NCBI GenBank assembly: GCA_026016245.1 | Contig: CP061211.1 | Span: forward strand, 90,001 to 122,000 | DNA from: Candidatus Pacearchaeota archaeon | Lineage (GTDB): Archaea; Nanobdellota; Nanobdellia; Pacearchaeales; UBA284 | DNA: 32,000 nucleotides | Direction: 5' to 3' | Part shown: positions 1 through 32,000 of the stretch, piece after piece | Layout: every line of letters begins with the position of its first letter | Numbering within the stretch: the first letter of the stretch is position 1 | Notes under the pieces: generated by a model | What the model was told of the DNA's origin: nothing | What the model saw: the letters and a program-made list of their open reading frames with translations, nothing else | Database searches by the model: none | Program-made: the position numbers and the translations under genes

Positions 1-243
1 CTTTTTATAAATACTAGACATACTTCTGTAGTTGGGAATGGCTCTGATGAAGACATAAAACCATATATAAATTCAATTAAGACATTATTCAAGATTTGTG
101 AAAACATAGAATCAGGTAATACAAAAAAATTGAGAAAACCATATGAGGAATTTGGTTTATTTGAAAAAAAATCTCTTGTTGGAAAAGTTGCATCCACAGC
201 AAAATTAACAGCAAAACAAGTAACTAGAGTAATGAATAGTTAA
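1..243 (+). CDS. 3' end of an unidentified protein-coding gene (partial, start lies upstream of the window)
   Basis: Frame 1 is open from base 1 to TAA at 241-243 (…KPYEEFGLFEKKSLVGKVASTAKLTAKQVTRVMNS*). No recognisable motif. Confidence 0.35.
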   Translation, partial: LFINTRHTSVVGNGSDEDIKPYINSIKTLFKICENIESGNTKKLRKPYEEFGLFEKKSLVGKVASTAKLTAKQVTRVMNS

Positions 244-244
244 A

Positions 245-823
245 TCACTCTTCCCATTGTCCTGATTCTTTTCTCCTACAATTTGCGCAAAGATATCTGT
301 TACCTATCTTATAAAGTAAATCAAAAACACCACATTCATGGCAAGGTCCCTCTCTCACCCAACGAAATTCATCCACTGCCCTGATACGCTTCCATTTCTC
401 TTCTTCCTCCGCAATCTTAACATTCTGGAAAGCAATATCAAAAAGATCTGGCTGTATTTTCAGAATGTCCTTCTCTGTAAGAAAGCCAATAACCTTATGA
501 TTAACAAGAACAGGAAGCCATCTTACTCTTTTCTTTTTCATAGTCACAAGAGCATCAAAAATGTCCTTCCCAGGCTTGATTCCATGAACTTTCTTTGTCA
601 TTATCTTATTTACCTTGGTCTTTTTTTTATTGAGACTTTTGGCCATGGCCCTTACTAAATCACCTTCTGTAACTATTCCTTTCAACATTTGATCAGATCT
701 GACAATAACAGAACCAACTCCCTTTTTAACCATAATTTTAGCACATTCAACCATAGTTATATCTGGCTTTATTGACACAAATTTCCTGGTCATGACATCA
801 CCTACTTTAATCCCGACTTTCAT
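245..823 (-). CDS. CBS-pair domain protein with C-terminal zinc ribbon
   Basis: 192 aa. Two CBS-like units (VGDVMTRKFVSIKPD…GIVTEGDLVRA; IMTKKVHGIKPG…GFLTEKDILK) followed by CHEC…x14…CANC, a 4-Cys ribbon. Confidence 0.8.
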   Translation of the reverse strand: MKVGIKVGDVMTRKFVSIKPDITMVECAKIMVKKGVGSVIVRSDQMLKGIVTEGDLVRAMAKSLNKKKTKVNKIMTKKVHGIKPGKDIFDALVTMKKKRVRWLPVLVNHKVIGFLTEKDILKIQPDLFDIAFQNVKIAEEEEKWKRIRAVDEFRWVREGPCHECGVFDLLYKIGNRYLCANCRRKESGQWEE

Positions 824-845
824 AAACGCAGATAGTTATTTTGTT

Positions 846-2651
846 TTAAATAGTTTTTGTTAAGAAATCTTTTATTTCTGGAAGATGGGGAATTAGTATT
901 TTACTCCAAGTTTCATAATTATATTCATAAGATATTTCTTTAAGTATATCTATGGGGATAAAATCACTTTTTACAATAGAAGATTCTTTTGGTCTTACAT
1001 TTCCATCTGTTTGGATAGCATAAATAAATCCAAAATGAACTCTATCTACTGGTTTTTCACTTGCCATTAATGTTCCAACAAGAACTGGTTCTGATGATTG
1101 TTTTTCAAATTTTACTTCTTCTTCATGAACTTCACGTTTTACACAATTTAACAAATAGTCTGGCCTGTCAGATTCATTTATGTGACCTCCAACACCAATA
1201 GAATACTTACCAAAAAGTCTAGAATCTCCATATGCTTTTATATCCTTTGTTCTAACATAATAAAAAACTTCATCTTTATTATTATCTTTTCTAAAAATTA
1301 AAACATAAGGCACTATTTGTAATATCTCTTGATCTTCCTCACAATCATATCTTAATGAAAACATAGGAGCCGCTTGTACGAGTTTTTCCAAATTCTTTGC
1401 TTTGGTTGGAGTTATAATTTCAAAACCTTCTTTAGAGTCACGAAATTCAAGCAGTTCTCTTTTTGGTAAAGCTAATACTTTTCTGTTTAATTTTTTGTAG
1501 TCTTTCCCAAGTTTCGGGAAATCTACTTTTTTAAAATTATTTGATAGCCTAGGTCCTATTTGTCCATTATAACTAGAACCTTTGTCTTTTCCATAACATT
1601 TTTTTGGAGTTAAACCACGGAAAATCTGTAGTTCGCTTATAGCCATTCCATCTCTCAAAATCATTGGAGAAATTTCTTCAGATCTAACCTCAAAAACAGC
1701 ACATCCATTAAAACCATTATCAAAAAAACCTGCAAAATGTAACGGCCCATGTATGCCAACATGTGAATGGTCTTTTAATTCAGCGCTTAGGTTTGATGGA
1801 ATTTTAATATATTCTTTTGAAGATAATAAATAACACTTTCCTGGTTTGATTTCTACTGTGTTATTTTTCATGATTATAGGCTCAAAATATTCTTCAACAT
1901 TATATCCCTCTTTTTCCTTAATATCTATGGGAATAGGGTTATTCCTTGCTTTAAATCCAACTATCCCAGAAGTTTGTTTTCCTGAAATATCTAAAGTTAA
2001 TCTTAATCCATCATGAATTTGTGGATTTTTTATCTCTTTTAAAGAATCTTCCTCTATAGAGTAAAGTATAGGCTCTTTTTGATATTCTTTTTCTAGTTCT
2101 TTATCTGTTAATTTATTTTCATTTCCTATGAGAAATCTTAGTTGATTAAAAGTCATTCCTGGCTGTATTATTAAATTAAAAGCAAGAGGTTGTAAGAGCA
2201 GCCAGAGTTCTAATTTTTTATTGCTAACTGTAACTTCATCAAAACAATCATGATAATCTGTGAGTAGCCTGTTTAAAATAAAAACTCTCCCTCTACTGCT
2301 TTTTGGAGAAGATTTGACTCTAAAATTCCCAGGTAGCATAAGTTTTTCTTCCAGAGGCAAGAGATAGCTATACCCTTTTTTTATTTCAAATTCTTTATCT
2401 ATAGTATGTTTTTGACGTCTTTTGTTAGGAAGTTGTAATAAACTTCTATAAACAGGCTCATAATTGCTTGGCCTAAAAAGACCACCACTTTCTGTATCAA
2501 TAACATAAACTTCATCTCCTATCCTTGGTTCAAAAGAAGATGGTTGAATTCTATTTTCTAAATCTTCATTTGAAGTAGAAATAATTTCTTCTTCCACAGC
2601 TTGTTTAATTTCAAAATCCACTAAACATCTAGAAGTTGATTTGTCTAACAT
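846..2651 (-). CDS. Fusion protein: N-terminal dCTP deaminase-like (DCD / dUTPase-superfamily) domain plus C-terminal Nudix-like (MutT-type phosphoesterase) domain
   Basis: 601 aa. The N-terminal ~370 aa carry IQPSSFEPRIGDEVYV, SSPKSSRGRVFILNRLLTD…FDEV, LRF and HFAGFFDNGFNGCAVFEVRS, the pattern of the long 2'-deoxycytidine 5'-triphosphate deaminase family. The C-terminal ~160 aa carry GVGGHINESDRPDYLLNCVKREVHEEEV, a degenerate Nudix box with core REVHEEE. Confidence 0.7.
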   Translation of the reverse strand: MLDKSTSRCLVDFEIKQAVEEEIISTSNEDLENRIQPSSFEPRIGDEVYVIDTESGGLFRPSNYEPVYRSLLQLPNKRRQKHTIDKEFEIKKGYSYLLPLEEKLMLPGNFRVKSSPKSSRGRVFILNRLLTDYHDCFDEVTVSNKKLELWLLLQPLAFNLIIQPGMTFNQLRFLIGNENKLTDKELEKEYQKEPILYSIEEDSLKEIKNPQIHDGLRLTLDISGKQTSGIVGFKARNNPIPIDIKEKEGYNVEEYFEPIIMKNNTVEIKPGKCYLLSSKEYIKIPSNLSAELKDHSHVGIHGPLHFAGFFDNGFNGCAVFEVRSEEISPMILRDGMAISELQIFRGLTPKKCYGKDKGSSYNGQIGPRLSNNFKKVDFPKLGKDYKKLNRKVLALPKRELLEFRDSKEGFEIITPTKAKNLEKLVQAAPMFSLRYDCEEDQEILQIVPYVLIFRKDNNKDEVFYYVRTKDIKAYGDSRLFGKYSIGVGGHINESDRPDYLLNCVKREVHEEEVKFEKQSSEPVLVGTLMASEKPVDRVHFGFIYAIQTDGNVRPKESSIVKSDFIPIDILKEISYEYNYETWSKILIPHLPEIKDFLTKTI

Positions 2652-2783
2652 TTTAATCCCAAACTGATTTATTTTAAATAGATTATGTGGGAATAAAATA
2701 TATATTACAAAATTAGAGAAAACTTTTTAAATCTGCTAAGCAAGGGTTATATAGGTTAAGGGTATAATTATATTTTTGAAAAA

Positions 2784-3071
2784 ATGGCTGAACAAAGAGT
2801 AAAAATTGAAGGAACAAATGATTTAGATGTTAGTTATGCTTTAGCTTATCTAGCTGGTTTCCGAAAAGGCACTCTTGTAACACCTAGATATCCCGGTAAA
2901 CAAGGATATAGAGAAGTTATGGTGTTTCATAAAGATACAATTGCAAAAGATCCAGATTTATTCCTACTTACACAATCTCCTGATATAGTGGTAAGTGCTT
3001 TGCTTAATAGTGAATATTTAATAGATTTTAAGAAAGAAAAAGTTGATCCAGCTTTGAAGAAATTAGATTAG
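2784..3071 (+). CDS. Hypothetical small protein (95 aa), first gene of the thermosome cluster
   Basis: Intact ORF with AT-rich TATA-like sequence upstream. It ends 18 bp before the thermosome start. No recognised motif. Confidence 0.6.
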   Translation: MAEQRVKIEGTNDLDVSYALAYLAGFRKGTLVTPRYPGKQGYREVMVFHKDTIAKDPDLFLLTQSPDIVVSALLNSEYLIDFKKEKVDPALKKLD

Positions 3072-3089
3072 CTTGTTCCCAAAAATAAA

Positions 3090-4721
3090 ATGGCTGAAAA
3101 ACAACCAATATATGTATTGCCTGAAAACATCCAAAGAATGATAGGTAGAGATGCTCAGAGAAACAATATTTTGGCAGCTAGGCTTGTAGCAGATGCAATA
3201 AAAACCACACTAGGACCTAAAGGAATGGACAAGATGTTAGTAGATAGTATAGGTGATATTACAGTTACAAATGATGGTGTTACTATTTTGGATGAGATGG
3301 AGATTGAACATCCTGCTGCAAAGATGATGGTTGAAATTGCAAAAACTCAAGAAGATGAGGTAGGAGACGGAACTACAACAGCTGTAATTATCGCAGGAAA
3401 ACTTCTTGAAAATGCTGAAAAACTTTTAGATGAGAAGATACATCCTACTGTTATAGCTCGCGGATACAGATTAGGAGCAAAGAGAGCACATGAACTCTCT
3501 AAAGAAATATCCTATAAAATCTCGCCACAACAAAAAGATCTCCTTAAGCAAATAGTCATCACAGCAATGACAGGTAAAGGTGCTGAAGCTGCTAAAGAAA
3601 AGCTAAGTCAAATAGTTGTTGAGGCTGTTTTACAGGTGATGGAGGAAAGTGATGAAGGAATAAAAATAAATAGAGATAATATTAAGCTAGAAAAGAAGAA
3701 GGGAGAGGGAATAGAAGACACAAAACTTATTTCAGGAATAGTTTTAGACAAGGAAAGAGTTCATTCTGATATGCCTTCACAGATTAAAGATGCTAAGATA
3801 GCTTTGCTTGATGCGGCTCTAGAATTAAAAAGTCCTGAGACAGATACAAAAATACAAGTAACAAGTCCAGAACAACTTCAGGCTTTTATAGATCAAGAAG
3901 AAAAGATGTTGAAAGATATGGTTAATAAGATAAAAGAAGTTGAAGCTAATGTTGTGTTGTGTCAGAAAGGGATAGATGATGTTGCCCAATATTATCTAAC
4001 AAAAGAAAATATTTTTGCTGCTAGAAGAATTAAAAAGTCTGATATGGAGTTACTTGCCAAGGCAACAGGCAGTAAGATTGTAAGCAATCTCAATGAACTT
4101 TCCAAAGAAGACCTTGGTCATGCAGATGTTGTTAAAGAAATCAAAGAAGGAGAGGAAGGATTAACTTATGTAATGGGATGCAGAAATCCTAAAGCCTTGA
4201 CAATTTTAATTAGGGGTGGAACAGAGCATGTTATTGATGAATTAGAGAGAGCAATAAAAGATGGAATCGGAGATGTGGGTGTTGCTCTTGAAAAAGGCTA
4301 TATTGTTGCAGGAGGAGGAGCTTTTGAAATAGAATTAGCGAGAAGATTAAGAGCTTATGGCCAGGGAATTAGAGGTAGAGAGCAGCTTGCTATTAATGCT
4401 TTTGCAGATTCACTTGAGGTTATTCCAAGAACATTAGCAGAAAATGCTGGTCTTGATCCCATAGACACTTTAACTGAATTAAAAGCAAGGCATGATAAAA
4501 ATGAAACAACAACTGGCCTTGACACTAGTGTAGGGACATCAAGAGGAGGAGAAATTACAGATGCACTAAAACAAGGAATTGTTGAACCCTTAGAAATAAA
4601 AAACCAAGCAATCAAGTCAGCAAGTGAAGTGACAATGATGATATTAAGGATAGATGATGTCATAGCAAGCAGTAAGACAAATCAAGCAAGCCAAGTTCCT
4701 GAAATGCCTCCTGGGTATTAA
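3090..4721 (+). CDS. ths: Thermosome subunit (group II chaperonin, Cpn60/TCP-1 family)
   Basis: 543 aa with hallmark motifs [44 protein letters not shown] and IVEPL. Confidence 0.96.
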
Positions 4722-4728
4722 AATTAAA

Positions 4729-4959
4729 ATGGAAAAATATAAAGAAATAAAATATCATATTGAAGTAGAGCATGAGCCAGGCACTTTTGATGATGATATG
4801 GATCTTTTGCTTCAGAATCCTACAGAGGCTTATCAACAACTTCAGATTATAAAACAAAAATATAAAGGCCATAAAATCATGATAACAAAAATAACAAAAA
4901 CTACAAACTATTCGCCTTTAACAGAAAGTGATTTAGAAAAATTGGCTCAAAACCTTTAA
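4729..4959 (+). CDS. Hypothetical small acidic protein (76 aa) directly downstream of the thermosome gene
   Basis: ORF starts 7 bp after the thermosome stop. No recognised motif. Confidence 0.5.
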   Translation: MEKYKEIKYHIEVEHEPGTFDDDMDLLLQNPTEAYQQLQIIKQKYKGHKIMITKITKTTNYSPLTESDLEKLAQNL

Positions 4960-4985
4960 ATATTTCTTATTTTTAATTGTTTTAT

Positions 4986-5116
4986 GCGTGAGTAGTCCAG
5001 TGGTAAGACGCAACCCTGCCAATAAATCTTTCCAGAAAGGTTTAATCAAAGCGAATCTTTGATGGGAAAGAAAAAGCAGAACGGTTGTGACCCGGGTTCG
5101 AATCCCGGCTCACGCA
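4986..5116 (+). tRNA. tRNA-Gly (anticodon GCC) with a 60-nt intron (5022-5081) at the canonical 37/38 position
   Basis: - Acceptor stem GCGTGAG/CTCACGC, discriminator A, no encoded CCA.
- D-arm GTCC-AGTGGTA-AGAC.
- Anticodon stem CAACC (5011-15)/GGTTG (5083-87), loop CTGCCA|…|C.
- T-arm CCGGG-TTCGAAT-CCCGG.
- A 4-bp central helix CUGC (5016-19)/GCAG (5076-79) is flanked by 3-nt bulges CAA and AAC, which is BHB-like. The spliced length is 71 nt. Confidence 0.88.
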
Positions 5117-5333
5117 TTTCTATTTTTTGTTCTAAAACAATAATCATTTTAGGGCCCTGTTTCATCGTATATTTGTATTTCTAGATGTTATAAAAAGTTA
5201 ATCTATAGATAATCTTTAGTATTTTTTATAATTTATTAATTATTTTTTAATATATTTTATATTTTTATATTAATAGCAAAAAATAGATAAAGAGTAATCT
5301 TTTTATTTTTTATAATATCTTTAGTTATAAAAA

Positions 5334-6485
5334 ATGGAACGAGAAAATAATGAGATTAAAAATTTAGAAAATGAAGAAGAATTTAATAAAGAAAAAGAAA
5401 TATTAATTATTGATCTTGATAAAAATAAAAAAGATCTTTTTGAATTAGAAAAAAGAGAAGATTATTTGATAAAAAAGAAGGAACAAATAATTAATTCTGA
5501 GAAATATATATTCTCAAATAATTTGGATATCAAGCAAAAAGAAATAACTATAGATCTCAGTAAAATGAAAGAAAAAATAGTTTCTGATTTTTCAAAACTA
5601 AAAAAATCACTTAAAAAGTATCAAAGACTAGATATGACTTCTGAATTTGAAAAAAAACTTATTGATAATTATATTGCAAATGAATTAGAAGCCTTACTTA
5701 TTGATTCTAATCTTAAGATAATTGATATTCTAAATAATTTATCAAGAGCAATATCTGAAGAAAAGATAAGCGTAAAGGATAAAATAATTAATAGAATAAA
5801 AGAACAGATAAAAAAAATGAATTATGAATATTTAACAGATTTTATTAAAAAATACAATCTAATTATAGAAAATAAAAAGAAGCTTGAAAGTGAAATGCAG
5901 AAAAATGATGTAAAGAAAGATCTAGATAAGATAGAGAAAGAAATACATGAAATTAAAAATTTACAAAGTTCAATAAAATTAGAAAATGATTTAATGAAAC
6001 AGAAGTTAGTATCAAAAGAAAAATGGAAAAAATGTCCAAGATGTGGGAAAGAAATTCCTAATAATTGGAAACATCATCTAAAATGTGGATGGAAGGAAAA
6101 TGAAGAAGAGAGTAGAGAACAAGAATCTGATTCTAAAAAATCCAAAATAATGGTTTTCACATCTCCTACTTGCCCTCATTGTCTTCCTGCATTAAATTTA
6201 GCTAAACAGATTAAAAAAGAGAGAAATGTAAAAGTTATTGAAGTGAATACGGCAACCCCTCATGGACAGAAAAAAGCTAAGCAAATGGGAATAATGGCTG
6301 TTCCAACAATTTTTGTGAAGGGTCCTGCTTATCCACAAGTTATAGGTCTTAAAGGCTTACCATCAAAAAAAGGATTATTAAAAATCGTTGATATAAGTTT
6401 AGGTATTGAAGAATGGGAGAAATCAAAAGGATTTTTTAAAAATTTATTTAGTAAAATTAAAAAAAAATCAAATAAATCAGATTAG
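5334..6485 (+). CDS. Coiled-coil / zinc-ribbon / thioredoxin-fold (Mj0307-type glutaredoxin-like) fusion protein
   Basis: 383 aa. About 230 aa are K/E/N/I-rich heptad-like sequence. This is followed by CPRCGKEIPNNWKHHLKCG and then a C-terminal VFTSPTCPHC…GIMAVPTIFV thioredoxin-like domain with a CPHC redox motif. Confidence 0.75.
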   Translation: MERENNEIKNLENEEEFNKEKEILIIDLDKNKKDLFELEKREDYLIKKKEQIINSEKYIFSNNLDIKQKEITIDLSKMKEKIVSDFSKLKKSLKKYQRLDMTSEFEKKLIDNYIANELEALLIDSNLKIIDILNNLSRAISEEKISVKDKIINRIKEQIKKMNYEYLTDFIKKYNLIIENKKKLESEMQKNDVKKDLDKIEKEIHEIKNLQSSIKLENDLMKQKLVSKEKWKKCPRCGKEIPNNWKHHLKCGWKENEEESREQESDSKKSKIMVFTSPTCPHCLPALNLAKQIKKERNVKVIEVNTATPHGQKKAKQMGIMAVPTIFVKGPAYPQVIGLKGLPSKKGLLKIVDISLGIEEWEKSKGFFKNLFSKIKKKSNKSD

Positions 6486-6517
6486 ATTAATAAAATGATA
6501 ATAAAGGTTAAGGGAAG

Positions 6518-7063
6518 ATGAAAATATTTACAATAGATGATGTTGTTTTGCATTGTAGCGAAGAAATGATAAGAGAATTTGAAGAAGATGTAGATCCTGA
6601 ATATGATCCTGAACTAGAAATTAATAGTTGTTTAGATAGTTCTTTAGAACAAAATCCTAAAATTAAAGAGCTGACTGAGTTATATTCTAAAATAAATGGA
6701 TTGAAAGGCAAAATTATTTTAAATGCTCATGGAGATTATAATTATAGAGATCATCTGTGGGTATACATAGATGATAATAAGGAATTTTCAGTACAAAAAT
6801 GGATAAATAAATATGATGGGAAATATTCTACATTAATCTTACATATCTGCAATTCTCTTTCAAAAGAAGTTTATTCCAAGAAATCAGCAGTTGTGCATTA
6901 CAATAATATTTATTCTGGGCTCGATCAGGATTGGGCTAATGTCCAAACTGAAATTTATATTCCTAAAATAGAATATGTTGATTCATATATTATAGATAAT
7001 GAAATAGAAAAAATGAGGAAAATGCTGAAGGATTTAAAGGAAGTTGATGTAACTTTTAAATAG
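6518..7063 (+). CDS. Hypothetical protein (181 aa)
   Basis: Intact ORF with the purine-rich stretch taagggaag immediately upstream of its ATG. No recognised motif. Confidence 0.6.
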   Translation: MKIFTIDDVVLHCSEEMIREFEEDVDPEYDPELEINSCLDSSLEQNPKIKELTELYSKINGLKGKIILNAHGDYNYRDHLWVYIDDNKEFSVQKWINKYDGKYSTLILHICNSLSKEVYSKKSAVVHYNNIYSGLDQDWANVQTEIYIPKIEYVDSYIIDNEIEKMRKMLKDLKEVDVTFK

Positions 7064-7123
7064 TTACAAACAGAAACCTTTAAAAATCTAGAATTCTAAA
7101 TTTATGTATAAATTATACATAAA

Positions 7124-7243
7124 ATGGCTAGAGTTAAGGGGAATCAAGATAGAAAGAAGAACGGAACTTTTATTCTGACAAAGAAAATAGCTAAGCATGG
7201 TTCTCAGACTCAATATCTTGTTAATCCAAGGGAGGCAGATTAA
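7124..7243 (+). CDS. Possible unannotated small basic ORF (39 aa), below the ORF-track cutoff
   Basis: ATG at 7124 to TAA at 7241-7243 encodes MARVKGNQDRKKNGTFILTKKIAKHGSQTQYLVNPREAD. It occupies an otherwise empty 188-bp gap and ends 8 bp before the next gene. Confidence 0.25.
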   Translation: MARVKGNQDRKKNGTFILTKKIAKHGSQTQYLVNPREAD

Positions 7244-7251
7244 TAATAAAA

Positions 7252-7959
7252 ATGAAAATAAATAAATTGTTAGGAAAAGTTGTCCAAGGAATAAAAGATA
7301 CTGCAAAAGTAGCTCTTTATACAGCACCTTTCTGGTTGCCTGGAGTTTTAGAAGCAAAACCACTTGATTTACAGAGGATAAAAGAGACTATAACAAAGGA
7401 ATATCAAAATGCTGCAAATGTGAAGTTTAGTAAGAAAGGATATGGTTTTTATGTTGGTATGATTTCAGATATTGGAAAAGGCTATCATTTAGATGTTGGC
7501 ATTAATAGCGCAACTCAAAATACAAATGGAGCAATTTTAAATAAAAATTTTGGACTAGAGGCTTCAACAGATTTCAATGGTAATAAAAGTTTAACTCTTG
7601 ATGGTATGATTGCTGGAACTGGGTTTAGTGCAAGAGGAAATCTTGCTTCTGATGGATCTAAAACAATAGATGGAAGTATCTTTAGGGCAGAACAGTTTGG
7701 AAAAGCAACTATTTATGGAAAAGTAGAAGGAGATAAGGATAATGCTAGTGCAAGTTCTTTTGGTTTCTATATTGGCCCAACAATAGGAAACGCAACAATA
7801 GTTCTTTTTGCACGTGGCTCAAAATCTTTGACTTCAGATGGCTATTATTTCATGGCGGGAACAGTAATTAGGAGTGGAAAACTTTCAACTAGTATAACAA
7901 CAGGAACAACTGATTTTAGTGAATGGATGCCTAGCTTAAAGATCCAGTATAAATTTTGA
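7252..7959 (+). CDS. Beta-strand-rich G/S/T/N-rich protein with an outer-membrane-protein-like C-terminal signature (…LKIQYKF) and a hydrophobic N-terminal segment
   Basis: 235 aa. N-terminal hydrophobic stretch VALYTAPFWLPGVLEA. Repeated alternating-hydrophobic strands are separated by G/N/D turns (GYGFYVGMISDIG, ATIVLFARG, YYFMAGTVIRSG). The terminal residue is Phe. Confidence 0.7.
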   Translation: MKINKLLGKVVQGIKDTAKVALYTAPFWLPGVLEAKPLDLQRIKETITKEYQNAANVKFSKKGYGFYVGMISDIGKGYHLDVGINSATQNTNGAILNKNFGLEASTDFNGNKSLTLDGMIAGTGFSARGNLASDGSKTIDGSIFRAEQFGKATIYGKVEGDKDNASASSFGFYIGPTIGNATIVLFARGSKSLTSDGYYFMAGTVIRSGKLSTSITTGTTDFSEWMPSLKIQYKF

Positions 7960-7973
7960 AGCTAAGGGAAAAA

Positions 7974-9164
7974 ATGCCATACAAAAAATTTGAAACAACT
8001 TTTAAGGGATTAGCCGAGAAAGTAATTTATTCTCTCAAAAACTATGAAGGAACAGAAAAATTTGCAAAAGTAGTGAGTGAAATAGTAGAGAGTACTTATG
8101 AAAAAAAGCCACAATTTAAAGAAGTTATTATTAAATCAAAAAAGGCTGAGTTAAAAGCTTTTGGGGAAAGTATTATTAATTATGCCAGTACTGGGGCTAA
8201 TTTCCTATTAACAGAAAAACAAGCAGAAAATTTTTATGGCTCGTTTATTGAGTTTATTACTGGTTTTGGATACGAGAGAGGATACGAGAGACAGAAAGCA
8301 CATTTTAGGATCCATAGGGACTTCATTGCGAGAAATGGGAAGAAATTTAGGTATGATGTGGAAAGCAATTTTCATCGGCACGAGGAACAACCAGAGTTGG
8401 GAGTAATAATGCCAGAGATAAAGAAAAAGTCTATTGTAGATGGATATAGCTTTAAGCAAGAAAGAACTAAAGTACAACAAAAAAGATTTGACGAAAGACA
8501 AGAAATAGCTTGGGATGCAGTTAATTTCGGTTTTGAAACTGCCTTACATACACCAAAAAAAGAAAATTCTTGTATTTCTTATGTTTGTATACCCCCTGTA
8601 AAAATAGAAAAGAAAAATTTAGTTAAAATTATAAATAAAGCTCTAGATGAAAAAGATGAAGTGGGATTAAATTATTTTTGTAAAGGATATAGTGGCCAAA
8701 AATTTGGTTACAAAATAAACTTAGAAAGAGAGAAGGATAATGTAAGGATAAAATTGTATGCAAGGGGACATAGAGATTATCAAGATGTGCTAAGGCATGC
8801 CTTAGATAAGTTAATACAATCAACTGGAATCTTGGTTGAAGATGGAGCAGAAGTAATTTATAAGGAAAAAGTGCCTGCAAAATGGACCTTACCTTTTGTT
8901 TATACAGGCAAAGGGATAGGATTTGTGGCAAAGTGGGGAACAAGTCCAGTATGGATTCCAATAAAATATGGTATTTTGTGGCCAATTTCAAAATTAAGAG
9001 ATAGAGCTGACAAAAAGAGAAAGAAAAAAGAAGATAGGTTATTAGAAGAATTTAAAAGAATTGGTCTTCGAGAGAATAAAGAGTATCCTAACAGCTGTTA
9101 TATATCTATCAATCCAGAATGCATGGAAAAAATAACTAAAAAAGTTGAGGACGAAGGAAAATGA
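7974..9164 (+). CDS. Hypothetical protein (396 aa from ATG 7974; an alternative TTG at 7956 overlaps the upstream stop)
   Basis: Long intact ORF. The stretch taagggaaaaa precedes ATG 7974. There is a hydrophobic W/P-rich segment near the C-terminus (GFVAKWGTSPVWIPIKYGILWPI). No recognised catalytic motif. Confidence 0.7.
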   Translation: MPYKKFETTFKGLAEKVIYSLKNYEGTEKFAKVVSEIVESTYEKKPQFKEVIIKSKKAELKAFGESIINYASTGANFLLTEKQAENFYGSFIEFITGFGYERGYERQKAHFRIHRDFIARNGKKFRYDVESNFHRHEEQPELGVIMPEIKKKSIVDGYSFKQERTKVQQKRFDERQEIAWDAVNFGFETALHTPKKENSCISYVCIPPVKIEKKNLVKIINKALDEKDEVGLNYFCKGYSGQKFGYKINLEREKDNVRIKLYARGHRDYQDVLRHALDKLIQSTGILVEDGAEVIYKEKVPAKWTLPFVYTGKGIGFVAKWGTSPVWIPIKYGILWPISKLRDRADKKRKKKEDRLLEEFKRIGLRENKEYPNSCYISINPECMEKITKKVEDEGK

Positions 9165-9553
9165 CTGAATTAAAAATAAGGAAATTCCTCCCAGAAAAAA
9201 TACATGAAGGAAGGGTAAAGAAATTAGAAAAAGACTTAGTTTCTCTTGTAAAAAAAGAATATCCTGATAATAGGGTAACAACCAGAAGATATCATCCTAT
9301 TCCTAGTGAGCGCTATTTACTTCTAGCTATAGATAGGAAAAAATATTTAGGTAAGTATCTTCAGCTCTTCAATAAAATTGAAACAACTCAGGTGTTGGAT
9401 TTAGCAAGGAGATTGCATAGGGAAGAACTATTAACAAAAGTAGATATTCGCCTTTATGATCCTTCTTTGTTAAATAAAGTTGAAAAAATGCTTAAAAATT
9501 ATGACTATTTTGATGTTAATCTATCTGTTTACCTTAAGGGAGAAGGGAAATGA
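9161..9553 (+). CDS. Hypothetical protein (130 aa)
   Basis: ATGA start/stop overlap with the upstream gene (9161-9164). No recognised motif. Confidence 0.7.
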   Translation: MTELKIRKFLPEKIHEGRVKKLEKDLVSLVKKEYPDNRVTTRRYHPIPSERYLLLAIDRKKYLGKYLQLFNKIETTQVLDLARRLHREELLTKVDIRLYDPSLLNKVEKMLKNYDYFDVNLSVYLKGEGK

Positions 9554-9894
9554 CATTAAAAGAAGTCGTTGAACAAAGGAAGAGAGAACTGAAGAAGATG
9601 ATTATGAAAACACCGAAGGATGAAGGAAGACTTTCACTAATGGTGACTTGTAGGTCTTGTTTGGTTTTTGGTTTTGTCTCCAATGAAAGAGCTTATAAAC
9701 ACTTTGTAATGGCTAGGCCTTATCTAAAAGAAATGTGCAAAGCAGCTTATGACGTTGGAGCATTATTTGGACCTCTTGAAAAAGATTATGCTGGAGAACA
9801 ATTAATTAATAAATGGTTGGCTAAAGAAATAGACAATTATCATGAACCTAAGAAAAGTTGTAAATCCAGGAAAAAATTTTTAGGTTTGTTCTAA
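9550..9894 (+). CDS. Hypothetical protein (114 aa) ending in …KKFLGLF
   Basis: ATGA overlap with the upstream gene (9550-9553). The stop lies 1 bp before the radical SAM start. The last 8 codons lie inside the 23-nt repeat. Confidence 0.7.
   Translation: MTLKEVVEQRKRELKKMIMKTPKDEGRLSLMVTCRSCLVFGFVSNERAYKHFVMARPYLKEMCKAAYDVGALFGPLEKDYAGEQLINKWLAKEIDNYHEPKKSCKSRKKFLGLF
9871..9893 (+). repeat. Direct repeat copy 1: AAAAAATTTTTAGGTTTGTTCTA
   Basis: 22/23 nt identical to 11215-11237. It sits immediately upstream of the radical SAM start codon. Confidence 0.85.
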
Positions 9895-9895
9895 A

Positions 9896-11227
9896 ATGAG
9901 AAATAGAAAAATTGCACTTATTTGTCCCCCAACAAATTATATTCCTGATAAAGACTATGAAAGAAAAGATTGGGAAATTAATGGATTACTCTGTTTAGAA
10001 TCTTTTTTGAGAGAAAAAGGATATGAACCAAAGATCATTGATTATCGAGAAGAATTTTCTTTGAATAATGAATATCTCAAAAGAATTGAAAAAGATATAA
10101 AAGATTTTTCGTTTATAGGGTTTCACACAGCTATTGATAGTTATCTTTCTTTAGAAAAAACCATTTCTTATTTAAAGGAAAAGAGAAAAAATTTACCAAT
10201 AATTCTTGGTGGTCCGCTTGTAAGTTCTTTTAAATTAAGTGAAGATAACTTAATTATGAAAAATATCCCTGCAGATATTGTAGTTATAGGAGAAGGAGAG
10301 CATACTCTATTAGAAATCTTACAATGTGTTGAACAAGAGAAAAAATTGAACAATATTAATGGGATTATTTATAGAGAACAAAATAAATTAATAGTGAATA
10401 GACCAAGAATGTTAATTAAGGATTTAAGTTCATTACCTTATGAGGACCATATGCAATGGCCAGATTTAAAAGAGACGATAAATGAAAAAAGATGGATTTC
10501 TGCTTTGTTTAGTAGAGGATGTTATTATAATTGTAGTTTTTGTTTTAAACTTATGAAAGGAGTTCGAAGGAGAAGTCTTGAACATATAGAAGAAGAGTTT
10601 GTTAATATAGAAAAAAATTTAGGAAAAAAGAGCATAATGATCACTGATGAAAATTTCATTTCTAATAGAGAATGGGCAATCGAAGTGTCAAACATCTTGG
10701 AAAAATATACAACCAATTGGAATTGTTGGTTAAGAGTTAATGATGTGGATTCAGATTTATTAAAAAAATTCAAAAGAAATAAGTGTGAAACAGTATGGTA
10801 TGGAATAGAGTCTTTTGATGAAGAAGTAATAAAGAGAACTGGGAAAAGAATAACTCCAGAACAATCTTTGAAAGCGATTGAAATGACTAAAGAAGCAGGA
10901 ATAGTGCCTTTTGGTTTTTTTATAATTGGATTACCCGGAGAAACAGAGAAGTCTCTAGAATATACTATCAAAATGATTGAAAAAAGTGGAGTTCTTCCTA
11001 GAGCTAATCTTTTATGCGTCTTTCCAGGAACAAAACTTTATTATGATGCATTAAGAAAGGGTTTAATAAAAGATGAATTAGAATATATAAAAAAGTTTGC
11101 TGAAAAAAACAGGCCACAAGGAGATGAAATTTTAATTAATATGACTTCTGTCAGTAATCAAAAATTAGTAGAGGCGAGAAACAAGATAAGAGATGATTTA
11201 AGGATAATAAATGAAAAAAATTTTTAG
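9896..11227 (+). CDS. B12-binding-domain radical SAM protein (class B-type)
   Basis: 443 aa. The N-terminal Rossmann-like region (IALICPP…, ILGGP, VVIGEGE) is typical of the cobalamin-binding domain. It is followed by the radical SAM cluster motif SRGCYYNCSFC (CxxxCxxC) and ITDENF / WYGIESF elements. Confidence 0.9.
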   Translation: MRNRKIALICPPTNYIPDKDYERKDWEINGLLCLESFLREKGYEPKIIDYREEFSLNNEYLKRIEKDIKDFSFIGFHTAIDSYLSLEKTISYLKEKRKNLPIILGGPLVSSFKLSEDNLIMKNIPADIVVIGEGEHTLLEILQCVEQEKKLNNINGIIYREQNKLIVNRPRMLIKDLSSLPYEDHMQWPDLKETINEKRWISALFSRGCYYNCSFCFKLMKGVRRRSLEHIEEEFVNIEKNLGKKSIMITDENFISNREWAIEVSNILEKYTTNWNCWLRVNDVDSDLLKKFKRNKCETVWYGIESFDEEVIKRTGKRITPEQSLKAIEMTKEAGIVPFGFFIIGLPGETEKSLEYTIKMIEKSGVLPRANLLCVFPGTKLYYDALRKGLIKDELEYIKKFAEKNRPQGDEILINMTSVSNQKLVEARNKIRDDLRIINEKNF

Positions 11228-11237
11228 GTTTGTTTTA
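11215..11237 (+). repeat. Direct repeat copy 2: AAAAAATTTTTAGGTTTGTTTTA
   Basis: 22/23 nt identical to 9871-9893. It spans the radical SAM stop codon (TAG 11225-11227) and lies upstream of the next gene. Confidence 0.85.
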
Positions 11238-11248
11238 GTTTCTGAAAG

Positions 11249-11659
11249 ATGAAAGATTCCTTAGAAAAAAGATTAGGCGGAATTGCGACAAAAATAATAA
11301 ACCCTAAAATTGGTGTAGTTACTGGAACAATAAGTGCATCTTATGCATTCTTTGTTAATGTTGGTCATGGTTTAACTCCTGCTGCTTTAGCTTCAGGAAA
11401 GCAATTTGCATTTAGTTTTTTATTTGGTGGTTTTGTTGGAAAAATTTGTCAATATTTTGCTAAAATGGAAAATAAATATCTTGCATGGACTTTGGGTGAA
11501 ATAGTCCCTAGTATTATAATGAGTAGTACCTTATATACAATTCATAAATTTAGTGGAACGCCAGAACCTTTAAAATCAATTATTCTTCCAGCAGCAATTG
11601 GTTTAACTGTATATGGTCCTGCTATAATTTATCTAACAAGAAAAGGCTATCTAAAATAG
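11249..11659 (+). CDS. Small integral membrane protein (136 aa, about 4 hydrophobic segments)
   Basis: Hydrophobic stretches IGVVTGTISASYAFFV, FAFSFLFGGFVG, IVPSIIMSSTLY and IILPAAIGLTVYGPAIIYL. It is the last gene of the cassette. Confidence 0.7.
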   Translation: MKDSLEKRLGGIATKIINPKIGVVTGTISASYAFFVNVGHGLTPAALASGKQFAFSFLFGGFVGKICQYFAKMENKYLAWTLGEIVPSIIMSSTLYTIHKFSGTPEPLKSIILPAAIGLTVYGPAIIYLTRKGYLK

Positions 11660-11703
11660 ATTCTCCTTACACTCCTCGAAAATTACGAAAATTCATCGTA
11701 AGA

Positions 11704-11711
11704 TTTAAATA
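11704..11711 (+). promoter_or_regulatory. Archaeal TATA box (TTTAAATA) within the motif AGATTTAAATAC
   Basis: The 12-nt AGATTTAAATAC at 11701-11712 also occurs at 14153-14164, where it sits 30 nt upstream of the Doc ATG. Confidence 0.45.
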
Positions 11712-11720
11712 CTACAAAAG

Positions 11721-11826
11721 GCGCGATTTTTTGTTCGAGATGGCGGAAGAATTTTTTAAGCACAACGGCGTCTTCGGATGTGCAGTTGACTTATAGGACT
11801 TCGGACGTCATCCCGTTCAACGCTTT
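11721..11826 (+). ncRNA. Candidate structured small RNA of unknown class (GC-rich island in an AT-rich intergenic region)
   Basis: - Local GC is clearly above the flanks.
- Two C(UUCG)G tetraloop motifs at 11772-11777 and 11799-11804.
- Complementary pairs: GCACA (11760-64)/UGUGC (11779-83), GAUGGC (11739-44)/GUCAUC (11807-12), and AACGG (11764-68)/CCGUU (11813-17).
- A TATA box lies upstream and a T-run (CGCTTTTCT) lies at the 3' end.
- Class and strand are not established. Confidence 0.3.
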
Positions 11827-11893
11827 TCTATTATAAAAAAACTTAAAAATACAAAATTCATTTAATATTTATCAAAGGAGGTTAAAAGTAAAA

Positions 11894-12118
11894 ATGGAAG
11901 GAGAAGACAGTACTAAAGAAAGAATGGAAGAAGCTAAGAAAGAAGCAGAAATTGCTAGTGTTGAAAATGAATTAAGAGATTTGATGAATTTTGTTAAGGT
12001 TAAGAATACAGAGGAATTAAAGCCTGGAGAAGGAAAGAAGATAGAAGATGATACAGCTAATGAACTTGTAGAAAAAATTAAACAAATAGCTCTTAAATTA
12101 GGAATTAGTAGTATGTAA
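11894..12118 (+). CDS. Hypothetical small acidic protein (74 aa)
   Basis: Strong Shine-Dalgarno-like AAAGGAGG 9-16 nt upstream. E/K-rich, probably helical. Confidence 0.6.
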   Translation: MEGEDSTKERMEEAKKEAEIASVENELRDLMNFVKVKNTEELKPGEGKKIEDDTANELVEKIKQIALKLGISSM

Positions 12119-12119
12119 G

Positions 12120-12452
12120 ATGAAAAGTTATTTGATTTTTGTTTTTGTTCTTTTAATTTTTCTAGGAATTTTTCTTAGTGGATTTAATGGCTGTGTTAGT
12201 GAAATAGAATGGCAGAAGGTTGAAGAAGGAAGATGGATTGCTATTAACAAAACTTGCTTGAGAGAAAATCCTATAGACTATTTATGTAAGGCTAATTGTT
12301 ATGAAAAATCTGAGGCAGAAATATGGAATTTTTGTAAAGATGAGGGCCAAGTAAGATTTACTGATGAGGGGGTAGAAGTTTTATGTTTTGGAGGCAGTTG
12401 TATGCCAGAAGTCAAGAATGAGATATGTAGCTTAATTTGTCCTCTTGGTTGA
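12120..12452 (+). CDS. Small secreted or membrane-anchored cysteine-rich protein (110 aa)
   Basis: N-terminal hydrophobic segment YLIFVFVLLIFLGIFLSGF, then about 10 Cys in about 85 aa. The start is 1 bp after the upstream stop. Confidence 0.65.
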   Translation: MKSYLIFVFVLLIFLGIFLSGFNGCVSEIEWQKVEEGRWIAINKTCLRENPIDYLCKANCYEKSEAEIWNFCKDEGQVRFTDEGVEVLCFGGSCMPEVKNEICSLICPLG

Positions 12453-12460
12453 TTACTAAA

Positions 12461-13435
12461 ATGACTATTGTGTATCATTCAAAAAATTATAATAAGTTCT
12501 TGAAAAAGATAAAGGAAGAGTTGGAGAGGACATTTAAGGGCTGTAAAAGAATAGCTATAAAAATTCATTTTGGAGAGCCTGGTAATAAGACAGCTTTTAC
12601 TCCTCAGGACATCAAGCCAGTAACAAACCTTTTGAAAGATCTAGATATAGGATTCTTTTTATTTGATTCTCCTGTAGTGTATCATAGTTTAAGAAATAAT
12701 CCTAAAACATACAAAAAGTATGCTGCTGAGAAAGGCTGGAGTGCTCTTGGAGAAATTGTTATCAGTAATGATTTTGTTATAGTTAAGGGAAAAAATTTGA
12801 AATATGAAGTTTGTAAACCTTTAGTTGAAGCAGATGGTGTTTTAGTTATAAGTCATATTAAAGGCCATGCCTGTTCAGGATTTGGAGGAGCAATTAAAAA
12901 TTTAGGAATGGGAGCAGTAACTAAAAAAACGAAAAAAGCTATTCATGATGGTGGTATGCCTGTCTATAAAGGAGGATGTGTTCAATGTGGTGAATGTGAA
13001 AAAGCATGTCCTTTAGACACTTTAAAAGTTAAAGACAAGCCTATTTTTGGAGAATGTTATGGGTGTTCAAATTGTATTTATGTTTGTCCACAGAATGCAA
13101 TTAAACCTAAAGTGAATTATTTTGACACTCTTTTAGCAGAAAGTGCTAGTATAGCAGAAACAAAATTTAAAAAAATTTATTATATTTCTTTTTTAAAAAA
13201 TATCACTAAAGAGTGTGATTGTGGGTCAAATCCTGGAAAGATTATTGCAAAAGATTCTGGTTATCTTGCTAGTAAATATGCAGTAGCTATTGATATGGCT
13301 GCTTATAATATAATCACTAAAAATTCTTCAGAAGATGTTTTTCTAAAATTTAATAAAAAATCTGGAGTTGAACAGGTTAAAGAAGCAGAAAAATTTGGCA
13401 TGGGCTCTTCTAAATATAAGCTAAAAGAAATTTAA
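12461..13435 (+). CDS. DUF362-type protein with an inserted 2x[4Fe-4S] ferredoxin domain
   Basis: RIAIKIHFGEPGN… is the typical DUF362 N-terminus. CVQCGECEKACP and CYGCSNCIYVCP are two CxxCxxCxxxCP motifs. ATG 12461 is preferred over the TTG at 12437 listed in the ORF track. Confidence 0.85.
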   Translation: MTIVYHSKNYNKFLKKIKEELERTFKGCKRIAIKIHFGEPGNKTAFTPQDIKPVTNLLKDLDIGFFLFDSPVVYHSLRNNPKTYKKYAAEKGWSALGEIVISNDFVIVKGKNLKYEVCKPLVEADGVLVISHIKGHACSGFGGAIKNLGMGAVTKKTKKAIHDGGMPVYKGGCVQCGECEKACPLDTLKVKDKPIFGECYGCSNCIYVCPQNAIKPKVNYFDTLLAESASIAETKFKKIYYISFLKNITKECDCGSNPGKIIAKDSGYLASKYAVAIDMAAYNIITKNSSEDVFLKFNKKSGVEQVKEAEKFGMGSSKYKLKEI

Positions 13436-13437
13436 TT

Positions 13438-14103
13438 TTACTTTTTTCCTAATTCTTTTTTTACATTCTCAGCAACTTTTCTAGCCAATACAATAGGTTC
13501 TGGCATTTTGTGTGGTTCTTTAATACATCTTTTTGTTACTTCTATAGCTGTCTTTAGAGAGATCATATGGCCTGGAGAGATGTAGACTGGATTAGCTCCT
13601 TGTTTTGTTACTATTGCTTTAGCAACAATCTTCTTATTTAAAATTATCTCACCATTTTTTTCCTCTCCTATTAGGACTTTTTTAGCCACTCCAATAGTTG
13701 GTTTATTTATACTGACTCCAAAATGGCTTGTTAATCCTAAACCTCTAGGATGGGCAATTCCATGAGCTTCGATAAATATAACATCTGGTTGTTCTTCTAG
13801 CTTGCTGTAAACAATTGACATTGGAATGAGTTCTCTATAAGCTCTATAGCCAGGAATATAGGGAAATTTTATTGGTTTTATAATATATTTTTCTTCTATA
13901 AGTTCTAAATTCTCATCACATACAGCAGCACAAGCCATTATTTCTTTTGTTTTCTGTAAAATTTCTGTATGAATTGCTCCGAATCTTGTTGCATTTTCAA
14001 AATTAAATACATCTTTCGTTGAGATGTTCTTGGCTAGCTTTGTTTGTTCTGTCTTAAGAGCTTCAATATCTATACCTTTCTCAATTGCCTCTTTTTCTTT
14101 CAT
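13438..14103 (-). CDS. nfi: Endonuclease V
   Basis: 221 aa. Contains the FIEAHGIAHPRGLGLTSHFGV…PTIGVAKK and PVYISPGH motifs characteristic of Endonuclease V. Confidence 0.9.
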   Translation of the reverse strand: MKEKEAIEKGIDIEALKTEQTKLAKNISTKDVFNFENATRFGAIHTEILQKTKEIMACAAVCDENLELIEEKYIIKPIKFPYIPGYRAYRELIPMSIVYSKLEEQPDVIFIEAHGIAHPRGLGLTSHFGVSINKPTIGVAKKVLIGEEKNGEIILNKKIVAKAIVTKQGANPVYISPGHMISLKTAIEVTKRCIKEPHKMPEPIVLARKVAENVKKELGKK

Positions 14104-14155
14104 GAAATTCTAAAGAAAGATGGTATTAAAAAATTTACTGAACCGAATAGAAAGA

Positions 14156-14163
14156 TTTAAATA
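14156..14163 (+). promoter_or_regulatory. Archaeal TATA box (TTTAAATA) for a probably leaderless Doc transcript
   Basis: Lies 30 nt upstream of ATG 14186, with no SD-like sequence in between. Confidence 0.45.
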
Positions 14164-14185
14164 CCAAAAAATATACACATAAAAT

Positions 14186-14545
14186 ATGGTAAGAAAGAAT
14201 AGGAAAATAGATAAAAAATTAAAGAAATTGAAGAAGCTAGGTAGAGAGTACGGGGGACATTTACGAGCTAACGGCAGTCTAAAGTTTGCTCTTGAGGTAT
14301 CAAAAGGTAAGGGAAAATATCGCCAATTGGCATATTTATGGAGGGCTATAATTGTAGATCATCCTTTTACAGATGCTAACAAGAGGACGGCGATGAGAGA
14401 AACCTTAAGATTTATGAAAGAACATAAAATCGAAATAACTCAGAAAAAAATAGAAAGAATAACCAAAGCTATTATCAAAGTAGCAAAACAAAATCTTACA
14501 AATTTAAATCTGCTTGAGAGGAGGATTAGAAATGCAATCAAATAA
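14186..14545 (+). CDS. doc: Doc (death-on-curing) / Fic-family toxin
   Basis: 119 aa with VDHPFTDANKRTA, which matches the Doc-type Fic motif HxFx(D/N)(A/G)NKR. Confidence 0.85.
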   Translation: MVRKNRKIDKKLKKLKKLGREYGGHLRANGSLKFALEVSKGKGKYRQLAYLWRAIIVDHPFTDANKRTAMRETLRFMKEHKIEITQKKIERITKAIIKVAKQNLTNLNLLERRIRNAIK

Positions 14546-14729
14546 ATTCAAACAACTTGAAAAATATGGTTGTTGGCTGTTAGAAGAATTTGATAGAACA
14601 GGAAAATTGCCTATTGGAAGAAAAAGAATAGATATTACTTTGGATAAAAAAGTCATACTAAAACTAAGAAAAGAAGCTAAAAGAAAAAATATAGCTTTAT
14701 CAAGATTAATAGAAGAGAAAGTAAGATAA
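14532..14729 (+). CDS. Small ribbon-helix-helix (CopG-like) protein, putative cognate antitoxin encoded downstream of Doc
   Basis: 65 aa from ATG 14532. GAGGAGGA lies 6-13 nt upstream, and the ORF overlaps the end of doc by 14 nt. The C-terminal RIDITLDKKVILKLRKEAKRKNIALSRLIEEKV has the strand-helix-helix pattern of RHH domains. Confidence 0.65.
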   Translation: MQSNKFKQLEKYGCWLLEEFDRTGKLPIGRKRIDITLDKKVILKLRKEAKRKNIALSRLIEEKVR

Positions 14730-14739
14730 TGGAAAGTTA

Positions 14740-15144
14740 CTACCTCTTTAATCTTTTTAATTCTTCTTTTATTTCAGATATTTTTGTAATCTTTAATTCT
14801 TTATTCTGTGCCATATTTCCAAAAATATCTATATGGAAAAGAGAATAACTTGGTAATACTCTATCTCTTTTGATTATTATTTGTGAATATCCCAGAGCTT
14901 TATTTATCTTGATTTCTATGGGGATTCCTTTATTTGGAATAATATAGCTTATTGTGTAAGCTTTTGTATCAAAGTTAGAAGGCCTCATTTCTATTGCAAT
15001 ATATTCTCCTGGATTCTTATCAATGCTGAATTTCTTGTCTAATCTCTGTTCTAGGTCTGCTACATAGGAAATATTTTCTTTTTCAAGAAATGTAAGAAAA
15101 TTTCTTATTATTTTTTTAAAATAAGGTTCTGTGATAATCATCAA
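14740..15144 (-). CDS. Hypothetical protein (134 aa)
   Basis: Intact ORF downstream of the deoxyhypusine synthase gene on the same strand. No recognised motif. Confidence 0.55.
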   Translation of the reverse strand: MMIITEPYFKKIIRNFLTFLEKENISYVADLEQRLDKKFSIDKNPGEYIAIEMRPSNFDTKAYTISYIIPNKGIPIEIKINKALGYSQIIIKRDRVLPSYSLFHIDIFGNMAQNKELKITKISEIKEELKRLKR

Positions 15145-15189
15145 TTAGTTAATAGCTTTCTATATAAATATTTTATTGGGATTTTTTGA

Positions 15190-16101
15190 TTATTTTATCC
15201 TATCTTTGAGTGCAGCATGAATTAAAGGCAGGGCAATAGTGGCATCACAGAAAACATCCACAAATTTTGCTCTTGCTGCCATTTTTCCCCAACTTATACC
15301 TTCTTTAAGAGGAGCCCCACTGCTGCCTCCTGGTTCTGGCCTGTCTGTTGTTATCTGAACCCCATATATTGCAGGACGAGTGAATTGCATTGTCTGCTGT
15401 ATGAAGTTTTTTGGAACGCCTCCCCCAATATAGAAAACAGCAGTCTTTTTTGACTGCCACGAGAGCTCGATAATATCATGAACATCTCTGAAAAAATCAA
15501 GGTTAATTTTCTTTTTTCTTATTAGCTGGCCCCAAATCATTAAACCTATACCAGAATCTGTAAGAGCTGGACAGAAAATAGGAATTTTTTTCTTGTAACA
15601 TGTTTGTAAAATAGATCTTTTTTTAACTAAGGAACCTAATTTCCATAAAAATTCTTTTGGACTTTTGGCTTTTGAGAGATAATTGAAATTTTTTGTAAAG
15701 AAATCCTCTATTTTTCCATAAACCTGATTTTTCATCAACACATTGTAAATCCTATCTATCCCTTTTTTGTTTAATTCTTTATCATCAAGTTTTTCTGTTC
15801 TTTTATAGTGCTTAAATCCAAGAGCTTCAATTAAATCATGTGTTAAATTAGCTCCTGTTGTAACAAAAATATCTATATAATTTTGCTCTAACATATCTAT
15901 AATAATTTCTTTCATTCCTCCTGGCACTAAAGCTCCTGCAAATCCTAAGAAAAGTTTACATTCTTTATCCTTGATAGACTGTTCAAGAATATTTGTGGCT
16001 TGACTAAGATGACGAGCTCCAAAACCACAGCTGGCCATGTCCTTAATAATTTTGCTTGCTTTCTCTCCTTTTGTTATTTTTATGTGTTTTATAGGCTCCA
16101 T
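15190..16101 (-). CDS. dys: Deoxyhypusine synthase
   Basis: 303 aa. Contains LGFAGALVPGGMKEII, DIFVTTGANLTHDL, YIGGGVPKNF and GGSSGAPLKEGISWGK, the archaeal DHS pattern. Confidence 0.9.
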   Translation of the reverse strand: MEPIKHIKITKGEKASKIIKDMASCGFGARHLSQATNILEQSIKDKECKLFLGFAGALVPGGMKEIIIDMLEQNYIDIFVTTGANLTHDLIEALGFKHYKRTEKLDDKELNKKGIDRIYNVLMKNQVYGKIEDFFTKNFNYLSKAKSPKEFLWKLGSLVKKRSILQTCYKKKIPIFCPALTDSGIGLMIWGQLIRKKKINLDFFRDVHDIIELSWQSKKTAVFYIGGGVPKNFIQQTMQFTRPAIYGVQITTDRPEPGGSSGAPLKEGISWGKMAARAKFVDVFCDATIALPLIHAALKDRIK

Positions 16102-16148
16102 GTTTCAGTTAGAAGGCTTGCTATTATAAATTTTTCTAGAATAAAAGA

Positions 16149-18563
16149 CTATGGATTAAAAGCATCATCTACTGCTTCTCTAATCATCCCAACTGAATCT
16201 ATGTTCGCGCTTATGCTTGTTATTCCTAGTTGTGTTAGGAATCGTGCCATTGCTGGAGTTGAGCCAGCTTGTCCGCATATAGATGTTTGAACATTATATT
16301 TCTGGCACACTTGGATGACTTTGGAAATCTGGCCTAAAACTCCTGGATGCATTTCACTATATATTCTTGCAAGTCTTTCATTATTCCTGTCAATGCCGAG
16401 AGTTAATTGTGTTAAGTCATTTGTTCCAAAGCTTATGAAATCTATGCCCTCTTTGCAAAGCTCTTCAATAATCCAGCATGATGCAGGAGTTTCAATCATT
16501 ACCCCAAATTCAACATCTTTTCCTGGTTCTAAGCCAATTGAATTCATCATTGCCTTAGCTTTTTTTAGTTCATCAGTGTTTATTATAAAAGGAATCATCA
16601 CTCCAATATTTTTGTAGCCTTTATCATGTAATTTTTTTATTGCATGGAATTCAGCTTTGAGAATTTCTGGTTCATCTAAACCTCTTCTTATACCATGCCA
16701 TCCAATCATAGAATTATCTTCACGAGGTTCATTATTTGCTCCTTCAAGTCCTTTATATTCATCTGTTCTTATATCACTTGTTCTGACCCATACAGGCTTG
16801 CCTCTAAATGCCTCAGCTATCTTTTCAATACCTTCAACAAGAAGATCTGTGTATTTTTCTTGCTCTTCTCTCCTTATGAATTCAGCAGGATGAATACCTC
16901 CTTGTGCTATTATGAATTCTAATCTAATGAGGCCAACACCATCTGCTTCTGTGGCAGCAGCTCTTTCAACTACATCAGGAAGATCACAATTAACTTTAAC
17001 AAGAGGCTTCTTTCTTTCGAACTTTTTCTCCCTGAGCTCTTCATAAGCTTCTTTGACTTGTTTTGGTATTGTTGGTATCTCTGGTTTTGGTTTTGGAATT
17101 TCTACAGCTATAGATGGCTTTACTACTTCTTCTTTTTCTATCTTCCCTTCATAGATTTTTCCGTTTGTTCCATCTACAGTGATTATTTGGCCGTCTTTAA
17201 GTTTTTGAGTGGCAGTTCTTGTTCCTACAACAGCAGGAACTCCTACTTCTCTTGAGATTATAGCTGCATGGCACGTCAATCCGCCTTCATCTGTAACAAT
17301 GGCTGAGGATTTTTGCATTGTAACAACCATATCAGGGTTTGTCATTCGCGTTACAAGAACATCTCCTTTTTGTATTTTCGATAAGTCTTTGAGATTATAA
17401 ATTATTTTTACAGTTCCACTTGCCATGCCAGGTGAGGCTGCTAATCCTTTAAGAAGTTCTGGAATCTCTATTTTTTCTACTTCTTTTACTTTCTTTTCAA
17501 TTGTTGTGACTGGCCTGCTCTGAACAATGTAGACTTTACCACCCTCTATAGCCCATTCAATATCTTGTGGCCATTTGTAATGCTCTTCTATTTTAACAGA
17601 ATAATTGGCTAAGCTTCTGAGTTCATGACCATCTAAAACTTGCTGATCCCACACTTCCTCTGGTAGCTCTTTTTTTATTGTCTCTCCTGTGCCAGCCCTC
17701 ATGAAAGAGATTTTCTTTTTTCCTATTCTCTTTGTTTTTGGTCTGAGTGTTTTTTTATCAATAACATAATTATCTGGCTCTATTGCTCCTGAAACAATTC
17801 CCTCTCCTAAGCCAAAAACTGCTTCTATGATTATTTCATTTTTATTATTTGTCATAGGATTGATTGTGAAAGTGACTCCAGATTTTTCAGAATTAATCAT
17901 TTTTTGCACTATTACAGCTATAAAACTATTCTCATGACTAAATCCTTTTCTTGTTCTGTAATAAGTTGCTCTGGCTGTGAATAAAGAAGCCCAACATTTT
18001 TTAATTGATTCTAGAAGATCCTTATTTCCTTTTATATTAACATAAGTTTCTTGTTGTCCTGCAAATGAAGCTGTTGCTAGATCTTCAGTTGTTGCAGAGC
18101 TTCTGACAGCAACAAAACATGGCTCTCTCGAAGCTGTTATAATTCGCATCACGTCAGCTGAAGCTTCTTCTAGAGCTGATCTATCTACATTAATGTTTGA
18201 ATAAGCTTCTATTATAGCTTTAGCAAGTTCTTGTGGCATTTCTGCTGTTATTATAATCTCTCTTATTTCTTTTGCTTTAGCTTCAAGTTCAGCTGTATTT
18301 TCCAGATCAATTCCATTAGCTATTTCTAGAATCTTATCCCTGATTTTACTTTCATTGAGAAATTTTTGATAAGCTTGGGCAGTTACTATGAATGCTGGAG
18401 GAACTGGCAAATCAATATTGTACATTTCTGCAAGATTAGCTCCTTTGCCACCAGCTATAGCAACATCATTCTTGCCTATTTCAGAAAGCCATACAATATT
18501 TCTAGAGCTATCAACAATTTTTTGTGGCTCTGATTCTTGCCACCTTTCTTTTTCTTTTTCCAT
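16149..18563 (-). CDS. ppsA: Phosphoenolpyruvate synthase (pyruvate, water dikinase)
   Basis: 804 aa. N-terminal ATP-grasp region (GGKGANLAEM, VAVRSSATTEDL, SFAGQQETY), phosphohistidine domain (TDEGGLTCHAAIISREVGVPAVVG) and C-terminal PEP-utilising TIM barrel (FISFGTNDLTQL). Confidence 0.96.
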   Translation of the reverse strand: MEKEKERWQESEPQKIVDSSRNIVWLSEIGKNDVAIAGGKGANLAEMYNIDLPVPPAFIVTAQAYQKFLNESKIRDKILEIANGIDLENTAELEAKAKEIREIIITAEMPQELAKAIIEAYSNINVDRSALEEASADVMRIITASREPCFVAVRSSATTEDLATASFAGQQETYVNIKGNKDLLESIKKCWASLFTARATYYRTRKGFSHENSFIAVIVQKMINSEKSGVTFTINPMTNNKNEIIIEAVFGLGEGIVSGAIEPDNYVIDKKTLRPKTKRIGKKKISFMRAGTGETIKKELPEEVWDQQVLDGHELRSLANYSVKIEEHYKWPQDIEWAIEGGKVYIVQSRPVTTIEKKVKEVEKIEIPELLKGLAASPGMASGTVKIIYNLKDLSKIQKGDVLVTRMTNPDMVVTMQKSSAIVTDEGGLTCHAAIISREVGVPAVVGTRTATQKLKDGQIITVDGTNGKIYEGKIEKEEVVKPSIAVEIPKPKPEIPTIPKQVKEAYEELREKKFERKKPLVKVNCDLPDVVERAAATEADGVGLIRLEFIIAQGGIHPAEFIRREEQEKYTDLLVEGIEKIAEAFRGKPVWVRTSDIRTDEYKGLEGANNEPREDNSMIGWHGIRRGLDEPEILKAEFHAIKKLHDKGYKNIGVMIPFIINTDELKKAKAMMNSIGLEPGKDVEFGVMIETPASCWIIEELCKEGIDFISFGTNDLTQLTLGIDRNNERLARIYSEMHPGVLGQISKVIQVCQKYNVQTSICGQAGSTPAMARFLTQLGITSISANIDSVGMIREAVDDAFNP

Positions 18564-18577
18564 CCTCTTTTATTCTA

Positions 18578-19111
18578 TTATCTTATTTTTTCAACTCTAA
18601 TGGATTTTTTTCCAGGGATTTTTGGCCTGACTTTTGAGAAAATAGTTCGGACAGTAGGTAACATTTCTTTATCGCAAGCTATGGTAAAAATCTTGCCACC
18701 AGCTTTGATTCTTGCAGCTATTCCTACTGGCTTACCAAATGAAAGCTGCATTCCTGTCTGCATTCTATCTGCTCCTGCTCCAGTCAACATCTTATTCTCT
18801 CGTAGGACATGGTGGGGATAAGCACTAACAGAAAAATAATAAGATCCTTTCAATTTTTTTTCAAGGTGTCTATGTATCATTTGTCTGGAAGCTTCGATAG
18901 CATTATCCCTTATTTGCACTGGTTCTAATGTAATGAGGGAAATGTTGAAAAGATACTTTTTTTTAAAAAAACCTTTAATGTCACCCATAACAAATTTGGC
19001 GATTTTCATGGCTGGGATTGTTTTCAGATAGCTCTTACTTTTAACTTTACTCTTACGAGTGTATGGACGCTTGTTAATTTTGTTATAACATCGACCTTTT
19101 CTCAATCCCAT
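18578..19111 (-). CDS. rpl10e: 50S ribosomal protein L10e (uL16)
   Basis: 177 aa starting MGLRKGRCYNKINKRPYTRKS, with GAGADRMQTGMQLSFGKPVG, both typical of L10e. Confidence 0.95.
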   Translation of the reverse strand: MGLRKGRCYNKINKRPYTRKSKVKSKSYLKTIPAMKIAKFVMGDIKGFFKKKYLFNISLITLEPVQIRDNAIEASRQMIHRHLEKKLKGSYYFSVSAYPHHVLRENKMLTGAGADRMQTGMQLSFGKPVGIAARIKAGGKIFTIACDKEMLPTVRTIFSKVRPKIPGKKSIRVEKIR

Positions 19112-19182
19112 CTTAAATTTTTTCCTTTAAAATGGTAAGAAAGAGAGATTTTTAAACTTTTTTAAATTTATCGAGGTTAAAA

Positions 19183-21096
19183 TTAATCAAAAATATGTAT
19201 GATTGTTGCTATAATTTTTGTGAAAATGTCAACATCTCTTATTGTAAAAAGGAATTCTTTTTCTGTCTCATATTCTTTGTATTTTTTATCTTGATATCTG
19301 AAAGTAATTTTTACAGGATTTTCACCTATTTCAAGTTTCCAAGTCTTTATTGGTATGTCTATTACTTGCGTATCTTTTTCTGTCAAGATTTCTTTTTTTT
19401 CCATATACTCTTGTGTTTCTATTATCATCTCAGCAGTCATTTGTGTATTTGACTCTATTACTGCTCTAAGATTACCTTTACTACCATAATTAGCTTCAGT
19501 ATTCTGTAGAGTGGTTATTTTAATCTCAGGACTATCTAGGATTACTATATCGATGCAAGAAACACCTATAACATCCCTTTTTTCCTTGGCTATAATACAT
19601 AAAATAAGACATTTCATTACACTTATGTCTTTTTTTTCACTCTCATTTATTTGTGAGGCGGGAATTTCAAGAGTTATATTTTTTTTCTCGTCTTTATTGA
19701 TTGTAAAATTTTCGCAGATGTTTTGATTGCATATGGAAAGTTCTTTTCTTTCCTCTCTGTTCTCAACAATACATTCCACAATCATGTTTTCATATTCATA
19801 ATAAGATTCTCCTAGAACTTTACAGTAAAAATCTATGTCTGCTTCTGTGTCATAAAGCGAGATAAAATGCTGTGCTTCACTTAAACTTATTCTAGTGGCT
19901 CCTTTTTTAAATATCACTATAGTATTGTCAAAGTTTTCAAAAACATCCTTTACTTCTAGAGTTGCTATACAACTATCCTGGCATTTCTCATAATTTTCTG
20001 AAGCCACGTAAATAATGAAATAATCTGTTACCTCACTTTGGGGTTTTAGCAGAAGGATTTTTTCACTTTCACCAAAAACTCCTGGAGCAAGTGAAACTCG
20101 GAAAGGTAGGGCAAGATAATAATTATGAGGATTTTTAACTTTTATTTCTAGAGGCAAGTATGAATCTGTTGAGATTTTATCTGTTAATGGATTTATTGTT
20201 ATGTCTATTGGCTGTGTAATTTTCTTACTATATTTTTTTATCTTTGTTTCTATTTCCAAGCTCTGTGTTTCTATCTCACCAATATATCTAAAATCTATTG
20301 AAGCTCTTCCAGCATCATTACTATACATCATGACAACATGACTTGAATCTAACCATCCATACTGGCCGAAAGTGGGATCAAAAGGAACCCAATCATGGCC
20401 AGGAATCCAGACTTCAGCCCATGCATGTTCCCCACATCTTTTTTCTTTGTTTGAATAAGCCATACCACTCACATATCTTGTTGCTAGGCCTAAAGACCTT
20501 GCTAAGGACATGAATAAGATAGTATAATGGGAACAGACTCCTTTCTTCTCTTGCATAATCCAACTTGCATTCTTGATTTCTTGATATTCTGGATCATATT
20601 CCATATTCTTCCTTACATATTCTGCCAGTTTGTATAATGTCTCAAAAGTATCTGTTGTGGCAAGTTGCTGAGCTTTGTTTTTTATAAAAGGGTCATCATT
20701 CAGAACATATTCTGCAGATTCAGTAAATTCTTCAAGGCCATCAGGAGATTTAGCCCCAGAAATATGAATCTTACCAACTCTTTTAATAACAATTTCTCTC
20801 TTAATCTCAGCATTAATTTCAAGCTTAAGAGTTCCTGTCTCTTCAAATTCAAATTCTATGCTGTCATCTTTTATTTCAGAATCTGGTTCTGTTATTAGAG
20901 TAACTTGCTGGTTTGCTGTTTCTTTAGGAAAAAGATAGAGGTTAACTATTATGTTTTCAGCCTCGCTTTGAATAATATTAGAAATTTTTATTGATAACTC
21001 AAGTTCTCCATAAATTGGGGAAAATTCTTCTGCGCTAACAAACCAAACAGAAAAAAGAAGAACAAAAATCAAAAAAAAGATAATTTTTCTTTTCAT
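19183..21096 (-). CDS. Secreted or anchored transglutaminase-like (Cys-His-Asp) domain protein
   Basis: 637 aa. Signal/anchor KIIFFLIFVLLFSVWFVSA. Transglutaminase core GVCSHYTILFMSLARSLGLATRYVSG…GEHAWAEVWIPGHDWVPFDPT. Long beta-rich C-terminal region. Confidence 0.8.
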   Translation of the reverse strand: MKRKIIFFLIFVLLFSVWFVSAEEFSPIYGELELSIKISNIIQSEAENIIVNLYLFPKETANQQVTLITEPDSEIKDDSIEFEFEETGTLKLEINAEIKREIVIKRVGKIHISGAKSPDGLEEFTESAEYVLNDDPFIKNKAQQLATTDTFETLYKLAEYVRKNMEYDPEYQEIKNASWIMQEKKGVCSHYTILFMSLARSLGLATRYVSGMAYSNKEKRCGEHAWAEVWIPGHDWVPFDPTFGQYGWLDSSHVVMMYSNDAGRASIDFRYIGEIETQSLEIETKIKKYSKKITQPIDITINPLTDKISTDSYLPLEIKVKNPHNYYLALPFRVSLAPGVFGESEKILLLKPQSEVTDYFIIYVASENYEKCQDSCIATLEVKDVFENFDNTIVIFKKGATRISLSEAQHFISLYDTEADIDFYCKVLGESYYEYENMIVECIVENREERKELSICNQNICENFTINKDEKKNITLEIPASQINESEKKDISVMKCLILCIIAKEKRDVIGVSCIDIVILDSPEIKITTLQNTEANYGSKGNLRAVIESNTQMTAEMIIETQEYMEKKEILTEKDTQVIDIPIKTWKLEIGENPVKITFRYQDKKYKEYETEKEFLFTIRDVDIFTKIIATIIHIFD

Positions 21097-21100
21097 TGTT

Positions 21101-22144
21101 TTATTTTTTAATTAACTCAAATAATTTATCTCTAAATTTCGGCAGATCCTCCACACTAAGAGAGGCTCCTGAAGCTTTTTCATGTCCTCCACTTGTACTT
21201 TCTATTCCTTCTAAGGCCTTGGCAATTAAATCCCTGACATTTATATTCCCTCTGATAGAAATATTAGCTTTTGTTCCTTTAATATATGCCACAACAACAA
21301 TTCTGTCTGGGTAAAAATAAGAAAGTTCATTAGAAAGTTCACTGCTTAGACTTAACTCGCCGCCATACTGAAAGAAAAGAAGCTTTTTGCTTGTTCTTGC
21401 TATATCTCTTGCCCTGCTTAATATCTTCTCATACTTTTTATTAATCTGCTTGTATCTTCTATGTATTGATGATGTTTTTATTGTAATGTCAAGAATTTCA
21501 CGAGGATTTTTTAAAGTCAGAAGGTTTTTAAGCATCTTCACAACAATACTTGTCCTGTCTTTAAGAGCAAAACTTAGCATTTTCACAATGCGGCCAATTT
21601 CAGTCTCATATAATGCTTTTGCAGGATCTTTTGTTAGGATAAAAAGATCAGGATATTCTTTAGAAAATGATTCATCAAATTCTGGAATATACCAGTCAGC
21701 TAAACAGCCTATCATTGATATCCATTCATCCTCTTTTCTTTTTGTGATTTTGTAAGCCCAGTAAGAAGTTGGCTCATTACTTGGTTTATTTTGCAAAGGA
21801 TTAAAATAAAAAATTCCTTCTTCATTAGTATAATCTGGAGCAGGATGATGATCAAGCCATATAATAGGCACTCCAAATTCCCTGGCAGAATCTCTAAAAC
21901 CTTTCTCTATCAGCGGCTTATCAAGGACAAAAACATAATCTGGTTTAAATTCATACAATCGCCTAGCATGAGAAACACTTAGATCAGGAAAACTTTTTAT
22001 TGCAACACCTTTACCTTTTCCACAAAATCTCGCCAAAAGTAAAAAAGAAGCTAGGCCATCAACATCATTATCAAAAAGAAATAAAGGATTTTGGGCTTTC
22101 TCTAAAAAATCTCTGAATTTTTCTATTTGTTTTGGAGTCAGCAT
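21101..22144 (-). CDS. DHH/DHHA1-family phosphoesterase (stand-alone NrnA/DhhP-like; candidate c-di-AMP / nanoRNA phosphodiesterase)
   Basis: 347 aa. Motifs FDNDVDGLAS (DxD), IIWLDHHP (DHH) and SGGHEKASGA (the DHHA1 GGH motif). The start is 3 bp after the disA stop. Confidence 0.85.
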   Translation of the reverse strand: MLTPKQIEKFRDFLEKAQNPLFLFDNDVDGLASFLLLARFCGKGKGVAIKSFPDLSVSHARRLYEFKPDYVFVLDKPLIEKGFRDSAREFGVPIIWLDHHPAPDYTNEEGIFYFNPLQNKPSNEPTSYWAYKITKRKEDEWISMIGCLADWYIPEFDESFSKEYPDLFILTKDPAKALYETEIGRIVKMLSFALKDRTSIVVKMLKNLLTLKNPREILDITIKTSSIHRRYKQINKKYEKILSRARDIARTSKKLLFFQYGGELSLSSELSNELSYFYPDRIVVVAYIKGTKANISIRGNINVRDLIAKALEGIESTSGGHEKASGASLSVEDLPKFRDKLFELIKK

Positions 22145-22147
22145 TTT

Positions 22148-23254
22148 TTAAATTCTCTTTCCAACTAGAACTTGCTCTTTTAATTTTTTTAACTCTTTAA
22201 TCAATTTGTTTGCATCTTTTTCTCCTATAACTCTTGTGATTTTATCTGGTTCTGTTTCTATTGTGTTAAGTATTGATGGGAAATTTTTGAAATATCCTAT
22301 CAGAGTATCTTTTGATTCCTGGCTTACAGAGACTTTTGATAAAAGTCTATAGCCTATAGGCATTACAGGATCTGAAGGACTTGAATAAAGTAATACTCTT
22401 ATAATATTTTCTGATTCAAGAACCTCGTTGAAATTTAAAGTAGCCAGGGCTGTCTTTGTAAATTCCCAGTTTCTACTGTAATCCATAAGCAAGAGATTTT
22501 TTTCTTTATCAACTCCTTTAATAACTTCTTTAAGCAAAATTTCCACAAGATTTCCTTCATTTCCAAGTTCAATCAAATATTTTTTTATTGTTTCTGCAAT
22601 TCTAGAAATAATTTCCATCTTTTGAATACAGGAAATAATGTCTCTAAGACTTTCAAAATTAGCAAATTCAAGCACATTCAAATTTACAAGCAATTCATTA
22701 AGTATTTCTCTATGCTTCTCTAACATTCTCAAAGTCTCAACAGTCTTGCTAAGAACTCTTTCAGTATTCCTTAAGGCATATTTGGTATTTTTATAATACA
22801 GATTTATTGTTTTTCTTCTTTCAGAGACTGCTATAACTGGCCTGGAAGTCTGTTTTGCTGTTCTTTCAGCAGCCTTGTGTCTTGTACCTGTTTCATGAGT
22901 TTCAATATTATGATCTGGAACAAGTAAGGTATTACAATAAACAATCTTTTTTAAGTCATCTGATAAAATAATGGCTCCATCCATCTTACTAAGCTCAACA
23001 AGTTTCTGTGGTGTAAATTTACAATCAATCTTAAAACCACCATTTGTAGTTTTAAGTACTTCTTGACTGTCACCAACGACAATCAAAGAACCCATGCTGG
23101 CTTTGACCATATCATCAATAGCTGTTCTTAATTTTGTGCCTGGTCTTACTAGTTTAACTATCTCAAAAAGTTCATCGAGATCTCGTTCACGTCTTTCACG
23201 CTCAGCCTCCCTTTCAGCTTCTTTTTTTATTTCTTCTTTTTCTTGGGTATTCAT
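22148..23254 (-). CDS. disA: DisA-type diadenylate cyclase (DNA integrity scanning protein)
   Basis: 368 aa. DAC domain motifs GSLIVVGDS, DGAIILSDD and HETGTRHKAAERTAKQT, with SRPVIAVSERR. This is followed by a helical linker and a C-terminal HhH-like region (LLSKV…GYFKNF…I). There is an extra highly charged ~35-aa N-terminal extension. Confidence 0.9.
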   Translation of the reverse strand: MNTQEKEEIKKEAEREAERERRERDLDELFEIVKLVRPGTKLRTAIDDMVKASMGSLIVVGDSQEVLKTTNGGFKIDCKFTPQKLVELSKMDGAIILSDDLKKIVYCNTLLVPDHNIETHETGTRHKAAERTAKQTSRPVIAVSERRKTINLYYKNTKYALRNTERVLSKTVETLRMLEKHREILNELLVNLNVLEFANFESLRDIISCIQKMEIISRIAETIKKYLIELGNEGNLVEILLKEVIKGVDKEKNLLLMDYSRNWEFTKTALATLNFNEVLESENIIRVLLYSSPSDPVMPIGYRLLSKVSVSQESKDTLIGYFKNFPSILNTIETEPDKITRVIGEKDANKLIKELKKLKEQVLVGKRI

Positions 23255-24246
23255 CTTAATTTTAATAATTTCAAGGCTTCTTTAAATATAGCTTCTTCTT
23301 CATTAGCTTTAATTACAAATACTTTGAATTTTGGTAAAAATTTTAGATAACTTAGCACTTTTTGTCTGACTGGCTTGGAAGCTTCTCCAATGCCGCCAGA
23401 GAATGCCAAAACATCTATCCCATTAAGAGCAGCAGTATAAGAAGCTATGTACTTAGCAATATTATAACAAAAAAATTCAAAAGCAAGCTTATATTTTTTG
23501 CTTCTCCTTCTTGCCACTATTTTTTCGACATCTGTTATTCCACTTAAGGCAAAAAGACCAGATTTCTTATTAAGCATCTTTTCTACATTCCTGAAACTAA
23601 ATTTTTCTATAAGAAATAATATAATCCCAGGATCAATACTGCCACTTCTCGTAACCATGCAAGGACCTTCTAAAGGAGTTAAACCCATGCTAGTATCTAC
23701 AGCCTTGCCATTCAAAACAGCACTAATACTGCAACCTGCACCAAGATGGCATGTTACAATCCTTAAATTTTTCTTTCTCATTTGCTTTAAAATTTGTTCA
23801 CTTACATACTGATGATTTATTCCATGAAAACCATAACGCCTTATTTTATATTTTTTTAATATCTTAGAAGGCAAGGCATAAGTCTTAGTTTTTTCAGGAA
23901 GCTCAGAAAAGAAAGCAGTATCAAAAACTCCTATTTGTTTTATTCCAAACTTTCTACAGATTTCAATAGTCCTAATTTCGTGAGGATTATGTAATGGAGC
24001 AAATCTCGAGTATTTTTTTATTTTTTTCAGAATAGAAGGAGTAATAAAACAAGGTTTACTTATTGGGCCTCCATGAACAATCCTATGGACTATGATATCT
24101 GGATTAAACTTCCCAACAATTTTTTCTATAATTTTTCTGTTTACTCTAGTGTAGATTATTTTCTTTTCTCTAACCTTATTATTTTCATAAAAAGCATACT
24201 TTATTGTTTTTGAGCCTATATTAAAGATTAAAATTTTTCTTTTCAT
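23251..24246 (-). CDS. ackA: Acetate (propionate) kinase, shortened form
   Basis: 331 aa. Motifs ILIFNIGSKTIKY, VHRIVHGG, FAPLHNP, FDTAFF, RRYGFHGINHQYV, VTCHLGAGCSISAV…VDTSMGLTPLEG, TRSGSIDPG, NKKSGL, FSGGIGE and ANEEEAI. The TGA overlaps the disA ATG (ATGA). Confidence 0.82.
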   Translation of the reverse strand: MKRKILIFNIGSKTIKYAFYENNKVREKKIIYTRVNRKIIEKIVGKFNPDIIVHRIVHGGPISKPCFITPSILKKIKKYSRFAPLHNPHEIRTIEICRKFGIKQIGVFDTAFFSELPEKTKTYALPSKILKKYKIRRYGFHGINHQYVSEQILKQMRKKNLRIVTCHLGAGCSISAVLNGKAVDTSMGLTPLEGPCMVTRSGSIDPGIILFLIEKFSFRNVEKMLNKKSGLFALSGITDVEKIVARRRSKKYKLAFEFFCYNIAKYIASYTAALNGIDVLAFSGGIGEASKPVRQKVLSYLKFLPKFKVFVIKANEEEAIFKEALKLLKLR

Positions 24247-24256
24247 CTTAATTTTT

Positions 24257-24640
24257 CTACTGAAATTTTCTTACAAGAGTTAAGTTTCCTTTTTCATCCC
24301 AAGCACCTAAACCAGTTGTGTCAAGAGCTTCTATTATTTTTCTTTTTGGAAATAACTTCTTAAGATTATAGACTCCAGCATCGCATGCAAGAACTATAGT
24401 CACATCTCCGTGTAGTTCATCTTTCTTTAACTGGTCAAAATCACAAGGAACTCCGATTAAATCCATATCAACCACCTTAAAGTCATCTTTTTTTAATTTT
24501 TCAGCCAGTTTTTTCATTTCTTTCTCACCACCAGTTTCACAAAGCTTGGCACAACTATTACACGAAACTATCCCTATTTTATCTTTTTTGTCTAATTGTG
24601 CCTTGATTAAGCCATAAGGTTTCAAAGCTGTTATTATCAT
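24257..24640 (-). CDS. Hypothetical small Cys-containing protein (127 aa) between pta and ackA
   Basis: Contains GIVSCNSCAKLCETGG, GVPCDFD and VLACDAG. These might bind a metal or cluster, but I do not recognise the family with confidence. Confidence 0.6.
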   Translation of the reverse strand: MIITALKPYGLIKAQLDKKDKIGIVSCNSCAKLCETGGEKEMKKLAEKLKKDDFKVVDMDLIGVPCDFDQLKKDELHGDVTIVLACDAGVYNLKKLFPKRKIIEALDTTGLGAWDEKGNLTLVRKFQ

Positions 24641-24643
24641 TTT

Positions 24644-25495
24644 TTACCTCCTTTCAATTTTTTTATTTTTCCTCTGCTCATTAACCTGCAAAACAGTTAT
24701 TGCAGCAAGTGCAACAATATCCTCAACTTTACATCCTCTGGATAAGTCATTAACTTGCTTGCTTAGGCCTTGTAATACTGGACCAATAGCTTGCCATCCC
24801 CCAAGCTGCTCCACAAGTTTATATCCAATGTTAGCTGCATCAAGATTTGGAAAAATTAAGACATTTGCATTAATAGACTTTATTCCTTTTCTTTTGGCAA
24901 TCACTGCATTCAAGGCAGCATCAGCCTGAATTTCTCCTTTCATGATTAACTTAGGATATTTTTTCTTTAAAATTCTCAATGCTTTTGAAACTTTTTGAAG
25001 ACTTTTGCCTTTGCCAGAACCATGAGTTGAGTATGACAATAAAGCTATTCGTGGTTTTTTTATTGTTATCAGTTCAAAAGTTTCTGCACTTAGTAAGGCA
25101 ATTTCAGCTAATTGTCTTGGACTAGGATCTGGTTGAGCAGCGCAGTCAGCAAAAAGCAGCACTTTTTTCTTATCAGGAGAGATCATTAAAAAAGAACCAC
25201 TAACATGATTGATATTTTTTCTCATAAAATCAAATGAAAGTAAAATAGCTAAGATACTTGAATGGCTTGCTCCTGAAATAACAGCATCAACTTTATCTTG
25301 TTTTAACATCAATCTAGCTAAGTTTATTTTTTTCTCTATATTTACTTTTTCATTGAGAAATAAAGGCTTAGCAATTTTTTGTCTTTTGATGATTCTCGCA
25401 GCTCTTTTCACACGATTATCTTCATCTAGAAAAAGAATCTTTACAGGATTTCTTTTATTAATTTTGCACGCTCTTTTTTTTATTTTAAGAATCAT
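24644..25495 (-). CDS. pta: Phosphate acetyl/butyryl-transferase (PTA_PTB family), shortened form
   Basis: 283 aa. Motifs DAVISGASHSS, FADCAAQPDPSPRQLAEIA, LLSYSTHGSGKG, GEIQADAAL, ANVLIFPNLDAANIGYKL and GPVLQGLSKQVNDLSRGC. Confidence 0.82.
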   Translation of the reverse strand: MILKIKKRACKINKRNPVKILFLDEDNRVKRAARIIKRQKIAKPLFLNEKVNIEKKINLARLMLKQDKVDAVISGASHSSILAILLSFDFMRKNINHVSGSFLMISPDKKKVLLFADCAAQPDPSPRQLAEIALLSAETFELITIKKPRIALLSYSTHGSGKGKSLQKVSKALRILKKKYPKLIMKGEIQADAALNAVIAKRKGIKSINANVLIFPNLDAANIGYKLVEQLGGWQAIGPVLQGLSKQVNDLSRGCKVEDIVALAAITVLQVNEQRKNKKIERR

Positions 25496-25541
25496 AGAAA
25501 AAACAAAGAAAATAAATTTAATAATCTTTCTAAAACTAGAC

Positions 25542-25727
25542 TTAGAACCTTTCTTTTTCCATCTCCTTTTTTTCTGCTTCTTTCTGTTCCTTAGGAGTTA
25601 CTTCTTCAAGCAATTCAGGAGCTGTTGGAGTAGGTTTAGCTGTTCCTATCTCGCCGCAGTAAGGACAAGCATAAGGCTGTCTTTGGGCTTCAAATTTATA
25701 ACCACAACGTTGACATTGGTATTCCAT
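25542..25727 (-). CDS. Small zinc-ribbon protein (61 aa) with a charged tail
   Basis: CQRCGYKF…x9…CPYCG forms a 4-Cys ribbon, followed by a P/T/E/K-rich tail. It lies 46 bp upstream of pta on the same strand. Confidence 0.65.
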   Translation of the reverse strand: MEYQCQRCGYKFEAQRQPYACPYCGEIGTAKPTPTAPELLEEVTPKEQKEAEKKEMEKERF

Positions 25728-25801
25728 AGCAATTTATTGAGTAGAGGTTATATAAATTTTTTCTTAATAAATCAAAAAAGAGAGTCGAAAAGTTTATATA
25801 T

Positions 25802-25823
25802 ATGATATTAATATGATATTAAT
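25802..25823 (+). promoter_or_regulatory. Tandem 11-bp repeat (ATGATATTAAT x2) between the TATA box and the antitoxin start; putative operator
   Basis: Two perfect copies at 25802-25812 and 25813-25823 create the palindrome ATATTAATAT across the junction. TTTATATA at 25793-25800 lies 31 nt upstream of ATG 25824. Confidence 0.5.
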
Positions 25824-26060
25824 ATGGTACAAGCAATAGTAAATGTGGATGAAAAAGCAAATAGAATCTTAAATATTGTTAAAGCGAAGTATGGCTTGAG
25901 AGATAAGAGTGAAGCTATAAACAAAGTAGCTGAACTTTATGCAACTGAACTTCTTGAACCTGATCTTAGACCAGAGTACATAGAAAAACTAAAGGGGATA
26001 GAAAAAGAAAAAACTGTTAAAGTAAGTAATTTTAGACAGAGATACCTGAAAAAGAGGTAA
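25824..26060 (+). CDS. RHH-like antitoxin (archaeal DUF2683-like), partner of the downstream RelE
   Basis: 78 aa starting MVQAIVNVDEKANRILNIVKAKYGLRDKSEAINKV, a strand-helix-helix pattern. The stop is 2 bp before the toxin start. Confidence 0.75.
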   Translation: MVQAIVNVDEKANRILNIVKAKYGLRDKSEAINKVAELYATELLEPDLRPEYIEKLKGIEKEKTVKVSNFRQRYLKKR

Positions 26061-26062
26061 AA

Positions 26063-26335
26063 GTGTATAATCTTGAGATCAGAAAACATCTTGATAAAAT
26101 TTTTTCTAAGCTTGCTAAAAAGAATAAAATACAATTTGAAGCTCTAAATAAAAAAATTGAACAGATCAGAAAAAATCCTTATCACTTTAAACCATTAAGA
26201 GCTCCAATGCAAAATAAAAGGAGAGTTCATGTTGGTAGTTTTGTTTTAATTTATAGTATAGATGAAAAAACTAAAACAATCATCTTAGAAGATTATGAGC
26301 ATCATAATAAAATTTATTTTCCTCTTTTCTTTTAA
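26063..26335 (+). CDS. relE: RelE/ParE-superfamily toxin (mRNA interferase)
   Basis: 90 aa with a GTG start. Pattern …IRKNPYHFKPLRAPMQNKRRVHVGSFVLIYSIDEKTKTIILEDYEHHNKIY is typical of the RelE/StbE C-terminal half. Confidence 0.8.
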   Translation: MYNLEIRKHLDKIFSKLAKKNKIQFEALNKKIEQIRKNPYHFKPLRAPMQNKRRVHVGSFVLIYSIDEKTKTIILEDYEHHNKIYFPLFF

Positions 26336-26402
26336 TTTTTTTTGAAACCCCTAAAAAGTAGTAAACCAAAAAGTTTAAATATAATCCAAACATAAAAAAA
26401 AT

Positions 26403-27278
26403 ATGATAAGTTTACCAAAAGCAGCAATCGTGGCAGCAACAATCCCAACAGTTCTATTAGGGCAATATCATACATTTTCTGGTTTTGTTTATCCAGCAGC
26501 AAATAATGTTCCAACTGATAGTGGTCCAGTAGCAATTGTTAATCCTTCAAATGATACTATCTGGACAAAAATTGGACAAGATATGGATAATTTCTATACA
26601 CGAACATCAGATCCTGGTTGGATATATGACGGTGATACTGTTAAAGTATCTGTTGCAGATACAACAGGACAGACAGCAAGTACATTTAGGATAGTAAAAC
26701 CTACTGCAAACTATTTAACAACTCTTTTTCCTGGTGGTCATGCTTTTGTTGTCAATAAAGTATGGGATAGTGTTGATAGTGTTGATGCAAAATGTTGGGT
26801 AAAAGGCAAGCCTGATACACTTAATGGAAGATTTAGGATAGGAATTCCTGATGATGATATTTATTTTAATAGAGGAAAATTTCTAGATCCCCCTGCATTA
26901 AATGATAGTATTATTTTTGAAATATCAGAAGGAAGTTTATATGCAAGAACAGGATGTAAATATGAAAGAGCATTGTGGGATGCTGATTCTGCACCAAGTT
27001 GTTCATTAAATATAGTTGGTATTGGAGAAAATCTTGAGAATAAAGTTCAAGAACCATTTTCTTTAATAAAAACAAATCCTGTAACAAATGGAATTTTGAA
27101 TTTAAATCAAAAAGGAAATTTTGTTCTTTACAATGCCGCAGGCAGTCTTGTAAAAAAAGCAAATGGAGATAAAATTAATGTTAAAACATTACCTTCAGGA
27201 GCATATTTCTTATTTACAAAACCAAAAGATTCTGGTGAATTATTGTATAAGCCAGAAAAAGTTGTGATTATGAATTAA
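26403..27278 (+). CDS. Secreted protein with a C-terminal Por/T9SS-type sorting-domain-like tail
   Basis: 291 aa. N-terminal hydrophobic segment AAIVAATIPTVLLG. The last ~70 aa (NPVTNGILNLNQKGNFVLYNAAGSLVKKANGDKINVKTLPSGAYFLFTK…KVVIMN) follow the NPxxxxLxL / xLYxxxGxxV / LxxGxYFxxx pattern of Por_Secre_tail-like domains. Confidence 0.7.
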   Translation: MISLPKAAIVAATIPTVLLGQYHTFSGFVYPAANNVPTDSGPVAIVNPSNDTIWTKIGQDMDNFYTRTSDPGWIYDGDTVKVSVADTTGQTASTFRIVKPTANYLTTLFPGGHAFVVNKVWDSVDSVDAKCWVKGKPDTLNGRFRIGIPDDDIYFNRGKFLDPPALNDSIIFEISEGSLYARTGCKYERALWDADSAPSCSLNIVGIGENLENKVQEPFSLIKTNPVTNGILNLNQKGNFVLYNAAGSLVKKANGDKINVKTLPSGAYFLFTKPKDSGELLYKPEKVVIMN

Positions 27279-27280
27279 TT

Positions 27281-29167
27281 TTATTCTTGTGCCCAAGTCA
27301 TACCCTTTCCTTTTGGATCTGTGTAGATATAATATACCCCGCCAGCTTGTAGGTCAAAATTTAATGCAGGATAACTTCTTATTCTTTCACAGGTATATAT
27401 CTTTGGTTCCTGTGTCTCAACATCCCAATAACCTGCTTCATCCTCATCCAATAGACCCATACTATCGCAAAGATTAGAGGCTTTATCTAAAATTGTATCT
27501 ATAGGTACTGTGATGTAGTTTGGTCCTGGGCAGAGATTAAAGATAATTTGTTCTGGGACTTCTGATGCTCCTACTGTTCTTCTTATCATTGTGGCTGAGA
27601 CAAAATAAGGATATCCTGCTATTGCATCAAATTCGCCTGTTACAATAGTTGGACAAGGAGGATTAGCGCAATAGGCAGTTGCTGTTCCTTTGAATACTCC
27701 TTCTGAACAAATCCATTTTGCTATGTAATCTAAACTATTTTTACTCATAATTTCATAAGAACTTACATGTCTATGTGGATTATATATCCAACTTACACTA
27801 GTTCCTCTTAATTCTCCTTTTTGTTTTGGTGGTTGTTTGTAAAGTATTTGTAAGAATCTTTGGAAATGGCCTGATTCTAGTTTACATTCTTTTATTTTCT
27901 CAGAGCATCTATCCCAGGCAATTAAATTTTCAATTGTCTTGGTTGTTCCTCCAACATACCAACCTTCGCTTTTTGATCCAATATACTTACACTCAGCCCA
28001 TAATCCACCACAATTATCATATTTGTAAAGATTTCCTGTACAAGAATCATACCAACCCTCACTTCTTGTCCCAACATAATCACATACAGGTGTGCAGCCT
28101 ATCTCAGCTATAGCACTAACCATATAAAATTTAGTTCGTGAAGATTCAATATTAATATTCTCACTCCATGCCCGCAGGTTCTTGTCAATATTTATAGAAA
28201 CCCAATCACATGTTCTTATTTTTGTGATAGGATCTTTTTTACATCTGTGAGCCATGTTTAGATACTGCTCTTTGATTCTTATTCCTGCTCCTTCAGAATA
28301 TCTCCATTCTAATTTTACATATGGTGTTTTATAGCTTATCTGTGCTGATATTGGAGGCAATTCATTACAATTAACTAATCCAACACAATCAGCTGGGCAA
28401 TTATCTGCTGTCTCAAACTGCTCGCAGAGACCATTGCCACAATCAACACAATATTTTTGTGGTTCTTTTGCTTCAGGAGGTTGGAATTCTACTAGCTCAA
28501 AGCCATCGCAACAATAGAAAGGATGCCCTACTCTAGCGCCTTTGGCACCACAACAGTCTGCATTACAATTTAATGGATTTTCAATAGGAGCTTCACAAAT
28601 ATTATTCCCACATTGAGGAATACAGTCTTGAGGACAGTTAAGATAATTTTCTTCATAGTCAGTTAAATCATCTTTTTCACAAATACCATTACCACACACA
28701 GGGCCACAATCTTGAGGACAGTTAAATGAATTTTCTGGCTTAGTACATTTTTGGTTGCCACAATTTACACAAGTTAGAGCAGCAAGACATGGCAGTCCAG
28801 GATAACAATCTGCTACTGCTTTTAAACCAGGGCAACAATGCTGAGGCAAGAAAACAGTTTCACCTTCCTTAGCGCAGCAATCTGCAGGACAACTGCTATA
28901 TGATTCTCCAGAACTACAGATGCCATCCCCACAAACAATAGCAGGAGTGACTTCAGCTGGAGCAACAAGTCCTGGTTCTTGAGGAGTTACAAATCCTGTT
29001 CCCCCATTATTGTTAGTGCTTGGTGATTCAGCTACTCCATGGCCATCAAAAACTTTTTCTTTTGGAATTATAGCAAAGATCATAAAGATAATGAGACAGA
29101 TAGCTAAAATATACAGAATCATATTAGAAGGGTTTTTCTCTATCCTTCTTTTCATCTCTTTTTTCAT
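27281..29167 (-). CDS. Membrane-anchored extracellular cysteine-rich repeat protein
   Basis: 628 aa.
- N-terminal anchor MILYILAICLIIFMIFAII.
- Four to five CG(D/N)GxC…(E)…CPxDC modules across aa 79-267 (DNA about 28367-28933).
- Duplicated Y(V/I)G(T/S)(R/K)SEGWY units at aa 362-405.
- More than 50 Cys overall. Confidence 0.8.
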   Translation of the reverse strand: MKKEMKRRIEKNPSNMILYILAICLIIFMIFAIIPKEKVFDGHGVAESPSTNNNGGTGFVTPQEPGLVAPAEVTPAIVCGDGICSSGESYSSCPADCCAKEGETVFLPQHCCPGLKAVADCYPGLPCLAALTCVNCGNQKCTKPENSFNCPQDCGPVCGNGICEKDDLTDYEENYLNCPQDCIPQCGNNICEAPIENPLNCNADCCGAKGARVGHPFYCCDGFELVEFQPPEAKEPQKYCVDCGNGLCEQFETADNCPADCVGLVNCNELPPISAQISYKTPYVKLEWRYSEGAGIRIKEQYLNMAHRCKKDPITKIRTCDWVSINIDKNLRAWSENINIESSRTKFYMVSAIAEIGCTPVCDYVGTRSEGWYDSCTGNLYKYDNCGGLWAECKYIGSKSEGWYVGGTTKTIENLIAWDRCSEKIKECKLESGHFQRFLQILYKQPPKQKGELRGTSVSWIYNPHRHVSSYEIMSKNSLDYIAKWICSEGVFKGTATAYCANPPCPTIVTGEFDAIAGYPYFVSATMIRRTVGASEVPEQIIFNLCPGPNYITVPIDTILDKASNLCDSMGLLDEDEAGYWDVETQEPKIYTCERIRSYPALNFDLQAGGVYYIYTDPKGKGMTWAQE

Positions 29168-29202
29168 TGAAAATAATAAACAAAAGCTTTATTTAAATTT
29201 TA

Positions 29203-29784
29203 TTATTTTCCCCTTCTTCCCTTGGCTCTTATACTAGGCCTGGTTTTTATGGCCCTTTTACCTTTCTTTCTTAAACCCCTAGATTTTTTTCCAGCACTTG
29301 TTAATCCTCTAAAAACTCTTCCCTTATGTTTCTTGCTTGTTATCCATGTAATATTTTTGTCTTTTTTAATTTCTGGTCTGCTTATATCGACAAAAATAAC
29401 TTCATACCAAGCAAACATCCCATCTTTTGCAAGCCAATAACTATTTAGAACCTGAAGATTAGAAAATTTTTTCTGGGCTCTTTGTTCAGCCACCCATTTG
29501 TAATTCATCTTTAGAATTTTTTTTGTTGTTTGCCTCTTGCTCCTTCTTCCTCCTTTTGGTTTTGGTCTTCTTCTACCTCCTCTTCTAACACGAACTCTAG
29601 CAACAACAAAACCTTTCTTGGCTTTATAACCTATTGTTCTAGCTCGGTCAAGTCTTGTTGGCTTTTCTACCCTAACAACTGCATTACTTTTTCGCCATTC
29701 TATAAGTCTCTTGCTCCATAATTTCCCAAGATTTTCTTTAGGCTTTTTCCATGTTTTTCTTATGTAAGTATATGAGGATTTCAT
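29203..29784 (-). CDS. rpl15e: 50S ribosomal protein L15e (eL15)
   Basis: The sequence from the second Met ([17 protein letters not shown]…LIEWRK…[33 protein letters not shown]) is typical of L15e. The upstream in-frame start at 29802 is less likely. Confidence 0.95.
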
Positions 29785-29788
29785 TTTA

Positions 29789-30055
29789 TTATCTAGCCAC
29801 AATCATTGTTGATGTGAGGCCAATTTCCTTCATTTTTCTTATTTTTTCTGAAACAAAAGTGTCTAATTCTTTGGCATTAGAAATATCCACACCAATTATA
29901 ATATCCCACTCACCAAAAAGTTCATTTACAAGAATAACTTTTTTCATCTTTTCCAGCTTTTCATAAATACCTCTTTCCTTATGTGGTAGAACTCTAATTA
30001 ATATGAATGCCCCTATTTCCCCTTTCTCCTTATTTTTTTCTCTTTTTTTTGCCAT
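29789..30055 (-). CDS. Stand-alone Lrp/AsnC ligand-binding (RAM) domain protein
   Basis: About 88 aa from ATG 30055. AFILIRV…[57 protein letters not shown] matches the beta-alpha-beta-beta-alpha-beta RAM fold pattern. There is no HTH domain. Confidence 0.7.
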
Positions 30056-30141
30056 GCACTTCCAAGGCAAAATTTGTTTTTAAAACTTTTCATCATAACA
30101 AACACAATAAAATTTAAAAATAAATATATCTTTAAGAGAGT

Positions 30142-30324
30142 ATGAGCAAATTACTTAATATTTTGATAGGGGTAATTTTGATATTGGCACCTATATTGAT
30201 TGTCTTGAATATACCACTATTTTACAATTGGGGACCAGCAGCAATTGAATTTTTGAAAGGCGGTGTTGTTGTATGTTTAATGATTGTAGGAATTGTTTTT
30301 TTAATTCTAGGGATAACAGAGTAA
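30142..30324 (+). CDS. Small membrane protein (60 aa, two hydrophobic helices)
   Basis: ILIGVILILAPILIVL and VVVCLMIVGIVFLILGI. Confidence 0.5.
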   Translation: MSKLLNILIGVILILAPILIVLNIPLFYNWGPAAIEFLKGGVVVCLMIVGIVFLILGITE

Positions 30325-30352
30325 GGAAAAAAGGTGAAGGGGAAGTGAAGTT

Positions 30353-31576
30353 ATGATAGATGAATCTTTATGTATTAGATGTAAAGGTAGGGGGTGGTGT
30401 GGCGGGCCTTGCAAGATCTTAGCTAGGCTTAGGGAATTTCAGCCGAAGATATCTAAAGAATTTTCTGGTTCAAGTCCTCCAGAAATTTTTGTTGGTCGTT
30501 ACGGCTATCCTAATGTTTTTACAGGGATTCTTGCTCCAACAGAATTTGGAGAGACAGAAGAACTAAGCATGCCTGAAGTGTGGCATGAGCAAGGGGCAGG
30601 TATTCAGGATATCCTTGCTTATCGCTCTAGGATGATTTATTCAAGATTTATTTCAAGTATAAAAAGTGCTAGATCAAAACAGCAGTCAAGGCTTCTAGAT
30701 TTAATGCAGGAAATAAGTTTAGCGAGCAAGCCAGTTGATGCAAGTTTCAAGTTAAAAAAGAAACCGAGAGTAAGGATACAAATGGATGCTCATGTTCCTA
30801 TGATAGGCAATCCTGCTCCTCTAAAGTCAGTAAAACTAGAATCAAATCCTAAAGTTGAGAAGAAAGTAGATTATCTCACAAGTGATACTGATGTTAAATC
30901 AACTCAAGCAATCAAAGAACTTTACAAATCAAAGATTCCAGTGAGTAACATCATAAAGATTTTGAGTGGTGGTATGTTAGGTTTGAGGATTCAGAGAAGA
31001 CTTGTTCCGACAAGATGGGCTGTGAGTGCGATAGATGATACAATTTCTAAAACATTGCTGGAAAAAATCAGACACTATCAGGAAATTTCTTCTTATCTTC
31101 TTTTTCATGCCAGTTATCTTGGAAATTATTATAATATTATTCTGATACCCAATTGTTGGTCATTTGAAGTTATTGAGGCGAGTGCGAAAGGATATTTTGG
31201 TAGGAATTATAGGATAGCGACATGGCAGGATTATGAGTTTTTCCAGAAAAGAAAGAAATATGCTTTTAGTGTGACAGGGGCTTATTATGCTAACAGACTT
31301 GCTGTTTGTGAATATTTATATAAGACGAAGAGGCAGGCTTCTGTTCTTGTTTTGAGGGAAATTCGTGATGAATATTGGGCTCCTTGTGGTGTTGGTATTT
31401 TGCGAGAAGTGACAAGAGAGGCCATGCAAAGCAAGCCTGAAAAATTTGACACACTTAAAGGAGCACTAAGTACAGCACAGACAAAATTTAAGTTACCTCT
31501 AGAAATTTATACAACAAAAAGTAAATTATTACAGAATATTAAAACACAGACAAGGCTTTCTAAATTTTTATCTTAA
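30353..31576 (+). CDS. nreA: NreA-like archaeal DNA-repair-associated protein (Nre_N/Nre_C, formerly DUF650/DUF651)
   Basis: 407 aa. The N-terminal LCIRCKGRGWCGGPCKILARL Cys cluster followed by PPEIFVGRYGYPNV is how I remember the Nre N-terminal domain. The C-terminal VPTRWAVSAIDD and EYWAPCGVGILRE are also consistent. The call rests on recalled family patterns only. Confidence 0.7.
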   Translation: MIDESLCIRCKGRGWCGGPCKILARLREFQPKISKEFSGSSPPEIFVGRYGYPNVFTGILAPTEFGETEELSMPEVWHEQGAGIQDILAYRSRMIYSRFISSIKSARSKQQSRLLDLMQEISLASKPVDASFKLKKKPRVRIQMDAHVPMIGNPAPLKSVKLESNPKVEKKVDYLTSDTDVKSTQAIKELYKSKIPVSNIIKILSGGMLGLRIQRRLVPTRWAVSAIDDTISKTLLEKIRHYQEISSYLLFHASYLGNYYNIILIPNCWSFEVIEASAKGYFGRNYRIATWQDYEFFQKRKKYAFSVTGAYYANRLAVCEYLYKTKRQASVLVLREIRDEYWAPCGVGILREVTREAMQSKPEKFDTLKGALSTAQTKFKLPLEIYTTKSKLLQNIKTQTRLSKFLS

Positions 31577-32000
31577 AAACAACCACATTTTAGAAGCCAC
31601 ATCAAAGCTAGGCCAACAAGAATAAAGATAAGTTGTAATAATGATTCTGAAATTTTAATTCTTTTATGTAGTTCAGGTATTAGGTCAGTTGCAGCTATGT
31701 AAATAAAGCCGCCTGCTGCAAATGGAAGAAGAAATGTTGTGTCAATGCTGGCACTTAAGAAATAGCCAACTAGAGCCCCTAGAATTGCTGTCAAGGCACT
31801 AAAGAAGTTATAAAGCATGGCTCTTCCTTTTTTGAAGCCTCCATAGACAAGAACCCCAAAATCACCTATTTCTTGAGGTATTTCATGAAGGATTATTGCG
31901 ATGGTTGTTGTTATTCCTAGTCCTATGTTTATTAGATAGGCTGCAGCGATAATTAAGCCATCAATAAAATTATGCAAGGCATCTCCTATAAGAATTGTAT
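31573..32000 (-). CDS. zupT: ZIP-family (ZupT-like) metal transporter, C-terminal part (gene continues beyond the window end)
   Basis: HNFIDGLIIAAAY and ILHEIPQEIGDFGVL are the ZIP signature helices. The reading frame stays open to base 32000. Confidence 0.85.
   Translation of the reverse strand, partial: TILIGDALHNFIDGLIIAAAYLINIGLGITTTIAIILHEIPQEIGDFGVLVYGGFKKGRAMLYNFFSALTAILGALVGYFLSASIDTTFLLPFAAGGFIYIAATDLIPELHKRIKISESLLQLIFILVGLALMWLLKCGCF

Follow-up and report, generated by a model that had tools for sequence, protein, structure and literature searches.

Cells need dUMP for thymidylate synthesis yet must keep dUTP out of DNA, and the known routes to dUMP are dCTP deaminase with a separate dUTPase, the single-site bifunctional DCD-DUT enzymes, and dCMP deaminase. 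The active site of dCTP deaminase is built from two subunits, and the catalytic set of the E. coli enzyme, which Johansson et al. 2005 are said to have described, reportedly consists of S111, R115, D128, and E138. DCD-DUT enzymes (of M. jannaschii and M. tuberculosis; 1ogh, 2qxx) are homotrimers or hexamers with subunits of ~190-200 aa, in which one active site serves both steps. A long form of DCD is represented by the Agrobacterium tumefaciens structure 2r9q, for which we know of no published biochemistry, and to our knowledge the same holds for long-form DCDs in general, for TM1382, and for DCD-Nudix fusions. TM1382 (3e57) is labeled a 'putative Nudix hydrolase' and is probably of the same family as B. 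subtilis YmaB, the gene for which, ymaB, we take to be BSU17400. The latter appears as a putative Nudix gene together with nrdI, nrdE, and nrdF (BSU17370-17390) (PMC11904672), and there is a preliminary report of dNTP pyrophosphohydrolase activity for recombinant YmaB (PMC5960316). YmaB has also been discussed as a source of dAMP, its activity being reported only as that of a general dNTP pyrophosphohydrolase (PMC5960316).

Architecture of the fusion protein

The gene studied here occupies positions 846..2651 on the minus strand of the window, by which we mean the entire 32,000-nucleotide stretch of DNA that was analyzed. The gene called in the earlier note is real, a complete open reading frame of 601 aa with an ATG start and a stop codon at 846-848, and its product is identical in sequence to database protein P0001, which is encoded on a 710,724-bp contig. 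Residues 1-375 form a two-lobed long-form dCTP deaminase and residues 391-601 a Nudix module of the TM1382/YmaB type. Between them lies a linker of ~15 aa (aa 376-390; 1482..1526, minus strand), delimited by the match to 2r9q, which ends at aa 374, and the match to TM1382, which begins at profile position 388; in this linker the AlphaFold2 model places a helix at aa 378-388. The model of the whole 601-aa chain has a pLDDT of 94.1 and a pTM of 0.85, the latter suggesting that the domains would be held in a fixed arrangement. All of the motifs quoted in the earlier note are present, namely QPSSFEPRIG (aa 36-45), SPKSSRGRVF (aa 115-124), FDEV (aa 137-140), AGFFDNGFNGCAVFEV (aa 307-322), and VKREVHEEEV (aa 504-513), and its statement that no characterized protein is known to combine a deaminase with a Nudix domain agrees with our literature searches, which found none. 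Searches on TM1382, COG4112, dCTP deaminase-Nudix fusions, and dCTP deaminase in Woesearchaeota likewise returned nothing relevant, as did one on the roles of Dcd residues. The fusion is uncharacterized, and both of its parts belong to known families.

The deaminase module

The assignment of the N-terminal ~370 aa to the long DCD family, as the earlier note had proposed, is upheld by both profile and structure comparisons. Residues 1-375 score above the Pfam gathering cut-offs for DCD_N (E 4e-23, 82.6 bits against a cut-off of 21.4) and DCD_C (E 1e-31, 109.9 bits against a cut-off of 22), the sequence matches 2r9q with an E value of 3e-35, and Foldseek superimposes the predicted model on that structure with a TM-score of 0.92 and an rmsd of 2.0 A. 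The window protein resembles 2r9q in having two tandem dUTPase-fold lobes, colinear over aa 9-375, the N lobe carrying K-S-S-x-G-R and the C lobe AGF-D...E and a lid; it differs in sharing only ~25% identity and in carrying an extra C-terminal extension of 225 aa. Residue conservation was counted over 109 orthologs that are 40-67% identical.

The N-terminal lobe (aa 1-190; 2082..2651, minus strand), whose residues 11-176 match Pfam DCD_N (E 4e-23), retains the phosphate/Ser-Arg motif while lacking a conserved catalytic glutamate, position 148 in the Glu-equivalent region not being conserved. It aligns to 2r9q and to the M. jannaschii DCD-DUT, its S118 and R122 falling on S118 and R122 of the latter enzyme. 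These residues lie in the KSSRGR motif (aa 117-122; 2286..2303, minus strand), the equivalent of the Dcd K-S-S-x-G-R sequence with its catalytic Ser and Arg, and K117, S118, G121, and R122 are each found in 109/109 orthologs. The C-terminal lobe (aa 191-375; 1527..2081, minus strand), whose residues 203-373 match Pfam DCD_C (E 1e-31), can be aligned to Dcd from E. coli, M. tuberculosis, and M. jannaschii; the Asp that binds the nucleoside, the catalytic Glu, and the C-terminal lid all reside in this lobe. HMMER pairs its AGFFDNGFNGCAVFEV segment (aa 307-322; 1686..1733, minus strand) with 'AGFIDPGFSGHITLEL' of M. tuberculosis Dcd, thereby placing D311 and E321, the catalytic Glu, on the ...IDPGF.G...LE motif in that enzyme; A307, G308, D311, and E321 are conserved in 108, 107, 107, and 108 of the 109 orthologs, respectively. 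The lid motif YGKDKGSSYNGQIGPRLS (aa 353-370; 1542..1595, minus strand) corresponds in the alignment to the tail Y..KYQGQRGP found in short Dcd enzymes, with Y353, Y361, and Q364 invariant and G366 present in 107/109. In the C lobe, however, the Arg position of the Ser-Arg motif is occupied by I300, and is never Arg in the 109 sequences. Each lobe keeps the half of the Dcd catalytic set that the other lacks, S118/R122 in the N lobe and D311/E321 with the lid in the C lobe, and this suggests that each chain would build one composite active site at the lobe interface. A full Ser/Arg/Asp/Glu set would exist only if both lobes formed one joint site. The residues whose absence, according to the earlier note, would make this domain a pseudo-enzyme are in place (S118/R122 and E321, 108-109/109). 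The module nevertheless falls short of the NCBIfam PRK07559 equivalog, reaching 188.7 bits where 283 are required, and in two archaeal loci (L125 and L111) a second, more orthodox long DCD gene adjoins the fusion. Taken together, the sub-cut-off score and the orthodox neighbor identify the fused copy as a divergent paralog, which might perhaps have another substrate.

The Nudix module and its stand-alone relatives

The earlier note recognized a Nudix-like region in the C-terminal ~160 aa; the fold assignment holds, although the module is larger than it supposed, at ~211 aa (aa 391-601; 849..1481, minus strand). It covers the whole TM1382 chain, matching 3e57 with an E value of 6e-10 as a single sequence and 8e-40 as a profile (chain residues 11-206 of 211), and the match is colinear, including the N-terminal extension ahead of the Nudix core. 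Foldseek comparison of the AlphaFold2 model of the module (pLDDT 96.4) ranks 3e57 first (E 4e-14, TM-score 0.85) and gives 129 PDB matches at E <= 1e-3, nearly all Nudix hydrolases among the matches listed. Pfam NUDIX (PF00293), on the other hand, does not match the C-terminal region even at E 10, nor does any other Pfam or NCBIfam family match the C-terminal 215-221 aa at that threshold. As a result, the Pfam check suggested in the earlier note recovers the DCD domains but not the Nudix domain, for which sequence and structure comparison to solved structures settled the matter instead.

The Pfam miss arises because the Nudix box, GVGGHINESDRPDYLLNCVKREVHEEEV (aa 486-513; 1113..1196, minus strand), is non-canonical. 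It reads G489-x5-D495-x10-R506-E507-V-H-E-E and departs from the 23-residue consensus GX5EX7REUXEEXGU in having Asp where the first Glu is expected, 10 spacer residues where the consensus has 7, and no terminal Gly (R506-E-V-H-E-E-E-V-K). Conservation of the box is nonetheless high among the 109 orthologs, with R506 in 109, E507 in 105, E511 in 99, E512 in 106, D495 in 106, and G486, G488, G489, and H490 in 107 each, and these positions show little or no variation in stand-alone relatives as well. The metal-binding glutamates of the REUxEE helix are present, and are invariant in 30 family members that include stand-alone proteins, whereas the D-to-RE spacer ranges from 10 to ~25 residues across the family. 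The predicted Nudix fold and the retention of catalytic Glu in 99-106 of the 109 orthologs answer the earlier note's concern that either might be missing.

The family to which the module belongs comprises ~7,700 clusters at 50% identity, and nearly all of the best 150 matches are stand-alone proteins of ~200 aa; a few stand-alone relatives match PF00293 weakly. The fusion module and the stand-alone proteins have 21 invariant columns in common, and the family-invariant residues found in the fusion include Q445, Y449, S484, G486, G488, H490, R506, E507, E511, E512, H539, G541, E580, and W582. The likeness to the TM1382/YmaB family extends to a whole-chain colinear match, the family-invariant residues, and an association with ribonucleotide reductase (RNR) genes; the difference is that a free protein of ~200 aa there is a C-terminal domain here. 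The probable tie to B. subtilis YmaB runs through two intermediates: SP15_092 of phage SP-15 (E 3e-12), annotated in its record as 'similar to BSU17400', and the gene that follows nrdF on a Bacillus plasmid (E 4e-15), where the order is nrdE, nrdF, homolog, and a gene for dCMP deaminase is found a short distance away. P0122, the closest stand-alone relative, is encoded 3 bp downstream of thyA and adjoins thioredoxin, RNR, and NrdR genes.

Such linkage does not extend to 80 GTDB loci with stand-alone relatives, mostly bacterial, none of which has ThyA, ThyX, RNR, NrdR, DCD, or Dut within 6 kb. Here the Dut and ThyX probes were approximate sequences; the Dut probe recovered Pfam-confirmed dUTPases elsewhere, while the ThyX probe matched nothing, ThyX being found through Pfam. 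Given this null result, the thyA/nrd linkage is lineage-specific (archaeal loci L010/L011; Bacillus) and not general. Clustering of the neighbors at these 80 loci shows them to be heterogeneous, with 8/80 loci adjoining an apparent HhH-GPD glycosylase and 6/80 near an apparent HPRT, which would fit a general pool-sanitizing role. The contexts of three further stand-alone proteins (P0139, P0124, and P0141) show no link to nucleotide metabolism.

Distribution and gene neighborhoods of the fusion

A survey of the kind suggested in the earlier note shows that the fusion is common in one archaeal radiation. It is found in DPANN archaea in >110 clusters at 90% identity and at 164 metagenome loci, and is widespread in Woese-, Pace-, and Nanoarchaeota rather than rare. 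Two relatives, P0025 and P0034, carry an extra C-terminal nucleoside-diphosphate kinase (NDK) domain. A DCD-only relative, P0118, has no adjacent Nudix gene that would represent a split form.

In the window itself, no nucleotide-metabolism gene adjoins the fusion, and neither the window nor its extension contains dut, thyA, or thyX. A CBS/zinc-ribbon gene (245..823) follows on the same minus strand after a gap of 22 bp, exactly as the earlier note reported. This neighbor is conserved in 0/83 related loci from other genomes, and its absence from those 83 loci led us to reject it as a functional partner.

Across the 84 fusion-carrying loci for which neighborhoods were counted, NrdR lies within ~7 kb of the fusion in 11 and RNR (class II or class III NrdD) is nearby in 13, giving 14/84 loci with NrdR and/or RNR; the fusion proteins of these 14 are 39-64% identical to one another, and by a rough estimate ~1 locus would be expected by chance for any single gene. 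Other neighbors that recur over this deep divergence are dUTPase, ThyX, SHMT, thioredoxin, nucleotide kinases, and dCMP deaminase, and the surroundings also include housekeeping genes for thermosome, DNA ligase, RNA polymerase, and ribosomal proteins. Same-strand runs are seen in L142 (NrdR, NrdD, NrdG, Dut, fusion, kinase-dCMP deaminase) and in L157 (NrdR, class II RNR, fusion, a 120-aa ORF, thioredoxin). L137 shows, in order, the tail of an RNR gene, a corrinoid adenosyltransferase gene, the fusion, and thioredoxin, and the fusion of L006 has NrdR, RNR, thioredoxin, and OMP decarboxylase nearby. L101 contains three AAA_18 kinases, one of them fused to dCMP deaminase, together with SHMT, FMN reductase, a FolC-like ligase, and ThyX; ThyX is also found near the fusion in L148 and L168. 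In L142, L111, and L125 (3/84 loci) the fusion has a canonical trimeric dut gene 35-2100 bp upstream, the Nudix box being intact in all three, and the L125 and L111 clusters also encode a MazG-type pyrophosphohydrolase.

Proposed function and alternatives

We consider that the fusion is probably a housekeeping deoxypyrimidine enzyme of a DPANN archaeon, with two active sites that would convert dCTP to dUTP and then to dUMP. Homology and conserved residues point to the long-form DCD module for the first step, dCTP to dUTP, the dCTP presumably coming from ribonucleotide reductase or kinases. The second, hydrolysis of dUTP to dUMP and PPi, would fall to the fused Nudix module, as we infer from its family membership, its conserved REUxEE helix, and the gene context, although the module may perhaps hydrolyze dNTPs more broadly. 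Free dUTP would thus be kept low, and dUMP would be passed to thymidylate synthase (ThyX or ThyA). The one-polypeptide route put forward in the earlier note accordingly gains at the level of the pathway, from the conserved residues, the nrd/thy context, the NDK fusions, and the Nudix relatives linked to nrdEF or thyA; its assignment of the dUTPase step to Nudix is weakened by the canonical dut upstream of the fusion in three relatives. An intact Nudix box beside that gene means that Nudix is not needed as the only dUTPase in L142, L111, and L125.

Overall, the proposed route would turn dCTP into dUMP + NH3 + PPi, which is the net reaction of the single-site DCD-DUT enzymes; the purpose of avoiding free dUTP would also be shared, and the deaminase lobes are homologous (2qxx: E 1e-9, TM-score ~0.75). 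Whereas those enzymes use one site, the window protein would reach the same outcome by fusing two unrelated catalytic domains, having a duplicated two-lobe chain and a diphosphatase step assigned to an unrelated Nudix domain. By architecture it is not a member of the DCD-DUT group, but it may work like one. Such a covalent deaminase-Nudix pairing would be a further, independently evolved route to dUMP, apparently common in a large radiation of archaea with small genomes.

The canonical dut genes raise the question of whether the Nudix module instead has a general or other specificity within the same pathway, as a YmaB-type dNTP pyrophosphohydrolase and not a dUTPase. It might then trim dCTP, dTTP, or dATP pools or clear damaged dNTPs, with the DCD module either feeding dUTP to a separate Dut or being itself a bifunctional DCD-DUT, so that the fusion would couple pool balancing to deamination with no two-step relay. 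This explanation, which we think somewhat unlikely, draws on the intact Nudix box in the three dut-bearing lineages, on the bacterial stand-alone relatives that adjoin an apparent glycosylase gene (8 loci) or lie near an apparent HPRT gene (6 loci) and not thy/dcd, on the coexistence of several NTP pyrophosphatases implied by the MazG-type enzyme in L125 and L111, and on the report of YmaB only as a general dNTP pyrophosphohydrolase (PMC5960316). Yet dut is nearby in just 3 of the 84 fusion loci, and dUTP as substrate remains the simplest account of fusion to a dUTP producer and of the thyA adjacency of P0122. Redundant dUTPases are, moreover, common in microbes. It is improbable, in our judgment, that one module is a non-catalytic, nucleotide-binding regulator, such as a pseudo-Nudix that senses dNTPs and gates the deaminase, or a pseudo-deaminase that senses dCTP/dTTP and gates Nudix. 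The non-canonical Nudix box on which Pfam NUDIX is silent, the sub-cut-off divergence of the DCD paralog, and the lack of the Ser-Arg arginine in the C lobe (I300) might be read in that way; against this, fusions and stand-alone proteins alike keep the R-E-x-x-E-E glutamates, 107-109/109 orthologs have the Glu, Asp, Ser-Arg, and lid residues of the deaminase, with the missing C-lobe Arg supplied by the N lobe, and YmaB, a probable member of the stand-alone family, is reported to be active.

The earlier note had also suggested a nucleotide-depleting antiviral effector, which would destroy dCTP on infection while Nudix made the loss irreversible. dCTP-depleting deaminases are indeed known defense enzymes, as reflected in the PADLOC dCTPase model, Nudix-module relatives occur in 68 phage records, and in L101 and L142 the fusion adjoins kinase plus zinc-deaminase proteins of the PADLOC dCTPase type, the L101 neighbor matching that model with an E value of 2e-34 and the L142 neighbor having the same Pfam architecture. 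PADLOC gives no relevant match, however, for the fusion, its CBS neighbor, an NDK-carrying relative, or a DCD-only relative. The dCTPase model matches P-loop kinase proteins, whether alone or joined to either a long DCD or a deaminase of the zinc CDA fold, and misses the dUTPase-fold deaminase part of the fusion. Although the presumed substrate, dCTP, is the same, antiviral dCTP deaminases (PADLOC dCTPase, AvcD-like) have the zinc CDA fold (PF00383), in contrast to the dUTPase-like barrel of the window protein, which has no P-loop kinase and neither PF00383 nor AAA_18. The fusion is, in addition, broadly and deeply conserved within one archaeal radiation (>110 clusters, 40-67% identical), is surrounded by housekeeping, RNR, NrdR, or ThyX genes and not by defense islands, and was not found in a scan of IMG/VR viral contigs. 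With no PADLOC match, a different fold in the known defense enzymes, and this housekeeping context, we regard an antiviral role as very improbable.

Returning to the two-step route from dCTP to dUMP, the fusion hints at the role of the YmaB family. One tentative extension, which we rate as possible but unlikely, is that the job of the YmaB/TM1382 Nudix family is the hydrolysis of dUTP or deoxypyrimidine triphosphates just downstream of ribonucleotide reduction, the family forming a third, non-homologous class of dUTP-removing enzymes, and that the fusion channels the product of the composite site to the Nudix site. Were this the case, the fusion would act as a 'Rosetta stone' for a large Nudix family that includes YmaB (nrdIEF operon), TM1382, and many phage proteins, the new class would stand beside the trimeric and the dimeric/MazG-like dUTPases, and dUTP channeled from the composite site would never enter the pool. 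The two-step route also offers a testable function for the long-form DCD family, for TM1382, and for YmaB, encoded by the fourth and unexplained gene in the B. subtilis RNR operon. In practice, nucleotide metabolism could be annotated better in DPANN genomes, which are often said to lack nucleotide pathways; some copies of the fusion carry the JGI pipeline label 'predicted NUDIX family phosphoesterase/deoxycytidine triphosphate deaminase'.

Structure of the DCD-Nudix fusion protein

The DCD-Nudix gene is an ATG-initiated 601-aa ORF at window positions 846..2651 on the minus strand. Its N-terminal part matches the Pfam families DCD_N (residues 11-176) and DCD_C and DCD (residues 203-373), all above gathering scores, and the nearest solved structure is the Agrobacterium long-form dCTP deaminase (DCD) 2r9q (E 3e-35, aa 25-374). 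The full-length AlphaFold2 model of the fusion, which is confident (pLDDT 94.1, pTM 0.85), superimposes on 2r9q with a TM score of 0.92 and an rmsd of 2.0 Å, the next matches being short Dcd and DCD-DUT enzymes. The score against NCBIfam equivalog PRK07559 is 188.7 bits versus a cut-off of 283, however, and the deaminase module is therefore a divergent paralogue of that family.

An alignment of 109 full-length orthologues, 40-67% identical to the query, shows that the key Dcd residues are kept but divided between both lobes. In the N lobe, K117-S118-S119-x-G121-R122 is invariant and this KSSxGR motif aligns (HMMER) with the S118 and R122 motif of the M. jannaschii DCD-DUT enzyme, although the Glu at the catalytic position is not conserved in the 109 sequences. 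In the C lobe, A307-G308-F-x-D311 and E321 are kept in 107-108 of the 109 and the lid motif Y353...Y361-x-x-Q364-x-G366 is also present, but the Arg position is occupied by I300 and none of the 109 sequences has Arg there. The active site of homotrimeric Dcd is reportedly formed by two neighbouring subunits, as Johansson et al. are said to have described in 2005. Given this precedent and the split distribution of the residues, we infer that the N and C lobes jointly form a single composite deaminase site per chain.

The Nudix-like box noticed previously within the C-terminal ~160 aa is real, but the module that contains it proves to be a whole protein rather than a 160-aa domain, with aa 391-601 matching TM1382 (PDB 3e57, "putative Nudix hydrolase") end to end. 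The single-sequence match has E 6e-10, and the family profile matches chain residues 11-206 of 3e57 with E 8e-40. Moreover, the predicted model of aa 386-601 (pLDDT 96.4) has 3e57 as its top structural match (E 4e-14, TM 0.85), followed by more than 100 Nudix hydrolases that include NUDT7, RppH, NudI, MutT2 and MTH1. Pfam NUDIX and NCBIfam give no match to the C-terminal module because the box is non-canonical, as alignment with 29 stand-alone relatives shows: G489-x5-D495 is separated from R506-E507-V-H-E-E by a spacer of 10 residues in the fusion and of up to ~25 in the relatives. The metal-binding R, E, E and E are present in 109/109, 105/109, 99/109 and 106/109 fusions, respectively, and are invariant in the alignment of the stand-alone family.

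Distribution of the fusion and of its Nudix family

The ~600-aa length and the DCD-Nudix architecture are common to more than 110 clusters (90% identity level), and a metagenome scan confirmed 164 relatives. Some copies carry the JGI label [quoted passage not shown]. Two clusters of related metagenome proteins, P0025 and P0034 (765 aa), are triple fusions in which a nucleoside-diphosphate kinase (PF00334) lies C-terminal to the DCD and YmaB-like Nudix modules. DCD-only relatives of ~380-400 aa are few, one being verified as a complete gene amid housekeeping genes. The fusion was not found in IMG/VR viral contigs. Literature searches found neither a characterised protein of this architecture nor a paper on it, in agreement with the earlier note, which knew of no such protein.

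The family of the Nudix module comprises 7,703 representatives at 50% identity, and nearly all of the 150 best matches are stand-alone proteins of ~200 aa. Relatives occur in 448 species-level genomes, which span numerous phyla of bacteria and archaea, as well as in 68 phage records. The record of the phage SP-15 homologue (E 3e-12) describes it as similar to BSU17400 of B. subtilis, which we take from the locus tags to be ymaB. On a Bacillus halotolerans plasmid, nrdE and nrdF are followed 14 bp downstream by a Nudix homologue, and a dCMP deaminase gene is close by. [quoted passage not shown] That the Nudix-module family includes YmaB is supported only indirectly.

P0122, the stand-alone protein most closely related to the module, is encoded 3 bp downstream of thyA, and its gene adjoins those for thioredoxin, RNR and NrdR. 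This thyA (L010:5015-5998, plus strand; homologues P0151-P0270) represents a PF00303 subgroup of ~325 aa, mostly labelled "hypothetical protein" and common to Nanoarchaeota, Hydrogenedentes, Planctomycetota and others; its members may be true thymidylate synthases or related pyrimidine methylases/hydroxymethylases. The same archaeal locus also has a thioredoxin gene whose 601-aa product contains an intein-splicing domain (L010:6641-8446, minus strand). Among stand-alone YmaB/TM1382 relatives in GTDB loci (L013-L091), eight have a ~300-aa gene directly 3' on the same strand that resembles HhH-GPD/Ogg-type DNA glycosylases, and six have an apparent hypoxanthine phosphoribosyltransferase gene nearby, both judged by eye.

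Gene context and proposed function

The immediate neighbours of the fusion in the window, a CBS/zinc-ribbon gene, a 95-aa ORF and the thermosome gene, are uninformative, and we found no conservation of the CBS/zinc-ribbon gene beside the fusion in other loci. Across 84 fusion loci with flanks averaging ~8 kb, however, deoxynucleotide-metabolism genes are a recurrent theme. NrdR is present in 11 of the 84 loci, class II RNR in 10 (some with inteins), class III NrdD in three, an NrdG-type activase in four, ThyX in three and thioredoxin in four, while AAA_18 nucleotide-kinase proteins occur in six, some of them carrying a fused zinc dCMP deaminase and one of them a second long DCD. SHMT, a FolC-like ligase, an FMN reductase, a MazG-type pyrophosphohydrolase and a corrinoid adenosyltransferase are further neighbours. 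On one strand, locus L142 carries NrdR, NrdD, NrdG, Dut, the fusion and a kinase-dCMP deaminase, and L157 carries NrdR, class II RNR, the fusion, a 120-aa ORF and thioredoxin; in L101, the fusion lies beside three kinases, SHMT, FMN reductase, a FolC-like gene and ThyX. A rough chance estimate assuming a genome of ~800 genes would place a given single-copy gene in ~1 locus of 84, as against the eleven observed for NrdR. Fusion proteins from the 14 loci that have RNR or NrdR share only 39-64% pairwise identity, so this linkage is either old or repeatedly re-created.

Several of these loci hold further variants. At L111:4998-6644 (+) and L125:5694-6794 (+), an additional long-form DCD of more orthodox type, sharing ~30% identity with the fused copy, is encoded upstream of the DCD-Nudix gene at a distance of ~170-330 bp. 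The L111 copy (548 aa) has an AAA_18 P-loop kinase fused at its N-terminus, and this kinase part matches the PADLOC dCTPase model (E 4e-17), so the kinase-plus-deaminase architecture occurs with two unrelated deaminase folds. The NrdR-NrdD-NrdG-Dut-DCD cluster of this locus includes a canonical dUTPase (215 aa) with an N-terminal DUF1653 domain (L111:4233-4880, plus strand). In another related archaeal locus, the sequence of an intein-containing class II RNR of 1,659 aa (L133:1159-6138, minus strand) suggests large insertions.

The assignment of the fusion to deoxynucleotide and thymidylate metabolism is well supported. In the most economical mechanism that we can infer, a two-step relay, dCTP made by RNR or kinases would be converted to dUTP by the deaminase module, and the fused Nudix module would then hydrolyze dUTP to dUMP and PPi, supplying ThyX or ThyA. 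The net reaction would be that of the DCD-DUT enzymes, although the fusion would employ two unrelated domains to achieve it. Neither the superfamilies of the two domains nor the predicted net reaction is new. The fusion gives the long-form DCD and YmaB/TM1382 families a function that can be tested, and clarifies deoxypyrimidine metabolism in DPANN archaea.

The relay assumes that dUTP is the substrate of the Nudix module, which may instead have a broader or different dNTP specificity. A canonical dut gene adjoins the fusion in three lineages (3 of the 84 loci, 35-2100 bp upstream on the same strand) and the Nudix box is still intact there; moreover, bacterial stand-alone relatives adjoin the apparent DNA glycosylase gene or lie near the apparent HPRT gene rather than thy genes. 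The thyA and RNR genes beside P0122 fit the relay. The idea in the earlier note that the fusion is a nucleotide-depleting antiviral effector, on the other hand, is poorly supported: PADLOC returns no match for the fusion, which sits in neighbourhoods of housekeeping genes. The proteins that the PADLOC dCTPase model does match are P-loop kinases, either stand-alone or carrying a zinc CDA-fold deaminase or a second long DCD; they differ in architecture from the fusion and happen to adjoin it in some loci.

Proteins combining an AAA_18 kinase with a zinc dCMP/cytidine deaminase lie inside DPANN RNR/Dut/ThyX housekeeping clusters at L101:9995-11095 (-) and L142:8716-9759 (+), the former matching the antiviral "dCTPase" model with E 2e-34. 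They may be relatives of the defence enzyme with a housekeeping role; alternatively, they may represent defence genes embedded in a cluster for nucleotide metabolism.

Host and other genes in the window

The genes around the fusion (~31% G+C) are archaeal in character, encoding a thermosome, ribosomal proteins L10e and L15e, deoxyhypusine synthase and Nre, and an identical protein is recorded in the database on a 710,724-bp contig. Contigs of 692, 575 and 502 kb represent other near-complete DPANN genomes in which the fusion occurs. Database names label the fusion relatives as Woesearchaeota, Pacearchaeota and Nanoarchaeota, and the host is therefore a DPANN archaeon.

An endonuclease V gene (deaminated-base repair; 13438..14103, minus strand) lies ~11 kb from the deaminase gene, but no such linkage was seen in other loci. 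A DisA-type diadenylate cyclase with DAC and DisA-linker domains (22148..23254, minus strand) is directly upstream of a DHH/DHHA1 phosphoesterase (21101..22144, minus strand), and together they resemble a bacterial DisA-type pair that would make and break down c-di-AMP, here in a DPANN archaeon. For acetate kinase (23251..24246, minus strand) and phosphotransacetylase (24644..25495, minus strand), the Pfam match is confined to the C-terminal part of the model (84-350 of 392 and 101-319 of 319, respectively), reflecting either shortened enzymes or miscalled start sites; the 127-aa ORF between them matches no family. In a 383-aa protein (5334..6485, plus strand) without a clear family assignment, the N-terminal part is long, rich in Lys and Glu and probably a coiled coil; the protein also contains a motif with Cys residues (CPRCGKEIP...HHLKCG), and its C-terminus is weakly glutaredoxin/thioredoxin-like. 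Finally, a 119-aa ORF (14186..14545, plus strand) whose Fic/DOC match falls just short of the cut-off (23.9 versus 24 bits, profile positions 57-86 only) may be a Fic-domain remnant.

Follow-up and report, generated by a model that had tools for sequence, protein, structure and literature searches.

A probably lineage-specific six-gene unit containing a class B radical SAM gene in a Pacearchaeota genome

Class B (cobalamin-domain) radical SAM enzymes, among them the PhpK-type P-methyltransferases, MgmA (PDB 9CCB), HpnJ, and BchE, have a B12-binding domain at the N terminus and, after it, a radical SAM core with a CxxxCxxC motif. The same layout is found in ORF5 (IB618_00565; 443 aa; positions 9896 to 11227, + strand), the fifth of six genes in the locus analyzed here. 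This locus lies in a 32,000-nucleotide stretch of DNA, hereafter the window, from a Candidatus Pacearchaeota MAG (DPANN); the host is a symbiotic archaeon of very small size. The first gene, ORF1, recalls a second group of described proteins in its modeled fold, the bacterial outer membrane β-barrels of 12 to 16 strands (KdgM/NanC, Omp33, OmpU, and FapF).

A sequence-only reading of the window had listed six ORFs on one strand, and all are present where it placed them, with one start (ORF2) corrected; in GenBank they are annotated as IB618_00545 to IB618_00570. The chance of 114 stop-free codons in A+T-rich DNA is about 1e-4, and the ORF lengths are far beyond chance. Their codon usage is that of the window's housekeeping genes. 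The earlier description holds for four of five junctions: ORF2/ORF3 and ORF3/ORF4 overlap by ATGA, ORF4 and ORF5 are separated by 1 nt, and ORF5 and ORF6 are separated by 21 nt. The fifth, described as a TTGA overlap of ORF1 and ORF2 (7959/7956), is probably an error. In GenBank, ORF2 begins at ATG 7974, as opposed to TTG 7956 in the earlier reading; an AAGGGA Shine-Dalgarno (SD)-like motif lies 7 nt 5' of this ATG, and an MPY/WK N terminus is common to all nine distant relatives of the protein. With the start at ATG 7974, ORF1 and ORF2 are therefore separated by a 14-nt gap.

Gaps at its two edges (188 bp and 234 bp) make the cassette a discrete unit. Since every internal start is preceded by its own SD-like motif, it is plausible that the genes are co-transcribed as a single polycistronic unit. 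The close packing had also been taken to imply fixed stoichiometry. However, equally tight junctions join unrelated genes elsewhere in the window: outside the cassette, 13 of 26 same-strand junctions measure ≤21 bp, and in a second run, at 19183 to 25495, five tight junctions connect genes for transglutaminase, DHH, DisA, acetate kinase, and Pta, which are unrelated. Coding sequence makes up about 95% of the genome. Tight packing is thus the genome-wide norm and says little about function.

ORF5 matched PF04055 (81 bits) and PF02310 (41 bits) and carries the motif C209-x3-C213-x2-C216, bearing out its initial designation as a B12-domain radical SAM enzyme; as also noted at that time, none of the other five proteins has a nameable motif. 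The protein is similar to several class B models over its full length, but it scores 4 to 8 times under the cutoff of every curated family. The best NCBIfam match was the PhpK subfamily (163 bits versus a cutoff of 600), and the RiPP and MgmA models gave 99 versus 750 (ApyD), 74 versus 282 (TIGR03975), and 96 versus 360 (MgmA). With all curated NCBIfam scores this far under cutoff, no subfamily was assigned.

The best PDB sequence match of ORF5 was MgmA (9CCB; E value, 1.7e-15), a protein-methylating class B enzyme. This match, the hits to NCBIfam RiPP methyltransferase models, and the 1-nt gap between ORF4 and ORF5 would fit a RiPP-like module, in which ORF3 and/or ORF4 are precursors C-methylated by ORF5, as by PoyC, ApyD, CysS, and MgmA. 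We consider such a module highly improbable, based on the low scores to these same models, the failure of Pfam and NCBIfam searches to find an RRE/PqqD, protease, or transporter, and two properties of ORF3 and ORF4: at 114 to 130 aa they would make long precursors, and neither has relatives. In addition, the adjacency of ORF4 and ORF5 is apparently secondary (see below), and the clade-mates of ORF5 lack ORF3- or ORF4-like genes. The Pacearchaeota host is not a methanogen and thus lacks the substrate of MgmA.

The nearest homologues of ORF5 are 37 to 38% identical, and in a neighbor-joining (NJ) tree it groups with the enzymes of loci L001, L003, and L017 in a small DPANN-only clade, for which genomic context is known for four members only. 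In all three of these other loci, a signal-peptide protein is encoded directly 5' of the radical SAM gene; two are β-rich, and one is an amino-acid-type solute-binding protein (SBP) with an ABC transporter. The closest homologue (37%) is that of L001 (archaeal contig ERZ27250602 k141_1000132), where the genes encode a kinase, a 294-aa AbrB-like protein (minus strand), a methyltransferase (minus strand), a 395-aa secreted β-rich protein, a 53-aa small ORF, a 143-aa ORF, and the radical SAM enzyme. L001 resembles our locus in its shared gene orientation, in carrying its own copy of the "KKIAKHG" small ORF, and in that the place of ORF1 is taken by a β-rich protein with a signal peptide and a final Phe. 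It differs in that the intervening genes are unrelated to ORF2 to ORF4, ORF6 is missing, and the 395-aa protein has no detectable homology to ORF1.

In the NJ tree, ORF5 has a bacterial sister clade, whose members are surrounded by genes for porins, phosphonate/NMT1-type SBP-ABC importers, SAM methyltransferases, and alkaline-phosphatase-superfamily enzymes. These clusters (Omnitrophota, Planctomycetes, Elusimicrobia, and Nitrospirae; L005, L018 to L022, and L025) contain two paralogous B12-radical SAM genes and encode SAM methyltransferases and an alkaline-phosphatase-superfamily enzyme; a porin and the importer may also be present. L022, for example, has Porin_O_P, a Phosphonate-bd/NMT1 SBP, and an ABC transporter; L005 has DUF2490 with an ABC transporter, two radical SAM genes, and a methyltransferase; and L018 has two methyltransferases, a paralogous radical SAM gene, and a Phosphodiest-family protein. 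The clusters are themselves uncharacterized. They share with our locus a β-barrel or envelope uptake gene adjoining the radical SAM gene. In contrast, the window has one radical SAM gene and lacks the paralogue pair and any methyltransferase, SBP, ABC, or alkaline-phosphatase-superfamily gene, and the ORF1 sequence resembles neither Porin_O_P nor DUF2490. More broadly, no sequence similarity was detectable among ORF1, the β-rich proteins of L001 and L003, and the bacterial porins. The recurrence of a secreted solute-binding or porin-like protein beside the ORF5 clade, a theme of analogy and not of homology, hints at the processing of a scavenged solute.

Across the wider set of ORF5 homologues, GT2 glycosyltransferases are the commonest neighbors (35 of 80 loci), and epimerases and flippase-like and NeuB-like genes recur. 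By this token, ORF5 could decorate S-layers or N-glycans as a glycan (sugar) C-methyltransferase, in the manner of the many Pace- and Woesearchaeota B12-radical SAM enzymes in glycosyltransferase clusters. However, the glycosyltransferase context belongs to a distant tier (<200 bits), the NJ tree puts the glycan-cluster enzymes in clades separate from ORF5, and the cassette and its surroundings lack glycosyltransferase and sugar-nucleotide genes. A glycan substrate thus appears quite improbable.

ORF1 (IB618_00545; 235 aa; 7252 to 7959, + strand) belongs to a small Pacearchaeota-restricted family, with five homologues at 51 to 60% identity. It starts with a Lys-rich and hydrophobic, signal-peptide-like segment and ends with a K-x-K-F motif that is invariant across the family alignment. 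As in the bacterial barrels, the C terminus carries an aromatic residue, and hydrophobic positions alternate there (L-x-I-x-Y-x-F). The AF2 model, of low confidence (pLDDT 56), is an up-down β-meander of about 14 strands, and the top Foldseek PDB matches were all bacterial outer membrane β-barrels (FapF, OmpU, KdgM, NanC, and Omp33; TM 0.4 to 0.5). Unlike the fold, the sequence has no homology to these barrels, and it had no match in Pfam, NCBIfam, or PDB. ORF1 is therefore predicted from the model to be a secreted porin-like β-barrel, in keeping with its first description as β-rich and OMP-like. We found no literature on such β-barrel-like proteins in Pacearchaeota. To our knowledge, the archaeal host has no outer membrane or BAM machinery.

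In sister genomes, ORF1 orthologues stand in a different context without ORF2 to ORF6, usually among kinase/AbrB-like genes, and ORF1 has moved from this neighborhood. A 39-aa truncated ORF (7124 to 7243, + strand) preserves a trace of it: tblastn identifies this ORF as a remnant of the small ORF of 48 to 69 aa found before the Ser/Thr kinase gene that lies 5' of ORF1 orthologues (74% over 23 aa, E value of 1.6e-6, to the 69-aa ORF of L007; 59% over 34 aa, E value of 2e-7, to the 58-aa ORF of L010). Just 5' of the remnant is an A/T-rich, TATA-like stretch (about 7079 to 7123) that, by inference only, might be a promoter; GGGAGG lies 14 nt ahead of the ORF1 ATG.

Relative to the sister genome L007, the block from 7033 to 11670 is an insertion, with a conserved 181-aa gene on one side and a conserved noncoding element (11671 to 11840, + strand) on the other. 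The element is 86% identical to the sequence directly 3' of the L007 181-aa gene; by this alignment, it sets the right-hand limit of the insertion and is not part of the cassette. It had no match in Rfam. An insertion with orphan genes, a PADLOC match of ORF5 (PDC-M51A; 66 bits), and variable DNA downstream of ORF1 orthologues in every relative could together indicate a mobile, defense, or viral island, with accessory DNA gained by horizontal transfer, for instance a defense system that includes a radical SAM enzyme. We regard this as extremely improbable. No integrase, transposase, or att-like long repeats were found, GC content and codon usage are indistinguishable from those of the host, the PADLOC score is at the generic level for any class B radical SAM enzyme, and the other five proteins had no PHROG or PADLOC matches. 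A search of IMG/VR with the ORF1 family, ORF2, ORF3, ORF4, and ORF6 (ORF5 left out) recovered no relatives.

ORF2 (IB618_00550; 396 aa; 7974 to 9164, + strand) was earlier called an orphan but is not strictly one. It matched only itself in a search of 5.8 billion proteins, but an exhaustive search recovered nine distant archaeal relatives (E values, 2e-6 to 9e-4), placing it in a sparse uncharacterized family. It has two α/β lobes, a central "SC..YVC.P", a W/P-rich hydrophobic loop, a basic helix, and a C-terminal "SC.I.v.P.C"; family members keep both or neither of the outer Cys pair. The family had no Pfam or PDB match, and the AF2 model (pLDDT 70, pTM 0.67) gave weak START/CYTH-like matches and nothing stronger. 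Elsewhere, its members stand alone among RNase P/proteasome, RNA polymerase, Vps4, and RIO kinase genes, with no class B radical SAM or other cassette gene at these loci.

ORF3 (IB618_00555; 130 aa; 9161 to 9553, + strand; basic and soluble), ORF4 (IB618_00560; 114 aa; 9550 to 9894, + strand; basic, with 4 Cys), and ORF6 (IB618_00570; 136 aa; 11249 to 11659, + strand) each form a singleton cluster. ORF6 has 3 to 4 hydrophobic segments, consistent with the small membrane protein of about four TM segments proposed initially. Family searches of these three (including Pfam, NCBIfam, PHROG, and PADLOC) gave no matches, and no relatives were found in any of 98 loci or in IMG/VR. Missing homologues do not prove a lack of operon function, as small, fast-evolving partners could escape detection.

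A 23- to 24-nt direct repeat brackets exactly the radical SAM gene. Its left copy (9871 to 9894, + strand) is the 3' end of ORF4 and its right copy (11215 to 11238, + strand) lies at the 3' end of ORF5; they differ by two synonymous changes only (TTC to TTT and TAA to TAG). In its own frame, the right copy reads KKFLGLF*, duplicating the last 8 codons of ORF4, while in another frame it supplies the last codons and stop of ORF5. No shuffled sequence had ≥2 repeat matches (mean expected count, 0.01). Because the bracketing repeat re-encodes the ORF4 C terminus, it points to a secondary or late insertion of the radical SAM gene between ORF4 and ORF6, rather than to a cassette "built around" this gene as first proposed. 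Alternatively, the repeat could be a duplicated regulatory or SD-bearing element.

We used phmmer and hmmsearch to compare every cassette protein and profile with the full ORF sets of 96 loci. Within ±6 kb of ORF5 relatives (80 loci plus L001, L003, and L005), there was no relative of ORF1, ORF2, ORF3, ORF4, or ORF6. ORF1, ORF2, and ORF5 belong to separate families whose other members never co-occur in the sample of about 100 loci, so at the sequence level their homologues do not co-localize, contrary to what the sequence-only reading would require of a new system. The six proteins might still be one dedicated, lineage-unique pathway of surface modification or peptide/lipid maturation, invisible to comparative genomics, in which the radical SAM enzyme acts on ORF3/ORF4, a lipid, or a glycan and ORF1 and ORF6 supply the envelope parts. 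Three features are consistent with this: the genes form a discrete unit on one strand, in which SD-led starts overlap or nearly abut; two of the proteins are of envelope type; and small, basic, Cys-containing proteins are encoded directly 5' of the radical SAM gene. We nevertheless judge it unlikely, given that no two families co-occur elsewhere, that tight packing is common in this genome, that the radical SAM gene is apparently a secondary insertion, and that ORF2-family members occur alone in housekeeping contexts.

Thus, the cassette is probably a lineage-specific, likely polycistronic unit of one Pacearchaeota genome, locally rearranged from independently evolved genes, and not a conserved multicomponent system. 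The substrate and chemistry of ORF5 we infer entirely. Based on the signal-peptide proteins upstream of its clade-mates, the neighbors of the bacterial sister clade, and the PhpK-type resemblance, ORF5 would be active as a cobalamin-dependent radical SAM enzyme, with methyl transfer as its most likely reaction, and its substrate is probably a scavenged small molecule or envelope associated and not a product of ORF2 to ORF4. The latter three would most likely be unrelated passengers, while ORF1, as a secreted β-barrel-like protein, and ORF6, as a small membrane protein, may be envelope components for the role of ORF5.

All six open reading frames that the sequence-only reading had placed between 7252 and 11659 on the plus strand (ORF1 to ORF6) are present at those positions, corresponding to GenBank IB618_00545 to IB618_00570 of a Candidatus Pacearchaeota (DPANN) MAG on a 710,724-bp contig. 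An open frame of at least 114 codons has a chance probability of ~1e-4 (stop-codon probability, 0.076 per codon), and the GC3 and codon preferences of the cassette ORFs are indistinguishable from those of housekeeping genes; thus, ORF1 to ORF6 are real, native-looking genes. The window has a GC content of ~31%, and archaeal housekeeping genes surround the cassette (thermosome, deoxyhypusine synthase, endonuclease V, PEP synthase, L10e, L15e, and Nre). Elsewhere in the window, Rfam reports a 131-nt tRNA at 4986-5116 (+) (54.6 bits), presumably intron containing, that ARAGORN did not report. The sole ARAGORN call, a tRNA-Gln at 23663-23750 (-), falls within the acetate kinase ORF (23251-24246), was not confirmed by Rfam, and is likely a false positive. 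A 291-aa protein at 26403-27278 (+) has a near-threshold match to Por_Secre_tail (24.1 bits against a cutoff of 27), a C-terminal sorting domain of bacterial type IX secretion that is odd in an archaeon.

Four of the five proposed gene junctions stood. The exception was the start of ORF2 at TTG 7956; ORF2 (7974..9164) almost certainly begins at ATG 7974 instead, based on the GenBank start, an AAGGGA motif 7 nt upstream, and the MPY/WK N terminus found in all relatives. The junctions from ORF1 to ORF6 therefore measure +14, -4, -4, +1, and +21 nt. A purine-rich, Shine-Dalgarno-like motif precedes each internal start, the cassette is bounded by gaps of 188 bp and 234 bp, and co-transcription of the six genes is plausible from the sequence. 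Coding density across the window is ~95% by greedy ORF calling, and outside the cassette 13 of 26 same-strand junctions are likewise 21 bp or less, including a second run of five tight junctions at 19183-25495 (transglutaminase, DHH phosphoesterase, DisA, acetate kinase, a 127-aa ORF, and Pta). Tight packing is thus a property of the genome, and the fixed stoichiometry and shared function that had been read from it are not supported by packing. Overlapping start and stop codons in DPANN genomes are a weak signal for functional linkage.

A conserved six-gene system would be expected to place homologs of three or more of its members together in other genomes. We searched every ORF of 96 loci, 80 of them retrieved around ORF5 relatives in GTDB species-representative genomes, with the six cassette proteins and with ORF1 and ORF2 family profiles. 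No relatives of ORF1, ORF2, ORF3, ORF4, or ORF6 were found within ±6 kb of any ORF5 homolog in the 96 loci. Across 98 loci of ORF1 orthologs, ORF2 family members, and ORF5 relatives, no two of these families were detected together within ±6 to 10 kb, the outcome that the sequence-only reading itself had named as speaking against a conserved system. ORF3 (9161..9553), ORF4 (9550..9894), and ORF6 (11249..11659; three to four hydrophobic segments) are singletons with no matches in any library searched. The six-gene pathway is therefore the less supported account. We consider the cassette to be, probably, a lineage-specific, co-transcribed patchwork of three independent families and three singletons that were joined by rearrangement, with the radical SAM gene arriving last. 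The failure of the claimed new six-gene system saves follow-up effort.

Comparison with a sister genome (locus L007) bears on the origin of the block. The window is syntenic with L007, based on the thermosome (87.5% identity), a 181-aa ORF (65%), a 74-aa ORF (91%), and endonuclease V (84%). In L007, a 168-nt noncoding element with 86% identity to window positions 11671-11836 directly follows the 181-aa gene. In the window, positions 7033-11670 lie between the two landmarks and hold a truncated 39-aa small ORF and ORF1 to ORF6. Since the landmarks are adjacent in one genome and parted in the other, the entire block has been inserted or translocated relative to L007. The truncated ORF accompanying ORF1 is what remains of the small ORF usually found before a kinase gene. 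A 383-aa protein encoded at 5334-6485 (+), with a long Lys/Glu-rich coiled-coil N terminus, a zinc-ribbon-like CPRCG, and a C-terminal glutaredoxin/thioredoxin domain, is also missing at the syntenic position of L007.

Within the block, a direct repeat, AAAAAATTTTTAGGTTTGTTYTA, precisely brackets the radical SAM gene, ORF5 (9896..11227). The window has exactly two copies of a 23-nt sequence, at 9871-9893 and 11215-11237; shuffled sequences gave a mean expected count of 0.01, and 0 of 100 had two or more matches. The 24-nt copies (9871-9894 and 11215-11238) each translate to KKFLGLF*, the C terminus of ORF4, and two synonymous changes are their sole difference. In the simplest reading of this repeat, ORF4 would once have abutted ORF6, and the radical SAM gene would then have been inserted between them with duplication of the target. 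That reading contradicts the idea that the cassette was built around the radical SAM enzyme. The repeat resembles a target-site duplication, but its neighborhood contains no transposase or integrase.

The noncoding element downstream of the block (window 11671-11840 [+]; L007 4695-4862) is conserved at 86% identity, compared with 65 to 91% for the flanking proteins. It has an invariant core of 66 nt plus 30 nt with two UUCG hairpins, an oligo-T tail, and a conserved TTTAAATA box ~25 nt upstream of about position 11735. This GC-rich spacer has no Rfam match at an E value of ≤1 and an MFE z-score of -1.0, and a metagenome scan with its invariant core recovered only the organism of L007. We regard the element as a candidate for an unannotated small RNA gene.

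ORF5 has the sequence hallmarks of a bona fide class B (cobalamin-binding) member of the radical SAM superfamily. It matches the radical SAM core PF04055 (81.2 bits; cutoff, 29.5) and, at residues 25 to 141, the Rossmann-like B12-binding domain PF02310 (41.0 bits; cutoff, 32.1), and its CxxxCxxC [4Fe-4S] motif (C209-x3-C213-x2-C216) is invariant across 29 homologs. The closest homologs among 5.8 billion proteins share 37 to 38% identity, and further close relatives (P0006 to P0016) share 32 to 36%. While class B membership was confirmed, the subclassification that had been recommended ended below every curated cutoff: the PhpK-family P-methyltransferases (TIGR04479; 162.9 bits against 600), MgmA, the MCR glutamine C-methyltransferase (TIGR04014; 95.9 against 360), HpnJ (134 against 578), and BchE (116 against 481). 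The best relative with a solved structure is PDB 9CCB, identified as MgmA (PMC11796369), at only 60 bits. By these profile scores, ORF5 matches no curated radical SAM subfamily.

The same profiles bear on several suggested roles. A RiPP module, in keeping with the peptide maturation proposed earlier for a class B enzyme next to small proteins, is less supported than the patchwork: ORF5 misses the cutoffs of the RiPP-maturing class B enzymes (ApyD NF050148, 98.8 against 750; TIGR03975, 73.8 against 282), and family profile searches of ORF1 to ORF4 and ORF6 found neither an RRE nor a protease or transporter domain. We also rejected a Tes/GDGT lipid synthase, as the Tes paper reports no Tes homolog in Pacearchaeota and does not mention B12 or cobalamin. 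A mobile or defense island likewise has less support. In its favor, ORF5 matches one component of the PADLOC candidate defense system PDC-M51 (PDC-M51A, 65.6 bits); PADLOC has no matches for the other five cassette proteins or two upstream ORFs. PHROGs and PADLOC returned only generic radical SAM matches, and five IMG/VR scans for a viral origin (with the ORF1 family, ORF2, ORF3, ORF4, and ORF6) were empty, so we set aside a phage, defense, or viral origin of the cassette.

The neighborhoods of ORF5 relatives provide a further indication of function. Across more than 80 loci, the recurrent neighbors are paralogous B12-radical SAM enzymes, GT2 glycosyltransferases, other radical SAM enzymes, SAM methyltransferases, and epimerases. 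These contexts fall into two tiers: distant homologs (<200 bits), including those of other Pace- and Woesearchaeota, lie in glycan clusters, whereas the ten closest loci lie outside them. Glycan methylation by ORF5, as the distant tier would suggest, is thus less supported than the patchwork reading. In a neighbor-joining tree, ORF5 falls in a DPANN-only clade with the enzymes of loci L001 (the closest homolog), L003, and L017, and a bacterial clade of paired paralogs is the sister of this clade. The bacterial clusters encode SAM methyltransferases, an alkaline-phosphatase-superfamily Phosphodiest protein, phosphonate/NMT1-type SBP-ABC importers, and outer membrane porins, with Porin_O_P directly downstream at L022 and DUF2490 heading the operon at L005. 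From these neighborhoods and the weak PhpK-like family resemblance, we infer that ORF5 may methylate a scavenged or envelope-associated small molecule by cobalamin-dependent radical chemistry, with ORF1 and ORF6 possibly acting as envelope components alongside it.

One bacterial arrangement (L018 1795-10153, also L019, L020, L021, L022, and L025) recurs in Omnitrophota, Planctomycetes, Elusimicrobia, and Nitrospirae. Two paralogous B12-radical SAM genes are flanked there by genes for two UbiE-like methyltransferases. A secreted Phosphodiest-family protein is also encoded, often with an APS-kinase/cytidylyltransferase fusion, an amidinotransferase-like protein, and a phosphonate/NMT1-type ABC importer. 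This cluster is apparently uncharacterized.

In all three independent archaeal clade-mates of ORF5, a signal-peptide protein is encoded immediately upstream on the same strand. At L001 it is a β-rich protein of 395 aa ending in ...YSVSF, at L003 a β-rich protein of 322 aa ending in ...KRKF, and at L017 a Peripla_BP_6 solute-binding protein adjoining ABC permease and ATPase genes. Few ORFs in the archaeal loci are porin-like: a crude metric, too coarse for statistics, picks out roughly 5 to 6 of the 335 that are at least 150 aa long. We detected no remote homology between the ORF1 family and the β-rich proteins encoded before the L001 and L003 enzymes, nor with Porin_O_P (L022) or DUF2490 (L005), and the envelope proteins beside the clade enzymes are not detectably homologous to one another. 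Thus, the pairing of a β-barrel or uptake protein with the radical SAM enzyme is a suggestive analogy rather than demonstrated conservation. A DPANN-specific class B clade located, in archaea as in its bacterial sister clade, beside uptake or envelope proteins, not glycan genes, retains modest value.

ORF1 (7252..7959) had been described as a beta-rich, outer membrane protein-like product. It has five homologs at 51 to 60% identity, and the family shares a Lys-rich N terminus, a hydrophobic segment, and Gly/Ser/Thr-rich alternating strands. In ORF1, the Lys-rich region is followed by the hydrophobic ALYTAPFWLPGVLEA, as read from the sequence, and a terminal K-x-K-F is invariant in all six aligned family members, consistent with a predicted N-terminal signal peptide and a putative C-terminal aromatic β-signal. 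The AF2 model, of low confidence (pLDDT 56), has 14 consecutive up-down strands, and all of its Foldseek PDB matches at E < 1e-3 are bacterial outer membrane barrels (TM, 0.4 to 0.5). The structural part of the description is compatible with this low-confidence model. Pfam, NCBIfam, and PDB sequence searches gave no sequence-level family. Nothing in the literature that we searched describes porin-like β-barrels from Pacearchaeota. Pacearchaeota are thought to be single-membrane organisms, and Archaea are not known to have the BAM/Omp85 insertion machinery. For organisms of this kind, such a small family of predicted porin-like β-barrels retains modest value.

The ORF1 orthologs (L007 to L011) are preceded by the small ORF, a Ser/Thr kinase gene, and an opposite-strand gene for a 294-aa AbrB-like protein. 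The kinase and AbrB-like pair is conserved, and the downstream genes differ in every relative examined (L007 10761-12503; L010 4123-4443; L011 1888-2540; L001 5410-5999), so that a hypervariable slot adjoins a conserved secreted β-rich protein. The L007 genes in this slot encode a 149-aa ORF, a 119-aa ORF, and a short-chain dehydrogenase; the first two have no similarity to ORF6 or ORF4 and were ruled out as their equivalents.

A word-indexed search with ORF2 found only itself, and an exhaustive search found nine relatives (E values, 2e-6 to 9e-4). The family has the MPY/WK N terminus, an SC..YVC.P motif, a hydrophobic W/P loop, a basic helix, and a C-terminal SC.I.v.P.C, with M1, P147, G157, V204, C205, N368, and C375 invariant in an alignment of 10 sequences. 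The four cysteines lie in the two motifs, at residues ~199 to 205 and 375 to 383; the inner pair is invariant, and the outer pair is kept or lost jointly (missing from 3 of the 10), a pattern suggestive of a metal site or of paired disulfides. We found no Pfam or PDB relatives of the family. The ORF2 AF2 model (pLDDT 70; pTM 0.67) has weak fold matches to START/Bet v 1 and CYTH-like proteins (query-normalized TM, ≤0.22), and a BFVD fold search gave only weak matches. Elsewhere, family members stand alone among housekeeping genes: between RNase P Rpp14 and proteasome-α, after RNA polymerase subunits, beside Vps4/HicAB, and before RIO kinase, with no class B radical SAM genes or other cassette relatives near them. 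As a sparse, uncharacterized archaeal family with a co-varying four-Cys signature, it has modest remaining value. One ORF2 relative (P0132; L012/L013 8001-9164) and, in a different archaeal genome, the closest ORF5 homolog (P0003; L001 6001-7338) are each encoded directly upstream of proteasome-α, which heads an SBDS-Rrp4-Rrp41-Rrp42 exosome gene string. The shared position may reflect a hot spot for insertion or mere coincidence.

A more ambitious reading, which we think unlikely as a whole, is that the DPANN radical SAM clade and an extracytoplasmic capture or channel protein, derived from bacterial clusters, scavenge and radical-methylate an external solute. Separately, within the same unlikely reading, the ORF2 family would be a novel Cys-cluster protein of DPANN archaea, membrane-associated and with a helix-grip or tunnel fold. 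By analogy across the loci, the partner in this genome, L001, and L003 would be a porin-like β-barrel, and enzyme and partner would descend from bacterial porin, SBP-ABC, and radical SAM clusters. The solute taken up by these host-dependent archaea would possibly be phosph(on)ate-like. That β-barrels of the outer membrane type work with this enzyme clade in single-membrane DPANN archaea has a low probability; if true, Pace- and Woesearchaeota would deploy them in, for example, the S-layer space or the host's membrane. Any of the three families (the radical SAM clade, the porin-like proteins, or the ORF2 family) could be relevant to the acquisition of host metabolites by genome-reduced symbiotic archaea.
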